Shown one piece after another: positions 1 through 64,000 of a stretch of DNA of 64,000 bases. Position 1 is the first letter of the stretch, and each line of letters opens with the position of its first letter. The position numbers and the translations under genes were made by a program. This stretch comes from Macrostomum lignano. Its lineage: Eukaryota. The DNA is taken from the NCBI GenBank assembly GCA_002269645.1, contig NIVC01000386.1, positions 124,001-188,000 of the forward strand, read 5' to 3'. Under the pieces are notes generated by a model, which did no database searches, was not told where the DNA came from, and saw only the letters and a program-made list of their open reading frames with translations.

Positions 1-345
1 ACTATTACACCGTGAGATTTGACTATTACACCGTGAGATTTGACTATTACACCGTGAGATTTGACTTTGTGACAGTGACAGTTGACTGTGACAGTGAGAT
101 TTGACAATTAAACTGCGAGATTTGACTCTGTCACCATGAGATCTGACTATTACACCGTGAGATTTGACTTTGTGACCGTGACAGTTGACTGTGACTGAGA
201 TTTGACAATTAAAACTGCGTAATTTGACAATTAGACTGTGAGATTTGAATACTAGACTGAGAGATTCGAATATTAGACTGAGAGATTTGACTATTAGACT
301 GTGAGATTCGAATGCTAGACTGTGAGATTTGACAGTAATGCTGAG
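1..345. repeat. Degenerate ~21-bp tandem repeat (ACTATTACACCGTGAGATTTG)
   Basis: Three perfect copies at 1-63, then progressively diverged copies built on GACT..GTGAGATTT. Confidence 0.8.
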
Positions 346-770
346 ATTTTACAATGAGAATTTTAGATTAGTGCATACGCGCTTGTAGCAGACCGAACTG
401 TGGGAATGGAGCAGTGGACTTTAAGCTCGCACCGTGGGACAGTGAGGCTGCTCTATGAACCTATCCAAACCGAAGTGTGCAGTGACCCGGGCCAAAGCAA
501 ACACGAAGTCCAGCAGACACTGAAAGCTGCGAGTTTGCTGCAGAGGTGACACCTAGCAAAGAAGAACCGATGCAGTGTCGCCAAACCCCAGAAATGCAAA
601 CAGAGAAGACGCTAGATAAGGTGGGCCGGTGGCAGCGGCGCCTCCAGGCTCTGGCACTCACTACTTGTGAGTCATGTGACAGACTGAAGCAGGTTGGAGT
701 GGAGAGCGCATTGGAATTCTGCGCACAACGGCGGAGTCCCGTGCAGACCCTGGCCCAGGCGGCAAACAGG

Positions 771-1330
771 CCAGGGCGCTTCCAGACACACAGAGAGAGT
801 CAGAGGAAGAGTTGGCAAGCAGCTTCCCGGTTTTGCCAGGGCGCTTCCAGACACACAGAGAAAGTCAGGGGAAGAGTTGGCAAGCAGCTTCCCGGTTTTG
901 CCAGGGCGCTTCCAGACACACAGAGAGAGTCAGAGGAAGAGTTGGCAAGCAGCTTCCCGGTTTTGCCAGGGCGCTTCCAGACACACAGAGAGTCAGAGGA
1001 AGAGTTGGCAAGCAGCTTCCCGGTTTTGCCAGGGCGCTTCCAGACACACAGAGAGTCAGAGGAAGAGTTGGCAAGCAGCTTCCCGGTTTTGCCAGGGCGC
1101 TTCCAGACACACAGAGAGAGTCAGAGGAAGAGTTGGCAAGCAGCTTCCCGGTTTTGCCAGGGCGCTTCCAGACACACAGAGAGTCAGAGGAAGAGTTGGC
1201 AAGCAGCTTCCCGGTTTTGCCAGGGCGCTTCCAGACACACAGAGAGTCAGAGGAAGAGTTGGCAAGCAGCTTCCCGGTTTTGCCAGGGCGCTTCCAGACA
1301 CACAGAGAGTCAGAGGAAGAGTTGGCCAGC
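771..1330. repeat. 63/65-bp minisatellite, ~9 copies
   Basis: Unit CCAGGGCGCTTCCAGACACACAGAGAGTCAGAGGAAGAGTTGGCAAGCAGCTTCCCGGTTTTG with a variable extra GA. It explains the overlapping repetitive ORFs at 546-1477. Confidence 0.95.
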
Positions 1331-1821
1331 AGCTTCCCAGTTGCTTGGCTTTTCAATATTCTCTGGCATTCGAATCAGAGAATGCCCTCCAGCTGCGTGC
1401 CACTGGACGAGCGAGCTGCCAATAATCCCAGCGGGTTGGGTTTCCGCACGCGGGTCCTGACCAAAATCTATTTTTAATATCGATTTTTTCGTAGCCCCTC
1501 CTTCGTCGAGGTTCTTCTCAGAACTGGCAACGGCTGCGCAACTCCTGCAGAGGCGCTGCCGCAGTCTGCTGGCTGCCCCGACCAGCTGTCCCCGCGCCCC
1601 TGCCTGGAAACTGTCTCCCCGCAGTCTCACCCGCTCTCTCCGCTGTGGAAGCCCAGAAAAGGCAGATCAACTTCACGGGAAGGAGAGGATTCGAGCGCTG
1701 TTGCTATCCGCGCGGACACGCCCTGGATCTGAGATCGTGAGTTGCTTCTTCAACTGTTTTCTGCCTTTCCTGCCGTTGCTGCTGCACAGTGAGCTTGAGC
1801 ACAGTGAGCACAGTGAGAATT

Positions 1822-2362
1822 GACTATGAGAATTGTCTATACGACAATGAGAATTGGCTATAGGACTATGAGAATTGGCTATAGGACTATGAGAATTGGC
1901 TATAGGACTATGAGACTTGGCTATAGGACTATGAGAATTGGCTATAGGACTATGAGAATTGGCTATAAGACTATGAGAATTGGCTATAGGACTATGAGAA
2001 TTGGCTATAAGACTATGAGAATTGGCTATAGGACTATGAGAATTGGCTATAAGACTATGAGAATTGGCTATAGGACCATGAGAATTGGCTATAGGACTAT
2101 GAGAATTGGCTATAGGACTATGAGAATTGGCTATAAGACTATGAGAATTGGCTATAGGACTATGAGAATTGGCTATAAGACTATGAGAATTGGCTATAGG
2201 ACCATGAGAATTGGCTATAGGACTATGAGAATTGGCTATAGGACTATGAGAATTGGCTATAGGACTATGAGAATTGGCTATAGGACTATGAGAATTGGCT
2301 ATAGGACTATGAGAATTGGCTATAGGACTATGAGAATTGGCTATAGGACTATGAGAATTGGC
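1822..2362. repeat. 21-bp minisatellite, ~25 copies
   Basis: Unit GACTATGAGAATTGGCTATAG with G/A variants. Confidence 0.97.
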
Positions 2363-2989
2363 CATTTCAAGCCAGTAGAAAAGCACTGGCGGAAAGAATC
2401 GCAACTGCCAAACTGCACATTTTAACAATCATTTCCAAATTGCAGCCAGTAACTCAGCAGTTTCAAAGCGGGTCTCTCCTCTGCTCAACAGTTTTAAAGC
2501 AGACGTGAGAAATTGCGGAAAATTTGACCGAAAGAAACAAAACAATCGGAAAAGTCAAGCTTTGAAAGAGTAACCGCTGGAGGGCAGGAAATGCTGCAGT
2601 TGTTAACTTTGACTGGCTTGACTTTCATGAAAGCAGAGTCTCTCGAGTGGGCGGAGATGCTGCGGTCCCCCCTCTCTCTCTCTCTCTGACGCCCCTCTAC
2701 CCTTCATTTCTCTCGGCATTTTCAACCGCAGCGCACACTGACAGCCCCCCCCCCCCCCCTGTTTCGAACTTGAAGCAGAGAGCGGCCGGGACTTCTCTTA
2801 TCGCTCGCTGCACAGCCAATTGGCTCAGCCGCCTGCGGCAAAATTTCCATAGCGGGCAGGGGAGGCCGTGGGAGGCGGGCACAGGAAGTCAAGCGGCAGA
2901 ACAGATGTGTATTTATGAAGGAGTCCCTGGCAGCTGCAACTGCTTTCGCCATTCTCTGCAACTGAAATTTCCAGGTGGTGAAAAAAAAT

Positions 2990-5015
2990 ATGGCCGAAGC
3001 CGAAAACGCCAAGGAGATCGAACCCGCGACCGCCGCCGATGGGCCGCAGCAGCAGCAGGCGGGAGGCATCAGGCAGCGGATCCGCAGCCTGCTGAAGAGG
3101 AAGGACCGGCAGAAGCAGCAGAAGGAGCGGCCGGATGACGCGGTGAAGCTGGGCTGCGGCGGCCTGTTCCGCCGGAAGAAGCGGGCGGAGGCGGGCGATC
3201 AGGAGTCGCAGAAGCCGGCGGAGAAGCCGAAAAAAAGCGGCAAAGGCGGCGAAGTGAAGGTAGGCGAACTGGTTGCAGTTTACTCGAACTCATTTCCTGC
3301 TGCATGAAGTTTTACTTTTTATGATCATATCGGAGCTTTGGCCAGCATGCATTTGCTCTGCTTGCTGATTGTACGAAGGGGCATCAGGGATACCAGGGAC
3401 ATCAGGGACATCAGAGACATCAGAGACGTCAGGGACATCAGGGACAGAAACATTAGGGACATCAGGGACATCAGGGACATCAGAAACATCAGGGACATCA
3501 GGGACATTAGAAACATCAGGGACATCAGGGACATCAGGGACATCAGGGACATCAGGGACATCAGGGTCATCAGGGTCAACAATGGCCGTAGAACTCAAAT
3601 TTGCTTCTAGGAAGAGGAGAAGCAGGAGGTGGAGCTGCAGCCGCAGCCGCAGCAGCCAGATGCGGCCTCAGCGTCAGCGGCAGAGCCGGAGACTTCAGCG
3701 CTGGAGCAGCCGGCATCAAAAGCGCCGGCGAGACCCGAGAATCCGCCAAGGCCGCTGGTTGAACTGGCGGCGAAGTCTGCGCCACAGCCGGACGAGGATG
3801 TCAATGAGAAGACGGAAGAGAACGCAGCGGAAGAGAACGCAGCGGAAGAGAACGCAGCGGAAGAGAACGCAGCGGAAGAGAACGCAGCGAAAGAGAACGC
3901 AGCGGAGGAAGACAAGACGACAGTTCAGAACGGCCACGCTTTGGAGAGCGAGCCAGAGTCAGAAAATCAGCGACACGAAGAGGCGGAGCGGCAGTTCCAG
4001 CAGGCCTCGGTGGACATGGCGGACGTGACGCCGAAGCCGGGAGTGACAGTAAGGCCTTGAGGCAAAAGTGGCGATTGCTGCCGCAACGGGTCTTAGCTGA
4101 TCAATAGTTTGCTGACCGCAGTATTTCATAGCTACGAGTGTTTAATGCTTGCTTTTTTACTCGCCTCGGCTGCTGCTGTTTACTCAACTGGTGAAGGCCG
4201 CTTTTGTCGATAAGACCAATTATTGTTGACGGTTTATAGATATCAGCTGCGAAGTCAGGCTGGAGGCAGGCTGGGGGCAGGCTGGGGGCAGGCTGGGGGC
4301 AGGCTGGGGGGCAGGGCGGAGGGCAGGCTGGGGTCAGGCTGGAGCAAAGCTGGAGACAGGCTGGGGGCAGGCTGGGGACAGGCTGGGGTCAGGCTGGGGG
4401 CAGGCTGGGGGCAGGCTGAAGTCAGGTTGAGCGAATGCTGATACATGTATGAAACGCCAAGCAGTTCTACTCATAGTAGTGAAAGGAAGATATGTAGATA
4501 AATCTTGTAAAAGCGTTGCCGTATATACATACAGGGGGATAAAAAGACTGCTGCTTACATTATTTCTGAGAGCGCAAACATTTGGCCATTTCTGCTTTCA
4601 GATTGAGCAGGGCCCGCACACGGAGATATGGTCCAGCATCATTAACAAGAGCTTCATCGGTACCGGAGCCTTCAAGCGAGCCGCGGTCTGCAGCCTGGAG
4701 TCTGGAGCCGTGCTGGCCTGCAACCCCGCTGACTTCACGCCCACCGTGCAGCAGGTGGCCGTCCTGCGCGAGAACTTCGACTGCCGCTCCGGCCTGTCCG
4801 CGGCCGGCTTCGGGCTGGCCGACACGGTGTACAGCCTGCTGGACGAGGCCGGCACCAAGGACATTCTGTGCGGCAGCGACGAATCGCGCGGCCAGACGCT
4901 GCTGGTCTGCAAAACGAAGACGGCGCTGCTGGCGGCCGCGTGCCAGGGCGCCCCGGACCGCGCCGCCGACATGCTGGGCGACATGCGGCAGCACTTCATC
5001 TCGCAGGGGATGTGA
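2990..5015 (+). CDS. N-terminally extended profilin-domain protein, paralog 1 (3 exons, ~373 aa)
   Basis: Exons 2990-3259 (donor AAG|GTAGGC), 3611-4048 (acceptor TTCTAG|, donor ACA|GTAAGG) and 4602-5015 (acceptor TTTCAG|). All junctions are phase 0 and in frame. The last exon has profilin hallmarks: WSSII..SFIGTG.F..AAV.SL..G...A, F...SGL...GF.L..T.Y, LLV.KTKTALL, and the C-terminal helix DMRQHFISQGM. Confidence 0.8.
3385..3580. repeat. 9-bp tandem repeat (GACATCAGG) in intron 1
   Basis: About 20 visible copies between donor 3260 and acceptor 3610. Confidence 0.9.
4255..4425. repeat. 11-bp G-rich tandem repeat (GGCAGGCTGGG) in intron 2
   Basis: Visible degenerate tandem copies. Confidence 0.85.
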
Positions 5016-5928
5016 GGGCTGCCCGACTGCAAGCGCCGAGTCTCAGTAAGACGGAGCAGCACTTCAAATCTATGGAAATATTTTTAGGCATTGGTGAGGA
5101 GGATTTCCAAGTTATTTTAGCACTAGAACTCACTTCCTGAGCATTCGAAAGTGAATTTTAAAAGTACAAATTTCAGTTTATGCTTAATCAAAAGTTTTCA
5201 AACGGTTAAAACTTAAACTGCAACTATTGCAGTACCGGAAATCTTCCAATCCGATTGTAACATTAAAACAAATGTAGTTCTGCTGATTTGAAGTGTTCAT
5301 CTGTCCCTGGACCCCGACTGGTTGACAGACAACATTGTGGCTTCCCATTGACGTGTCGAATGCATGATTATTAAATTTTCATCTGCATTATTAGCCTAGC
5401 AATGAAGCCGCGCTCTGCTGCGAATGCCAGTGGCGGATTTGGTTTTTACTGTTATCGTTTTATTTACGTAATAAATTTTTAACATTTTGTGTTTCTTTTG
5501 GCTCCAATTCAAACTGTCAGCAGATTTTTATGATTAGAGTAATCAGCTGATGATTTTGCTTTCCTAAAAAAACTAGGAATATTCGACTCTAGGATCCTAC
5601 TTTTTGATTATTATATATCAGTACTCGATGGCTTATCAAATAAAAATGTACTTTTCCTGTCTCAAGCTTCCGGTATTTTATTATCATTAAAGCGGCCCAG
5701 CTCTTCAGTCAGCTCTGGTGACTGACTCGTCAGATATTGACTTTTCTGCTGTAAATGCGCGCCCAATGACTGATTGGCAGTTACCCATATCATTAACATA
5801 ATGAGTTGCACCTGCGATTTTCAGCCAGATGCTATAAATAAAATTGATATTTCAGCTGAAAAATGTCAATTTTTCAAAATGCAATTTCAGCTGAAAAATA
5901 CTCAACCCTTTGTTGTAATTTTCGTGAA

Positions 5929-7509
5929 ATTCTCACTATGAGCAGACCAGCTATTCTCACTATGAGCAGACCAGCTATTCTCACTATGAGCAGACCAGCT
6001 ATTCTCACTATGAGCAGACCAGCTATTCTCACTATGAGCAGACCAGCTATTCTCACTATGAGCAGATCAGCTATTCTCACTATGAGCAGACCAGCTATTC
6101 TCACTATGAGCAGATCAGCTATTCTCACTATGAGCAGATCAGCTATTCTCACTATGAGCAGATCAGCTATTCTCACTATGAGCAGACCAGCTATTCTCAC
6201 TATGAGCAGACCAGCTATTCTCACTATGAGCAGACCAGCTATTCTCACTATGAGCAGATCAGCTATTCTCACTATGAGCAGATCAGCTATTCTCACTATG
6301 AGCAGATCAGCTATTCTCACTATGAGCAGACCAGCTATTCTTTACTATGAGCAGACCAGCTATTCTCACTATGAGCAGATCAGCTATTCTCACTATGAGC
6401 AGACCAGCTATTCTCACTATGAGCAGACCAGCTATTCTCACTATGAGCAGATCAGCTATTCTCACTATGAGCAGACCAGCTATTCTCACTATGAGCAGAC
6501 CAGCTATTCTCACTATGAGCAGATCAGCTATTCTCACTGTGAGCAGACCAGCTATTCTCACTATGAGCAGACCAGCTATTCTCACTATGAGCAGATCAGC
6601 TATTCTTTACTATGAGCAGACCAGCTATTCTCACTATGAGCAGATCAGCTATTCTCACTATGAGCAGATCAGCTATTCTCACTATGAGCAGACCAGCTAT
6701 TCTCACTATGAGCAGACCAGCTATTCTCACTATGAGCAGATCAGCTATTCTCACTATGAGCAGACCAGCTATTCTCACTATGAGCAGATCAGCTATTCTC
6801 ACTATGAGCAGACCAGCTATTCTCACTATGAGCAGATCAGCTATTCTCACTATGAGCAGACCAGCTATTCTTTACTATGAGCAGACCAGCTATTCTCACT
6901 ATGAGCAGATCAGCTATTCTCACTATGAGCAGATCAGCTATTCTCACTATGAGCAGACCAGCTATTCTCACTATGAGCAGACCAGCTATTCTCACTATGA
7001 GCAGATCAGCTATTCTCACTATGAGCAGACCAGCTATTCTCACTATGAGCAGACCAGCTATTCTCACTATGAGCAGACCAGCTATTCTTTACTATGAGCA
7101 GACCAGCTATTCTCACTATGAGCAGATCAGCTATTCTCACTATGAGCAGACCAGCTATTCTCACTATGAGCAGACCAGCTATTCTCACTATGAGCAGATC
7201 AGCTATTCTCACTATGAGCAGACCAGCTATTCTCACTATGAGCAGACCAGCTATTCTCACTATGAGCAGACCAGCTATTCTCACTATGAGCAGATCAGCT
7301 ATTCTCACTATGAGCAGATCAGCTATTCTCACTATGAGCAGATCAGCTATTCTCACTATGAGCAGATCAGCTATTCTCACTATGAGCAGATCAGCTATTC
7401 TCACTATGAGCAGACCAGCTATTCTCACTATGAGCAGACCAGCTATTCTCACTATGAGCAGATCAGCTATTCTCACTATGAGCAGACCAGCTATTCTCCC
7501 TATGAGCAG
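5929..7509. repeat. 24-bp minisatellite, ~65 copies
   Basis: Unit ATTCTCACTATGAGCAGA(C/T)CAGCT, with occasional 25-bp units (ATTCTTTACT). Confidence 0.98.
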
Positions 7510-7909
7510 GCTATAACTAATTAATTATTTAAGACGCAAATTGTGTCATGCCACGCCACATGCCCCTACGGGCCCATTGACCCGCAAGAATGATTGCGTC
7601 ACGACTGCGCTGACATATTGGAAGGCATGAGTCACATGAGCAGGTTAGTATCAGCAGGTGACGCAATACCTTTGATAAGAATGCCTTGATAACGCAGCTC
7701 ATGGTGACCACACAGCCCAGACACCACGTGCTCGGCTTTCTATCAAGAGTTTTTGGCACGGTGGATTCACGTGGCGACTCGCTTATTAGCAAGCTCAAGT
7801 TTATAAGGCCCCCTCTGGGCCGCAAGTCTGCAGCAAGACAGCAGTCAGCTGGTTAACCAGACAGAATCAATCAATGCTCAGCGGCTTCAGCTTCAGCTTC
7901 GATTTCACA

Positions 7910-9591
7910 ATGACTGAGCAGGGCCGCTACAGCAACGGCGAGGTCGAACCTGAGACCGTCGGCGACGATCCGCCGCAGCAGCAGAGGAAGCAGGCAGCTG
8001 GAGGCGGCCTGAGGCAACGAATCCGCGACCTGCTGCTGAGGCGGAACCGCGACCGCAGGCGCAGGCAGCAGAAGGAGTGGCGGCCCGCTGACGACTCGGT
8101 GAAGCTGCTGGGCTTCTGCGGGCTGCTGCACCGGACGAAGCGCAGGGAGTCTGGAGCCGGCTGCATCAAGAAGCCGTCAGAGGTAGGTTGGAAGCCATTT
8201 TTCCTGATTCGTCAACTTTTTGGCAACTTGCCAAGGCCAGCAAATTCATTAAAGCGATGCTCGCCCCTTGCTTCTAGGAGCAGCAGTTGGAAGATCGGCA
8301 GCCGAGTGATTCGGCCACCAAGCCGGAGCCGTCATCGGAGCAGCCGGCGGCGTTGACAGCGCCAGCCGAACTGGAGAGTCCACCGCGGCCTCTGCTGGAG
8401 TTGGCGAAAAAAACACGGGAAGAGAAGACGCCGAAAGAGAAGACGCCGAAAGAGAAGACGCCGGAAGAAAAGACGCCGGAAGAAAAGACACCGGACAAGA
8501 AGACGCCAGAAGAGAAGACACCGGACAAGAAGACACCGGAAGAGAAGACACCGGACAAGAAGACGCCGGAAGAAAAGACACCGGACAAGAAGACGCCGGA
8601 AAAGAAGACACCGGACAAGAAGACGCCGGAAGAGAAGACACCGGACAAGAAGACGCCGGAAGAAAAGACACCGGACAAGAAGACGCCGGAAAAGAAGACA
8701 CCGGACAAGAAGAGGCCGGAAGAAAAGACACGGGAAGAGAAGACACCAGACGAAAAGACACCAGACGAAAAGACACCGGACGAGAAGACACCGGACGAGA
8801 AGACACCGGACGAGAAGACAACGAAAGAAGCGACGCCCGAAAAGAAGACACCGGAAGCGAAGAAGACAGCGAAAAAGAAGGCAACGCGAAGAGCGGCTCC
8901 AAAAAGAAGACACCGAAGAAGAAGACAATTGAAAAGAAGACACCAGAAAATTCGATAACAGAAGAGAACACCTCGGAAGACGCTGCAAGCATACCAGCCA
9001 AGCCAGAAGTAAGTGTAATACCCAAATGGAAACAGTTATTTACTTCTCAAGACTCAGGGCCCGCTAAATTCGAAACTCAAAATCATTCTTAATGACGACA
9101 GCATTGAATTTCTCTGAATAAACTCTGGCACGCCAGAACTAAACAAAAACGATGACTTTCACCCGCGTCACCCGCAGATGAACCTGGGCCCACACGCGGA
9201 GATGTGGTCCAGCATCATTAACAAGAGCTTCATCGGTACCGGAGCCTTCAAGCGAGCCGCGGTCTGCAGCCTGGAGTCTGGAGCCGTGCTGGCCTGCAAC
9301 CCCGCTGACTTCACGCCCACCGTGCAGCAGGTGGCCGTCCTGCGCGAGAACTTCGACTGCCGCTCCGGCCTGTCCGCGGCCGGCTTCGGGCTGGCCGACA
9401 CGGTGTACAGCCTGCTGGACGAGGCCGGCACCAAGGACATTCTGTGCGGCAGCGACGAATCGCGCGGCCAGACGCTGCTGGTTTGCAAAACGAAGACGGC
9501 GCTGCTGGCGGCCGCGTGCCAGGGCGCCCCGGACCGCGCCGCCGACATGCTGAGCGACATGCGGCAGCACTTCATCTCGCAGGGGATTTGA
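7910..9591 (+). CDS. N-terminally extended profilin-domain protein, paralog 2 (3 exons; 1-nt frameshift near 8880)
   Basis: Exons 7910-8182 (GAG|GTAGGT), 8278-9008 (TTCTAG|, GAA|GTAAGT) and 9178-9591 (CCGCAG|). Exon 2 is an EKTP(D/E) 15-bp repeat. One added base near 8880 continues the KKTP-type frame to the phase-0 donor at 9009. The profilin exon is near-identical to that of paralog 1. Confidence 0.72.
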
Positions 9592-10051
9592 GGGCTGTGC
9601 GGCAGATGTGGAAAAGAATTGATAAGACCATTCAGCTTATTTTACGGTATTCGTTCGCATAAGTATCATTGCTGTTTTAATTCTCAGCTTTTATAAAGTA
9701 AAAGTAATGCGCTGTCTCATTTTATGAACGCATTAAAAATAATGTTGCTACTCGTAATTTCAAAGGAGCTTTGCAAGGGTGCTGCTCAAATAAACGCATT
9801 CAACGTCAGGTGAGTCTACTTCAAAACTCATGACAAAGTATATTTGAATATCCAGTGCGCACTTGGCCAAACTTTTCAAATTCCAGCTGTGTAGTTCCTT
9901 GACTGTGCTTTAATTAGCCAATGAAACAAACGTCTTATCTATAGAATTTTTACCGAAAGGACATGTCTATGTTAAATGCATCTGTGTGGCGTTCGAATAA
10001 AGCCAGACAGAGTGCATTTTACAAAATCTCATTTGTCCCAATGCTGCTCAG

Positions 10052-12535
10052 ATGGGGCTCATGAGGCCAATACCTGGCTCCGCTGTCTGCTGGCTGTTGG
10101 CTACCCTGGTATCCGGAGCAGCTGAAGCCGGGAGAACTCCCGTGGAACACCCTGGACTCTTCATCCTGCCCCTGTTTCGGCCGCCGAGTCCGCAGGAGAG
10201 GCGGGCGGTCCGTCATCCGGTAATCTGGAGCGCCCACGAGGCTGGCAGTCGCAGCCGGGCGATGCCGCCAGGCGGCCCAGCGGCCCTGGCCTGCCTACTC
10301 GATGGCCTCGGGACGAACGACACGGCAGCGCTGGAGTCGCTCGAGTGGACGCTGGTGAGCGACGCCGGCCAGGTGACGCGACACAGCCTCCACGGCCAGG
10401 ATGGAGACTTCCGGTTTCACCTGAGCGGAGAGCTGTTCACAGGCCGCTACACCGCTCTGTCAGGGTCCACTCTGATTGTCTCCTCCTTGCCTGCGCGGCT
10501 GCGAGTCGGCTGCCAGTACCGAGCTGCTGGTCTGAACGCCACCGTCAGGTCCGACTGGCTGCTCCTGTGGGATGAGCGGGCGGAGGTCAAGAGATGGCGG
10601 AATGCCAACCTGCACTGCGATCGCACCGTCTACAAGACTCCGGACGGTCCCGACCAGACTGCGCTCGCCGTTGCCTACAGCTGCCTCGGGCTCGGGGACA
10701 CCCGGCTGCTGGAGACAGCAGTTGTCGCGATGTACGCAAAAGCCGGTAAAGCCGGAACCTGTTCGACCGAAGCCGCTTCTCGAGAGAGCAAGTTCAAGAT
10801 TTTTTCGAACTCATCCGACTCGGGACCGAGCTTCTTTGGAGTCGCATTTGGGGGGCGCATTCGATTCGGTTGGACGCTGGGAGCGGGGGGCAGCGAGGCC
10901 AACGCGAGCGCTCAGCCAGGCCAACTCGAGCAGACGGAGACCTGCCTCTGCCTCATGCTGGATGCCACTCTGCCAAGCTCACGGACTGTCCAGCTTCACT
11001 ATTCTATCCCTCAGGCAGCAGCCAGTGCCTCTGTGACCGTGCCTCCGCAGCAGCCGGTGCTCATTGTGCCAATCACTCTCGGAGGCCTTCCCACAGAGGT
11101 GCTGCTGGACGAGCTGCCTGAACGAACAGCGCCTTGTCTGCTCCTGTGCCTGCGGCCAGACACTGCTGCTTGCTGGCACCGATGGGCGGGTCCGGGCCGG
11201 GCCCCCGCTCCCCGAAAACCCCCGGACTCGCAGCCGCTGTCGCTCCAGCTGCGTCACTCAGACAAGCAGGCGGCTGGCATTTGGACCTGCAGCGCCCAGC
11301 TTTACCCAGCTGCGTCTGTGTCATACGCCGTCTCTTCAAAGCCGCGTCCTGCACTGCGCGACCCTCGACTGCCTCGCCGAACTGCGGTGCTGCAATCGCA
11401 GAGCGTCATCTTGAACTGCTCACTGCTCGGCCTGGCTCAGAACGCCAGCGCCGAGTTCGACATCTACGCTTCGATTGGTGCAGCAAACTTCAGTCTGCAG
11501 AAGTTTAAGCGTGTCTTGCCAGACGGTGTCATGGAGCTTAGCGTTAACGTGTCAGCAATCTCGTCAGCCCCAACAGGCGCCATGCTTCTCCTGCGATGTC
11601 GGGGTGCGGAGCTCATTGGGGGGCGCTCGATCGTTGACTATGCGACAGTGAACATTCTGCCCCAACCGGAGGTGAAGTCGCTGGATGCTTGTCCCGACTC
11701 TGACGTGCCTTGCCAGGCGGACTGCCAGTCCCCTTTCGAGTCGCAGCTTCGCTCCCTCGGAGTGTCCATCTCCTACTTGTTCTACATCTACAGCGAGTCC
11801 GGCCAGCTAGAGAGGACTTTTTCCAGCTCAGGCGTGCTGCCTGATGTCAGAAGCTCCGTGGCTGGAAGCAATATTAAAGGCGTTTTGAAGCCGATTTGCC
11901 AGCAGTTTTTTCACCATATCAGCTCTCCGCCAGGCCAAGCCTCAATTGGTTCAATCGGTGGCGCCTCAAAGCAGCTGGATGACATGCTGAAGTTCAGTCC
12001 GGAACTTTGGGATCGGCCGCTATATGGGATGCCGCAGTCTGATGATCCGCAGGGGAACTCCAGGAAGAATTCCACGGCTGAGAACAGGGCCGGCGTGTCT
12101 TCCATGATGTACGTCCTCATCAGCATCTTCGGGGTCGGCGGCCTGGCCATCTTTATGGCGGTCGGTATCGGCGTGAACGAGTGGAAGAAGGACGTTCGGA
12201 ACGCCGACCCGACGCTGATCTCCGACGATCCCGCGCCGACCGACGGACAGAAGAGCGCCACCACGGCCTCCTCCGGGGGCAAGCAGGCGGGCAGCAAGGT
12301 GGGACAAGGCAAGGCGCCACTCGGAGGGATGGGGGCCGCCCGTCAGGTGGATCAGAAAGCGGCTCAAGGAGGGATGGGGGCTGCTCGACAGGCGGATCAG
12401 AAAGTGACTCAAGGAGGGATGGGGGCCGCTCAGCAGGCGGATCAGAAAGCGGCTCAAGGAGGGATGGGGGCCGCTCAGCAGGCGGATCAGAATGCGGCTC
12501 CAGCGGCCAAGAATGCAACAGGTAAAACACCATAG
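10052..12535 (+). CDS. Type I membrane protein with probable Ig-like ectodomain, 827 aa, single ORF
   Basis: Hydrophobic N-terminal signal (AVCWLLATLVSGAAEA). Ig-like signatures include C..LEW..STLIVSSL..C and AAGIWTC. There are several N-x-S/T sites and a TM helix (MMYVLISIFGVGGLAIFMAVGIGV). The cytoplasmic tail has 4 x 15-aa GGMGAAQQADQKAAQ repeats. The Ig assignment is by eye. Confidence 0.7.
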   Translation: MGLMRPIPGSAVCWLLATLVSGAAEAGRTPVEHPGLFILPLFRPPSPQERRAVRHPVIWSAHEAGSRSRAMPPGGPAALACLLDGLGTNDTAALESLEWTLVSDAGQVTRHSLHGQDGDFRFHLSGELFTGRYTALSGSTLIVSSLPARLRVGCQYRAAGLNATVRSDWLLLWDERAEVKRWRNANLHCDRTVYKTPDGPDQTALAVAYSCLGLGDTRLLETAVVAMYAKAGKAGTCSTEAASRESKFKIFSNSSDSGPSFFGVAFGGRIRFGWTLGAGGSEANASAQPGQLEQTETCLCLMLDATLPSSRTVQLHYSIPQAAASASVTVPPQQPVLIVPITLGGLPTEVLLDELPERTAPCLLLCLRPDTAACWHRWAGPGRAPAPRKPPDSQPLSLQLRHSDKQAAGIWTCSAQLYPAASVSYAVSSKPRPALRDPRLPRRTAVLQSQSVILNCSLLGLAQNASAEFDIYASIGAANFSLQKFKRVLPDGVMELSVNVSAISSAPTGAMLLLRCRGAELIGGRSIVDYATVNILPQPEVKSLDACPDSDVPCQADCQSPFESQLRSLGVSISYLFYIYSESGQLERTFSSSGVLPDVRSSVAGSNIKGVLKPICQQFFHHISSPPGQASIGSIGGASKQLDDMLKFSPELWDRPLYGMPQSDDPQGNSRKNSTAENRAGVSSMMYVLISIFGVGGLAIFMAVGIGVNEWKKDVRNADPTLISDDPAPTDGQKSATTASSGGKQAGSKVGQGKAPLGGMGAARQVDQKAAQGGMGAARQADQKVTQGGMGAAQQADQKAAQGGMGAAQQADQNAAPAAKNATGKTP

Positions 12536-13202
12536 TGGCCGCATGTTCTGGAATTCTGGCATCAGAGGTGGCTTTAATTAAACTTGTATTCGAAGTAGAA
12601 AAATTTGAACATTCAACTACTCTAGGGGTGTTGGGTGATGGCTGGGCTCTTGTGGTTTTAATATTTTCACCTGTAAAGTCTAAACTAACAGCTCTGCAAC
12701 CAACCGCACTGATACGAGCGTACGCTTCTACCCTAAAATAACAAAACTTGTACGCGCACAGGTTGATGTGAAGTACGTTTAGTCAAACTGTGAAAACATG
12801 ATCGGAAAATGTCATTTCTACCTGCTGTTTTTTGTCCGGAAACAAAATAAATTTTAACAGTACCTTAAGTACAATGCAAAAATATTTTTAGTTTATTTAA
12901 TTTTTGAAACGCACAGGAATAAAAGATGCGCTTGTTTTCTGTCTAAATATGAGTAGACCTCGCGTGGCTATTCCGGTCGCTTGAATAGGGTTTCCAAAAT
13001 GTGTTAGTATATAGCTGTTAGAGTTAGACTAAACGTTTCTGGAATACATTTTGAAATTTAGGAATCAAAAAAGTTTTACTACACAATAAGGCACAAAGTT
13101 CTCCGCACGAGATGAGACTTTTTGTGAGCACAGTGAAATCCGAGCCAAGTCAAGGATTACTAGAAGTGGTAACTTCTAGTGGTCCTTGAGCCAGGCAGCT
13201 AA

Positions 13203-13544
13203 TTAGCAACGGTGCCCGTACGATGGGTCGATCTTTCCGCAGCCGGAGCACTTGGTGTGGCTGCAGTTCGAGTCGATCCTGTGGCAGATGCGGCACTCGG
13301 TGTGGCTGCATCTCGAGTCGATCTTTCCACAGATGCGGCACTTCGTGTGCCGGCAGTTCGAGTCGATGGCGCCGCAGACGCCGCACTTTGTGTGGTTGTG
13401 CCAGACAGGCGGGTCCAGCTGGCCGCAGATGCGGCACTTGTTGTGCTGCCGGTTGCAGTTCAGCCAGCCGCAGATCTGGCACGCGTGCCGACAGAATGTC
13501 GGAATTGCGGCTTGCCTCTGGCAGGTGTAGCACCAGTTCGACAT
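13203..13544 (-). CDS. Cys/His-repeat mini-protein, paralog A (113 aa)
   Basis: ATG-to-stop ORF of ~7 units of HTKCRICGKIDSNCS (C-x2-C-x6-C-x-H). The paralog at 25151-25444 conserves the ligand pattern and the C-terminus KC..CGKIDPSYGH.C despite nucleotide divergence. Confidence 0.7.
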   Translation of the reverse strand: MSNWCYTCQRQAAIPTFCRHACQICGWLNCNRQHNKCRICGQLDPPVWHNHTKCGVCGAIDSNCRHTKCRICGKIDSRCSHTECRICHRIDSNCSHTKCSGCGKIDPSYGHRC

Positions 13545-13651
13545 GTCTGCTTTGGACAGTAAAGTGTTTAACTCAATTCTATATTTGTACGGTTGCTCTG
13601 CTTCAGTTTACCTGTCTGGACTAGATAGCTAGTTTGCAGGGCGGGAGAGAA

Positions 13652-14264
13652 TTATTTATTCAAAACAATGGACGCAAAAGGACAGGGCTGGAGAGAGAAG
13701 TGGGATGGCGAGGGGTCTGAAACAGAGACAGCAATTGCCATCTCAAGCGTTGCCACGGCTTCTCCAAGCAGCAGATGAGCTTTGCCCACCAGCACAGGAC
13801 TTGGCAGGGGGACGGATTGTAGCCTTTGATCCTCTCCGATGCACCTACCATCCCAGAAGGCATCAATCATTACAGGTGCTGCTGGCGATGAGGATTTTTT
13901 TATTAGAGGCAGGGGGGTTGTGTGCACCCTGGCGCACTTTAAGCGACATAGGCACACAACCTACGAGAGGCATTACTGTCCATTCTGCCGACTCCCCTGA
14001 GCAGGCATACAAGCGCGCGGATACGTACGCAGGCACACACTCACACAGGAGTGGAGTGTACAGCGGCCCTAACTTTATATTATCGTTAGGCATGTAAACT
14101 TCACTGCACTTTGGGGGGTTGGCTCTCAAGGCCGTTCGTTAATTGCACGAGCAGAGCCAAGCCGAGATTCCAATTTAGCCCCAAATTAATGTGACTGCAC
14201 TGGAATCGAGCCTGGGTCGCTGGCACACCAGAGCAGCTGCGCTAGACCGCTGGGCTACGGCCCC
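13652..14264 (-). mobile_element. tRNA-headed SINE-like insertion
   Basis: The minus strand starts GGGGCCGTAGCCCAGCGGTCTAG (A box) with GGCTCGATTCC (B-box-like) ~40 nt later and ends in GAATAAATAA. It is absent from the duplicated copy near 25550. Confidence 0.55.
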
Positions 14265-15681
14265 CTTGGCGATGAGGATAAACTCAGCAGATTCAATGAG
14301 GTGTGCAGTGCTCCAAGAGCCCCAATATATATGTATATTTGCCTTGCGTACAGTACGCACCACCATGCACTTTACGAGTGCGGCCGTTCCCTCCATCACC
14401 CCGCTAGTGGCGTGGCGATTTTCAATAAATTAATATAGAAATTAATATAGTCTATAATTAATAATGTCTATATGGCTTTAGTCACTACAAGCTAAGTATA
14501 GTTATAACTTACCAATTATTCGAAATCTTAGCCAACTTCTGAGGTCTTCTCGAAGCTTTTCCGAACTGAGTGCTCGCAGGCAGAAATTTCGTCAGTTGTT
14601 TTTGCTTTGAGGACGTCCTGTTTAAATAAATATGGGCTGGGCTCGGGCTGAGCCGTATGTGGAGGGGGAGGGGTGCTCACATACAATAGCCATTTGATGA
14701 ACGCATGAAGTAAGAGTTTCTTGAGGCAGAAAGTTTTTTTCAAACTTGTTCTCACAAAAACTGTGCAGAAGAAGCCAAGAGACCCAGAGACAGAACCCGG
14801 AGACACGGCTCTTCTCCAAAGCACAAGTTTGAGCCCTCCGGCCAGCTTACAGCTATCTGAGAATTGGTTGGGAAAGAGCCCTCAAGGCGTGGCCCACAGA
14901 CCCGGGTTCGCGTACTGACCCTGTCTACGTTCGATTCCACCGAACCGCGTACGACGCCGAGTCGTTTGGGACTACGCGGATCGAGCATAAGACGCTCGAC
15001 GGCCATGGGGAAAGACCACGGGGTGTATTACAAATACACACGACCCATTTCACGATAGCTCGAAAGCCGAATTACCGATTTTCGTAAAAGTCCACCATAT
15101 AGATCAAATTTTGCACCTTTCCGACGAACTAACTTTCAAAGTCATCCGACGTCAGTATCGTCGAAATATTCAAATATTCTTGTCGAAGACAACCGACACC
15201 ATACTGTATAAAACTTTATAGTGAATCCATATTGGCTCACTAAGCTGGGCCCATCTGTCGTAGAGGCTTTTGTTTTCAGCATCCCAGGCACCAGGATCCC
15301 CTTCATCACCGTCTGGAGCATCGGCGGCGACCGTCGGGACCTTCAACAAAAGCACCCGATCGGCATCTCAGAGACGGCTGCGCTCCCAAAACTGAAATGG
15401 AAGAATCCCCTTCTGCATGCAGCATTCAGTCAGTAAACATAATCGGTGAATGAAATGTACGATGGCGACCCTCTAGGCTGACCTTTAGACATACAGGCGA
15501 CCTTTGGGACCTTCAACGGAGTGCCACCACGAGGCCCTGACGAGTGGGCAACCCCCAACATCGTGATCAAGGCATCAAACCAGGCATGTCTGCATATTAT
15601 ACAATGCTTTTTGCACAATGTTAAATTTGAGAGTTACTGATATAACTGGCGATTGAAATATATAAAATATTTAATTTGTCA

Positions 15682-15800
15682 AAAATGATATTACAGCATG
15701 TCAAAAATGATATTACAGCATGTCAAAAATGATACAGCATGTCAAAAATTATATTACAGCATGTCAAAAATGATACAGCATGTCAAAAATTATATTACAG
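15682..15800. repeat. 19-22-bp AT-rich tandem repeat (AAAAATGATATTACAGCATGTC)
   Basis: About 5-6 visible copies. Confidence 0.85.
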
Positions 15801-15869
15801 CAAATTCAGAGCAGAAGGATCTGAACACCGCACACATAGACACAAAAGCGGAGTCAATTGTCACTATTT

Positions 15870-17762
15870 AATTTGGTGACAACGTGCGCAGTAATGGTGA
15901 CTCACTGTCTCTTCTATCGCAGTCTGTCTTCGGCGAATTCCTTCGTCACACATGCAACAATTCCGTGTTGTTACACTCAAACACTCAAGGCACGCTTCTC
16001 GTCCTTTGACTTTTGTCTCGCGCATGTTGCACAGCGCTTTCTGCTACCAACTGACACCACAGCCGCCGCTTCGCGTGCCTTTTCCTTCATTTGCTCGTCG
16101 TTGAGTTGACAATCTGCGAGCTGGAACATCAGTCGGTGATGATCAGACAGATTCTGAAGAAGAGCGGCCGATTGCGAGCGCTCCTCGATCAGAGGTTGCA
16201 GAAGTTGCGCAGCTGCCTTGCGCTGGAACTCGTTGCGATAGTTCGGCGAGGCTCCGGGTGTGCCAGTCTCCAGATAGCAGCGGCATTCACAGCTGCTATG
16301 CTGAGTATGCCGCCGGAGAAGATTGCCTTCTCGCATGAGTCGGACTTTCGCTTGCAGTCGGATGTGCGGAACATCCTGTTGCAGGTGTCGGTCCGCCTTG
16401 GGGCAGTAGGACACACACGTAAGCTCCTCAGAAAACCGGAATTCGCTCGTGTGTGGAGCCCTGGTTTGAGTTGAATTCTTGAGATCAGCTGGCAGGCCAC
16501 CACGAGTGCGCATCACTGTTCCAAGAAACGTGAATCCCATTTCTGGTGACTGGCCAGCGCAGGACTCGAGAAGAATCTGTCACATGTGATGTTGTACCAG
16601 TGTCCTCTGAATGGATCAGCCAAGCGGGCAAACAATTTGCTCACTACTCCACACCTGTGAGCCCTTGGCCAGCCGAGCATCGGATTCCTGTGGTGCAAAA
16701 GTAGTGGACAGCAGTGTCCCTTTGCCAGTGCAGATTTCCGCATTGAACACATTGCGGATGTCTGTGTCATCCTGAATCTCTGGATTCCAAGCCGATGTCA
16801 GCAGGACCATTGCGACCAGGCTTCTCCTTCAGAAAGACCGTGAAGTCACAGTCCACACCCCAGTAGACAACCAGAGTTTCATCGACGCAGAGGTACGGCC
16901 CGGGAAGGACAGGAGGGCGCAGCTGACTGACAAAGGTGTCCCACAGGCGTCGGATGCCGTAGAGCTTGTCCGTTGTGGCAGTCCGCTGACAATGTTCGGC
17001 TTTGAACAGTTTCAAAGCACAGGTTGCGCCAAAGTAGTTGAAATCAATTTCGGCTGAACGCACACTGCAGCAGTGGATGGTAGCCAGCATTCACATCAGT
17101 GCTCCACAAGTCTATCAGGGCGACATTGCGCAGATCGTTGGCTCCGCTGTTCAGTAGAGCACCGATTAGCCCTTCAATCTCCATTCTGCTTGCTAGCTCA
17201 GCTGAGTCTCCACATGTTGAGCTGATGCTCTCATTCGTTGCAGCTGTGATCAAATCCAGCATGGAGTCATCGAAGAAGCCCATCAGTGTGCCGCTCTCCG
17301 TTTCAGCGCACTCCTTCCAATTAATGCGTGGATTCAGTTCGTCTGAATGACGAATGATGAGTCGTACTGCCCACAGCCGGTGCAGGAGGTGCTGCTGCTC
17401 ACGCTGCAGGCACCCTACCGGCGAGGTCAAGCGCGAACTCGGCGTTATGTCGACTGTCTGCTGGCTGACGCCGGTGCCCCGGACACTGCCGGTGGCGCGG
17501 CCTTTGTTCGCGCCCAAGCCATGAAGCGCGCCCTGTGACGCTGACTTTTGCCATCCTGACAGCGTATTTTGTTGTTGTTGTGTTGTAGTTTGTCTGTCAA
17601 CCGAGAAACACTGTCACTAGCCCATCGTCTTGGATGTGGAGGGACTTGGGACCAGTTGATTGGGTCATGAGAAATGTCGAACAGAATTTCTCTTTCATCT
17701 GGACCACTCTTATCCGGAGAAAACTCTTTATCCGAATCGCTGTCAGCAAGAGCCTCTGCCAT
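15870..17762 (-). mobile_element. Decayed piggyBac transposase (frameshifted, internally deleted)
   Basis: Motifs in order across frames: FFDDSMLDLITAATN, EIEGLIGALL..G, DKLYGIRRLWDTF, PGPYLCVDETL (D1), KEKPGRNG, NITCDRFFSSPALA (D2), GTVMRTRGGLP, TDTCNRM (D3), and C-terminal Cys-rich RKRCATC..CCMC..HYCARC. TIRs and TTAA were not confidently located. Confidence 0.85.
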
Positions 17763-18912
17763 TCAGAAGCAGGAGAATTTGATTCTACCGGATAGATGTG
17801 TGCGAGTTTGGACGAGAAACAGAATTTATAAGAAGTTTACCCAAGCAGCAACAGTTTCTGCCAGATGCGAGAGATTTGGCGAAGCTAAGCTGAATAGTAT
17901 CAGAAATCTGTGATCCAGAATCTTAAATGATCTTTAAACTAATGAGCCGAGCGGACACGTGCCGAAGTGAGGGTTTACCTGCAGGGGCAATCTAGCCAAT
18001 CAGGATTGAGAGTCGTGAGTTTGATACTCTTAGACAGAACGCGGGTCACCCCCACCCCCTCCAGGGACCGACCGCCTGTGGGCTAAACCCCCTAGTAACA
18101 GTTGCCCCCATTTGTTTTAATCAAATATCGAATTGTAGCAAATTGATTCAATTAACGATGTAGAGAACTGGCACATAAACAAAAGGAGTTACAAGTATAG
18201 TAAACCCCCTTCGTACTAATGTAGGTAATGTTCATGGGGTGTAATGTTCTTTCTGCACTATACACCGGACTAGCTCAATCTAAACATCTGTTGAAAATCA
18301 GGTTTCAGTCCACTTGAATTGTGCAGCTTGACAAATCCTGATTGATTTTCCCGGATTCTCCCATTTAGAATGCATTAGAATTGGCAAATTAGGAGACTCC
18401 GCTTGATCCGATGCGAACAAAAATTCTATAGAATTCCAGACTATTCCATGGAAAATCGTTAACATTTAAAACGTTTATATATACATTACTTCCCAGTAGC
18501 GTGTATCGCTCGTATTTACCCTTTCTTCAATTTGTGAATCTCTTTTGCTGCCTAGGCCATTTTCAGCACGTAGGTCAATCTGTAGGACGGAGTCCATTTC
18601 CTTTCTGAGGGTCTCCAGACCTGTTTAAAGGGTCTTCGATGCCTACTGAGAGCGGTAAAACCACACCCTCGGAGGGACAGGCTACCGCCTGTGCATGCAG
18701 CTTGTTTCATTTCCTCTTCTTCTTTTAATTGTTTATTGGTTAAATTATGTCTCCGGATTTTTTTAGAATTCACTTTATATTCTTCAGTGGATTTATTTGC
18801 CTCTCTGTTGCAGATTTTTTAGCATCTACACGTTTTTAGCTTCTAAGCCTACTTTTCCTATACCTTTAAACAGCTGAAACAATTTTAGGACCATAATTAG
18901 TTATAGCTGAAG

Positions 18913-19149
18913 TTACATTATCAAGGAATCCATTACCTTTTGCAAGCCCTTGGCCATGCTGAAGGCCTTCTCCTGAACGTAAAACTGGGAGCCCTCCCCT
19001 GCTGGCTCTCTGCTTTCGCTGTGCGGTGCACGACCACCTCGGGTGTCTGAAGGGTCTTCATCGAGACTCTCGTCCAGACTCTCGCGGCACGGGCTGACTC
19101 GTGAAGCCTCCTCAGAGCTCTCCTCTCTCATTTCAGGATCGAGCCGCAT
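18913..19149 (-). CDS. Possible isolated acidic/Ser-rich exon
   Basis: ORF begins right after TAG|ATG and has an internal AAG|GTAATG donor candidate; no family recognised. Confidence 0.25.
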   Translation of the reverse strand: MRLDPEMREESSEEASRVSPCRESLDESLDEDPSDTRGGRAPHSESREPAGEGSQFYVQEKAFSMAKGLQKVMDSLIM

Positions 19150-19816
19150 CTACTAGGAACGATCAACTGTTGAGACATTTTCAGATTTGCCTTTGCTCCG
19201 AGAGACTTCGTTATTTTATTTCAGGTGACGGATAGACAACTCTGCCGACGCGTCGAGTCCGCACACCAAGGTGGCAGCAACCCTACCAAAACAAGGCTAA
19301 CATTTTAGGTTTTTCAGGCAAATCGATAGGCACTACAACGGTGCTATCTAGCTACTTCCGGAGCAGCGAGTTCTAATTCTAGGAACATCTTGAAGAAGTC
19401 GGGAAGGAGCGTAACACTTCCAATAGTTTTTTAAGTGCACAACAAATAAAACTGCGAAAGGAGTGCTCAAAAAACATCTTTAAAAATTCCACTAAAAGCG
19501 AAATTCGCTATATCTAACTGGTATTTTATTCCACTTGGCAATTAAAGCCGATGTGATAAGAATCGATGGAAAAAACTTTTGCTGTTTACATACTGGAGTA
19601 TCCAATTGAAGCGCAAAAAAATAAATTTGGCAAGCAAAATCGCATATAATGGCTCTAAAAATCTGCTTAAATCATTGGATGGTAGTGTGACCGAGCCTGA
19701 ATGATTGTTGGTCAATCATATTTTATGCATGCTTGGATAATCATATTTGGCTTCTGAGTTCAAGTTTAGCCTCATAAATCAATTCACTGAATTCTCTGTG
19801 GATGTGGAGAAGCGGC

Positions 19817-21633
19817 TCAACTCTCTCGAGGCTCCGATGAATCGATGCCTTTCGAGGCGCGCTCGCTCGTGGAGCCCTTGCCTGTGATGCCCTCGCTTGT
19901 AGAGCTCTCGCTTGTGGCGCCCTCGCTTGTGGCGCCCTCGCTTGTGGCACCCTCGCTTGTGGCGCCCTCGCTTGTGGCGCCCTCGCTTGTGGCGCCCTCG
20001 CTTGTGGCGCCCTCGCTTGTGGCACCCTCGCTTGTGGCACCCTCGCTTGTGGCGCCCTCGCTTGTGGCGCCCTCGCTTGTGGCGCCCTCGCTTGTGGCGC
20101 CCTCGCTTGTGGCGTCCTCGCTCCCTTCCTCTGAAGTGGCCGTACTCCTTTTGAGCTTTACTTCAGCCAAAATCGGTGTGTGTGAGGTGTATTCCGCTTC
20201 ACCTTGTTTTTCCCGCATAATCCGCCTCTGTCCGAAGCTGACCTTCCAGTTTCCCTGCTTCTTCTGCCGCAGTGCGAAATTGTCGATTGTTCTGCCTTTC
20301 TCTGATGTGCCGCCCTCATTGAGTGCCAGCTCCAGATTCAACTTTTTGATTTTTTTATGCCATTCGGTTCCATATTCCAGTCTCCGCCGATCATGACGGA
20401 GTCGACATCTTGACCATAACTCACCATCGCTTCGTGTAAAATCCCATAGGCTTTCTCCTTATTTCTCTTGTGTGGCAGATGAACAGAAAAGTACATCAGG
20501 GTCATCCCAGTTTCTCTATGCTTTAGCTTGACAGCCAAATAGCGACCTTCTGCTGAGATGTCATAGTGCCCAGATTCCTTGTCTTTGCCACTTTCCTCAA
20601 TCTCTCTCACAGCGAGCTGTTCCCAAACTTCTGGGTCAAACGCAGTCACGATATTGTCTCGCCCCTTGATGTTATCAACTTCACAGCTCCACTCTAATTT
20701 TTGCACAAATTCCCGACCAGCCTCGATTCTGCTCAACTTAGAAACGGTCAGGATGCTCAGCTGTTTTGTTTCTTCCTGGATATGCTTCACCAGCTGCTCG
20801 AGACCGCTGGCAAGCTTGTCTCCCTGAAGTTTATCCATGCGATCGGTCGCATCAGCGTTGATGGCCAAAGCGAAGAAGCTCGCAGCCTCATCGAGCTTTA
20901 CTTCAGCCAAGACCGGTGCGTGTGAGGTGTATTCAGCTTCACCTTGTTTCTCCCGCATAATCCGCGCCTGTCCGAAGCTTCCGAAGCGGGAGACCTTCCG
21001 ATTTCCCTGCTTCATCTGCCGCAGTGCGAAGTTGTCGACATCTCCGGGGAGTGCCAGCTTTAACTCTAGATTCTCCTCTTTGAAAGTTGTTTTTATGTCA
21101 TTCGGCTCCATATTCCAGTCTCCGCTGATCATGACAGAGTCGACATCTCGACCATATCTCACCATAGCTTCGTTTAAGGCTGCGTAGGCTGTTTTCTTAT
21201 CATCATTACTCCTGTATGGCAGATGAACAGAAAAGTACATCAGGGTCATCCCAGTTTCTTTATGCTTTAGCTTGACAGCCAAATAGCGACCTTCTGCCGA
21301 GATGTCATAACTTATTGTCATAACTTTTCCCCGTAACACAGGGAGCTGTTCCCAAACGTTTGGGTCAAACGCAGTCAGGATATTTTCTCGCCCAAAGTTA
21401 TGAAGTTCGCAACTCCATTTTAATTTGCGCTCCAATTCCCGACCAGCCTTGATGCTGCCCAGCTCAGAGACGGTCAGGATGCTGAGCTGCTGTTCTATTT
21501 CTTCCTGGACATCCTTCACCAGCTGCTCGAGACCGCTGGCAAGTTTGGCTCCATTGAGTTTCTCCATGCGATCGGTCGCGTCAGCGTTGATGGCCAAAGC
21601 GAAGAAGCTCGCCGAGTCTCTGCTGGCAGCCAT
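19817..21633 (-). CDS. Stand-alone EEP (endonuclease/exonuclease/phosphatase, DNase I fold) protein with two tandem domains and an EGATS repeat tail; 1-nt frameshift near 20355
   Basis: Each domain shows AINAD, ILTVSE (S-K in domain 2), FSVHLP, GDWN, (T)IDNF and TSH.P.LAEVKL. The ATG follows the acceptor CTCTCTCTGCAG|AA. One extra A in an A-run joins the ORFs 20338-21633 and 19817-20341. There is a ~13-copy 15-bp repeat at 19905-20115. Confidence 0.75.
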
Positions 21634-22646
21634 TTCTGCAGAGAGAGACAGAGAGAGTGTGATTACGAGCTACACTCAATAAAATATAGATTATAGAATA
21701 TTGCAAAAATGGAAATTTCTAACCTTTAGATATCAGTTTTATCTTCACTTTGGCTTCTGTGAATTCTGCTTCAGCTCGGATATGCTGCTCGGATGCTGGT
21801 GCAATGACAGAATAACAGTTCTCTCAACAGCGTAGCGGCTGCAACCACTGGATACAACAGTAGCAGCTTACTCAGAAGCTAGACTTACTTATAACGAATA
21901 CTTTCAATCCTCTTTGGTTCCTCATACCCTCAGTTTATTGTCCCCCCCACTCACTCTGTACACTTGCGTACAGCTCTCCCCACACTCTCCTGCTGCAGCC
22001 CCAAGCCCTTCCACAGTACAATGGGGCTGGAAGACAAACTGCTTTCTCCCACCTCTTAATCTTTCGTCTCTCGAGCTGAGACGGAATCCTCATAGCGCGT
22101 ATGGAAGTGACACTCCTCGAGGATCGAAAGGGGCAGAAAGACCAACAAGGACAGAAAGGAAATTTAGATGAGAATGCGTGCTATAGAAGGGTGGGAATAA
22201 AAGGTAAATGCCTGGTCCTGACATGCGCTATATAATGTACACTCTGTACACATAAGTGTGTAGTCTGTGGGGCTGGCCCATAAACTCATGCACATGTATC
22301 TTTCTTTCCCTTATCTTCTGTCGGAACTTAGAACTGCAACTTAACTTCTGTCGGTGAACATCAGCAATTGAATGAGCGCATCGAGGAATTTCTTGGAAAC
22401 GATTTTTTGAATGATTTTCAAGGCCTGGTTAGGAAGATTGACACGGCCACAATTCCATCAGGTTTCTTGAGAAGTATCAGCAGCGAATCCATTTTCTTCT
22501 ACCTGATCAGGAAGTCCCAACCTAGTTCAGCACTGTGCCTCTCTTTCATCAGAAGCTTGGTCAGAATCAGCAGAGGACCTGAGCGGCAGGACAAAGGAAT
22601 TTTTGAATTTGTGACTGAGTGTAGCTTTAAAGTCGTTGCTGAGTAG

Positions 22647-23150
22647 CGCTGCCAGATCTGCAGCGGCCAGCATTCCTGGAAGGAGTGCCAGCACGAGGAC
22701 CTGGCGGTCTGCGCAAACTGCGGCGCTTCGCACCGCCCCACCAGTCGACGTCGAGCTTGCACAGTCACCCAGGAGGAGCACAGCAAGGCGACCAGAGCGG
22801 CTGCGGAGGCAAAGCCGCGGCGAGAGCTGCGGAAGCTGCGGCCAGAATCAACCAGTAAGGTGGTAGAGGACATTGTTGCGGGCTGCACTGCAGTATGTTC
22901 TGGGCGTGGCTGGTGCGATCACCAAGTCCTAGTCTCTGGCAGCTAAACTCAAGCCTTGAATTAAAACTTCAGTGCGTTTATCCCAATTTCTACAGCCTGA
23001 CCTCATGCCTTAGCATAGTGTTTAAAAATCTAATTGCAAAAAGACTCACCAAACACATTGAAAACAATAAGACTCTAGGAGAGGACCAATGCGCCTGCCG
23101 AAAAATATACTCCACGTATGACAACCTGTGCCGTCTGGTGCAGGACAATT
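22647..23150 (+). mobile_element. Non-LTR retrotransposon remnant (ORF1 zinc knuckles joined to an RT fragment)
   Basis: CQICSGQHSWKEC and CANCGASH from 22647 resemble I/Jockey-group ORF1 knuckles. SLTSCLSIVFKNLIAKRLTKHIENNKTLGEDQCACRK..STYDNL.RLVQD (~22990-23150) resembles RT domains 1-2. Confidence 0.7.
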
Positions 23151-23541
23151 GTGGCATCAGGGGTGGCTTTAATTAAACTTGTATTCGAAGTAGAAACATT
23201 TGAACATTCAACTACTCTAGGGGTGTTGGGTGATAGCTGGGCTCTTGTGGTGTCCTATTTTCACCTGTAAAATCTAAACTATCAGCTCTGCAACCAACCG
23301 CACTGATACGAGCGTACGCTTCTACCCTAAAATAACAAAACTTGTACGCGCACAGGTTGACGTGAAGTACGTTTAGTCAAACTGTGAAAATATGTTCGGA
23401 AAATGTCATTTCTTCCTGCTCTTTTTTGCCCGGAAACAAAATAAATTTTTAACAGTACCTTAAGTAATATGTAAAAAAATTTGTTTATTTAATTTTTTGT
23501 AACACAGGAATAAAAGATGCGCTTGTTTTCTGTCTAAATAC

Positions 23542-24581
23542 GCTCGTATGAGAAAATCATGCGTGGATAATGGTTGGTTATTCGTAAGTGAGACTTTAGG
23601 ATAATAGTCCGGCTCATGAGTGCGCGCAGAACCGCATTGTCGAATTTCAGTGGGGCCATAGACAAAAAGGGCATCGAAAGGAGAGAGGGGTTACCGAGGA
23701 GAGAGAGACATAAAGACTGAGGTGGTTTACTGGAGTTTGGGCCATAGACAACGAAGTTGCAAACAGGCTGGGGGTTAAGAGGGTGGAAAGGAAGGAGATG
23801 TGGAGAGAAAGAGAGAATAAACCGTAAATAGCTACATTCGCTTGGCCATGGAGAACCAGACGTCATATCCGATCAACTGGGGCAATCTGCCTGTCGAAAG
23901 TTTAGCCAACGTATCTAGCAGCGAACTCAATTGGATCTCAAGACTTTCCACATCTCAGAAGGACATGAAGGATAACGAAGACTTTTTGAACTTCTTGCAC
24001 TTTCTTGAGACCTGGAATCGGCTGGGCATTCGATGAGCGAGATCATGGCTATCACGGGTCAAAAGTCCGAGAGCACGGTCCGGCGCTACCTGGCAGTTAA
24101 ACGGGACAAGTCCCTGCAACAATGCAGCGATGCAGTGTCGCGTGCGTTGAACATGGGACAAAGCGCCGCGACCCACGGTCAAGTAACAATGCCTGCTGAC
24201 ATCAGCATCCAAAGTTCCATCGTGCAAGAAGCAGTGAGCGTGTCTGATGGTCGTCAGATGAACGGTCGGAATATCTTTATTATGAACAACTGCACTTTCA
24301 ACAATTGCAATCTGTAATGGTCTTCGGCATCGGCACTATGACAATTGCGCCATATTGATACTGCACAATTAACTTTCCATAGCGCAAATTTTTTGTTGTT
24401 GGTGTTTGCTGTTTTGTTCTAAAAATAGGTGTCCATTATCCCGAGTTTGAAATCATTATCCTGAAGTTTAAGTGAAAAAATAAATAAATGTGCTCATGGT
24501 TTAACCATAGACGATTGCATTATCCTAAAGGCTGATTTTTGACAATCTGGGCTTAAATAATATAAAATATGTAGCTCGTAT
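23542..24581 (+). mobile_element. Internally deleted Crypton-like (tyrosine recombinase) element
   Basis: LESAGHSMSEIMAITGQKSESTVRRY (24012-24090) matches the C-terminal box of tyrosine recombinases (L..aG....Im..TGH.S....Y), and the ORF ends NNCTFNNCNL. There is an 8-bp direct repeat GCTCGTAT at 23542 and 24574, and a 12-bp inverted pair at 23594-23605 / 24519-24530. Confidence 0.65.
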
Positions 24582-24587
24582 TAGTGT

Positions 24588-25011
24588 TGTAGCGACTTCT
24601 GCCCTCCTTCAGTTGACCTTGCACTCTTCGTTGTTTACTTTCTCGTGCAATTCAGTCTAGCCTTCTCTCTCTCACCCTCTCTTCACTCTGATTTATCCTC
24701 ACTTCGTCCCACTTTAGTCTCTCGATCTCACTCTACCCCTCTTTAGAGTTAAATTGAATATTAAGATAGAAGTAGGTGGGACGCAGGGTCCAAACGGATA
24801 TACAAGTGTATTCGAAAGAAATTAACTTAGGGGGCGGTTGAAACCAGATAATAAAAAGAGGGGTGGAGTGAGAAAGAGATGCAAAAGAGGAACGAGGTGA
24901 GGACCAATCAGAGTGAAGAGAGGGTGAGAGAGAGAAGGCTAGACTGAATTGCACGAGAAAGTAAACAACTAGGAGTGCAAGGTCAACTGAAGGAGGGCAG
25001 AAGTCGCTACA
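24588..25011. mobile_element. MITE-like element with ~155-bp TIRs, TG..CA ends and a 5-bp TSD
   Basis: Arms 24588-24744 and 24854-25011 are reverse complements, near-identical over the first ~105 bp. AGTGT is duplicated at 24583-24587 and 25012-25016. Confidence 0.9.
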
Positions 25012-25150
25012 AGTGTAGCAGTTAGACGAATCGTTTCTGGAATACATTTGAAAATTAAGAAATCACAGTTTTACTTCACAGCAAAATAAAAAAGTTCTCC
25101 ACATGGCATGAGACGTTTTTGTGAGCTCAGTGAACTCAAAGCCAGGCAGC

Positions 25151-25444
25151 TTAGCAACTGTGCCCGTACGAGGGGTCGATCTTTCCGCAGCGAGTGCACT
25201 TGGTGTGGCTGCAGAAGGAGTCGATCTTACCACAGATGCGGCACTCGGTGTGGTTGCAGTACGAGTCGATCTTTCCACAGATTCGGCATTTAGTGTGGTT
25301 GCAGTACGAGTCGATCTTTCCACAGATTCGACATTTAGTGTGGCTGCAGTTGGAGTCGATCCTGCGGCAGATGTTGCACTCGGTGTGCCGCGTGGTGCAG
25401 TTCCGACTGCCGCAGATCCGGCAGATGTAGATTACGCGCGACAT
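25151..25444 (-). CDS. Cys/His-repeat mini-protein, paralog B (97 aa)
   Basis: Six units of HT(K/E)CRICGKIDS(Y/N/F)C(N/S); paralog of 13203-13544. Confidence 0.7.
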   Translation of the reverse strand: MSRVIYICRICGSRNCTTRHTECNICRRIDSNCSHTKCRICGKIDSYCNHTKCRICGKIDSYCNHTECRICGKIDSFCSHTKCTRCGKIDPSYGHSC

Positions 25445-26084
25445 TTCTGCTTCGGATAGAAAAGTGTAAAATATAGTTATCGAATTTTTAATTGCTCTGC
25501 TTCAGTGTAATTATCTTAACTAGTTAGCTAGTTTGCAGTGCTAGAGAATTATTCTTTACTCCTGCATTGCTACGAATTTGTCAAACAGCCCGTGAGTTTT
25601 CTCAATGAGCGGCCGTCGCCAGGCCTAGGAAGGAGGGCAGCACACTCCGGCCTCTGGCTTAAGTCATTTCAAGCTGCATCCTGCATCTAAGCGTCATTAA
25701 AGAGTTCTTTGCATCGAATAAAAATGTTACTGCTTTAAATGCGACAGCTGCGGGCTTAGAGACAACTTACCAGTTATTTGAAATCTTAGCCAATTTCCGA
25801 TGCTTTCTTCTTCGAAAAGAAGTTTTCGAACGCAGATCTAGTAGGTAGAAAGTTCGTCAGTTGTTTTAGCCTTGCGGATCTCCCACTTAAATAAATGTGG
25901 GCTGGGGGTCCGACTAAGCCGAATCTGGAGGGGGGGCGGTGCTCACAAACAATAGCCATTTGATGAATGCATAAAGTAAGAGTTTATTTGAGGCAGAAAG
26001 TTTTTTAATTTCTTTCTCAAAAATGTGCAGAAGCCAAAGAGACCGAGAAACAGAATCTGGAGAAACGGCTTGTCTTCAAAGCAC

Positions 26085-26700
26085 AAGTTTGAGCCTTGAA
26101 TGGGTTGAGAAAGAGTTGCACTCCAGCCAGCCTACAATTGTCCAAGAATGGGGAGAAAGAGTTGCTACTCAAGCCTGCCTGTCTGAGAATGGGTTGGGAA
26201 AGAGTTGCTGCTCCAGCCAGCCTATAGTTGTCTGAGAATGGGTTGGGAAAGAGTTGCTATTCCAGCCAGCCTATAGTTGTCCGAGAATGGGTTGGGAAAG
26301 AGTTGCTACTCCAGCCAGCCTATAGTTGTCCGAGAATGTGTTGGAAAAGAGTTGCTACTCCAGCCAGCCTATAGTTGTCCGAGAATGGGTTGGGAAAGAG
26401 TTGCAACTCAAGCCAGCCTGTCTGAGAATGGGTTGGGAAAGAGTTGCTACTCCAGCCAGCCTATAGTTGTCCGAGAATGGGTTGGGAAAGAGTTGCTACT
26501 CCAGCCAGCCTATAGTTGTCCGAGAATGGGTTGGGAAAGAGTTGCAACTCAAGCCAGCCTGTCTGAGAATGGGTTGGGAAAGAGTTGCTACTCCAGCCAG
26601 CCTATAGTTGTCCGAGAATGGGTTGGGAAAGAGTTGCTACTCCAGCCAGCCTATAGTTGTCCGAGAATGGGTTGGGAAAGAGTTGCTACTCCAGCCAGCT
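26085..26700. repeat. Composite 49/43-bp minisatellite
   Basis: Core GAATGGGTTGGGAAAGAGTTGC followed by either TACTCCAGCCAGCCTATAGTTGTCCGA or AACTCAAGCCAGCCTGTCTGA. Confidence 0.93.
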
Positions 26701-27102
26701 TCTTAAGATTAGCTTTCAGCCAAGCAAACCTGAATTCAAAACCACTAAAAAACGAGCCCACGAACGCAAGACCGAGTATGGCAGTTTGGAAAGGCCTTCG
26801 CAAGTATTGAATTTTAATCGTTTATTTTGATCATCGCGTGAACTGAGAATTACAAAGCTGCTAAACTGAAATAAGAGAGTGGCTTCATTGCTACTGGCAT
26901 CTGTCTTAGGTATTGCTGGGAACTAGTTGGTTTTGGACAATGTAGCGAATTTGCTGCGGTGCATATACACGTATTAGTTTGAATCACGAATTTTAGGGGT
27001 GAGTTTTTGTTCAGTCTTGTTTACCTGCAAAATTAAAGCTAGCAGGATCGTCATAGATACCTTACTACTGTAAACAGTGCGCTAAAAAAGCGAGTTCAGG
27101 TC

Positions 27103-30100
27103 TGTTAAGTAGGAACAAGCGAGACATTTAGGCACGACAAAACTCTTAAGGCCCAAGTTGGCCAAAGTCAGACTATATATATTGTCAAGTGAAGCGGGTT
27201 GAAATATTGATTCATGCAATGTACAGTGTCGCGTGTACATAGAGCTAGTGTGCATTTTGAATTAAGAAAGAGTTCTAAAACGCGACACACAACATCTCCC
27301 AACGCAAGAAATAAGTTTGTTAACCGATTACAGTATTAAAGTATTTAGCAAAATCTCCGAACGGAAGCGGAAATAAAAGCAAATTCGAATGGAAGCGGAT
27401 TTAAAAAAACTACAATCTTTGAGTCATGTTGGACTAATAACATTGGCAACATTGATACAAACAATGCACATTAACTTTAATGCAAAGCTCTGGACCGATA
27501 CAATGCAACAATACACTCCTAATCTCTCCACTGTCTAAGAATACAAAGTCGGAAGTCAATGCGGAATATAACGCGACCTTACGATTCGCAAGCTCAAACA
27601 GTTCCAAAAAACAGTTCATCAAACTTTAACTCAAATCAGAATCAAGCGTCAACTTATCTTCATCAATACAGCGGCTTAACTCGGATGATAGAAAACTGGC
27701 GTTTTGACAACTCGGCCACGCATTGTCCTGTACGGCTCATCTGACTGCTTTGAGGCCGGCTGCACGGAGGCCGGCTGCGCAGAGGCCGGCTGCACGGAGG
27801 CCGGCTGCACGGAGGCCGGCTGCACAGAGGCCGGCTGCGCAGAGGCCGGCTGCACAGAGGCCGGCTGCACGGAGGCCGGCTGCGCAGAGGCCGGCTGCAC
27901 AGAGGCCGGCTGCACGGAGGCCGGCTGCGCAGAGGCCGGCTGCACGGAGGCCGGCTGCTCAGCCTCGTCGACATCCTCGCTGTCACAATGGAGAGACTCG
28001 CTGAATGGCACATCTACCATTCGAGGCCTGATGAAACGGCGATTCCTTCTGAGCAGCTGACCAGTCTCGGTTCGAACCCAGTACGACCTTGGACAATTCT
28101 CCAGCTCGCTGTCGATCTCAGCAGCCACCCAGTCGCGACGACCTCGTTGGAGCCAGACCAGATCACCAGCAGCTAGTCTCCTCAATGGTCGAGCTCCTCG
28201 GTTGTACAACTGCGCTGCCCGAGTGCGCTGCTTCTCAAAGGCCTCTATGCTTGAGTGTAGGTGAATTTCCTTTGGCCGCAAATCTTGAACAGTTGCAGGC
28301 AAGTCGCACCTGAGCTTACGACCGAATGCCATCTCAGCTGGACTCGGAAAGCCGCTGCCGACTGGGGTGTTGCGGTAGTGAAGCAACGCCAGCTCCAGGT
28401 TCTGTCCAGTCTCTGAGCACTTCTTCAGCATATTCTTTGCCGTTTGTACGTAGCGTTCTGCTCTTCCATTTGATTGCGGGTACGTCGGACTTGAAGTTCG
28501 GTGCTCGACCTTGAATTCTGCTATCGTCTGTCGAAATTCCCGAGCGGAAAACTGTGGACCTCCGTCGCTGACGAGTTTCTCTGGCACTCCGAAGTTTTGA
28601 AAATGGTCCCGAATCACTGAAACGACAGCTGCGCTGGTGGTCGATCTCATTCGAGTGACATTCATCCAGCGACTGTAGGAGTCCACGTACACCAGGTAGG
28701 ATGAACCGCCGAACTCGAACAGGTCTGTGGAGCAATCTTGGAATGGGAAGCTCGGCATGTCCCCCGTCATCAGCGTCTCCTTAGACTGGGTTCTCATGTT
28801 TCGCTGACAAGACTCGCAGTCAGTGACGACCTGCTCCACACAGCTCCGCATTCCTGGCCAGTAGAAATAGTCCTTAGCCTTGAGGTGCATTTTCACGATG
28901 CCTGGGTGCCCAGCATGAAGAATTTTGAGCACCTGTTTCCTTGAATCTCCGCTGGGAACATAGATCCGGTCCTTCAAGCACAAAAGTCCGGAAGCATAGG
29001 TCAGGTCATGCCGAACGTCCCAAAACGGCTTCAGGTCGTCTGTCAACCTCGCTCTGTGCTCTGGCCAACCGTCTAGGATGACATTCCGCAACCGCTCGCT
29101 CGTCATATCTTTGGCTGTTGCATTCTTGATCATGTGCAAGATCTCGCGGTCCCCGCTAAAGCAGCGCTCGACTGATAGGACTTGACCATCGAGGGCTTCT
29201 TCTAGCTGAATTGTGAGGAGATCAGCTGCACCGTGTGCTCGGCTCAATGTGTCGGCTACGTGCAACTCCTTTCCGGGAGTGTACTTGACGCGAATGTCAT
29301 AAGGCTGCAACTGGAGCATAAGTCGCTGAATTCGAGGCGTTGTGTCACACAGAGCCTTCTTGAAGATCGCCTCCAATGGCTTGTGGTCGCTCTGGACATG
29401 CACTGTCCGGCCCCAGATGTATCGATGGAACTTTTTGCAGCCATAGACAATAGCAAGAAGCTCTTTCTCGATTTGTGCATATGCTCGCTGGGCACTGGTC
29501 ATTGCAGAGGACGCGTATTCGACTGGGCGATGGTCTTGTAGCAGCACTGCGCCAATTCCACTCTTGCTTGCGTCGACTGAAACCGTTACGGGCTTGGCTG
29601 TGTCAAAGGTAGCCAGCACCCGGTTCGAGCACAGATCCGCGATGATTGCATCATACGCCTGGTCGTGCTGATCCAGCCAGCTCCATATGATTTCCTTCTT
29701 CAGGAGATGCCTCAGTGGTTCCGCAGTGGCTGACAGGTGCGGGCAGAATCTTGCCAAGTAGGTGACACAGCCGAGAAAACGCCTCAGTTGCTCTTTCTTT
29801 GCGGTTACGCCTTCCAGAGAGTCGGGTCTTGCCATCTGCTTGATTGCCTTGACCTTCTGTGGATCAGCTCGAATTCCATCAGGGCCCAGAATATCACCTA
29901 AGTAGTTCAGCTCTGGGGCTCCAACTCGCATCTTGTTCGGATTCAGCGTCACGTTAGCGCGCTTGCACTGCTCCATCAGGCTGCGAACTGCAGTGTCATG
30001 TTCCTCGATGGTGCGCCCCCACACGATAATGTCATCGAAAAAGTTTTTCGAGTTCTTGACGTGACCGGTGACATTCTCCTCCATGCGCTTTTGGAACACT

Positions 30101-32091
30101 TCGGGGATCGATGATAAGCCGTACGGCACCCGCTTCCACCTGTAACGGCCGAATGGAGTATGGAACGTAGTGAGGAACGAGCTCTGCTCATCTAGCTTGA
30201 GCTGATGGAAACTCTCGTTGGCGTCAAATGTGCTGTACACCACGGCTCCAGCAGTCGCCATCCGAACTTCCTCCGCCGTTGGAATCGGGTGATATTCGCG
30301 GATGATGAACTGGTTCAGGTATGTTGGATCAAGGCATAGGCGCATCGAGCCGTCCTTCTTCCAGACAATGGTGACGTTTGAAACCCATTGAGTCGGCTCG
30401 TCTACTCGAACAATTTTCCCATCTCTCTCCAGGCGCTCCAGCTCGCACTTCAATGGCTGATAGGCCGCGAATGGAACCTTGCGTGGCGGCTGGACTTTTG
30501 GAGCGGCATTTTCTGTTAGCTGAATTGTGTACTGCTGCTTCATGCACCCGACACCTTTGAACACAGTCGGATAGTCTGCTATCAGCTGGCTGCTAGTGAT
30601 CTGAGACTGGTGGGGTTTCTCAACTTTGCTGAGATTGGCTGGGCTCTTGTTTATGGCAAAAAGCTTCCTGATGAGATGCAACTCATGCAGTGCTGACTTC
30701 CAACCTATGATCGGAGTCGCGTTTTCTCCAACGACTACAAACTGAAGTTTAACGTTTTTCTGACACGGAGACGAAACTGTCAGGTGAGTTAGGCCGACGA
30801 CATCCAGCTGCTGTCTGTTGTAGGTAGTGAGTGTCCAGGATGTGGGCTCAATTTCAGCCGCAGGGGCGAACTTGATCAGGCATCGCAGCGGAACAACGTT
30901 GACATCTGCCCCAGTATCGACCTTAAACTGGAGCATCCGTCCCGAATCCTTTGCCGTGAGATTCACCATCATTGCTGAGTAGTCGTGCAGACGCTGAGCT
31001 TCCAGTTTCTCAACTGTCATGACTGTCGCTGGTTTTGCCTCTTGGTCAGCGTCATCCAGCTGCTGCTTGTCCTCCTGGAGCTCGTTGACTTTCTTTGAGG
31101 ACCGGCACATTGACGAGAAGTGGTTCAGACGGCCACAGCTGTTACACTTCCTACCGTAGGCTGGGCATTTTCTCCGCTCGTGCTGCAGTCCGCAGAAGCC
31201 ACAGCCGCGGCCTGAAGGCGGTTTTGGTGGGCCAGCTGGTGCTCGGGGTCCACCTTGGACAACATCCACCGTTGACGGCGGAGCTCGGCCGCTCTGAGTT
31301 GCCAGCAGAGCGCTAGCCTGTCGCTTTGACGTCTCCGAAGCCCGTCCCATCTGAATTGCACGGTTGAGTGTCAGGTTGGACTCACGGAGTAGTCTCTCTT
31401 TGAGCGCTGGGTCGCCGACTCCGATCACGATCTGGTCGCGGATGACGCTGTCGCCGACTGACTCGCCGTTGGCCGGTGTCGCGTAGTTGCACCTGGTCAC
31501 GAGCTGTCGCAGAGAGGCAACGAACTGATCGAAGTCTTCCGACTCCTTCTGCACTCTGGTTCTGAACAGGTAGCGGTCGAAGGTCTCGTTGCTCATTGGC
31601 TCACAGTAATTCTTGAATTGATTGAGAACCCCAGCGTATGTCGCCACTTCGGCTGTCGGGAAGGTGGAGAACACGTCTTGTCCTTCTGATCCGAGCGCAG
31701 TCAACAGTATTGCAATCTTGACCTCTTCGCTCTCCTCCGTCTTCTTGGTTGCCTTCATGTAGAAGTCGATCGCTTTGCTCCATTTTCTCCAGTTATCTGC
31801 GCGATTGGCATCAAAAACCATCGGCTCTGGAGGCCTCAGTCCTTCCATTAGCTAGCTTGCTTGGCTATTGGGGGAAAGTACTTTATGCTTGCGACGCCAT
31901 GTTAAGTAGGAACAAGCGAGACATTTAGGCACGACAAAACTCTTAAGGCCCAAGTTGGCCAAAGTCAGACTATATATATTGTCAAGTGAAGCGGGTTGAA
32001 ATATTGATTCATGCAATGTACAGTGTCGCGTGTACATAGAGCTAGTGTGCATTTTGAATTAAGAAAGAGTTCTAAAACGCGACACACAACA
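27103..32091 (-). mobile_element. Full-length Gypsy/Ty3 LTR retrotransposon, Mag-type
   Basis: 192-bp LTRs at 27103-27294 and 31900-32091 (TG..CA, identical by eye). TSD AGGTC at 27098-27102 and 32092-32096. PBS TGGCGTCGCAAGC abuts the 5' LTR, and a short PPT GGGAGA precedes the 3' LTR. Confidence 0.97.
27676..31848 (-). CDS. Gag-pol polyprotein (1390 aa): gag with double zinc knuckle, PR, RT, RNase H, IN
   Basis: CGFCGLQH..KCPAYGRKCNSCGRLNHFSSMC; protease VDTGAD; RT FDANESFHQL and FFDD; RNase H VDASKSGIG; integrase H..H/CESC, DLFE, SDGGPQF, AERYVQ. PR-RT-RH-IN order. Confidence 0.97.
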   Translation of the reverse strand: MEGLRPPEPMVFDANRADNWRKWSKAIDFYMKATKKTEESEEVKIAILLTALGSEGQDVFSTFPTAEVATYAGVLNQFKNYCEPMSNETFDRYLFRTRVQKESEDFDQFVASLRQLVTRCNYATPANGESVGDSVIRDQIVIGVGDPALKERLLRESNLTLNRAIQMGRASETSKRQASALLATQSGRAPPSTVDVVQGGPRAPAGPPKPPSGRGCGFCGLQHERRKCPAYGRKCNSCGRLNHFSSMCRSSKKVNELQEDKQQLDDADQEAKPATVMTVEKLEAQRLHDYSAMMVNLTAKDSGRMLQFKVDTGADVNVVPLRCLIKFAPAAEIEPTSWTLTTYNRQQLDVVGLTHLTVSSPCQKNVKLQFVVVGENATPIIGWKSALHELHLIRKLFAINKSPANLSKVEKPHQSQITSSQLIADYPTVFKGVGCMKQQYTIQLTENAAPKVQPPRKVPFAAYQPLKCELERLERDGKIVRVDEPTQWVSNVTIVWKKDGSMRLCLDPTYLNQFIIREYHPIPTAEEVRMATAGAVVYSTFDANESFHQLKLDEQSSFLTTFHTPFGRYRWKRVPYGLSSIPEVFQKRMEENVTGHVKNSKNFFDDIIVWGRTIEEHDTAVRSLMEQCKRANVTLNPNKMRVGAPELNYLGDILGPDGIRADPQKVKAIKQMARPDSLEGVTAKKEQLRRFLGCVTYLARFCPHLSATAEPLRHLLKKEIIWSWLDQHDQAYDAIIADLCSNRVLATFDTAKPVTVSVDASKSGIGAVLLQDHRPVEYASSAMTSAQRAYAQIEKELLAIVYGCKKFHRYIWGRTVHVQSDHKPLEAIFKKALCDTTPRIQRLMLQLQPYDIRVKYTPGKELHVADTLSRAHGAADLLTIQLEEALDGQVLSVERCFSGDREILHMIKNATAKDMTSERLRNVILDGWPEHRARLTDDLKPFWDVRHDLTYASGLLCLKDRIYVPSGDSRKQVLKILHAGHPGIVKMHLKAKDYFYWPGMRSCVEQVVTDCESCQRNMRTQSKETLMTGDMPSFPFQDCSTDLFEFGGSSYLVYVDSYSRWMNVTRMRSTTSAAVVSVIRDHFQNFGVPEKLVSDGGPQFSAREFRQTIAEFKVEHRTSSPTYPQSNGRAERYVQTAKNMLKKCSETGQNLELALLHYRNTPVGSGFPSPAEMAFGRKLRCDLPATVQDLRPKEIHLHSSIEAFEKQRTRAAQLYNRGARPLRRLAAGDLVWLQRGRRDWVAAEIDSELENCPRSYWVRTETGQLLRRNRRFIRPRMVDVPFSESLHCDSEDVDEAEQPASVQPASAQPASVQPASVQPASAQPASVQPASVQPASAQPASVQPASVQPASVQPASAQPASVQPASKQSDEPYRTMRGRVVKTPVFYHPS

Positions 32092-32194
32092 AGGTCAACC
32101 TAATAACTAAAAATCAATCAGCTAGTTATTTAACAGAGGCTTCTAAATACCTTCCTACAAAAGTTTCTGAGGATCTGAGTTCCCAAGGCGACCT

Positions 32195-32893
32195 CTAGGC
32201 CGATGTTTCCTCGTCTTTTTCCGGCGGAGGTTTTTTAAAGTCGTTTTCATCACCTGCCACCTGCTCTTCTCTTGATGGACTTCTGGTAGCAGCGTCCTCG
32301 GCCGCAGCAGCTCGTTTTTCATCCGGCTTCTCCCGGCTTCTGGCAGCAGCGTCCTCGGCCGCAGCAGCTCGTTCTTCATCCGGCTTCTCTGGGCTTCTGG
32401 CAGCAGCGTCCTCGGCCGCAGCAGCTCGTTCTTCATCCGGCTTCTCTGGGCTTCTGGCAGCAGCGTCCTCGGCCGCAGCAGCTCGTTCTTCATCCGGCTT
32501 CTCTGGGCTTCTGGCAGCAGCGTCCTCGGCCGCAGCAGCTCGTTCTTCATCCGGCTTCTCCGGACTTCTGGCAGCAGCGTCTTCAGCGGCAGCTCGTTCT
32601 TCATCCAGAATCCCTGGGCTCTTTTCTGCAGCGTTCTGAACACGAGCTTGGTCTTCCAGCAGCCTTCCATCAGCGTCGTCCCCTGCACTGGCGCGCTCTT
32701 CAGCCAGACCCTTACGAGATTTACCTCCGGTGACAGAGTCTTCTGATCCCTTATGACTTCCGACTTTCACGGGATAATTCCCTCGATTTCTTGGAGCATC
32801 CATTGAAGAGATCGCGTCTTGCGTCTGAGCCGCGGAGGAATAGTACAGCTGGGTTAAAAGTACACCCAGAAACAGCGAGCTGTAGATCTTCAT
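32195..32893 (-). CDS. Secreted acidic Ala/Glu-rich repeat protein (232 aa)
   Basis: MKIYSSLFLGVLLTQLYYSSAA is signal-peptide-like, followed by ~6 copies of a 57-bp/19-aa unit SPEKPDEERAAAAEDAAAR. The ORF track extends further upstream, but the likely start is ATG at 32893. Confidence 0.65.
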   Translation of the reverse strand: MKIYSSLFLGVLLTQLYYSSAAQTQDAISSMDAPRNRGNYPVKVGSHKGSEDSVTGGKSRKGLAEERASAGDDADGRLLEDQARVQNAAEKSPGILDEERAAAEDAAARSPEKPDEERAAAAEDAAARSPEKPDEERAAAAEDAAARSPEKPDEERAAAAEDAAARSPEKPDEERAAAAEDAAARSREKPDEKRAAAAEDAATRSPSREEQVAGDENDFKKPPPEKDEETSA

Positions 32894-34588
32894 CGCTTCA
32901 GCTTGATTTCTGGGAAACAATTGCGTTCTGAATGAAGTCACCCGCTCGCTTACTCGCGACTGAAGCCGAAATAAACTCGTGCGCTCTCTGACCGACTGCT
33001 CGCCTTCGCTGTACAGACTCGAGTCTGCTCTGTCTATGGCCAGCATTGCGTTCGAGAAATTCCTGGCTAATGTTTTGTAAAGTACCGGTAGCTCGTACTT
33101 ATGCGAACGTACTTTTACTGGCCCATTTTTCTGTGATAGTTTAAGAAATCCACAGGACACGTTTGAAGCCAGAGACAAGATTCTTCTGTAACGAAAGCTT
33201 CAGAACAATTTTTCTTGTAAAAACTTGCGTCTAAAAGCTTATGCGTACTACTTACAGTAGCTGGAGAGCGCCATGTTTATAGACAGCTCAGCTTTGTTGA
33301 CTCAGAACTTTCTTCCAGCATTACTGCTAAACATCTGTTCAGCCTAAAAAGTACTCAAACGTAGGAGTGTTGGCGGCAGGTTACCCCTGCTAGAATAGCT
33401 TTGAGCTGCCAAGTCAAATGCAATGGAGAGCTTTCAGAATCAAAGAGTTAAAAGCTGCCGAACAAACGCATCAAATTCGAAAGATCCTGAAGTGTCGCAG
33501 CCTAAAAATTGTTGCTTTTTAAAAAATGAATGAACCCTATAAAGCAACAGAGAAGCTTGAGAAGCTACTGAGAATTTCGGTGGTATAAGAAAGAGTTAAA
33601 AGTGCGAGACTTGAGCCATGCTTGATTGCTTCAATAGGGGCAGCCCTTCGGCTCTAATACCGGTAGATGCTTTCAGTCGGAGGCAAATCCTTGTATAAAT
33701 ATTGATGGAGCAATGCTTGCTGTCATGATTGTATTCAGCTTCCCGGACCAAATATTGTTGAAATCCCTTTTAAAAAAGTCTTGGGCACTTTAAAAGAGCT
33801 ACTTAGGGAGCTACTAACGGTAGTATGAACCGGCCTTAAGTTAAGTCATCAATCGCATATTGTTTTCTAACCCGATTAAGACCTTTACCAACCTTTTGTA
33901 TACAACTCTGCATTGCTTCAGTTCACCCAGCTGTAAAATGGGTGCCAGCATTAGCTGGGGTAATTGAGCATGTGTGTGGCGACCCTCCCCCCAGTCCTTG
34001 GACTGAACAGCTGTACGCAGCCTTCAGATGCTGCGGCTGAGCTGTCGGTTGCATATCTGCTTATTAGCACAGGTTCAATAATAGAATTTAACGCTTTTAC
34101 GAGTATTAAGATACTGGTACTATTTTAGTGACTCAGAATTCAAGAAAAAAATAAATGAGATCTCATCCTGCTGCTTCCAAAAATGCGAACTGACTTAGTT
34201 TTTGTGTATTACACATCGCATGATGCTCTTTCAAAGCAATCCATTTTCCATGCTGCCATCGATTTATTTCTGTTGGGGCTTCACATTCCAAGTCACAGGG
34301 GGGGGGGTGGTCCGAGTTTGCCAGGCAAACAGCACGGAATCTCCATCTGTGTTTGACACAAATAACGACGAAATGAGAGCCTCCTCGCTCGCAGTTTGCC
34401 GAGAAACAACAGAAGGAATCGCTCCTGATAGTCGCAATTGGCTCCTTGAGATGCCTTTTGCGAAAGAATCTCGGGAATGGAAGACAGTTCAGGACTGAAT
34501 CCTGACGGACAGCAGGTGAAGTGCAAACAAAACCCGGTTCAGTATCTATATAACAAACGCTTGATGCAATATACAGTGCAGCTGAAAG

Positions 34589-35688
34589 ATGGCTCCCGAA
34601 TTGACAGGCTGCATCTGTCTGCTGCTGCTGGTTGCCTGCGGCTCTGCCAGCGTCTGTCCGGAGTGCTCTGCGGTGTACGAACTGCTGACCAGCAGCTGCC
34701 CCGCGATTCCGCCTGGCACCGCGGCTGAGGCTTCGCCCAGCGAGCCGGAGTGCGTGCTCCGCTGCACCCTGAGCAGCGAGTGCCGCCTGTCCGTGTACCT
34801 GCGAGACACCAGAGCCTGCTACTCCCTGCCGGCGGTGGCGTCATCAACCACTTTGGATTGCGGCGCCTCCGGGATGGTTGTTCGCCGTAAGAAGATTTTG
34901 CCGTCGGCTGCACTGACAGCCCTGAGCTTCGCAACGCGGATCGTAATGTTCTACGACTTCAGGAAGGGCTTTGAAAACCTGGCCAACCCTGCCATACTGG
35001 TGGCAGAGCCAGTGAATATTCTGCTAAAGAATTCAATTGGCGGAGTTCGTCTGAAAAACTCGACCAGCTCCTATGTGCGAGTGAGCACCCCGGGATTCTA
35101 CCGGTACTTCTTGTACGGACCAAAGTTCAGCATCTTCTTTCAGGGGAAGTTCTCGTCAGACTCTGCGTAAGTCGTTTCCCTGCATTGCTCTATCGAAGAC
35201 TTCTAACAGATTAGAGAGGTATGATTAGGAAAACGAAAATATTTGATTCCAGAGACAAATGCATCAGCACCTTCACCGACATGGGCACTGGGCTCCATGA
35301 CAGCCGCATCCATGCCCGATCCGATGGAGTGCTGGCAGCTGGCGTCCACTTTCTCAACGGCATGACCTACTCCTCGTCCTGGAGGAGCACTAATGCTCTC
35401 ACAGTCGACTCCGTTGAGCGAACGATCACGTTTGGGATAAATTTCGAAGGAAATTCCTTCAGTGCTCAGGCGTATTTGAACGGCACTGTGCTGAGCAGAG
35501 CTGGAAGCGGTGGTGACAGCGACATCACTAAGAAAGAGCTTCTGAACATCCACGACTACCTGCTGCTCGGGCGCTGCACGGATGACTTCATGCAACCGTT
35601 GAATGGCTGGCTGAGGTGCTGGGGCTTCGTCACCGGCAACTTGGGCATCAGCCAGTTTGACCAGCTGAGCAGTCTTTGCAGCTCTTGA
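34589..35688 (+). CDS. Secreted PAN/apple + ConA/LamG-like domain protein (2 exons)
   Basis: Signal peptide; PAN-like Cys core ECVLRCTLSSECRLSVY..ACY..DCG; beta-rich C-terminal part ending AYLNG..LLLGR..PLNGWLRCW. Intron 35167-35252 (GC|GTAAGT..TTCCAG|A, phase 2) joins the two ORFs in frame. Confidence 0.7.
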
Positions 35689-36585
35689 ACTCGATCAACT
35701 CAATGAAAGCTCAGCGACTGACACCGAGAAAAGGAAGGAGAAAGACAAGAACTGCCCTCCCAAACCTTTTTATGGACACGTGCTGACAATCTTTTCGATA
35801 ATTATTGACAACTAGAAATTGACAACAAATTCCTAGAAATTTCAGAAATATACAGAAATCAGAGTTGGCACAAGTACTTTTAGGTTCTTCATATGCATTC
35901 AAATTGCACTTTAGAGAAACGAAGTGCTGCATTCTTGCACAGGAGGTTTCTTTTAATCTTCAACGGTCACCCAACTCAGCTGGGCTGATCTTTTCAAGAG
36001 TGTGAGTTGTCGGGGAAGCGAAGGAGCAATCTCAGCGAAGTGCTCTTTGGTTTGATTGATGCAGTCTTGGTGCCTTAGGCCTCACAATGCTGTGCGTGAA
36101 GATGAGGCGCAGTGGGCAGGGCAGGGTTATGAGCTGTGCGAGTGATCAAAAGTGTCAGGCACATGCGAGCTACTGGCTCCCAATAGTTTTCGAAAGTGCA
36201 CAACAAATAAAACTGCGAAATGAATTTCACTAGAAGCGAAATTCGCTTTAGGTAGTTTGTATTTTATCACAATTTAAAATTGAAAGTGAAAATAATTTTT
36301 TCCTGTCAATAATCAAACCAATGGTAAAAACCTTTTGCTGCAGCACAATTGCTGAAGTAGCCGATTTAAGTGCAAAAAAGTACATTTGGTAAGCGAAATC
36401 GCACAATGGCTCTGAAAATCTGCTTTAATCATTTGATGATGGTATGATCGCCTGAAGTACAGGTATTGTTGGTCAATCATATTTTATGCATGCTTGGATA
36501 AATATATTTGGCTGCTGAGTTCAAGTTTAACCTCATAAATCAATTCAATGAGTTCTCAACGGATAAGAAGCTGTGGAGAAGCAGC

Positions 36586-37542
36586 TCAACTTTCTCGGGG
36601 CTCCGATGAGCCGAAGCTTTTCTTGGCGTGCTCGCTTGTGGCGCCCTCGCTTGTGGCGCCCTCGCTTGTGGCGCCCTCGCTTGTGGCGCCCTCGCTTGTG
36701 GCGCCCTCGCCTGTGGCGCCCTCGCTCACAGCCTCTGAATTGGCCTCACTCTTATTGAGCTTTACTTCAGCCCCAATCGGTGCGTGTGAGGTGTATTCAC
36801 CTTGTTTTTTCCGCATAATCTGCGTCTGTCCAAAGCTGACCTTCCAGTTTCCCCGTTTCTTCTGCAGCAGTGCGAAATTATCGATGGTCCTGCGTCCCGG
36901 TGAGGTGCCGCCATCCACATCTCTGGAGAGTGCCAGCTTAAACTCCAGATTCTCCTTTCCTTCTGCAGGCGTTTTTACGAACTTTTCAACTATTTCACTC
37001 GGCTCCATATTCCAGTCTCCACCGATCATGACGGAGTCGACATCTTGACCATAACTCACTATCGCTTCGTGTAAAATCCCATAGGCTTTCTCCCTATTAC
37101 TCTTGTGTGGCAGATGAACAGAAAAGTACATCAGGGTCATCCCAGTTTCTTTATGCTTTAGCTTGACAGCCAAATAGCGACCTTCTGCTGAGATGAAATA
37201 GTCCCCAGATTCCTTGTCTTTGCCACTTTCCTCAATCTCTTTCACAGCGAGCTGTTCCCAAACTTTTGGGTCAAACGCAGTCAGGATATTTTCTTGCCTC
37301 TTGATGTTATCAACTTCGCAGCTCCAATTTAATTTTCCCACAAATTCCCGACCAGCCTCGATGCTGCTCAACTCAGAGACGGTCAGGATGCTCAGCTGCT
37401 GTTCTGTTTCTTCCTGGACATCCTTCACCAGCTGCTCGAGACCGCTGGCAAGCTTGTCTCCCTGAAGTTTCTCCATGCGATTGGTCGCATCAGCATTGAT
37501 GGCCAAAGCGAAGAAGCTAGCCGAGTCTTTGCTGGCAGCTAT
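36586..37542 (-). CDS. Stand-alone single-domain EEP protein, paralog of 19817-21633; expected start codon reads ATA
   Basis: Same motifs (AINAD, ILTVSE, SVHLP, GGDWN, TIDNF, TSHAP) and an EGATS tail. The same acceptor CTCTCTCTGCAG|AA is followed by ATA instead of ATG. Homologous 5' and 3' flanks. Confidence 0.7.
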   Translation of the reverse strand: MAASKDSASFFALAINADATNRMEKLQGDKLASGLEQLVKDVQEETEQQLSILTVSELSSIEAGREFVGKLNWSCEVDNIKRQENILTAFDPKVWEQLAVKEIEESGKDKESGDYFISAEGRYLAVKLKHKETGMTLMYFSVHLPHKSNREKAYGILHEAIVSYGQDVDSVMIGGDWNMEPSEIVEKFVKTPAEGKENLEFKLALSRDVDGGTSPGRRTIDNFALLQKKRGNWKVSFGQTQIMRKKQGEYTSHAPIGAEVKLNKSEANSEAVSEGATGEGATSEGATSEGATSEGATSEGATSEHAKKSFGSSEPRES

Positions 37543-39114
37543 TTCTGCAGAGAGAGACAGTGCTCACGCTAATACAACACATAGCCCTTAAATGTTTCAC
37601 ATGGCAATGAGCAATGCTTGCACTCAATAAGAATATGGAAAGCTAAAATAGCAAAAAATGAAACTAACCTTAAGATGCAGTTTTAACTTCACTTTGGCTT
37701 CTGTGAATTCTGCTTCAACTCGGATATTTTGGTGCAATGAAATAATAAGTTTTCTCTCAAGTGCGCAGCAGCTGCAACCCCTGCGCTTCATGGCTTTTAA
37801 AAGTTGTATGCAGACAGCACTAGCGAAGTGGCGTACATGCTGGTGTACATTTCTTCTGCGTACATTCTTTAATTCTTTAGATTCGAATCGCTTCAGGTTA
37901 GCAACTGGTGAGTGCTTTTCCTTCTGCACTCGCTACTGCAAAGATTAGAGTACAGGCAGCTTGGTCGACAGTGCGAGCTATTCGTACACGATTACAGGGT
38001 AGCAAGCCCGCGAGTACTTTGCTCTCCTAGACTCTGGCCTGCACAAAAACATAAGTTCCCCCCACAGAACCCGAGTTCGCATGCAATTGTTATTTTTACC
38101 AATGACTGCAATAAACTCCAACTGTGACCCTTCAGCAGCGTACACGGACGGCGAAAGCAGAAAGCAAAGTAAATGTCTACTGATGTCTACTGACATCAAT
38201 CTGATGTCTGATGTCAAAATAAATAGCTTGTGTAACTGAAGGCTTTCTTAGCCGTCTGGTTCGGCAGTTCAAACACGCTGACGATTTCAATGCTTTGCGT
38301 CAGTCAAATCTGGTGTTGTTTTCCAACACCCCTGCATGGATGCTGACGCTCACTGCTGGATTTCAACTGCTCCAGCATCATTTGTGAGGCAGATGCCAAT
38401 AGTTCAAGTGGGGTGAGTGGCAGAAGGATTTACTAACGGGATATGAGTGGCTGACATGTCGCGCTCTATAGTCGATCTTGTATTTACTGTTTGCTATTCC
38501 GGGACGTCCAAGGCTAGTTTAAAAACAGCCGGTTGCTAAGGGCGCGGTTTGGTTGAAACACCTGCTGTGAGCTTATTCGCTGCAGTTCCAAGATTTCTTT
38601 GTCTAACATTTCATTTTGCAGCCAATACTTTGCCATAGGGCTAAAGACTGAGTTTGGATTGATTGACACGCGAGGCTGGCCCTACAAAGTGCTTGAGACC
38701 GAACTGGTAGCAACCCCATCAATCGGCTAGCGAAGGAACTTTTGCTCTGAAATTGACAATTTCGCACCTTGACTGCATTCTATATTTATTCAAACTGGCC
38801 ATGCGTTCCATTGGCTTTAAATTTCGAAGTTTAAACGCAAATTTTACTCTAAGCTGCCCGGATGATCAGCAGTGGAAGCCCGACCCTGCCTGGCATATAG
38901 CCAACGCAACGATTTGTGAAACTGTTGTTTTGTTAATTTTGAACGCAAATAGGCACAAAACTGATTAAAGTGTTTAACGATGGCTCCGTTGTTTGCTGAA
39001 TTTTATAAGAAAAAATTCAAACCCGATGGCCTCATCTGAATGAACTGTGCAGTATACACCCATCCGATCTGTGTGGTCAATTTAGCCATCATACAATGTA
39101 CATTATAATGTACG

Positions 39115-39517
39115 GTTTGCACCTGACTTAGCGTGCACCAGCCAGTGTCTGTAGCCTAAATGTGTTTGTACCTGACTTAGCGTGCACCAACCAGTGTCTG
39201 TAGCCTAAATATGTTTGTACCTGACTTAGCGTGCACCAACCAGTGTCTGTAGCCTAAATATGTTTGTACCTGACTTAGCGTGCACCAACCAGTGTCTGTA
39301 GCCTAAATGTGTTTGTACCTGACTTAGCGTGCACCAGCCAGTGTCTGTAGCCTAAATATGTTTGTACCTGACTTAGCGTGCACCAACCAGTGTCTGTAGC
39401 CTAAATGTGTTTGTACCTGACTTAGCGTGCACCAACAAGTGTCTGTAGCCTAAATGTGTTTGTACCTGACTTAGCGTGCACCAACAAGTGTCTGTAGCCT
39501 AAATGTGTTTGTACCTG
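39115..39517. repeat. 49-bp minisatellite, ~8 copies
   Basis: Unit GTTTGTACCTGACTTAGCGTGCACCAACCAGTGTCTGTAGCCTAAATGT. Confidence 0.96.
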
Positions 39518-40350
39518 GCAGTTAGAGACAGTGAGGGCTGCCTGGGAGAAACTTGCACTTCAACAACGCATTTTAGATGGCAATTTTTCTACGCAAAAGG
39601 AAAGTCTCTCACGCTCATGTTGAATGCAGCTTGAGACAATTAAACTCTGTGGCGCCAACCTGTAGACATTCACTCAAAGCCGTCAAACTCTAAGTTGTTG
39701 CTAAATTTAAGTCCAGCAATTGTTAGCCAGACAGAATTGCAGACTCCGGCAGATGAAGCTAGTTTCACGCATAGTCTCATTATCGGCAAGTTGCCAGGGG
39801 CTGTCCGCTTTGTCTTAAGCAGCAGGAGCCGTTGACAGGGCTCCAACCATCAAGGCATTAAATATTTGCTGAGCTTGGGTTTTTTCGCGTTCTTCGACTC
39901 AAAAAGCATTCAAAGCGGAATTTGCAATTTGCCACGGGTTGGCGGGTCGTGGAGTCTTTGGCCTGAGTATCTGGAGAATACTCATCATTTCGATCCCTGT
40001 TAGCAAAGTGCAGCGGGAACTTTAATTGGCAGGGAAGCTATGGTGCTGGTGCAAACCTTGAGACTACTTGAAATCAGGAATTTCGAAATCAGATTATTCT
40101 GTCCTTGAGTTTCTCTTGGCAGCTTGTAGTGCGGCTTCAATGCACGAATATTGAATTCGATCAGCTTCCAACTCTCTGGTCCAAGCCTGTGATTGGCTCT
40201 CATTTTCTGAGTCTGAATCTTTGTCAAACTGGAGCACTTCTCCAATCCAGGAGCAAGATAGAGAACGCCATGCACGCCATCCCTAGCAACCATTTCTATT
40301 AAAGCAGCTGCATATGAAGGAATCGTATGCGCATTGCGCAGGAGGGAAAG

Positions 40351-42957
40351 ATGGCGAAGCAATTGACTGTCCGTTATGTCTTCTATCTGATGCTTCTCGT
40401 TTGCTGCGGCACTGAAGCTGCCTGCGAACAGTGCTCTGCCGTGTTTGAGCTGCGGACACGCGACTGCCCGACCGCTCCTTTTGCGACTGCTCCTGTTGCG
40501 GCTCAAAGTGAGTCGGAGTGCGTGCTGCGCTGCACTCTCAGCCCCGAGTGCCGGCTGTCCGTGTACCTGACCGACAGTGCTACATGCTACAGCCTGCCGG
40601 CAGCGGCTCTGACAGCCGATGGACAATCGACTGCCTTGACGACGCAATCCATGGAACCACCGACGACGGCTACTACTACAACACCGAGTATTACGACTAC
40701 CACACCGACTACGACAACTAACACACCGAGTACGACGACTACCACACCGACTACTACAACGACACCGACTACTACGACTACCACACCTACAACTACGACG
40801 ACTACACCGACTACAACGACTACCACACCGACTACAACGACTACCACACCGACTACAACGACTACCACACCGACTACTACAACGACTACCACACCGACTA
40901 CTACGACGACGACTACACCGACTACAACGACTACCACACCTACAACTACGACGACTACACCGACTACAACGACTACCACACCGACTACAACGACTACCAC
41001 ACCGACTACTACAACGACGACTACACCGACTACGAAGACGACTACACCGACTACGACGACTACCACACCGACTACTACAACGACACCGTCTACAACGACT
41101 ACCACACCTACAACTACGACGACTACACCGACTACAACGACTACCACACCGACTACTACAACAACACCGACTACTACGACTACCACACCTACAACTACGA
41201 CGACTACACCGACTACAACGACTACCACACCGACTACAACGACTACTACACCGACTACTACGACGACGACTACACCGACTACAACGACTACCACACCGAC
41301 TACTACGACTACCACACCTACAACTACGACGACTACACCGACTACAACGACTACAACACCTACAACTACGACTACCACACCGACTACAACGACTACAACG
41401 ACTACCACACCTACAACTACGACTACCACACCTACAACTACGACGACTACACCGACTACAACGACTACAACACCTACAACTACGACTACCACACCGACTA
41501 CAACGACTACCACACCGACTACAACGACTACCACACCGACTACTACGACGACGACTACACCGACTACAACGACTACTACACCGACTACACCGACTACAAC
41601 GACTACCACACCTACAACTACGACTACCACACCTACAACTACGACTACCACACCGACTACAACGACTACAACACCTACAACTACGACTACCACACCGACT
41701 ACAACGACTACCACACCGACTACAACGACTAAAACACTTACAACTACGACTACCACACCGACTACAACGACTACCACACCGACTACAACGACTACCACAC
41801 CGACTACTACTACCACACCGACTACTACGACGACGACTACACCGACTACAACGACTACCACACCGACTACTCCAACGACACCGACTACTACGACTACTAC
41901 ACCGACTACTACGACTACTACACCGACTACTACGACTACTACACCTACAACTACGACGACTACACCGACTACTACTACGACTACACCGACTACTACGACT
42001 ACTACACCGACTACTACTACGACGACTACACCGACTACAACGACTACCACACCGACTACTACAACAACACCGACTACTACAACAACACCGACTACTACGA
42101 CTACCACACCTACACCTACGACGACTACGCCGACTACAACGACTACCACACCGACTACAACGACTACCACACCGACTACAACGATTACCACACCGACTAC
42201 TACTACCACACCAACTACTACGACGACTACCACACCGACTACTACAACAACACCGACTACTACGACTACCACACCTACAACTACGACGACTACGCCGACT
42301 ACAACGACTACCACACCGACTACAACGACTACCACACCGACTACAACGACTACCACACCGACTACTATGACTACCACACCGACTACTACGACGACGACTG
42401 CACCGACTACTACGACTATCACACCTACAACTACGACTACCACACCGACTACAACGACTACCACACCGACTACTACGACTACCACACCGACTACAACGAC
42501 TACCACACCGACTGCTACTACCACACCAACTACTACGACGACTACCACACCGACTACAACGACTACCACACCGACTACAACGACTACCACACCGACTACT
42601 ACGACTACCACACCGACTACTACAACGACTAACACACCGACTACAACGACTACCACACCGACTACAACGACTACCACACCGACTACAACGACTACCACAC
42701 CGACTACTATGACTACCACACCGACTACAACGACTACCACACCGACTACAACGACTACCACACCGACTACTATGACTACCACACCGACTACTACGACGAC
42801 GACTGCACCGACTACGACGATTACCACACCGACTACCACTGATAAGACTACACTGTTTATGACAGCGCCTTCGTCTCCTATGATGACGTCATTTGTAACT
42901 CATTTGCCTAACAACTGCGGCTCGGGAATGGTTGTCCGCTGGAAGCTGGGCCCCTAG
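40351..42957 (+). CDS. Secreted mucin-like protein: PAN module with a ~750-aa Thr/Pro insert (868 aa)
   Basis: Signal peptide (YVFYLMLLVCCGTEA); PAN core ECVLRCTLSPECRLSVYLTDSATCYSLP as in 34589; PTTTTTT repeats with varied codons; ends NCGSGMVVRWKLGP. Confidence 0.8.
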   Translation: MAKQLTVRYVFYLMLLVCCGTEAACEQCSAVFELRTRDCPTAPFATAPVAAQSESECVLRCTLSPECRLSVYLTDSATCYSLPAAALTADGQSTALTTQSMEPPTTATTTTPSITTTTPTTTTNTPSTTTTTPTTTTTPTTTTTTPTTTTTTPTTTTTTPTTTTTTPTTTTTTPTTTTTTTPTTTTTTTPTTTTTTPTTTTTTPTTTTTTPTTTTTTPTTTTTTTPTTKTTTPTTTTTTPTTTTTPSTTTTTPTTTTTTPTTTTTTPTTTTTPTTTTTTPTTTTTTPTTTTTTPTTTTTTPTTTTTTTPTTTTTTPTTTTTTPTTTTTTPTTTTTTPTTTTTTPTTTTTTTTTPTTTTTTPTTTTTTPTTTTTTPTTTTTTPTTTTTTPTTTTTTPTTTTTTTPTTTTTTPTTPTTTTTTPTTTTTTPTTTTTTPTTTTTTPTTTTTTPTTTTTTPTTTTKTLTTTTTTPTTTTTTPTTTTTTPTTTTTPTTTTTTTPTTTTTTPTTPTTPTTTTTTPTTTTTTPTTTTTTPTTTTTTPTTTTTTPTTTTTTPTTTTTTTPTTTTTTPTTTTTPTTTTTPTTTTTTPTPTTTTPTTTTTTPTTTTTTPTTTITTPTTTTTPTTTTTTTPTTTTTPTTTTTTPTTTTTTPTTTTTTPTTTTTTPTTTTTTPTTMTTTPTTTTTTAPTTTTITPTTTTTTPTTTTTTPTTTTTTPTTTTTTPTATTTPTTTTTTTPTTTTTTPTTTTTTPTTTTTTPTTTTTNTPTTTTTTPTTTTTTPTTTTTTPTTMTTTPTTTTTTPTTTTTTPTTMTTTPTTTTTTAPTTTITTPTTTDKTTLFMTAPSSPMMTSFVTHLPNNCGSGMVVRWKLGP

Positions 42958-43221
42958 TGAGCAAGGCAATTTTCTGCAGCCAGGACTCGATGACGAATCA
43001 AGCGGCTGAATGGCTTGATGGGAAACTGCAAAAGTGATTCATTTTGTTTTAATCTTGATACAATACGCTCGTAATATATTTATTCTGATGAAAAACTTCT
43101 CACAAGTAGTATATCCCTAATTTTCTAATGCTCTTACAGAAGATGATAAAAATATACACTTTTAATTGTCGGCTTTACGGTTTTTCCCGACTCGTTAACT
43201 GCACGCGAATGAAATCATAAG

Positions 43222-44530
43222 CTGTGTGCATGAGGTGTGTGTGCATGAGGTGTGTGTGCATGAGCTTTGTGTGCATGAGCTGTGTGCATGAGCTGTGTGT
43301 GCATGAAGTGTGTGTGCATGAGGTGTGTGTGCATGAGCTGTGTGTGCATGAGGTGTGTGTGCATGAGCTGTGTGTGCATGAGCTGTGTGTGCATGAGGTG
43401 TGTGTGCATGAGCTGTGTGTGCATTAGGTGTGTGCATGAGCTTTGTGTGCATGAGGTGTGTGTGCATGAGGTGTGTGTGCATGAGCTTTGTGTGCATGAG
43501 CTGTGTGTGCATGAGCTGTGTGTGCATGAGGTGTGTGTGCATGAGCTGTGTGTGCATTAGGTGTGTGCATGAGGTGTGTGTGCAAAGGTGTGTGTGCATG
43601 AGTTGTGTGTGTGCATGAGCTGTGTGCATGAGGTGTGTGTGCATGAGCTGTGTGTGCATGAGGTGTGTGTGCATGAGGTGTGTGTGCATGAGGTGTGTGT
43701 GCATGAGCTTTGTGTGCATGAGGTGTGTGTGCATGAGGTGTGTGTGCATGAGCTTTGTGTGCATGAGGTGTGTGTGCATGAGGTGTGTGTGCATGAGCTT
43801 TGTGTGCATGAGCTGTGTGTGCATGAGGTGTGTGTGCATGAGCTGTGTGTGCATGAGGTGTGTGTGCATGAGCTGTGTGTGCATTAGGTGTGTGCATGAG
43901 GTGTGTGCAAAGGTGTGTGTGCATGAGTTTTGTGTGTGCATGAGCTGTGTGCATGAGCTGTGTGTGCATGAGCTGTGTGTGCATGAGGTGTGTGCATGAA
44001 GTGTGTGTGCATGAGGTGTGTGTGCATGAGGTGTGTGTGCATGAGCTGTGTGTGCATGAGCTGTGTGTGCATGAGTTGTGTGTGTGCATGAGGTGTGTGT
44101 GCATGAGGTGTGTGTGCATGAGGTGTGTGTGCATGAGGTGTGTGTGCATGAGGTGTGTGTGCATGAGGTGTGTGCATGAGCTGTGTATGCATGAGGTGTG
44201 TGTGCATGAGGTGTGCGCATGAGCTGTGTGTGCATGAGGTGTGTGCATGAGCTGTGTATGCATGAGGTGTGTGTGCATGAGGTGTGTGTGCATGAGGTGT
44301 GTGTGCATGAGGTGTGTGTGCATGAGGTGTGTGCATGAGCTGTGTATGCATGAGGTGTGTGTGCATGAGGTGTGTGTGCATGAGGTGTGTGCATGAGCTG
44401 TGTGTGCATGAGGTGTGTGTGCATGAGCTGTGTGTGCATGAGGTGTGTGCATGAGGTGTGTGTGCATGAGCTGTGTGTGCATGAGCTGTGTGTGCATGAG
44501 GTGTGTGTGCATGAGGTGTGTGTGCATGAG
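43222..44530. repeat. 13-15-bp satellite (CATGAG(G/C)TGTGTGTG)n, copy 1
   Basis: Continuous array; generates spurious His-rich and Cys-rich ORFs. Confidence 0.97.
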
Positions 44531-46943
44531 CGAGTGCCGGCTGTCCGTGTACCTGACCGACAGTGCTACATGCTACAGCCTGCCGGCAGCGGCTCTGACA
44601 GCCGATGGACAATCGACTGCCTTGACGACGCAATCCATGGAACCACCGACGACGGCTACTACTACAACACCGAGTATTACGACTACCACACCGACTACGA
44701 CAACTAACACACCGAGTACGACGACTACCACACCGACTACTACAACGACACCGACTACTACGACTACCACACCTACAACTACGACGACTACACCGACTAC
44801 AACGACTACCACACCGACTACAACGACTACCACACCGACTACAACGACTACCACACCGACTACTACAACGACTACCACACCGACTACTACGACGACGACT
44901 ACACCGACTACAACGACTACCACACCTACAACTACGACGACTACACCGACTACAACGACTACCACACCGACTACAACGACTACCACACCGACTACTACTA
45001 CGACGACTACACCGACTACGAAGACGACTACACCGACTACGACGACTACCACACCGACTACTACAACGACACCGTCTACAACGACTACCACACCTACAAC
45101 TACGACGACTACACCGACTACAACGACTACCACACCGACTACTACAACAACACCGACTACTACGACTACCACACCTACAACTACGACGACTACACCGACT
45201 ACAACGACTACCACACCGACTACAACGACTACTACACCGACTACTACGACGACGACTACACCGACTACAACGACTACCACACCGACTACTACGACTACCA
45301 CACCTACAACTACGACGACTACACCGACTACAACGACTACAACACCTACAACTACGACTACCACACCGACTACAACGACTACAACGACTACCACACCTAC
45401 AACTACGACTACCACACCTACAACTACGACGACTACACCGACTACAACGACTACAACACCTACAACTACGACTACCACACCGACTACAACGACTACCACA
45501 CCGACTACTACGACTACCACACCGACTACTACGACGACGACTACACCGACTACAACGACTACTACACCGACTACACCGACTACAACGACTACCACACCTA
45601 CAACTACGACTACCACACCTACAACTACGACTACCACACCGACTACAACGACTACAACACCTACAACTACGACTACCACACCGACTACAACGACTACCAC
45701 ACCGACTACAACGACTAAAACACTTACAACTACGACTACCACACCGACTACAACGACTACCACACCGACTACAACGACTACCACACCGACTACTACTACC
45801 ACACCGACTACTACGACGACGACTACACCGACTACAACGACTACCACACCGACTACTCCAACGACACCGACTACTACGACTACTACACCGACTACTACGA
45901 CTACTACACCGACTACTACGACTACTACACCTACAACTACGACGACTACACCGACTACTACTACGACTACACCGACTACTACGACTACTACACCGACTAC
46001 TACTACGACGACTACACCGACTACAACGACTACCACACCGACTACTACAACAACACCGACTACTACAACAACACCGACTACTACGACTACCACACCTACA
46101 CCTACGACGACTACGCCGACTACAACGACTACCACACCGACTACAACGACTACCACACCGACTACAACGATTACCACACCGACTACTACTACCACACCAA
46201 CTACTACGACGACTACCACACCGACTACTACAACAACACCGACTACTACGACTACCACACCTACAACTACGACGACTACGCCGACTACAACGACTACCAC
46301 ACCGACTACAACGACTACCACACCGACTACAACGACTACCACACCGACTACTATGACTACCACACCGACTACTACGACGACGACTGCACCGACTACTACG
46401 ACTATCACACCTACAACTACGACTACCACACCGACTACAACGACTACCACACCGACTACAACGACTACCACACCGACTACAACGACTACCACACCGACTA
46501 CTACTACCACACCAACTACTACGACGACTACCACACCGACTACAACGACTACCACACCGACTACAACGACTACCACACCGACTACTACGACTACCACACC
46601 GACTACTACAACGACTAACACACCGACTACAACGACTACCACACCGACTACAACGACTACCACACCGACTACAACGACTACCACACCGACTACTACGACT
46701 ACCACACCGACTACAACGACTACCACACCGACTACAACGACTACCACACCGACTACTATGACTACCACACCGACTACTACGACGACGACTGCACCGACTA
46801 CGACGATTACCACACCGACTACCACTGATAAGACTACACTGTTTATGACAGCGCCTTCGTCTCCTATGATGACGTCATTTGTAACTCATTTGCCTAACAA
46901 CTGCGGCTCGGGAATGGTTGTCCGCTGGAAGCTGGGCCCCTAG
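44531..46943 (+). pseudogene. 5'-truncated duplicate of the PAN-mucin gene
   Basis: Matches 40545-42957 at an offset of 3986 bp. It starts mid-PAN (ECRLSVY) directly after the satellite and lacks the ATG and signal peptide. Confidence 0.75.
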
Positions 46944-47207
46944 TGAGCAAGGCAATTTTCTGCAGCCAGGACTCGATGACGAATCAAGCGGCTGAATGGC
47001 TTGATGGGAAACTGCAAAAGTGATTCATTTTGTTTTAATCTTGATACAATACGCTCGTAATATATTTATTCTGATGAAAAACTTCTCACAAGTAGTATAT
47101 CCCTAATTTTCTAATGCTCTTACAGAAGATGATAAAAATATACACTTTTAATTGTCGGCTTTACGGTTTTTCCCGACTCGTTAACTGCACGCGAATGAAA
47201 TCATAAG

Positions 47208-48525
47208 CTGTGTGCATGAGGTGTGTGTGCATGAGGTGTGTGTGCATGAGCTTTGTGTGCATGAGCTGTGTGCATGAGCTGTGTGTGCATGAAGTGTGTG
47301 TGCATGAGGTGTGTGTGCATGAGCTGTGTGTGCATGAGGTGTGTGTGCATGAGCTGTGTGTGCATGAGCTGTGTGTGCATGAGGTGTGTGTGCATGAGCT
47401 GTGTGTGCATTAGGTGTGTGCATGAGCTTTGTGTGCATGAGGTGTGTGTGCATGAGGTGTGTGTGCATGAGCTTTGTGTGCATGAGCTGTGTGTGCATGA
47501 GCTGTGTGTGCATGAGGTGTGTGTGCATGAGGTGTGTGTGCATGAGCTTTGTGTGCATGAGGTGTGTGTGCAAAGGTGTGTGTGCATGAGTTGTGTGTGT
47601 GCATGAGCTGTGTGCATGAGGTGTGTGTGCATGAGCTGTGTGTGCATGAGGTGTGTGTGCATGAGGTGTGTGTGCATGAGGTGTGTGTGCATGAGCTTTG
47701 TGTGCATGAGGTGTGTGTGCATGAGGTGTGTGTGCATGAGCTTTGTGTGCATGAGGTGTGTGTGCATGAGGTGTGTGTGCATGAGCTTTGTGTGCATGAG
47801 CTGTGTGTGCATGAGGTGTGTGTGCATGAGCTGTGTGTGCATGAGGTGTGTGTGCATGAGCTGTGTGTGCATTAGGTGTGTGCATGAGGTGTGTGCAAAG
47901 GTGTGTGTGCATGAGTTTTGTGTGTGCATGAGCTGTGTGCATGAGCTGTGTGTGCATGAGCTGTGTGTGCATGAGGTGTGTGCATGAAGTGTGTGTGCAT
48001 GAGGTGTGTGTGCATGAGGTGTGTGTGCATGAGCTGTGTGTGCATGAGCTGTGTGTGCATGAGTTGTGTGTGTGCATGAGGTGTGTGTGCATGAGGTGTG
48101 TGTGCATGAGGTGTGTGTGCATGAGGTGTGTGTGCATGAGGTGTGTGTGCATGAGGTGTGTGCATGAGCTGTGTATGCATGAGGTGTGTGTGCATGAGGT
48201 GTGTGCATGAGCTGTGTGTGCATGAGGTGTGTGCATGAGCTGTGTATGCATGAGGTGTGTGTGCATGAGGTGTGTGTGCATGAGGTGTGTGTGCATGAGG
48301 TGTGTGTGCATGAGGTGTGTGCATGAGCTGTGTATGCATGAGGTGTGTGTGCATGAGGTGTGTGTGCATGAGGTGTGTGCATGAGCTGTGTGTGCATGAG
48401 GTGTGTGTGCATGAGCTGTGTGTGCATGAGGTGTGTGCATGAGGTGTGTGTGCATGAGCTGTGTGTGCATGAGCTGTGTGTGCATGAGGTGTGTGTGCAT
48501 GAGGTGTGTGTGCATGAGCTGTGTG
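47208..48525. repeat. 13-15-bp satellite, copy 2
   Basis: Duplicate of 43222-44530 with small internal rearrangements. Confidence 0.97.
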
Positions 48526-48662
48526 AGTCCACACAATGAAACAATAAAAGTCCCTGCGCTCTCTCACTAGGCCTGGCTGAACTAAATTCCATGATAGTTT
48601 ATTTGTCTTGTCAGTCCTGAATTTACAAATGTCGTTGAGCAGAAAACAGAGGAAATGGTGGT

Positions 48663-48890
48663 TCATCGTTGAAGCCCTTGCAGCCGCTGGAGTGCCCGTT
48701 TGACTTGCAGCAGGTTGGCCTCAGCCTTGGCCAGGTCGCTGTGAATTTGCTGCATCGCAGCCCGGGCGGCTGAGGCGTCGGTGCGCGGGTCAGTGGGAGC
48801 TGGCGGTAGCAGCCGCAGGACGGTCCAGATGCCGGCGATGTAAAAGTACAGGACAGCCAGCAGAAGAGCAGCCCGTTGGCGCCGATTCAT
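48663..48890 (-). CDS. Possible short type II membrane protein or exon (TM + coiled-coil-like stem)
   Basis: MNRRQRAALLLAVLYFYIAGIWTVLRLL followed by helical AMQQIHSDLAKAEANLLQVKRALQRLQ; GC-rich. No downstream exon was found. Confidence 0.35.
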   Translation of the reverse strand: MNRRQRAALLLAVLYFYIAGIWTVLRLLPPAPTDPRTDASAARAAMQQIHSDLAKAEANLLQVKRALQRLQGLQR

Positions 48891-48904
48891 CCGCAAGCGG
48901 GAGA

Positions 48905-49748
48905 GACAGAGCGGCTGAAGCGGGGGAAACAGAGTGGCTGAAGCGGGAGAAACAGAGCGGCTGAAGTGGGGGACAACAGGGTGGCTGAAGCGGGGGAAAC
49001 AGAGTGGCTGAAGCGGGGGACAACAGGGTGGCTGAAGCGGGGGAAACAGAGTGGCTGAAGCGGGGGAAACAGGGTGGCTGAAGCGGAGGAAACAGAGTGG
49101 CTGAAGCGGGGGACAACAGGGTGGCTGAAGCGGGGGAAACAAAGTGGCTGAAGCGGGGGAAACAGAGTGGCTGAAGCGGGGGACAACAGGGTGGCTGAAG
49201 CGGGGGAAACAAAGTGGCTGAAGCGGGGGAAACAGAGTGGCTGAAGCGGGAGAAACAGAGTGGCTGAAGCGGGGGACAACAGGGTGGCTGAAGCGGGGGA
49301 CAACATGGTGGCTGAAGCGGGGGACAACAGGGTGGCTGAAGCGGAGGACAACAGGGTGGCTGAAGCGGAGGAAACAGAGTGGCTGAAGCGGGAGAAACAG
49401 AGTGGCTGAAGCGGGGGACAACAGGGTGGCTGAAGCGGGGGACAACAGGGTGGCTGAAGCGGAGGACAACAGGGTGGCTGAAGCGGAGGAAACAGAGTGG
49501 CTGAAGCGGGGGAAACAGAGCGCCTGAAGCGGGGAAACAGAGTGGCTGAAGCGGGGGAAACAGAGTGGCTGAAGCGGGGGAAACAGAGTGGCTGAAGCGG
49601 GGGAAACAGAGTGGCTGAAGCGGGGGAAACAGAGCGCCTGAAGCGGGGGAAACAGAGTGGCTGAAGCGGGGGAAACAGAGTGGCTGAAGCGGGGGAAACA
49701 GAGCGGCTGAAGCGGGGGAAACAGAGCGGCTGAAGCGGGGGAAACAGA
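48905..49748. repeat. ~24-bp minisatellite (GGCTGAAGCGGGGGAAACAGAGT), ~35 copies
   Basis: Visible tandem array with GACAACAGGGT variants. Confidence 0.96.
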
Positions 49749-50349
49749 GCCACATGGCACAAAGAAAGCGAGTAAAATCAGTAAAACCTAATAAGCTTCC
49801 AATTTACCTGCTGATACTCAAGGACTTCACCGTCCCGATGAAAACTGGGCGATCCAATTCAAATTTTCAAAGCTGAGGGTGTTAAAAGAATTCTGTAATC
49901 TGCCGTGACTGTAAATGCGATTGGGGCTCCTCCGGCTGGCCGCATGCAGGCAGTGTCGCGTCAGCTCAACCGACTCTGCTGAGCGCCACGGCTTGCACAC
50001 AGCACAGCTGTTTGTCTCTGATCCCCGGGCACAAAAACTTTTCTTTCTCTCATTCTGCCTTCTACTTTTTCGGCTGAAAATTGGGACATTGTTGGAATTC
50101 TTGGAAGTTGTGTGCGAAGCTCCCCTGGCGGTAATCTGTCTCGGCAGGCACCGAGTGGCCAGGAAGACCGAGACTGCTCCGCTCTGCTTGCCGAGACAAC
50201 AGTTGGGCGACCTCCGCCCCGGCTGCAGACGGGGGATCTCGGGGATTAGTGAAGATCTTGAGTACCTCTGTAGGACAACTCAGGCCAGCTCTGAGGTCAG
50301 CTGGGATTGGGACTCTTAGACTTTCAAGCTCTGGAGCTGCTATCGAAAA

Positions 50350-50560
50350 GGCTATGCCCTACTGAAGCTGCTGTCACACAGGCTATGCCCTACTGAAACT
50401 GCTGTCACACTGGCTATGCCCTACTGAAACTGCTGTCACACAGGCTATGCCCTACTGAAGCTTCTGTCACACTGGCTATGCCCTACTGAAGCCACACTGG
50501 CTATGCCCTACTGAAGCTTCTGTCACACTGGCTATGCCCTACTGAAGCCACACTGGCTAT
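50350..50560. repeat. ~31-bp tandem repeat (GGCTATGCCCTACTGAAGCTGCTGTCACAC)
   Basis: About 7 copies, some internally shortened. Confidence 0.9.
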
Positions 50561-50909
50561 TCTCGCTAGTAACCAGTGCAAGCAGTCACTAAGCACAAAG
50601 CTGCTCAACATTTGAATGAGTGCTGCCGAGTCTGATGCACAATAAAACTTGAGAACTGAAAAAGCTGAGACTGGATGAGCGGTGCTGTACTCTGCTCTGT
50701 CTGCTCAGCCAGTTTGAGTCTCTATAAATGTGCCCAAGCAGAGTTTTTTCTTCTCCCTCAGCCCTTTCCTTGTTTTGCGCAGACAGAGCGACAGAAGAGA
50801 GAGTCTGCGTCAAATTCTGAGTTCGAGTTTGGGGCTCGCCATTTGACTAAGGTAAAAACTGCTCATTCTGATATTTTGGTTTGATGATTTTTAGTACCGC
50901 ATTCACCTC

Positions 50910-51245
50910 TCACCTTTGCCACCAGTGTGAGACTCTCACCTTTGCCACCAGTGTGAGACTCTCGCCTCTCACCTTTGCCACCAGTGTGAGACTCTCACCT
51001 CTCACCTTTGCCACCAGTGTGAGACTCTCGCCTCTCACCTTTGCCACCAATGTGAGACTCTCACCTTTGCCACCAGTGTGAGACTCTCACCTCTCACCTT
51101 AGCCACCAGTGTGAGACTCTCACCTCTCACCATTGCCACCAATGTGAGACTCTCGCCTCTCACATTTGCCACCAGTGTGAGACTCTCACCTTTGCCACCA
51201 GTGTGAGACTCTCGCCTCTCACCTTTGCCACCAGTGTGAGACTCA
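50910..51245. repeat. 33/24-bp tandem repeat (GCCACCAGTGTGAGACTCTCGCCTCTCACCTTT)
   Basis: About 11 visible copies. Confidence 0.92.
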
Positions 51246-51301
51246 CCACACCTCCCGAGATCCCAAATCTCAAATCCCCCACGGTCACTCCAGCCACTCA
51301 G

Positions 51302-52066
51302 ATGTCTGCCGCCGTCGCCCACCAGTCGCCGCTGCCGCCGCGGCTGCGCATCGGCCGCAAGAAGCCGCACTGGCTGCTGGCCGACTCGCCGTCCGCCGCC
51401 GAAGTCGACGACCCGCTGGCGGCGCTGCGACGCTGGCTGGCCGGGCTAAGCGACAGCCAGGTGTCCCTGCTGGCCGTGTCCGACTTCGACTCCGAGTTCC
51501 GTCGCGACCTGGAGCTCCGCCGCCGAACCTCCGGCCGGCCGGCAACCTCGGTGGCCGTCAGAACCCGCCGCCCGCGGTCCGTCCGATTCGTCAGCCAGCT
51601 GGAGAGCGCGGCAAGCGGCTCGGAAAGCGACGAGGACGAGACGGAGCTCGACGCGGTGAGTTCGGTGTCCGACACCGAGGCGGCACCGCGGATGCCGCGG
51701 TCGTCGCTGTTCAAGGTTTCCGACTGTCTACCAGTCGACGAGGCGTCGAAGACGCGCGCTCTGAGCACCCTGAGGGCCGTCACCGGCGCCGGCGATCCGA
51801 AGATGTCGGTGGTGTCGCGTCGGTTCTGCGACTCCGCCTGGCCGCGAACGCCGGCCGACTTCGCGAGGCCGCGCAGCGTCGCCTACGGGCAGAACCTCCG
51901 CGTGCACCCCGACCTGGCCGGCGCCATCCGGACGAGCATCCTGGAGGCCCGGCCGGCTTTCGAGTGCGTCAGCGCGGCTGGCCTCGCCGAGCTGGACAGG
52001 CGGCTGCCGAGCCTCGCCAAGACGCGGCACGACCGAGTGGTGGACTGGCTGGAAGAAGCCGGCTGA
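51302..52066 (+). CDS. Unknown GC-rich ORF (254 aa) with an RVxF-like motif
   Basis: ATG follows CACTCAG|. Strong GC3 codon bias like the other exons. RPRSVRF is followed by an acidic Ser-rich stretch. Confidence 0.55.
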   Translation: MSAAVAHQSPLPPRLRIGRKKPHWLLADSPSAAEVDDPLAALRRWLAGLSDSQVSLLAVSDFDSEFRRDLELRRRTSGRPATSVAVRTRRPRSVRFVSQLESAASGSESDEDETELDAVSSVSDTEAAPRMPRSSLFKVSDCLPVDEASKTRALSTLRAVTGAGDPKMSVVSRRFCDSAWPRTPADFARPRSVAYGQNLRVHPDLAGAIRTSILEARPAFECVSAAGLAELDRRLPSLAKTRHDRVVDWLEEAG

Positions 52067-52135
52067 GGGCGCAGCTGCCCGCTCTGACTTTTTGAACAGA
52101 ACACGATCGCATTGGAAGCTAGTCCGACAGGGTGC

Positions 52136-52458
52136 GGGTTCGAATCCCACCGCCCGCCGGCAGTTTGCATTGGGGGCAGAGTAGCTCAAACCCGGGTTCG
52201 AATCCCACCACCCGCCGGCAGTTTGCATTGGGGGCAGAGTAGCTCAAACCCGGGTTCGAATCCCACCGCCCGCCGGCAGTTTGCATTGGGGGCAGAGTAG
52301 CTCAAACCCGGGTTCGAATCCCACCGCCCACCGGCAGTTTGCATTGGGGGCAGAGTAGCTCAAACCCGGGTTCGAATCCTACCGCCCGCCGGCAGTTTGC
52401 ATTGGGGGCAGAGTAGCTCAAACCCGGGTTCGAATCCCACCACCCGCCGGCAGTTTGC
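52136..52458 (+). repeat. 58-bp tandem array of tRNA-like fragments (~5.5 copies)
   Basis: Unit GGGTTCGAATCCCACCGCCCGCCGGCAGTTTGCATTGGGGGCAGAGTAGCTCAAACCC contains a B box (GGTTCGAATCC) and an A-box-like TAGCTCAA. Confidence 0.9.
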
Positions 52459-52949
52459 ATAACGTCCTACTAAGTAGTTGGGTAGTTGGTTGGGCTTGAG
52501 TAGTAAGTAGCTACTATGTAGAAATTTCTGTAATTTTGCGTACTCTTTACCTGTAATTGTAAATACGAGCAGACTGACTCGCAAAGCGAACTTAAAAGAA
52601 ACGAATAATGAGCAGGCATTCTGAAGCGAATGTCATTAATCGTCTTTATTCGCCTTTATTCTCTGACTGCTTTCACTGTGTTACAGAAGCGAATATTCTC
52701 TAGCTAGGCTTGGTTCTGAAACCAGATATGCAGTATCAGTATTTGGTGCATCAATAGCAGCAAAATGTAAGGATAAAATCTGTTTGAGTCATAGAAAGGC
52801 TTAGGGAAGCGCTGTTCGAGTACATTCAGAATGGCGGTCGAGCTTTTTGTTTCTGTAGCAAAAATAAACAAATTTTCTACTGATAAATTTCAAACTGCAT
52901 TTTCGAAGAACTGGTTCGGGTTTTCTTGGGACTGACCAAAAACATTCCA

Positions 52950-53675
52950 CCTATGATTGATGACCAACAAGCATTCCACCTATGACTGATGACCAACAAG
53001 CATTCCATCTATGACCGATGAACTGATGACCAACAAGCATTCCACCTATGACCGATGAACTGATGACCAACAAGCATTCCACCTATGACCGATGAACTGA
53101 TGACCAACAAGCATTCCACCTAATGACTGATGACCAACAAGCATTCCACCTATGACTGATGACCAACAAGCATTCCATCTATGACTGATGACCAACAAGC
53201 ATTCCACCTATGACTGATGACCAACAAGCATTCCACCTAATGACTGATGACCAACAAGCATTCCATCTATGACCGATGAACTGATGACCAACAAGCATTC
53301 CACCTATGACCGATGAACTGATGACCAACAAGCATTCCATCTATGACTGATGACCAACAAACATATTACACATGCCTGATGACCAACAAGCATTCCACAT
53401 ATGACTGATGACCAACAAGCATTCCACATATGACTGATGACCAACAAGCATTCCACCTAATGACTGATGACCAACAAGCATTCCACCTATGACTGATGAC
53501 CAACAAGCATTCCACTATGACTGATGACCAACAAGCATTCCACCTATGACTGATGACCAACAAGCATTCCACTATGACTGATGACCAACAAGCATTCCAC
53601 CTACGACTGATGACCAACAAGCATTCCACCTATGACCGATGAACTGATGACCAATAAGCATTCCAGCTATGACCA
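52950..53675. repeat. 29/37-bp minisatellite (TGATGACCAACAAGCATTCCACCTATGAC)
   Basis: About 22 copies, some carrying an extra CGATGAAC. Confidence 0.95.
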
Positions 53676-53891
53676 ACAAGCACCCTACGCTCGATGACCA
53701 ATAACATTGTCACCAGGGGTTCGCAGATGCATGCATTGCTCCTATAAGGGTGCCAGGCAGGTTAGATGTGTACAGGAAAGGTCGAAGTGTGGCAAGACGT
53801 CTCTCCCAATAATCCCATGAAGTTAGGACCTTGCCTGGTTGCCCAGGCTGTGCTTAAGAGTACACAGCATACAGTACAATACAGCTCGTCT

Positions 53892-55904
53892 TCAGATCGG
53901 CGGTTCGAGTCTGCACAGCAATCTTAAACCGTCTGCGGCTGACGCATTGACGGACTCAGTTGCTGCGACCGTCGGCTCGGCCAGCGTTTCATCGGCGGCG
54001 GGGGAGGGCGACCGGCGGTCTGGTAGATTGGGCAGAAGGCGCCTTCGGGGCAGGCGCACAGCACAGTGCCACGCACCGCCCGGCCGGCCGGGCCCGCAGG
54101 CTCGAAGTAGCAGGGCGAACCCTGCTGGCAGACCGACTGCGGGATGGTGGCTTTCTGGAGATCCATGCTCTGGACTAACCAACTCACCACCCAGCATGCT
54201 CTGGACTAACCAACTCACCACCCAGCATGCTCTGGACTAACCAACTCACCACCCAGCATGCTCTGGACTAACCAACTCACCACCCAGCATGCTCTGGACT
54301 AACCAACTCACCACCCAGCATGCTCTGGACTAACCAACTCACCACCCAGCATGCTCTGGACTAACCAACTCACCACTCAGCATGCTCTGGACTAACCAAC
54401 TCACCACCCAGCATGCTCTGGACTAACCAACTCACCACCCAGCATGCTCTGGACTAACCAAATCACCACCCAGCATGCTCTGGACTAACCAACTCACCAC
54501 CCAGCATGCTCTGGACTAACCACCTCACCACCCAGCATGCTCTGGACTAACCACCTCACCACCCAGCATGCTCTCAGTAGACGGCACCCAGCACGTCAAC
54601 CATCAAGCTTCATGAGCGACGTTTTGTCAGCACTTAGAGCACTCCAATCTTGTCTTCATACGCAGCACACAACCAACCCACCTTGTGTTCGCACACAGCT
54701 CACTACCAACCCACCTTGTCCTCGCACACAGCTCACTACCAACCCACCTTGTCCTCGCACACAGCTCACTACCAACCCACCTTGTGTTCGCACACAGCTC
54801 ACTACCAACCTACCTTGTCCTCGTACACAGCTCACTACCAACCCACCTTGTGTTCGCACACAGCTCACTACCAACCTACCTTGTCCTCGTACACAGCTCA
54901 CTACCAACCCACCTTGTGTTCGCACACAGCTCACTACCAACCCACCTTGTGTTCGCACACAGCTCACTACCAACCCACCTTGTCCTCGCACACAGCTCAC
55001 TACCAACCCACCTTGTGTTCGCACACGAACTCCACAATCCGGCTGGCGGTGGCGACGCCCCGAGAGTCCGCCAGCTGCCTCTCATAGACAAAGCTGTGAA
55101 CTGAGTTGCTGGGAGCTTCGGTTCCATTTCGCGGCGGACAGCGGCAAAGCACCGCCTGAAGGTCCAGCCACCAGCCGATCTGCCTCAGCTGGAAGGTCAC
55201 CTGGTCCCGGCTGCAGGTTGGCAGCCCGACCGGGTAGACGGGGCTGCAGAATTGCAGCTGCATCTCGCTGTCTCGAACGCCTGAGCAGTGATGTGTGGGG
55301 GAAGCTTCTCAACCTTTCCTCCCCATCGAAACCTACCATGCTGCTTTCGATGCTTACTTGCCTCTTCTGTTAGTTTCAAATCATCTCAGACTCCTCTTGG
55401 ACTCCATGATGACCACACAGTGCCCTTCAAGAGCGAAACCCTACGATTGACAGTGCCCTCCGAGAACATTACCCTATGACCAACAGTGCCCTCTGAAAAC
55501 ATTTCTCCGTGACCAAAAGTACCCTTCATGATCAGCAAAGCTCTCCATGAACAACTCCTGGAGCCGCGCTCACCGCTAGCGCCGATCCACCTGACCGTGA
55601 GCGACGTGTCCGAGTGGCGCCAACTTCTCTCGCAGTTGTTGCCAGGGGGACACCGGCAGCGGGACTCGGCGAAGATTCCGTCCCTGACGCCCAAGGCCGC
55701 GGCCACTTTGCCGCTCCAGAAACCGCCACGCTCCAGGTGGGCACAGGGGCAGACGGCGCCGTTGCCCCGCGCCGCCGACGCGAGCAGCCGCTGTGGAGAC
55801 TCGGGACTGTCGGCACCTCCTGCCTGCCGCAGCAGCGAAGCCACAAGCAGCAGCAGCAGCAGCTGACCGAGCGCCGGCTCTCCTCCGGAGGCTGCAAGCC
55901 GCAT
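53892..55904 (-). CDS. Argos/giant-lens-like secreted three-finger protein (3 exons; probable 1-nt frameshift near 54000)
   Basis: Exons 55904-55574 (G|GTGAGC, phase 1), 55280-55012 (CTCAG|, AAG|GTGGGT, phase 0) and 54169-53892 (GTCCAG|). Signal peptide LLLLLLVASLL. The Cys layout is 6-4-6, with ESRCRCP, FCSPV..LPTC..QAVLCRCPPRN..FVC and VCQQGSPC..LCACPEGAFCP, paralleling Drosophila Argos as recalled. The 16th Cys needs one extra base in a C-run. Confidence 0.72.
54164..54575. repeat. 31-bp minisatellite containing the exon-3 splice acceptor, ~13 copies
   Basis: Plus-strand unit CATGCTCTGGACTAACCAACTCACCACCCAG. Confidence 0.96.
54660..55026. repeat. 33-bp minisatellite containing the exon-2 splice donor, ~11 copies
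   Basis: Plus-strand unit GCACACAGCTCACTACCAACCCACCTTGT(GT/CC)TC. Confidence 0.96.
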
Positions 55905-56489
55905 CACCCCCTGCTTTCTGGCCGCATCGAAGCCGGCAGAATCTCCGCTCAGAAAGTGCGCGAGGCGAAGCGGCGAGTTTTAAAATTAGAACTTCGAAAC
56001 CGCCGGCAACCGAACCGCGACGCCAAGTCCCTTCCATCTTTATTTGCAGCTGCTGCACTTACGGCCGCAGCAGTTCTGGGGCAGGCGGCGGGGACAGACA
56101 GGAGCTGAAGGGTGCGGCGCGGATGGAGGCCTAATCAGGATTCCGAGAAACGGCCTTAGGGGGTTGCCGGAACCTCCGCCGTCCTGCAGTCCTGCCCCGA
56201 CCCCTCCCTCGGCGTCCTGAAGTAGCCATGCAGGCTGGAGAGGGACAGAGGGCGAAGGGGCTGAGGAGTGAAGGGCGCTATTGAGGGAGGAGGAATCTTC
56301 AGCCTTCCCCACACGCCAAAGCTGCCTGCCGCAGCGGCAATCTGCTGCTTGGAGTCTTCTGCTTCTACTATTTCTCTCGCCTGCGCCTTCTGTGCCGCCG
56401 AATCTGCCGCTGCTGCCTTCCGGCTCTGATCTCGGATTATGGATTAACTTTGGGCTTATCTCGTTAGCTGTCTTTTCCGGACCGCCCCC

Positions 56490-57636
56490 TGTCCATCTCT
56501 GACCGTCTGTCCCCCTTGTTTGTCCCTGCTTCAACTCCATCTCTGACCGCCTGTCCCCCTTGTTTGTCCCTGCTTCAACTCCATCTCTGACCTCCTGTCC
56601 CCCTTGTTTGTCCCTGCTTCAACTCCATCTCTGACCGCCTGTCCCCCTTGTTTGTCCCTGCTTCACCTCCATCTCTGACCTCCTGTCCCCCTTGTTTGTC
56701 CCTGCTTCAACTCCATCTCTGACCGCCTGTCCCCCTTGTTTGTCCCTGCTTCACCTCCATCTCTGACCTCCTGTCCCCTTGTTTGTCCCTGCTTCAACTC
56801 CATCTCTGACCGCCTGTCCCCCTTGTTTGTCCCTGCTTCAACTCCATCTCTGACCGCCTGTCCCCCTTGTTTGTCCCTGCTTCACCTCCATCTCTGACCT
56901 CCTGTCCCCCTTGTTTGTCCCTGCTTCAACTCCATCTCTGACCGCCTGTCCCCCTTGTTTGTCCCTGCTTCACCTCCATCTCTGACCTCCTGTCCCCCTT
57001 GTTTGTCCCTGCTTCAACTCCATCTCTGACCGCCTGTCCCCCTTGTTTGTCCCTGCTTCAACTCCATCTCTGACCGCCTGTCCCCCTTGTTTGTCCCTGC
57101 TTCAACTCCATCTCTGACCGTCTGTCCCCCTTGTTTGTCCCTGCTTCAACTCCATCTCTGACCGCCTGTCCCCCTTGTTTGTCCCTGCTTCAACTCCATC
57201 TCTGACCGTCTGTCCCCCTTGTTTGTCCCTGCTTCAACTCCATCTCTGACCGCCTGTCCCCCTTGTTTGTCCCTGCTTCAACTCCATCTCTGACCGTCTG
57301 TCCCCCTTGTTTGTCCCTGCTTCAACTCCATCTCTGACCGTCTGTCCCCCTTGTTTGTCCCTGCTTCACCTCCATCTCTGACCGCCTGTCCCCCTTGTTT
57401 GTCCCTGCTTCAACTCCATCTCTGACCGCCTGTCCCCCTTGTTTGTCCCTGCTTCAACTCCATCTCTGACCGCCTGTCCCCCTTGTTTGTCCCTGCTTCA
57501 ACTCCATCTCTGACCGTCTGTCCCCTTGTTTGTCCCTGCTTCAACTCCATCTCTGACCGCCTGTCCCCCTTGTTTGTCCCTGCTTCAACTCCATCTCTGA
57601 CCGCCTGTCCCCCTTGTTTGTCCCTGCTTCACCTCC
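56490..57636. repeat. 44-bp pyrimidine-rich minisatellite, ~26 copies
   Basis: Unit CTGTCCCCCTTGTTTGTCCCTGCTTCAACTCCATCTCTGACCGC. Confidence 0.98.
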
Positions 57637-57654
57637 AGCTATGAACGGCTGCGT

Positions 57655-57900
<246 letters not shown>

Positions 57901-58496
57901 TCCGTGTATTCTATTTTTAATTTTCAGCCTTCCTCTCCCGTCAGGAGAGCCCTTAGTCAGTCCAGGCATCCCCAAGCAGTCCTGACGCCGAGGAAGGCCC
58001 GAGCTCTCTGCCGCTTAGCCTCGAAATGCCTGCCTTGTTTGGCCAGGAAAATCCTCTTAACGGATTATCGCGTCTTCCTCGCCCAAGAGAGGATTTTTAT
58101 CCCTCCGAGCCACAGGGGCGGCTCCGGCGGAAAGAAATTGAAGACGCATTAGCGCAGCTTCTGCACATCTCAGCCAGTCGGACTTTCGTCTCCCATCTTA
58201 TAAAAGAATTTCTCCTGAATGAAGCTACTTTTTGGTGTATTAGGGAGGGAGCAATGATTGGGAGGCTGATTGAAGCTCAACATCAAATGGGAGCAGGCGG
58301 GAATCTCAAGAAGACAGCGGAGACTCAGCCGTAGGGGCAATTTTCTGCTCTTAGGCATGAGCATGCATGGCCGGGTTTGAGTTCGATTGCTCTGATTTAG
58401 AGATAGAGATAGAGGATGGAGATAGGGGGATACAGATAGGGGGATAGATATAGGGAATAGTGATAGGGGATAGAGATAGAGAGATAGAGATAGGGA

Positions 58497-58880
58497 GGGG
58501 GTAGAAATAGGGGGTAGAAATATGGGGTAGAAATAGGGGGTAGAAATAGGGGGTAGAAATAGAGAGATAGAGATAGGGAGGGGGTAGAAATAGGGGGTAG
58601 AAATAGGGGGTAGAAATAGGGGGTAGAAATAGGGGGTAGAAATAGGGGTAGAAATAGGGGGTAGAAATAGGGGTAGAAATAGGGGGTAGAAATAGGGGGT
58701 AGAAATAGGGGGTAGAAATAGGGAGTAGAAATAGGGGGTAGAAATAGGGGGTAGAAATAGGGGGTAGAAATAGGGGGTAGAAATAGGGGGTAGAAATAGG
58801 GGGTAGAAATAGGGAGTAGAAATAGGGGGTAGAAATAGGGGGTAGAAATAGGGGGTAGAAATGGGGGGTAGAAATAGGGG
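58497..58880. repeat. 13-bp G-tract repeat (GGGGGTAGAAATA)n
   Basis: About 28 copies, preceded by a degenerate GATA-like tract. Confidence 0.95.
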
Positions 58881-59054
58881 GTGGAGATGCCTACATCTCT
58901 ATGCAAGGACAAAGATGATGTCAGTGGGGAACCATTGGAGAGATAGGAAATCAGGTATATAAATAGAGGCCGCAGCGAACGAACACCCGGCCAGATCAGG
59001 TCGGCATTTCCTATTGTAAGGGCGAGAGGAACGAACCAGCTTTTCATGTGCGGC

Positions 59055-59398
59055 CTGGCTTTGATCTGGCCATGGGACTGCACTGGGATTCGGCTGCCTG
59101 GCTTTGATCTGGCCATGGGACTGCACTGGGATTCGGCTGCCTGGCTTTGATCTGGCCATGGGACTGCACTGGGATTCGGCTGCCTGGCTTTGATCTGGCC
59201 ATGGGACTGCACTGGGATTCGGCTGCCTGGCTTTGATCTGGCCATGGACTGCACTGGGATTCGGCTGCCTGGCTTTGATCTGGCCATGGAACTGCACTGG
59301 GATTCGGCTGCCTGGCTTTGATCTGGCCATGGGACTGCACTGGGATTCGGCTGCCTGGCTTTGATCTGGCCATGGGACTGCACTGGGATTCGGCGGCC
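59055..59398. repeat. 43-bp minisatellite, 8 copies
   Basis: Unit CTGGCTTTGATCTGGCCATGGGACTGCACTGGGATTCGGCTGC. Confidence 0.97.
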
Positions 59399-59404
59399 GA
59401 ATCC

Positions 59405-60720
59405 AATGAGTCTATTCGCTCTCAAATACGTCTATTCACTCTCCAATGAGTCTACTCACTCTCCAATGAGTCTATTCACTCTCCATTGAGTCTATTCACT
59501 CTCCAATGAGTCTATTCACTCTCCAATGAGTCTATTCACTCTCCAATGAGTCTATTCACTCTCCATTGAGTCTATTCACTCTCCGGTGAGTTTATTCACT
59601 CTCCAATGAGTCTATTCACTCTCAAATACGTCTGTTCACTCTCCTATGAGTATATTCACTCTCCAATGAGTCTATTCACTCTCAAATACGTCTGTTCACT
59701 CTCCTATGAGTATATTCACTCTCCATTGAGTCTATTCACTCTCAAATACGTCTGTTTACTCTCCTATGAGTATATTCACTCTCCATTGAGTCTATTCACT
59801 CTCAAATACGTCTGTTCACTCTCCAATAAGTATATTCACTCTCCATTGAGTCTATTCACTCTCCATTGAGTCTATTCACTCTCCAATGAGTCTATTCACT
59901 CTCAAATACGTCTGTTTACTCTCCAATGAGTCTATTCACTCTCAAATACGTCTGTTCACTCTCCTATGAGTATATTCACTCTCCATTGAGTCTATTCACT
60001 CTCAAATACGTCTGTTCACTCTCCTATGAGTCTATTCACTCTCCATTGAGTCTATTCACTCTCCAATGAGTCTATTCACTCTCCATTGAGTCTATTCACT
60101 CTCCGATGAGTCTATTCACTCTCCGATGAGTCTATTCACTCTCCATTGAGTCTATTCACTCTCCTATGAGTATATTCACTCTCCATTGAGTCTATTCACT
60201 CTAAAATACGTCTGTTCACTCTCCTGTGAGTATATTCACTCTCCATTGAGTCTATTCACTCTCCAATAAGTATATTCACTCTCCATTGAGTCTATTCACT
60301 CTCCATTGAGTCTATTCACTCTCCAATGAGTCTATTCACTCTCAAATACGTCTGTTTACTCTCCAATGAGTCTATTCACTCTCAAATACGTCTGTTCACT
60401 CTCCTATGAGTATATTCACTCTCCATTGAGTCTATTCACTCTCAAATACGTCTGTTCACTCTCCTATGAGTCTATTCACTCTCCATTGAGTCTATTCACT
60501 CTCCAATGAGTCTATTCACTCTCCATTGAGTCTATTCACTCTCCGATGAGTCTATTCACTCTCCGATGAGTCTATTCACTCTCCATTGAGTCTATTCACT
60601 CTCCGATGAGTCTATTCGCTCTCCGATGAGTCTATTCACTCTCCAATGAGTCTATTCACTCTCCGATGAGTCTATTCACTCTCCAATGAGTCTTTTCACT
60701 CTCCAATGAGTCTAATCACT
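59405..60720. repeat. 20-bp minisatellite (GAGTCTATTCACTCTCCAAT), ~65 copies
   Basis: Array with a CAAATACGTCTGTTCACTCT variant unit and duplicated blocks. Confidence 0.98.
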
Positions 60721-61098
60721 CAATCGATGCACGTACCCTCTGAACAATATTTTTACTTTCCAAACCAGCCTTTTTGCTTTTAACACCATTCATTCAGTAT
60801 AAAATGATTTTATGCACTCGCAAGCAGTCCCTTCACTGCCGGAGTCGCTCCATTCACTGCATCAATCGATTCCAGCTCTCCAACCAGAGCCGCTGCATCC
60901 ATTAGCAAATGCTGGCAAAGTCTCCCCAAGCCAGAATTCATAGAGGCGGGCCATTTGAGAAGTGCTCAGCCTCCACCGCCTTCATCCGGGCAGGAGATAG
61001 AGGCCGCCTCGCGATTGGACCGCTCTCCATCAACCTCATACTCTGGCCTGATAGCTTGAGCCCCGAGTCTTGGGTCCCGGGGTTCGAGTCTCTGCACG

Positions 61099-61101
<3 letters not shown>

Positions 61102-61152
<51 letters not shown>
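61102..61152. repeat. (TC)n microsatellite
   Basis: Direct observation. Confidence 0.95.
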
Positions 61153-61155
<3 letters not shown>

Positions 61156-61789
61156 TTTTCCGCTTGGAAGCCGCACAGACCGGAGCTGCTGCGGAGCCGG
61201 CGGCCGCTTCCAGTTGATCGCCAACGGGCCGTTCTGGACCGCCGCAGGAGCCGCCCGCGGAGTGAGTGGCCTAATTGCATTAGCCAGGCGGGAGCAGCGA
61301 TGGAGGGGGGGGGGAGCGGGCATTCGAATCCCCGAGTCAGCCCCACCTTGGCTGCTATGCTCCAACCGCCAGTCCGCAGGGAAAGCGCATGCAGGAGATT
61401 TTGCTCCGCCGATCAGAGTTCAAAGTTTTCGTGCGTTATTTTTTGTTTAAATAAGGCCTGAGTCGTGTGCAATTTACTTTGGCAGATCTCGCTGAGTCCG
61501 GCTTGGAGCCGGCGCAGCGCTCTGCACTTTTAATTCCTTCCAGCTCATTGGGATTAAGCACGCACGAAGTGCTTGAGCAACTTCACAGGACTGCCCGGTG
61601 TGATAGGAATTAATGCATGGATTTTATCAAACATTCAGGGAATTCGGTCTGCATTCGATAAGCCACTGGTGTTCGGATTGTTAATCTTATTAACATGTAA
61701 GTGATTGGATCCACTTGGGTGATTAAATATATAGTGAAGTGATTCGCTCCACTAACTGGAGTTGTGAGATTTATTAGATGATGAGTGAT

Positions 61790-62490
61790 TAGATCTACTG
61801 GAGTGATTAGATCTACTGGGGTGATTAGATCTACTGGGGGTTGATTAAATCCACTGGGTTGATTAGATCTACTGGGGTGATTAGATCTACTGGGTTGATT
61901 AGATCTACTGGGTTGATTAGATCTACTGGAGTGATTAGATCTACTGGGTTGATTAGATCTACTGGAGTGATTAGATCCCCTGGGGGTTGATTAAATCCAC
62001 TGGGTTGATTAGATCTACTGGGTTGATTAGATCTACTGGGTTGATTAGATCTACTGGGTTGATTAGATCTACTGGGTTTAGATCTACTGGGTGATTGGAT
62101 CTACTGGGTGTTGATTAGATCTACTGGGTTTAGATCTACTGGGTGATTGGATCTACTGGGTGTTGATTAAATCCACTGGGTTGATTAGATCTACTGGGTG
62201 ATTGGATCTACTGGGTTGATTAGATCTACTGGGTTGATTAGATCTACTGGGTTTAGATCTACTGGGTGATTGGATCTACTGGGTGTTGATTAGATCTACT
62301 GGGTTGATTATATCTACTGGGTTGATTAGATCTACTGGGTTGATTAGATCTACTGGGTTTAGATCTACTGGGTTTAGATCTACTGGGTGATTGGATCTAC
62401 TGGGGTGATTAGATCTACTGGGTTTAGATCCACTGGCTGATTAGATCTACCGGGGGTTTTGATTAGATCTACTGGGGTTGATTAGACCGA
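61790..62490. repeat. ~18-bp minisatellite (GATTAGATCTACTGGGTT)
   Basis: About 38 variable-length copies. Confidence 0.95.
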
Positions 62491-62872
62491 CTGTAATTAC
62501 CTTTGTGGTGGCTGGTTTAACTTAGCAAAAGTTACCCGGTTCCAGTTCATTTTATTGGGCATTTAATTAATCAACGACAGCAGTTAATGGAGGTGCGAAC
62601 AGTTTCTGTCCCAGCGCAGCCTTGTGCCCTGGTTTCTGACTGTCTCAGCTCTCAGTCTAGTTTATAGCTCAGAGCAAGCGGTTTATGCGGGCTAATTTAC
62701 AGGCAGAGCGATCGAGCGAGACTTTTGCAAATTTAAGCAATAGAAAAAATAAATGAGTGCCAGTGTATGCTTATTCCATGCCTTAAACATTCAGTGCAAA
62801 GCAGTTAAACTCGACAGCTTTGAAGCTTGTGGCGCTTCGGCTCCAAACTTCCAGTCAGAAAATTCACCCAGC

Positions 62873-63304
62873 TCAAACACAGCCGTCTTCGAGATTTGCC
62901 GCTGCTTGATGAAGCTGATCAGCTGCTCCGGCGGCGGCTGCTGTGGAAGTCGCTGAAGCTGCCGTCGTTGCCGCAGCCTCGACTTCAGGCGGCTCTTCCA
63001 TGGTGGCCAGCTCGGCCTGCAGAATGGCGCGGGCCCGCTTGAAGCTGCCGGCCTGGCGGAGCAGGCTGGCGCCCTCCGCCGCCTCCTCCGGCGGCTCCTC
63101 GGCGGCGTCCTTCGGCAGCAGCGAGCGCGGCAGCTCTGCGTCGGTCTCCAGCGGCACGGAGGTCTGGCTGAGCACCACCCGGTTGGCGGCCGAGTCCGTG
63201 GAGATGAGCTCGGCCGAGTTGCAGAATGACACTTTGCGGCGGCAGTGCGAGGCCGCCTGCTGCTGCTCTTGCCGCTCCTGCCGGCTACCGTTTCTCATGC
63301 TCAT
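62873..63304 (-). CDS. Unknown GC-rich ORF (143 aa) with an RVxF-like motif
   Basis: GC3-rich ORF containing RRKVSF, an RQAGSF kinase-site-like motif and Ala/Glu-rich segments. No family recognised. Confidence 0.4.
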   Translation of the reverse strand: MSMRNGSRQERQEQQQAASHCRRKVSFCNSAELISTDSAANRVVLSQTSVPLETDAELPRSLLPKDAAEEPPEEAAEGASLLRQAGSFKRARAILQAELATMEEPPEVEAAATTAASATSTAAAAGAADQLHQAAANLEDGCV

Positions 63305-64000
63305 GCTGCTGCTGCTGCTGCTGCTGGGGTTTCTCCTCTGCGGCGATTTCGCTCTGTCGAGTAGAATTGCTTTGGGCCGTGCCTGTCTCTGCTAATATCG
63401 ACCAGCTCAGCCCGTGTGCCCAACATTTCGGCCGTGCACGGCTCATGTACGGAAGCCTCACCGGTTCATTATTGGTTCGAGCGAAGGCTGACCAATGTCG
63501 ATTGGAGCACTTTGGGTTTTTCTTACCTTATGCTTATAGTATTTGCTGGCTATTCCAGGGCATAATCTATATGCTATAGAGCCGGCTGCAGTTGGGTGTG
63601 ACCGTGCAGGAAACCGATTGAGCTGAATCCTCTAGATCTGCGAATGAACTTGGATTAATTTTACTCACTGTCGTCAGTGCACCATCGTCGACTCGATCGG
63701 AGAGGAAGTGAGAGTGATCGAGTGTAGTGTATGCGGCTCATTGTGTGAAATCCGGATTGGCCGCGTGCCGTGGTCAGCTCTAATACATATGTATATCTTA
63801 ATGTTCGTACATGCACACTGCATAATTCTTTATTACATTGATAGAATTCCACTTCTCCATATACATACACATCAAGAATCCGACTATACATGGCTCCCAT
63901 GCGATGACGTTGCGAGGGTACAATAACAGATGCATTAACTTATCTTCAGAAGTTCAGAACCGACGATCTTAACCGACGTAGAGGCGACAAACTACACTTA

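Follow-up and report, generated by a model that had tools for sequence, protein, structure and literature searches.

Profilins are normally single-domain proteins of 125-140 aa (PF00235), exemplified by Acanthamoeba profilins I and II (1ACF and 2ACG) and by the S. pombe protein (3D9Y). Mammalian PFN4, a divergent profilin of 129 aa, likewise consists of one domain without an extension. Its aromatic poly-proline site is lost, and it binds phosphoinositides only, neither poly-proline nor actin (PMC2694148), which provides a precedent for re-use of the profilin fold beyond the classical actin and poly-proline work. In the profilins of Heimdallarchaeota and Thorarchaeota an N-terminal extension precedes the fold, and a role in modulating phosphoinositide binding has been proposed for it (PMC8410842). 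Among flatworms, the biochemistry of FhProfilin from Fasciola hepatica has been studied: this protein is of ordinary size (about 14 kDa), has neither head nor spacer, and sequesters actin and binds poly-L-proline but not phosphoinositides (PMC7727368).

In the flatworm Macrostomum lignano, we analysed a 64,000-nt stretch of contig NIVC01000386.1 (hereafter the window), which contains two tandem paralogous genes on the + strand, gene 1 (2990-5015) and gene 2 (7874-9591), separated by 2.9 kb. Each has three coding exons and phase-0 introns (Table 1). The design, in which a basic head and a repeat linker precede a C-terminal profilin domain, is real, and no description of it was found in the literature searched. 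The N-terminal extension of 236-300 aa sets these proteins apart from canonical profilins. The archaeal proteins also have an extension ahead of the profilin fold, but theirs is much shorter, with no repeat spacer and no separate conserved basic head; they are not evolutionarily linked to the flatworm genes.

Table 1. Features of the tandem profilin genes in the window
Feature	Position	Strand	Description
Gene 1 exon 1	2990..3259	+	270 nt; 90-aa basic head, net +9, pI 10; conserved motif GGIRQRIRSLLKRK...RPDDAVKLGCGGLFRRKKR
Gene 1 intron 1	3260..3610	+	phase 0; contains 9-nt minisatellite 3377-3575
Gene 1 exon 2	3611..4048	+	438 nt; 146-aa acidic, predicted-disordered spacer; phase-0/phase-0 cassette exon
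Gene 1 coding minisatellite	3813..3906	+	15-nt unit GAAGAGAACGCAGCG (EENAA), 6.3 copies; 2.3 at L003 and L004
Gene 1 intron 2	4049..4601	+	phase 0; contains 11-nt minisatellite 4256-4418
Gene 1 exon 3	4602..5015	+	414 nt; complete 137-aa profilin-fold domain and stop codon
Gene-conversion tract, gene 1 side	4632..5012	+	exon 3 positions 31-411; 378/381 nt identical to gene 2
Candidate fusion donor	5011..5012	+	AT/GTGAGG; overlaps gene 1 last codon and stop; paired in P0034 with acceptor CTCAG/C at 7881/7882
Intergenic 24-nt satellite	5929..7509	.	between the genes; 65.7 copies, 19.7-23.7 at the paralogous loci
Gene 2 exon 1	7874..8182	+	basic head, net +8, pI 10.3; start ATG 7874, or 7910 in frame
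Gene 2 intron 1	8183..8277	+	GT..AG
Gene 2 exon 2	8278..9008	+	K/E/T/P repeat spacer; 731 nt (3n+2), out of frame in the window copy
Gene 2 coding minisatellite	8413..8948	+	15-nt unit GAAGAGAAGACACCG (EEKTP/DKKTP), 35.6 copies; 19.9 at L003 and L004
Gene 2 frameshift site	8866..8886	+	12-nt insertion (AAGAAGACAGCG), then one base missing after 8885
Gene 2 premature TAA	8956..8958	+	in the frame entering exon 2; 50 nt upstream of the exon 2 donor
Gene 2 intron 2	9009..9177	+	GT..AG
Gene 2 exon 3	9178..9591	+	137-aa profilin-fold domain, 97% identical to the gene 1 domain
Gene-conversion tract, gene 2 side	9208..9588	+	counterpart of the gene 1 tract

Exon structure of the tandem pair

The exon borders of gene 1 follow GT/AG and are all phase 0, and its product of 373 aa matches GenBank PAA84161.1 (BOX15_Mlig008644g1) from end to end with 100% identity. 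The M. lignano GenBank annotation was built by genome-guided RNA-seq assembly (PMC5730564), and with this model matching their translation, the exon coordinates given for gene 1 in the preliminary description are exact to the base; the RNA-seq-derived model also joins the profilin exon to the upstream exons by splicing, as had been proposed. The exon and intron layout of gene 2, with its GT/AG borders, was borne out as well. The shared three-exon, phase-0 architecture claimed for the pair therefore stands for gene 1 and for the layout of gene 2, but not for the reading frame of gene 2 exon 2 in the window. To call the proteins giant profilins was an overstatement, as they are 373-430 aa long, about 200 of which are predicted to be disordered.

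Three syntenic loci share the conserved tandem pair: the window and two paralogous loci (L003 and L004), which are 97-99% identical to one another outside repeats. Everything around the profilin exons has diverged between the two genes.

The profilin domain and its ligand site

Gene 1 exon 3 matches the Pfam Profilin family (PF00235) at 45.9 bits (range 45.9-49.4; cutoff 25 bits) across profile positions 3-127 of 127, and its AF2 model (pLDDT 84.9, pTM 0.82) has the complete fold, confirming the earlier assignment of the last exon to profilin. In Foldseek the modelled domain matches 1acf with TM 0.81/0.89 and rmsd 1.9 A, and also 2acg and 3d9y, with TM values across the three structures of 0.81-0.89; amoeba profilins are also matched in a sequence search of the PDB. 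The flatworm domain shares with canonical profilins the fold, the order of secondary structure, the first Trp, the His/Tyr of the C-terminal helix and the GTG loop. Identity to canonical profilins is 20-26%, too low for reliable mapping of actin contacts.

Poly-proline-site residues were taken from PMC2694148 and mapped through HMMER/hhalign alignments. Compared with Acanthamoeba profilin, W3 and H133 are kept, Y6 is replaced by I (a change invariant in the subfamily described below), W31 by L and Y139 by M/I. The aromatic substitutions first recognised by eye thus hold in profile alignments, where three of the five aromatic positions of the site are replaced. Change of Y6 to I together with loss of W31 and Y139 suggests that classical poly-proline binding is probably weak or absent. 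The profilin domain would remain the working part of the protein, with a remodelled ligand groove.

Among 1.84 billion representative sequences, 16 matched at E<1e-3, all above the Pfam cutoff, among them a third group of M. lignano paralogues, a protein of Schistosoma haematobium and sequences from marine eukaryotes. A basic N-terminal extension is present in most members, and several have a C-terminal profilin behind it. Scores are 32-133 bits within the group and at most 33 bits to canonical profilins, and the signature ACNP.DFTP.V.Q marks this group alone; the pair is part of a small and very divergent subfamily of profilins. An approximate PFN4 sequence used as query reached 55-59 bits with the profilins of amoebae and yeast but only 2-18 bits with the subfamily, and the subfamily profile aligned end to end with amoeba profilin (E 1.8e-14) and only partially with the same PFN4 sequence (2e-8). 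As a lead only, these score and profile comparisons give no sign of orthology between PFN4 and the subfamily. The flatworm domain keeps W3 and H133, residues partly absent from PFN4.

Flanks and introns around the profilin exons of the two genes are about 45% identical, against near-identity within the tract itself, and at four positions the two genes of a locus share a substitution that differs between loci. Gene conversion holds both profilin exons at 99-100% identity within each locus.

Expression and status of gene 2

At L003 and L004, exon 2 of gene 2 is open over its 570 nt, and the gene there encodes a head-spacer-profilin protein of 430 aa. In the window the exon reads GGCAAC/GCG where the two paralogous loci have GGCAACAGCG. 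The 12-nt insertion by itself is in frame; with the missing base the net change is 11 nt, and frame 0 therefore stops before the profilin exon. There is no GenBank model of gene 2 at any of the three loci, and no gene 2-specific transcript evidence was found.

The window's gene 2 could therefore be a dead copy, and gene 2 in general perhaps a decaying duplicate, so that the pair would be a working gene and a remnant in which the profilin exon keeps a fresh appearance only through repeated overwriting by gene 1. Gene conversion can preserve a pseudogene exon, the genome is neopolyploid with three copies, so that one loss is tolerated, and an 11-nt change is more than a 1-nt homopolymer slip. 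We nevertheless regard this as unlikely. Gene 2 is open at two loci through a repeat in which any frame is easily lost, its splice sites are all intact, and its head differs from the L003 and L004 copies by 3 synonymous changes and 1 non-synonymous (99% identity). The missing models can be explained by the GenBank submission having left out transcripts that overlap repeat annotations (PMC5730564). The missing base itself may be an assembly error, since a further 1-nt indel is found in the PacBio-based assembly, at position 405 of exon 3 in the L003 copy of gene 1.

Stand-alone expression would be the sole route to a profilin from the window's gene 2, and the profilin exon might also, or mainly, be expressed by itself as a protein of about 137 aa, through trans-splicing of the spliced leader onto the exon 3 acceptor or from an internal start. 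The M. lignano spliced leader is 35 nt long with an ATG at its end, and trans-splicing affects about 30% of the genes in this species (PMC8629364); because both exon 3 acceptors are phase 0, this AUG would be in frame. Exon 3 of gene 2 moreover has an ATG immediately after the acceptor at all three loci. Exon 3 of gene 1, however, has no ATG near its start, the RNA-seq-derived models P0001, P0002 and P0003 and the transcript-like contig P0004 all link the profilin to upstream sequence, paralogues and other species have retained the head, and the protein collection searched holds no record of a 137-aa product. We find this route improbable.

Gene 2 is otherwise present only within older fused or chimeric UniProt models: A0A1I8IN42 (P0034, 904 aa) fuses gene 1 with gene 2, and A0A1I8IIT4 (273 aa) consists of gene 1 exon 1 and gene 2 exon 3. 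Taken literally, these would mean that the genes are transcribed and spliced together into a double profilin of about 800 aa, or into a gene 1 head joined to a gene 2 profilin. The window contains the donor and acceptor used by P0034, which preserve the frame; every intron is phase 0; and multi-gene precursors make up about 7% of transcriptional units in M. lignano (PMC5730564). The newer annotation, in which transcripts were cut with poly(A) and SL data (PMC5730564), nevertheless stops gene 1 at its own stop codon. The fusion acceptor has a poor pyrimidine tract, gene predictors often fuse tandem paralogues, and the older assembly was fragmented, with near-identical exon 3 copies prone to collapse. 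Joint expression is accordingly very improbable.

The repeat spacer and the basic head

The repeat units of genes 1 and 2 are identical at 12 of 15 positions when rotated consensus units are compared, and both spacers have grown from one ancestral 15-nt coding minisatellite. In gene 1 intron 1, the 9-nt minisatellite has 22 copies in the window, against 52-55 at L003 and L004. Some 30 other minisatellites lie within the window. The M. lignano genome as a whole is rich in minisatellites. The spacer was described as acidic in both genes, which applies to gene 1 (net -27, pI 4.1) but not to gene 2 (net about 0 to -5). Residues 1-205 of gene 1 are predicted to be disordered, two weak helices excepted.

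Gene 1 exon 2 is an optional cassette, and its phase-0 borders mean that omitting it keeps the frame. P0003 (227 aa), annotated at L004, consists of gene 1 exons 1 and 3 and skips an exon 2 that is intact at that locus. A related cDNA-like contig (P0004, 243 aa; 934 nt uninterrupted) joins the head straight to the profilin at the junction GGTVK/LEQGPH.

The preliminary description envisaged a profilin tethered by a spacer of variable length. The length does differ among copies, but that the spacer is a calibrated distance-holder, its length selected because it sets a functionally important distance between an anchored head and the profilin, is quite unlikely. The frame has been kept open across 6 and 20-36 repeats of one 15-nt unit in the two genes, and non-repeat motifs persist in exon 2, PPRPL[VL]ELA[AK]K in genes 1 and 2 and AERQ..FQ..SVDM in gene 1 and paralogue P0006. 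Against a measured length are the copy-number swings between otherwise near-identical loci, the exon-2-skipped isoform and spacer-less relative, the 5 non-synonymous changes versus 1 synonymous at the start of the gene 2 spacer, a repeat that is open in all three frames, and the abundance of minisatellites around it. We favour a repeat exon that would be a flexible linker, tolerated, free to expand and optionally spliced, not a measured spacer.

The exon 1 heads are 90-103 aa, strongly basic and conserved among paralogues and across species, with the common motif GG[IL]RQRIR.LL.[RK]...RP.DD.VKL.G.(C)G.L.[FH]R.[KT]KR; the gene 1 head is 42-45% identical to that of gene 2 and 64% to that of P0004. 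With both heads taken together, the loci differ by 6 synonymous and 3 non-synonymous changes, numbers too small for a firm dN/dS. The conserved head appears to be under constraint. Its helix at 27-43 is of low confidence (pLDDT about 50), with a hydrophobic moment not above that of shuffled sequences. A long bipartite nuclear localisation pattern also fits the head.

The head would be a localisation module with conserved basic and hydrophobic character. By analogy with the MARCKS effector domain, its targets would most likely be acidic membranes or phosphoinositides, or calmodulin. The core of that domain is KKRFSFKK; the flatworm heads similarly mix basic clusters with Phe/Leu, and the distant subfamily members P0033 and P0032 start with MGNKSSS, of N-myristoylation type, and carry GLKKRFSFRKHK, close to the MARCKS core. 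The M. lignano heads, in contrast, have no N-terminal Gly for myristoylation, and no homology to MARCKS is detectable, the resemblance being one of composition and motif only.

Nuclear import is the main alternative, with the head as a nuclear localisation signal of a nuclear, rather than membrane-associated, profilin-like factor. All M. lignano paralogues have two basic clusters (KRKDRQKQQK...RRKKR in gene 1, RRNRDRRRRQQK...RTKRR in gene 2), and canonical profilin shuttles through the nucleus. The clusters, however, lie about 23 residues apart, beyond classical bipartite spacing, the second adjoins a conserved Cys-Gly-Gly-Leu-Phe, and the myristoylation-type starts and F/L-rich basic stretches of the distant members are typical of membrane binding. 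A nuclear role is thus rather improbable.

On balance we lean, with moderate confidence, towards a divergent profilin with a remodelled groove, in which the head would be a localisation module and the repeat exon an optional flexible linker. For the function of these M. lignano proteins, we infer a localised profilin-like module whose linker would be dispensable.

Gene models of the tandem pair

The three exons of gene 1, every border of which is GT/AG and phase 0, form a 1122-nt open frame, and its 373-aa product is identical over its full length (100%) to PAA84161.1 (BOX15_Mlig008644g1) of contig NIVC01000386.1, labelled 'hypothetical protein' in GenBank and auto-named 'Profilin' in UniProt. 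The M. lignano annotation derives from a genome-guided RNA-seq assembly (StringTie/TACO and a de novo transcriptome), with transcript ends defined by spliced-leader and poly(A) reads (PMC5730564). Because PAA84161.1 belongs to this RNA-seq-derived annotation, the two gene 1 junctions proposed in the preliminary description, both present in the model, are already transcript-based, at the level of the annotation rather than of the reads themselves.

Coordinates of the gene pair and neighbouring features (window positions unless a paralogous locus is named)
Feature	Position	Strand	Remarks
Gene 1, exon 1	2990-3259	+	basic head
Gene 1, exon 2	3611-4048	+	repeat spacer
Gene 1, exon 3	4602-5015	+	profilin domain
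Gene 2, exon 1	7874-8182	+	basic head; in-frame ATG also at 7910
Gene 2, exon 2	8278-9008	+	repeat spacer, 731 nt
Gene 2, missing base	after 8885	+	relative to L003 and L004
Gene 2, premature TAA	8956-8958	+	in entering frame
Gene 2, exon 3	9178-9591	+	profilin domain
Donor of fused model	5011/5012	+	AT|GTGAGG
Acceptor of fused model	7881/7882	+
Acceptor region, gene 2 exon 3	9169-9177	+	caC at the upstream cAG position
Same, L003	15411-15419		cAG|CCGCAG|
Same, L004	15211-15219		cAG|CCGCAG|
1-nt deletion, L003 gene 1	L003 ~12426		G run, exon 3 position 405
Upstream repeats	770-1342, 1822-2362, 2670-2760		63-nt array (9 copies), 21-nt array (26 copies), CT/poly-C tracts
24-nt satellite ATTCTCACTATGAGCAGACCAGCT	5929-7509		65.7 copies
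Same, L003	13348-13917
Same, L004	13245-13717
Downstream ORF	10034-12535	+	833 aa in GenBank, no Pfam match
Apparent tandem segmental duplication	40670-44530, 44656-48525		offset 3986 bp

Gene 2 had been described as sharing the same three-exon, phase-0 architecture. The layout is indeed like that of gene 1, but exon 2 in the window contains a premature stop. At the paralogous loci compared, L003 (NIVC01000639.1) and L004 (NIVC01001626.1), exon 2 is 570 nt long and open, giving a 430-aa head-spacer-profilin protein. Aligned with these copies, the window exon carries a 12-nt in-frame insertion and then lacks one base. Two explanations fit the frameshift: one of the three copies in this neopolyploid genome may truly carry a truncating allele, or the assembly may contain an indel; such indels do occur in it, since a second 1-nt deletion was found in L003 gene 1. 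That deletion, due either to the assembly or to allelic variation, shifts the last codons and explains the aberrant C-terminus ...ISQGCEGCPTASAESQ of the L003 gene 1 model PAA79352.1. TATA-like elements 5′ of each ATG were not retained as signs of a promoter, because the 5′ UTR of this partial model spans the gene 1 element. The annotated neighbours 3′ of the pair at L004 are those of the window locus. The downstream neighbour, a single long ORF ending in QGGMGAA[RQ]QADQK repeats, has an 846-aa homologue downstream at L004, indicating synteny.

GenBank contains no gene 2 model at the window locus, L003 or L004. The submitters excluded transcripts overlapping repeat annotations (PMC5730564), which may explain the missing model. 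The protein database holds no separate gene 2 entry, and gene 2 exons appear there only within older fused or chimeric models, which we found inside 90% UniProt clusters. In A0A1I8IN42 (904 aa, a 'double profilin'), the two genes are fused by splicing a donor near the end of gene 1 exon 3 to an acceptor at the start of gene 2; in A0A1I8IIT4 (273 aa), exon 1 of gene 1 is followed directly by exon 3 of gene 2. All splice sites required by these two models are in the window and preserve frame. L003 and L004 carry a tandem acceptor before gene 2 exon 3, and splicing at its upstream AG would insert Pro-Gln, a dipeptide that the older model has; the window copy has the downstream acceptor alone.

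A divergent profilin domain and its relatives

The domain forms the last 137 aa of the products. Gene 1 encodes 373 aa and the paralogous copies of gene 2 encode 430 aa, in both cases more than the ~125-140 aa of a single-domain profilin. Against Pfam PF00235 (gathering cutoff 25 bits), gene 1 scores 45.9 bits as a whole protein and 49.4 bits as exon 3 alone, covering profile positions 3-127 of 127, and the L004 version of gene 2 scores 46.8 bits. On its own, exon 3 matches the sequences of solved amoeba profilins at an E-value of 3e-5, and the family profile does so at 1e-13. An AlphaFold2 model of the domain, built from an eight-sequence alignment (pLDDT 84.9, pTM 0.82), has the predicted element order H-E-E-H-E-E-E-E-E-H, the helix-sheet-helix order of profilin. 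The best Foldseek match of the predicted model is Acanthamoeba profilin (TM 0.81/0.89, rmsd 1.9 Å), and the top 48 PDB matches are all profilins or entries with a profilin chain or a fused profilin (TM up to 0.89). Both the HMM search and the structure prediction, which had been suggested as checks, agree with the earlier assignment of the last exon to the profilin fold.

In human numbering, the aromatic platform for poly-L-proline comprises W3, Y6, W31, H/Y133 and Y/F139 (PMC2694148). Two of the five are retained in our alignments, W3 (W10 of exon 3) and H133; Y6 is replaced by Ile, W31 by Leu, and Y139 by Met in gene 1 or Ile in gene 2, so that the by-eye claim of replaced aromatics was correct and the domain lacks the complete platform. 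Ile at the Y6 position is invariant in all 10 sequences of the subfamily alignment. The residues that we take to be the G-actin contacts of human PFN1 (F59, R74, R88, K90, H119, K125 and Y128) could not be mapped because the subfamily profile gave no alignment at all with PFN1; ungapped C-terminal mapping by eye hints at H119 to Ala and K125 to Asp, positions at which amoeba profilin also departs.

An exhaustive HMMER search of 1.84 billion representatives recovered only 16 proteins at E<1e-3, one of which, a 1322-aa bacterial-type repeat protein (P0008), was excluded as a family member; a third homology search, with the family profile, returned only six proteins and added little. The subfamily includes a third M. 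lignano paralogue group (Mlig010505, Mlig026365 and Mlig019530; models of 413-415 aa with a C-terminal profilin), the Schistosoma haematobium protein A0A095AFX3, and marine metagenome or metatranscriptome sequences, among them a Tara Oceans scaffold. All nine subfamily proteins scanned exceed the Pfam cutoff and contain no other domain, and most members have a basic N-terminal extension. In two relatives on genomic-looking Logan contigs (P0010 and P0011), the called ORF continues without a break from intron-like sequence (…FSFLQ|IDQTGNNELW) into the profilin domain, which suggests conservation beyond Macrostomum of the phase-0 intron that directly precedes the domain.

The nearest described cases are PFN4, Asgard profilins and Fasciola FhProfilin (PMC2694148, PMC8410842, PMC7727368). 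PFN4 has lost the poly-proline site but has no extension, Asgard profilins have short N-terminal extensions, and FhProfilin is an ordinary profilin. Orthology with PFN4 was considered because of its missing poly-proline site, and was rejected at the level of a lead. An approximate PFN4 sequence scored 2-18 bits against the subfamily but 55-59 bits with profilins of amoeba and yeast, and with hhalign the subfamily profile matched this PFN4 sequence only partially (E 2e-8) versus amoeba profilin over its full length (1.8e-14). Phmmer scores within the subfamily are 32-133 bits versus at most 33 bits against canonical profilins. Because within-family scores exceed canonical ones and PFN4 lies closer to the profilins of amoeba and yeast, the group is treated here, on pairwise and profile scores, as a putative separate divergent clade rather than as PFN4 orthologues.

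Heads, spacers and concerted evolution of exon 3

The heads are basic, with a net charge of +9 (gene 1) and +8 (gene 2), a pI of 10.0-10.3, and +6 to +7 concentrated within 15 residues beside Leu, Phe or Ile. The motifs GG[IL]RQRIR.LL, RP.DD.VKL and G.L.[FH]R.[KT]KR are common to gene 1, gene 2 and P0004, a 243-aa relative encoded by a Logan contig. Between loci, both heads combined show six synonymous and three non-synonymous changes, which is suggestive of constraint but, with few events (2-7 differences per exon), not decisive. In the full-length AlphaFold model, pLDDT falls below 50 at residues 1-26, 38-205 and 221-231; residues 27-43 and 208-223 form two weak helices, and the domain is modelled with confidence from around residue 240 onwards. 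Pfam matches of the heads and spacers were all compositional and below threshold (HC2, 29 bits, cutoff 40; Extensin, 27 bits, cutoff 105). The case for an amphipathic helix in the head was dropped after a shuffle control, in which the maximal hydrophobic moment was reached by 226 of 500 (gene 1) and 375 of 500 (gene 2) shuffles.

The distant subfamily members P0033 and P0032 start with MGNKSSS and bear GLKKR[FL]S[FI]RK, a myristoyl-plus-polybasic arrangement like that of MARCKS. In contrast, the M. lignano heads lack the myristoylation signal (Met-Gly-x-x-x-Ser/Thr): gene 1 starts with MAEAEN and gene 2 with MLSGFS or MTEQGR. The head of the third M. lignano group reads ...GGFRFFWKKKK...GCGGLF[KR]RKTR and its linker contains PPPPPP, which might serve as a ligand for the protein itself or for a partner, should some poly-proline binding persist; PPRPL[VL]EL is what genes 1 and 2 share instead.

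The acidic repeat spacer of the preliminary description applies to gene 1 (net −27); that of gene 2, with 16-26 Thr-Pro dipeptides, is a K/E/T/P polyampholyte of net charge about 0 to −5. In both genes the spacer units are 15-nt coding minisatellites, 12 of 15 positions being identical when we compared rotated units, which points to a shared origin. Spacer length does vary, as had been proposed, with 6.3 copies in gene 1 and 35.6 in gene 2 in the window versus 2.3 and 19.9 at the other loci.

Other repeats also differ between loci. The 24-nt satellite that fills the gap between the genes has 19.7-23.7 copies at the paralogous loci, and intronic arrays vary in the opposite direction (9-nt array, 22 copies in the window versus 52-55; 11-nt array, 15 versus 23-25). 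Counting scores above 300, the 64-kb window holds about 30 distinct minisatellite arrays, consistent with the reported 15% simple/tandem repeat content of the genome. Each copy of the apparent segmental duplication holds a 21-nt array of 103.0 copies (score 2454, equal TRF statistics) and then a 15-nt array of 88.8 or 89.3 copies with very similar statistics.

Exon 2 itself is optional. The GenBank model P0003 (L004, 227 aa) consists of exon 1 and exon 3, though exon 2 at L004 is intact. P0004 derives from a 934-nt uninterrupted contig (run SRR28338164), presumably of a related macrostomid; identity is 80% in the profilin domain and 64% in the head, and its junction GGTVK|LEQGPH is equivalent to the exon 1/exon 3 join. 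The exon-2-skipped P0003 and the spacer-less P0004 support head-to-profilin splicing and argue against a spacer of fixed length. A real alternative is that exon 3 is also expressed independently, as a stand-alone profilin: ATG closes the spliced leader of M. lignano (PMC8629364), the exon 3 acceptor is phase 0 in both genes, and the first codon of gene 2 exon 3 is itself ATG. No database record corresponds to a stand-alone 137-aa ORF, and the two spliced forms favour the joining of head to profilin.

Within each locus, positions 31-411 of exon 3 are nearly or fully identical between gene 1 and gene 2 (378/381 nt in the window, 378/380 at L003 and 381/381 at L004); the first 30 nt are identical at 23 of 30 positions, and flanking intron and 3′ sequence at ~45%. 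At four exon 3 sites the window locus differs from L003 and L004, yet gene 1 equals gene 2 within each locus. These locus-specific shared sites require gene conversion of the ~380-nt tract between the genes after the loci separated.

Possible function and significance

Gene 1 is already public as a hypothetical protein, and the head-linker-profilin design is without description in the literature that we found. In a search for expression patterns, the six locus tags gave no matches in the supplementary files of the M. lignano papers PMC5816591 (part of the largest table), PMC7336406 and PMC5730564, and Mlig008644, Mlig019338 and Mlig020979 were not found in main texts. Among the matches listed, the texts containing both 'Macrostomum' and 'profilin' are tapeworm, sponge and snail studies, none of them about profilins of Macrostomum.

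The preliminary observation of giant profilins is confirmed in part and its interpretation supported in part; the analysis shows architecture, fold, disorder, the optional exon, repeat dynamics and gene conversion, and function we infer. Most likely, the conserved head would target the protein to acidic membranes or calmodulin, the nucleus being an alternative; the linker would be tolerated rather than measured, and the profilin fold would work with an altered groove. Since the helix argument failed and the M. lignano heads have no myristoylation signal, what supports targeting is the conservation of the motifs and an analogy with distant relatives. The fullest reading, which we regard as improbable, is that flatworms and some marine eukaryotes possess a hitherto undescribed subfamily of anchored proteins with a profilin fold, in which a MARCKS-like basic head, myristoylated in some lineages and polybasic with Cys in Macrostomum, pins a profilin with a remodelled groove to membranes. 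In Macrostomum, tether length would then be set, from case to case, by alternative cassette-exon splicing of an expanding coding minisatellite, and gene conversion would keep the effector domains identical while heads and tethers diverge.

Few actin regulators are known to be as uniform as the profilins, which are nearly always free-standing proteins of 125-140 aa. Artificial N-terminal tags on profilin disturb the poly-proline site. Given this uniformity and the disruptive effect of such tags, a natural fusion to a head and disordered linker, with three of five groove aromatics replaced, deserves attention. If they turn out to be normal cytosolic profilins whose tail is inert, the finding shrinks to an annotation note. 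Either the profilin fold now serves a new ligand at a set place in the cell, or anchoring a profilin locally is a workable means of steering actin assembly, a question that is testable because RNAi and transgenesis are available in M. lignano. The locus is also a compact natural case of three joint processes: concerted evolution of one exon, expansion of a coding minisatellite, and an exon-phase symmetry by which every exon combination stays in frame.

Follow-up and report, generated by a model that had tools for sequence, protein, structure and literature searches.

The window analyzed here, 64,000 nt of contig NIVC01000386.1 from the Macrostomum lignano assembly Mlig_3_7 (GCA_002269645.1), holds three paralogous domains of ~250 aa with the motifs and modeled fold of EEP enzymes, two of them fused in gene 1 and one in gene 2. 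The two genes are judged, with slightly better than even confidence, to be young paralogues in a small family of stand-alone, intracellular, metal-dependent EEP (endonuclease/exonuclease/phosphatase, DNase I-like) phosphoesterases of M. lignano; the family belongs to a sparse and uncurated clade. An earlier note had proposed them as candidates for a new system. This was too strong, as each gene stands by itself and encodes one enzyme, and UniProt already lists the intact paralogue as an EEP-domain protein. They represent an unusual variant of a known enzyme superfamily, possibly one in decay at these loci.

Domains and gene structure

Searching the window by tblastn with the single-domain protein returned exactly three homologous domains: the query itself (37542-36589), the first domain of gene 1 (D1; 21633-20884, 67% identity, E 7e-104) and the second (D2; 20889-20356 and 20341-19997, 85% and 70% identity, E 1e-125). 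The three related EEP domains in two genes described earlier were thereby recovered. Gene 1 starts with an ATG at 21633-21631 and stops at 19819-19817. As assembled, its frame is broken at about 20341, and it reads as two ORFs in adjacent frames, 20338-21633 (431 aa) and 19817-20341 (174 aa).

Gene 2, which stops at 36588-36586, has ATA at the start position (37542-37540); the codon there is ATG both in gene 1 and in the paralogue on another contig. A TAA at 37672-37670, in phase with the main ORF, abuts the splice junction in its 5' exon. Owing to the ATA and the in-frame TAA before the junction, the first in-frame ATG is codon 23, past the first catalytic strand. The annotated protein P0001 begins at this ATG (37476, MEKLQ). 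P0002 is also an annotated protein, and the GenBank annotation of the M. lignano assembly was made from assembled transcripts (PMC5730564). Expression or phenotype data for the genes were looked for and none were found.

The two genes and the paralogue on another contig have homologous 5' exons, and the donor AAG/GTTAG and acceptor TCTCTCTCTGCAG/AAAT(G/A) are conserved in all three (the first slash marks the splice junction). The upstream homology and donor reported in the earlier note therefore stand, but the exon itself is non-coding. Its 5' limit in gene 1 is taken as the end of homology with gene 2, at about 21850, the true 5' end being undefined. The EGATS tail was likewise found to vary in length, with fewer repeat copies in gene 2 than in gene 1. 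No N-terminal hydrophobic stretch was detected (maximum Kyte-Doolittle(11) = 1.45) and residues 7-16 already form the first core strand of the AlphaFold model, in agreement with the reported lack of a signal peptide.

Table 1. Positions in the window of the features of the two EEP genes (slash, splice junction).
Feature	Position	Strand	Description and basis
Gene 1 main exon	19817..21635	-	Two tandem EEP domains and repeat tail; ORF list, sequence, tblastn
D1	20887..21633	-	Alignments
D2	20144..20886	-	ORF list, sequence, alignments
(EGATS)n tail, gene 1	19856..20122	-	15-nt tandem repeat, 17.8 copies; TRF
Intron, gene 1	21636..21723	-	88 nt; GT 21723-21722, AG 21637-21636; sequence, three-copy alignment
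Non-coding 5' exon, gene 1	21724..21850	-	Ends AAAG/GTTAG; sequence and alignment
Gene 2 main exon	36586..37544	-	Single EEP domain and repeat tail
(EGATS)n tail, gene 2	36631..36726	-	15-nt tandem repeat, 6.4 copies; TRF
Intron, gene 2	37545..37668	-	124 nt; GT 37668-37667, AG 37546-37545; sequence, alignment
Non-coding 5' exon, gene 2	37669..37783	-	Ends TTAAG/GTTAG

Fold, relatives and active-site residues

For the window's own proteins, no Pfam EEP match was found even at E<=10, and no PDB sequence match. The AlphaFold2 model, calculated with a 31-sequence alignment of distant relatives, has a pLDDT of 91.9 and a pTM of 0.91. A Foldseek comparison, suggested in the earlier note as a check, gave 174 matches in the PDB at E<=0.001. 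The best 50 of the 174 are all EEP enzymes (E 6e-12 to 5e-10, TM 0.53-0.69), including INPP5K, TDP2, nocturnin, CNOT6L, nSMase2, DNase I and bacterial EEPs, which supports the EEP fold, a four-layer alpha/beta sandwich, predicted by the model. A profile search against PDB sequences produced 17 weak matches, all EEP, and aligned the clade consensus 'fsH.P' with 'SDHFP' of 3l1w. PF03372 was matched by 21/58 family members at E<=0.01 (best E 6.7e-9) and, below threshold, by seven of the 10 closest relatives. As the window proteins have no Pfam match of their own, their tie to PF03372 is transitive only, through these relatives.

About 57 proteins make up the clade; their sources are transcriptomes of protists and metagenome contigs of unassigned origin. 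Its named relatives are few, all protists, and its distribution is patchy: one flatworm, a glaucophyte, a prasinophyte, a rhizarian and the unassigned contigs. The searches of both protein collections brought up no other animal sequence, and no relatives were found in IMG/VR. Some relatives come from metagenome contigs that are gene-dense and rich in ORFans, with cyclin, MYND and copine genes nearby, and that might be viral. Among the M. lignano copies only PAA65713.1, the paralogue on another contig, is fully intact; it is labeled an EEP-domain protein in UniProt. Lateral acquisition by M. lignano is possible, and the patchy distribution makes the clade a modest case in which to examine gene transfer into animals. 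It is unlikely, on present reckoning, that an undescribed EEP clade has these genes as its sole animal representatives, and that it gave up the metal-binding Asp of S-D-H and now acts on a substrate new to EEP enzymes, the flatworm lineage having received the clade horizontally from a protist or giant virus and gained the 5'-UTR intron later.

Y-T-S-H and G-D-W-N occur in all copies; the catalytic His is thus kept behind a Ser in place of Asp, with GDWN for GDFN, just as had been read from the letters. D1 keeps all of the motifs (N, D, E, H, GDWN, DN and TSH). D1, the single-domain copy and PAA65713.1 all have N16 and D18 (AINADAT) as well as E57 (TVSEL); D2 has Lys (AAG, 20739-20737) at the position of this Glu. 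Across the clade, H143, G175, D176 and N178 are invariant in 58/58 rows of alignment A2 and P145 is also invariant in the 31 rows of alignment A3. Among the members aligned at each position, E57 is found in 55/56, N16 in 48/50, D18 in 50/50 and D221 (of IDNF) in 51/54. The clade signature is [AI]N-x-D-x-[ST]NR, [ST]E, SVHLPHK, GDFN (GDWN in the window), TT..x-DN and [FL][ST]H-x-P.

With respect to the S-D-H feature of EEP enzymes, H253 is present and the preceding Asp is not, for which reason the proteins are called a variant of the superfamily. Of 53 clade members aligned there, 25 have S before the catalytic His, 13 have T, five have H and three have D (S, T or H in 43/53). Ser/Thr-His is thus the rule clade-wide, and altered specificity as a local change, as envisaged earlier, is not supported. 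In other EEP enzymes the Asp before the catalytic His helps to bind the metal (APE1 D308, TDP2 D350/D358), and without it catalysis could be weak or absent. Since Ser or Thr takes its place throughout the clade, the metal site has probably been modified and not abolished.

The rarity of Asp before His (3/53 aligned members), where solved EEP enzymes have one (the SDH motif, as seen in the 3l1w alignment), would also suit a clade of pseudoenzymes that kept the EEP scaffold, ceased metal-dependent catalysis when Asp gave way to Ser/Thr and serve today as binding proteins. This is improbable: N16, D18, E57, H143, D176, N178, D221 and H253 are invariant or nearly so at only 22-35% identity, which is hard to explain without catalysis, and the equivalent APE1 mutant, D308A, keeps substantial activity.

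Known EEP enzymes and a candidate function

Fold, catalytic motif order and a stand-alone domain of about 250 aa are common to these proteins and the EEP superfamily (PF03372, clan CL0530). The order is strand-1 Asn (with Asp), strand-2 Glu, the His of xHL, GDxN, the Asp of xD(x) and a C-terminal His-x-Pro. The differences are that the window proteins fall under any Pfam threshold, that the clade has Ser/Thr for the S-D-H Asp, and that it conserves features of its own, namely [ST]NR after strand 1, HLPHK, TT..xDN and S..GKY.

TDP2 is among the best structural matches (Foldseek best 50; E 9e-12, TMt up to 0.69) and likewise has N-x-D in strand 1 and xHL. Nevertheless, identity is 10-13%, the window proteins contain no UBA or other Pfam domain, Ser replaces the TDP2 Asp (mouse D358) before His, and DN replaces DR past the penultimate Asp. 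With GDWN and TSHAP against the GDTN and SDHWG of TDP2, membership of that family is not supported. The CCR4-type deadenylases and nocturnin (CNOT6L, NOCT, PDE12) are top structural matches as well (E 3e-11 to 6e-11, TM about 0.62), gave weak profile matches and have the xHL and GDxN motifs, but identity is 12-14%, the window proteins have no LRR or other partner domain, and Ser-His stands for Asp-His.

INPP5K has the best Foldseek E-value (5.6e-12), with a TM of only 0.51-0.54 and an rmsd of 8.5. Inositol polyphosphate 5-phosphatases are recognized by the signatures WxGDxN[FY]R and P[AS]W[CT]DR[IV]L. Both are absent from the window proteins, which read IGGDWNMEP and RTIDNFALL. For cytolethal distending toxin subunit B (CdtB), the NCBIfam profile NF011787 scored 12-17 bits (E 0.003-0.09) against a 189-bit cut-off, reflecting only the common EEP core. 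A structure search of BFVD returned mainly viral proteins annotated as EEP-family, most from giant viruses. The best of these matches (Edafosvirus, Clandestinovirus, Klosneuvirus and others; E 3e-13 to 1e-10) are no nearer than cellular EEPs, with TM 0.55-0.65 and 12-16% identity.

We infer the catalysis of the proteins, like their substrate class and localization. By analogy with solved EEP enzymes, Glu57 together with Asn16 and Asp18 would hold a divalent metal, and the attacking water would be activated by His253, itself oriented by Asp221. His143, Asp176 and Asn178 would hold the scissile phosphate. The best guess for the substrate is a nucleic-acid or nucleotide phosphodiester, as in TDP2, CCR4 or nocturnin. 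If the clade is active, EEP catalysis can do without the Asp of the near-universal 'SDH' motif, and the proteins form a subfamily to which present Pfam models are blind; roughly 60 protist and metagenome proteins would be better annotated, and a new substrate class might be indicated. For the flatworm the stakes are low, as the local copies look partly broken and have no tie to a multi-gene system.

Reverse transcriptase, duplication and possible decay

The absence of an adjacent reverse transcriptase (RT), as claimed in the earlier note, needs qualification. An RT is encoded between the two genes, in the ORF at 27676-31848, but this is the gag-pol (RVT_1, RNase H, integrase) of an LTR retrotransposon with its own LTRs, which is unrelated to the EEP genes and was separately inserted. 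No family member has an RVT domain (0/58) and no RT domain is on record among the neighbours in the related loci examined, so that the description of the enzymes as stand-alone, with no RT link, holds.

A LINE endonuclease is likewise an EEP domain, and 2/58 relatives matched PF14529 very weakly (E 0.0018 at best). That the domains are domesticated LINE (non-LTR) APE-type endonucleases, now without their former RT, is nevertheless highly improbable given the clade-wide absence of RVT domains, in the members as in the recorded neighbours, and the 21 matches to the general PF03372. The strand motif SVHLPHK is of the xHL type, typical of TDP2, CCR4 and INPP5, and not of the xPN type found in APE and LINE enzymes. 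No LINE endonuclease structure appears in the Foldseek best 50 of 174, and the sole RT nearby is that of the inserted LTR element. Moreover, the duplicated unit keeps its 5' exon and intron, unlike dispersed intron-less LINE copies, and no terminal repeats were found around it.

This unit extends from the 5' exon, through the intron, to about 400 nt beyond the stop. Differences between the paralogues are mosaic, with alleles common to several of them. The fused gene probably formed by in-frame head-to-tail joining of an older paralogue (D1) and a copy resembling the single-domain gene (D2), followed by sequence exchange among copies through gene conversion.

Each of the three copies in the window has at least one potentially disabling change. 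Gene 2 has lost its ATG. In addition to its Glu-to-Lys replacement, D2 carries a frameshift at 20341/20338 inside 'ATAAAAAAATCAAAAAGTTGA', beside A7 and A5 runs, at a site that spans 26 nt in D2, 36 nt in D1 and 54 nt in single-domain copies. D1 is without 11 residues of the conserved 'GGTSxxGRT' loop that precedes the DN motif. Pairwise dN/dS is 0.5-0.8, and for only two of the six pairs is it significantly below 1. With these losses, the expansion by domain duplication proposed before is doubtful.

Pseudogenes or decaying duplicates, of a family that may work elsewhere (e.g. as PAA65713.1), are a serious possibility for the window copies, though judged less likely than not. Besides these defects, including the in-frame TAA just upstream of the ATA in gene 2, and the high dN/dS, this is favored by a coding sequence that has diverged more than its flanks: gene 2 and its counterpart on the other contig are 94.5% identical in coding sequence versus 97.2-98.6% in flanking non-coding sequence. 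Moreover, a 10.9-kb segment with gene 1 (about 14878-25764) is missing from the paralogous region L001, and gene 1 has no annotated protein in the GenBank annotation. On the other hand, D1 has an ATG and all catalytic residues, and gene 1 could still encode a working enzyme of one domain, extended at its C terminus. The assembly comes from PacBio reads and Canu with Pilon polishing, and the D2 frameshift, lying beside A7/A5 runs, may be an error in it. For gene 2, AUA is a near-cognate start codon and the P0001 annotation derives from a transcript. Finally, dN/dS between D1 and D2 is significantly below 1 (0.48; Fisher p=0.0006), and that of the Sw-SL pair is 0.49 (p=0.04).

Fold and active-site motif of the clade

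The finding is a real, correctly recognised family of EEP domains that carries no reverse transcriptase (RT) and has an unusual active-site motif. Queried alone, the window proteins gave no Pfam EEP match at E ≤ 10 and no match among PDB sequences, and the AlphaFold model from an alignment limited to the five M. lignano rows was unusable (pLDDT 44). When 1.84 billion representatives were searched exhaustively with HMMER and the flatworm profile, 57 proteins scored E ≤ 0.001, and 12 of these reached E ≤ 1e-10. These relatives are mostly 190-430 aa long, show 22-35% identity to the query and align across the entire domain. H143, G175, D176 and N178 are invariant in all 58 rows; in a 31-row alignment P145 is also invariant and N16, D18, E57, S118, G121, Y123, D221, N222 and P255 are nearly so.

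With the 31 rows, AlphaFold gave a model with pLDDT 91.9 and pTM 0.91. Foldseek returned 174 PDB matches at E ≤ 0.001, and the best 50 of these were all EEP structures (E 6e-12 to 5e-10, TM 0.53-0.69, 9-14% identity), including INPP5K, TDP2, nocturnin, CNOT6L, neutral sphingomyelinase 2, DNase I and bacterial EEP proteins. A profile search of PDB sequences gave 17 weak matches, every one an EEP enzyme. PF03372 was matched by 21 of the 58 family members (best E 6.7e-9) and by seven of the ten closest relatives, the latter below the Pfam threshold. Since the model, Foldseek, PDB profile and PF03372 results agree, the EEP fold is secure, although the clade sits outside current curated models.

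The Ser that precedes the retained catalytic His, described earlier as a TSH variant of SDH, was confirmed, but it is not specific to this genome. Among 53 aligned members this position is occupied by S (25), T (13), H (5), D (3), E, K and N (2 each) and C (1). The clade consensus 'fsH.P' aligns on 'SDHFP' of PDB entry 3l1w in the profile alignment. Loss of the Asp therefore characterises the clade as a whole and did not arise in this genome. GDWN replaces GDFN in seven of the 58 members, and both of the closest non-flatworm relatives are among them. The remaining catalytic residues are conserved across very divergent members, and the clade is predicted from this to be catalytically active with a modified metal site. 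Asp18 sits in an N-x-D arrangement, which is also known from APE1 and TDP2, and it may carry more of the metal binding here.

The clade belongs to no EEP family in particular. In structure it is similarly distant from TDP2, nocturnin/CCR4, INPP5K, sphingomyelinase, DNase I and the EEPs of giant viruses. The NCBIfam search gave noise-level matches only, and the CdtB family model scored 12-17 bits against a cut-off of 189, reflecting the common EEP core only. TDP2, CCR4 and INPP5 carry an 'xHL' strand motif and APE and LINE nucleases an 'xPN' motif; the clade motif SVHLPHK is of the 'xHL' kind, unlike that of APE and LINE enzymes. No LINE endonuclease structure was among the best 50 of the 174 Foldseek matches, none of the 58 clade members carries an RT domain, and none is recorded for the neighbours in those related loci that were read. 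These tests give no support to a position inside the LINE endonucleases with RT-attached copies, and the description of the enzymes as stand-alone and RT-free was borne out.

Local gene copies and their duplication

A tblastn search with the single-domain protein matched three homologous domains of the window, plus a further one in L001, the paralogous region on a second contig, in agreement with the tandem pair plus single copy reported from sequence reading (Table). The P0001 gene, the annotated form of gene 2, lies on contig NIVC01000386.1 (639 kb) of Macrostomum lignano assembly GCA_002269645.1 (Mlig_3_7). Alignment of the three upstream regions confirmed a homologous 5' exon with donor AAG|GTTAG in gene 1, gene 2 and the L001 copy, together with a common acceptor, TCTCTCTCTGCAG|AAAT. 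Splicing in silico showed that this exon does not code for protein: in gene 2 the main frame has a TAA immediately before the junction, and the upstream in-frame stretch of gene 1 has no ATG. The N-terminus has no hydrophobic core, and in the model residues 7-16 form the first strand of the fold; the proposed absence of a signal peptide thus held. The EGATS tail does vary in length, with about one repeat unit in the L001 copy. The earlier note was accurate as far as it goes.

Table. Positions of features in the window
Feature	Position	Strand	Description
Gene 1	21633-19817	minus	ATG at 21633, stop at 19817 (ORF/sequence reading)
D1	21633-20887	minus	First domain of gene 1
D2	from 20886	minus	Joined directly, in frame, behind D1
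EGATS tail, gene 1	19856-20122	minus	15-nt repeat, 17.8 copies
Gene 2	37542-36586	minus	One domain + 6.4 repeat copies
P0001	36586-37476		Annotated protein of gene 2
Duplicated unit	36177-37783 and 19417-21850		5' exon to ~400 nt past stop
Gene 2 coding core	36748-37542		Compared with L001 10001-10795
Segment with gene 1	~14878-25764		10.9 kb, absent from L001
LTR retrotransposon	27103-32091		Gag-pol ORF of 1390 aa between identical 192-bp LTRs at 27103-27294 and 31900-32091
RT ORF	27676-31848		RVT_1, RNase H, integrase zinc domain, rve core
Tandem segmental duplication	40327-42957 and 44445-46943		~4 kb; overall 40545-48519
ORF with Cys-containing region	34589-35170
Near-identical ORFs	4449-5015 and 9178-9591		~4.7 kb apart
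Tandem-repeat arrays	546-1477, 1673-2428, 5863-7524, 8249-9025, 43195-44633, 47181-49762, 54537-55373, 57541-59425

Each of the three domain copies of the window has some defect. Gene 2 has ATA at the start-codon position, where gene 1 and the L001 copy have ATG, and the annotated protein therefore begins at Met23, past the strand carrying the conserved Asn16 and Asp18. D2 has AAG (Lys) at the position of the nearly invariant Glu57 and runs out of frame downstream of GDWNMEPNGIKK; the stretch separating 'ATA' from 'CTGGCACTC' measures 26 nt, where D1 has 36 nt and the single-domain copies have 54 nt. Because this frameshift adjoins A7 and A5 runs and the assembly is of PacBio/Canu type with Pilon polishing, it may be an assembly error. 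D1 keeps all catalytic residues but is missing 11 residues of the loop with the conserved 'TT..G' motif.

The unit common to both genes keeps its intron, and no terminal inverted repeats bounding it were found. A retrocopy was rejected on the first count and DNA-transposon cargo on the second, leaving duplication at the DNA level. The single-domain genes are nearer to D2 (dS ~0.15) than to D1 (0.18-0.31), which suggests that the fused gene combines an older paralogue with a younger copy, the two meeting exactly at the domain borders (...AEVKLDE|AASFFALAIN...).

Pairwise dN/dS ranged from 0.48 to 0.83 and was significantly below 1 for D1-D2 (p = 0.0006), borderline in two pairs and not significant in three. 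Between gene 2 and its L001 counterpart, identity is 94.5% in the coding core, unexpectedly lower than in the flanks, 5' exon and intron (97.2-98.6%). The 44 core differences are clumped: nt 245-521 has none and nt 522-770 has 33. D1 or D2 has one of the two alleles at the majority of differing sites, and this mosaic is better fitted by putative gene conversion among paralogues than by positive selection; diversifying selection on the C-terminal third is a less likely alternative.

The statement that no RT is adjacent stood only in part. An ORF with RT and integrase domains, found by searching it in pieces, does lie between the genes, but it belongs to a separate LTR element. The element is entirely missing from L001, which represents the empty site; the insertion is therefore recent, and it is unrelated to the EEP genes. 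The segment carrying gene 1 is likewise absent from the otherwise collinear L001 (94-97% identical), an insertion or deletion between duplicated genome copies.

GenBank gene models of this assembly were built from genome-guided transcript assemblies filtered for coding potential (PMC5730564), and P0001 and its intact paralogue P0002 are thus RNA-supported. Gene 1 has no annotated protein. The locus tag Mlig011052 was absent from the full texts searched and from the supplements of M. lignano expression papers, and no expression table or phenotype naming these EEP genes was found in the literature searched.

Distribution and origin of the family

Among 5.8 billion clustered proteins P0001 has just one close relative, P0002 (PAA65713.1, BOX15_Mlig011052g1), encoded in L001 on contig NIVC01001626.1; BLASTP identity to P0001 is 83% including the tail and ~91% over the core. 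Its UniProt name is already 'Endonuclease/exonuclease/phosphatase domain-containing protein'. The genes form no system with their neighbours, and the suggestion of a candidate new system did not survive; the family is best filed as an uncurated subfamily of a known enzyme superfamily.

A word-indexed homologue search returned the window protein and one paralogue only, and the alignment as query returned only 10 proteins. The relatives with a species name stem from transcriptomes of the rhizarian Lapot gusevi, the glaucophyte Gloeochaete wittrockiana and the prasinophyte Mantoniella beaufortii; all others are on metagenome or SRA-assembly contigs, the closest non-flatworm relative on one of 961 nt. 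Searches of both protein collections gave no further animal sequence. Horizontal acquisition by the flatworm lineage is possible, as is an old eukaryotic family lost almost everywhere. Contamination was ruled out by the spliceosomal intron, the resident retrotransposon and the 97% identical paralogous region on a second large contig.

Four metagenome loci (L003-L006) are gene-dense on both strands and consist nearly entirely of ORFans, with cyclin, zf-MYND and copine/vWA neighbours; in three the EEP gene is at the contig end. Their organisation has an apparent resemblance to giant viruses. No giant-virus hallmark gene was seen on these contigs, Pfam found no informative domain in ten large neighbours, and IMG/VR scans with two single relatives found no relative. 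Other loci (L012-L015) lie in sparse, eukaryote-like DNA. The 90% cluster of one relative, P0024, has 39 near-identical members, of which the 15 listed are on ENA contigs of up to 1.3 Mb of gene-poor, eukaryote-like DNA, pointing to a multi-copy family or a mobile unit. Around the single copy that was read (L015, a 727-kb contig of ENA ERZ25068633) no RT domain is recorded.

In four clade members (P0008, P0009, P0017 and P0018) the EEP domain is fused to an N-terminal Cys-rich motif, M-[VT]-C-[GS]-C-C-G-x2-G/K-x-N/T-x3-C-S-C...SH-x-C, which resembles a zinc knuckle or acylation site.

Other features of the window

Long tandem-repeat arrays pack the window and create long but spurious ORFs across several frames. 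The EGATS tails are consistent with this repeat-prone background. The copies of the tandem segmental duplication are 99.7-99.8% identical, and each contains a long mucin-like ORF of 830-880 aa, rich in Thr and Pro ((T5-7P)n), with an N-terminal Cys-containing region similar to a further ORF (Table). Another local duplication is represented by the two near-identical ORFs (...SFIGTGAFKRAAVCSLESGAVLACNPADFTPTVQQV...).
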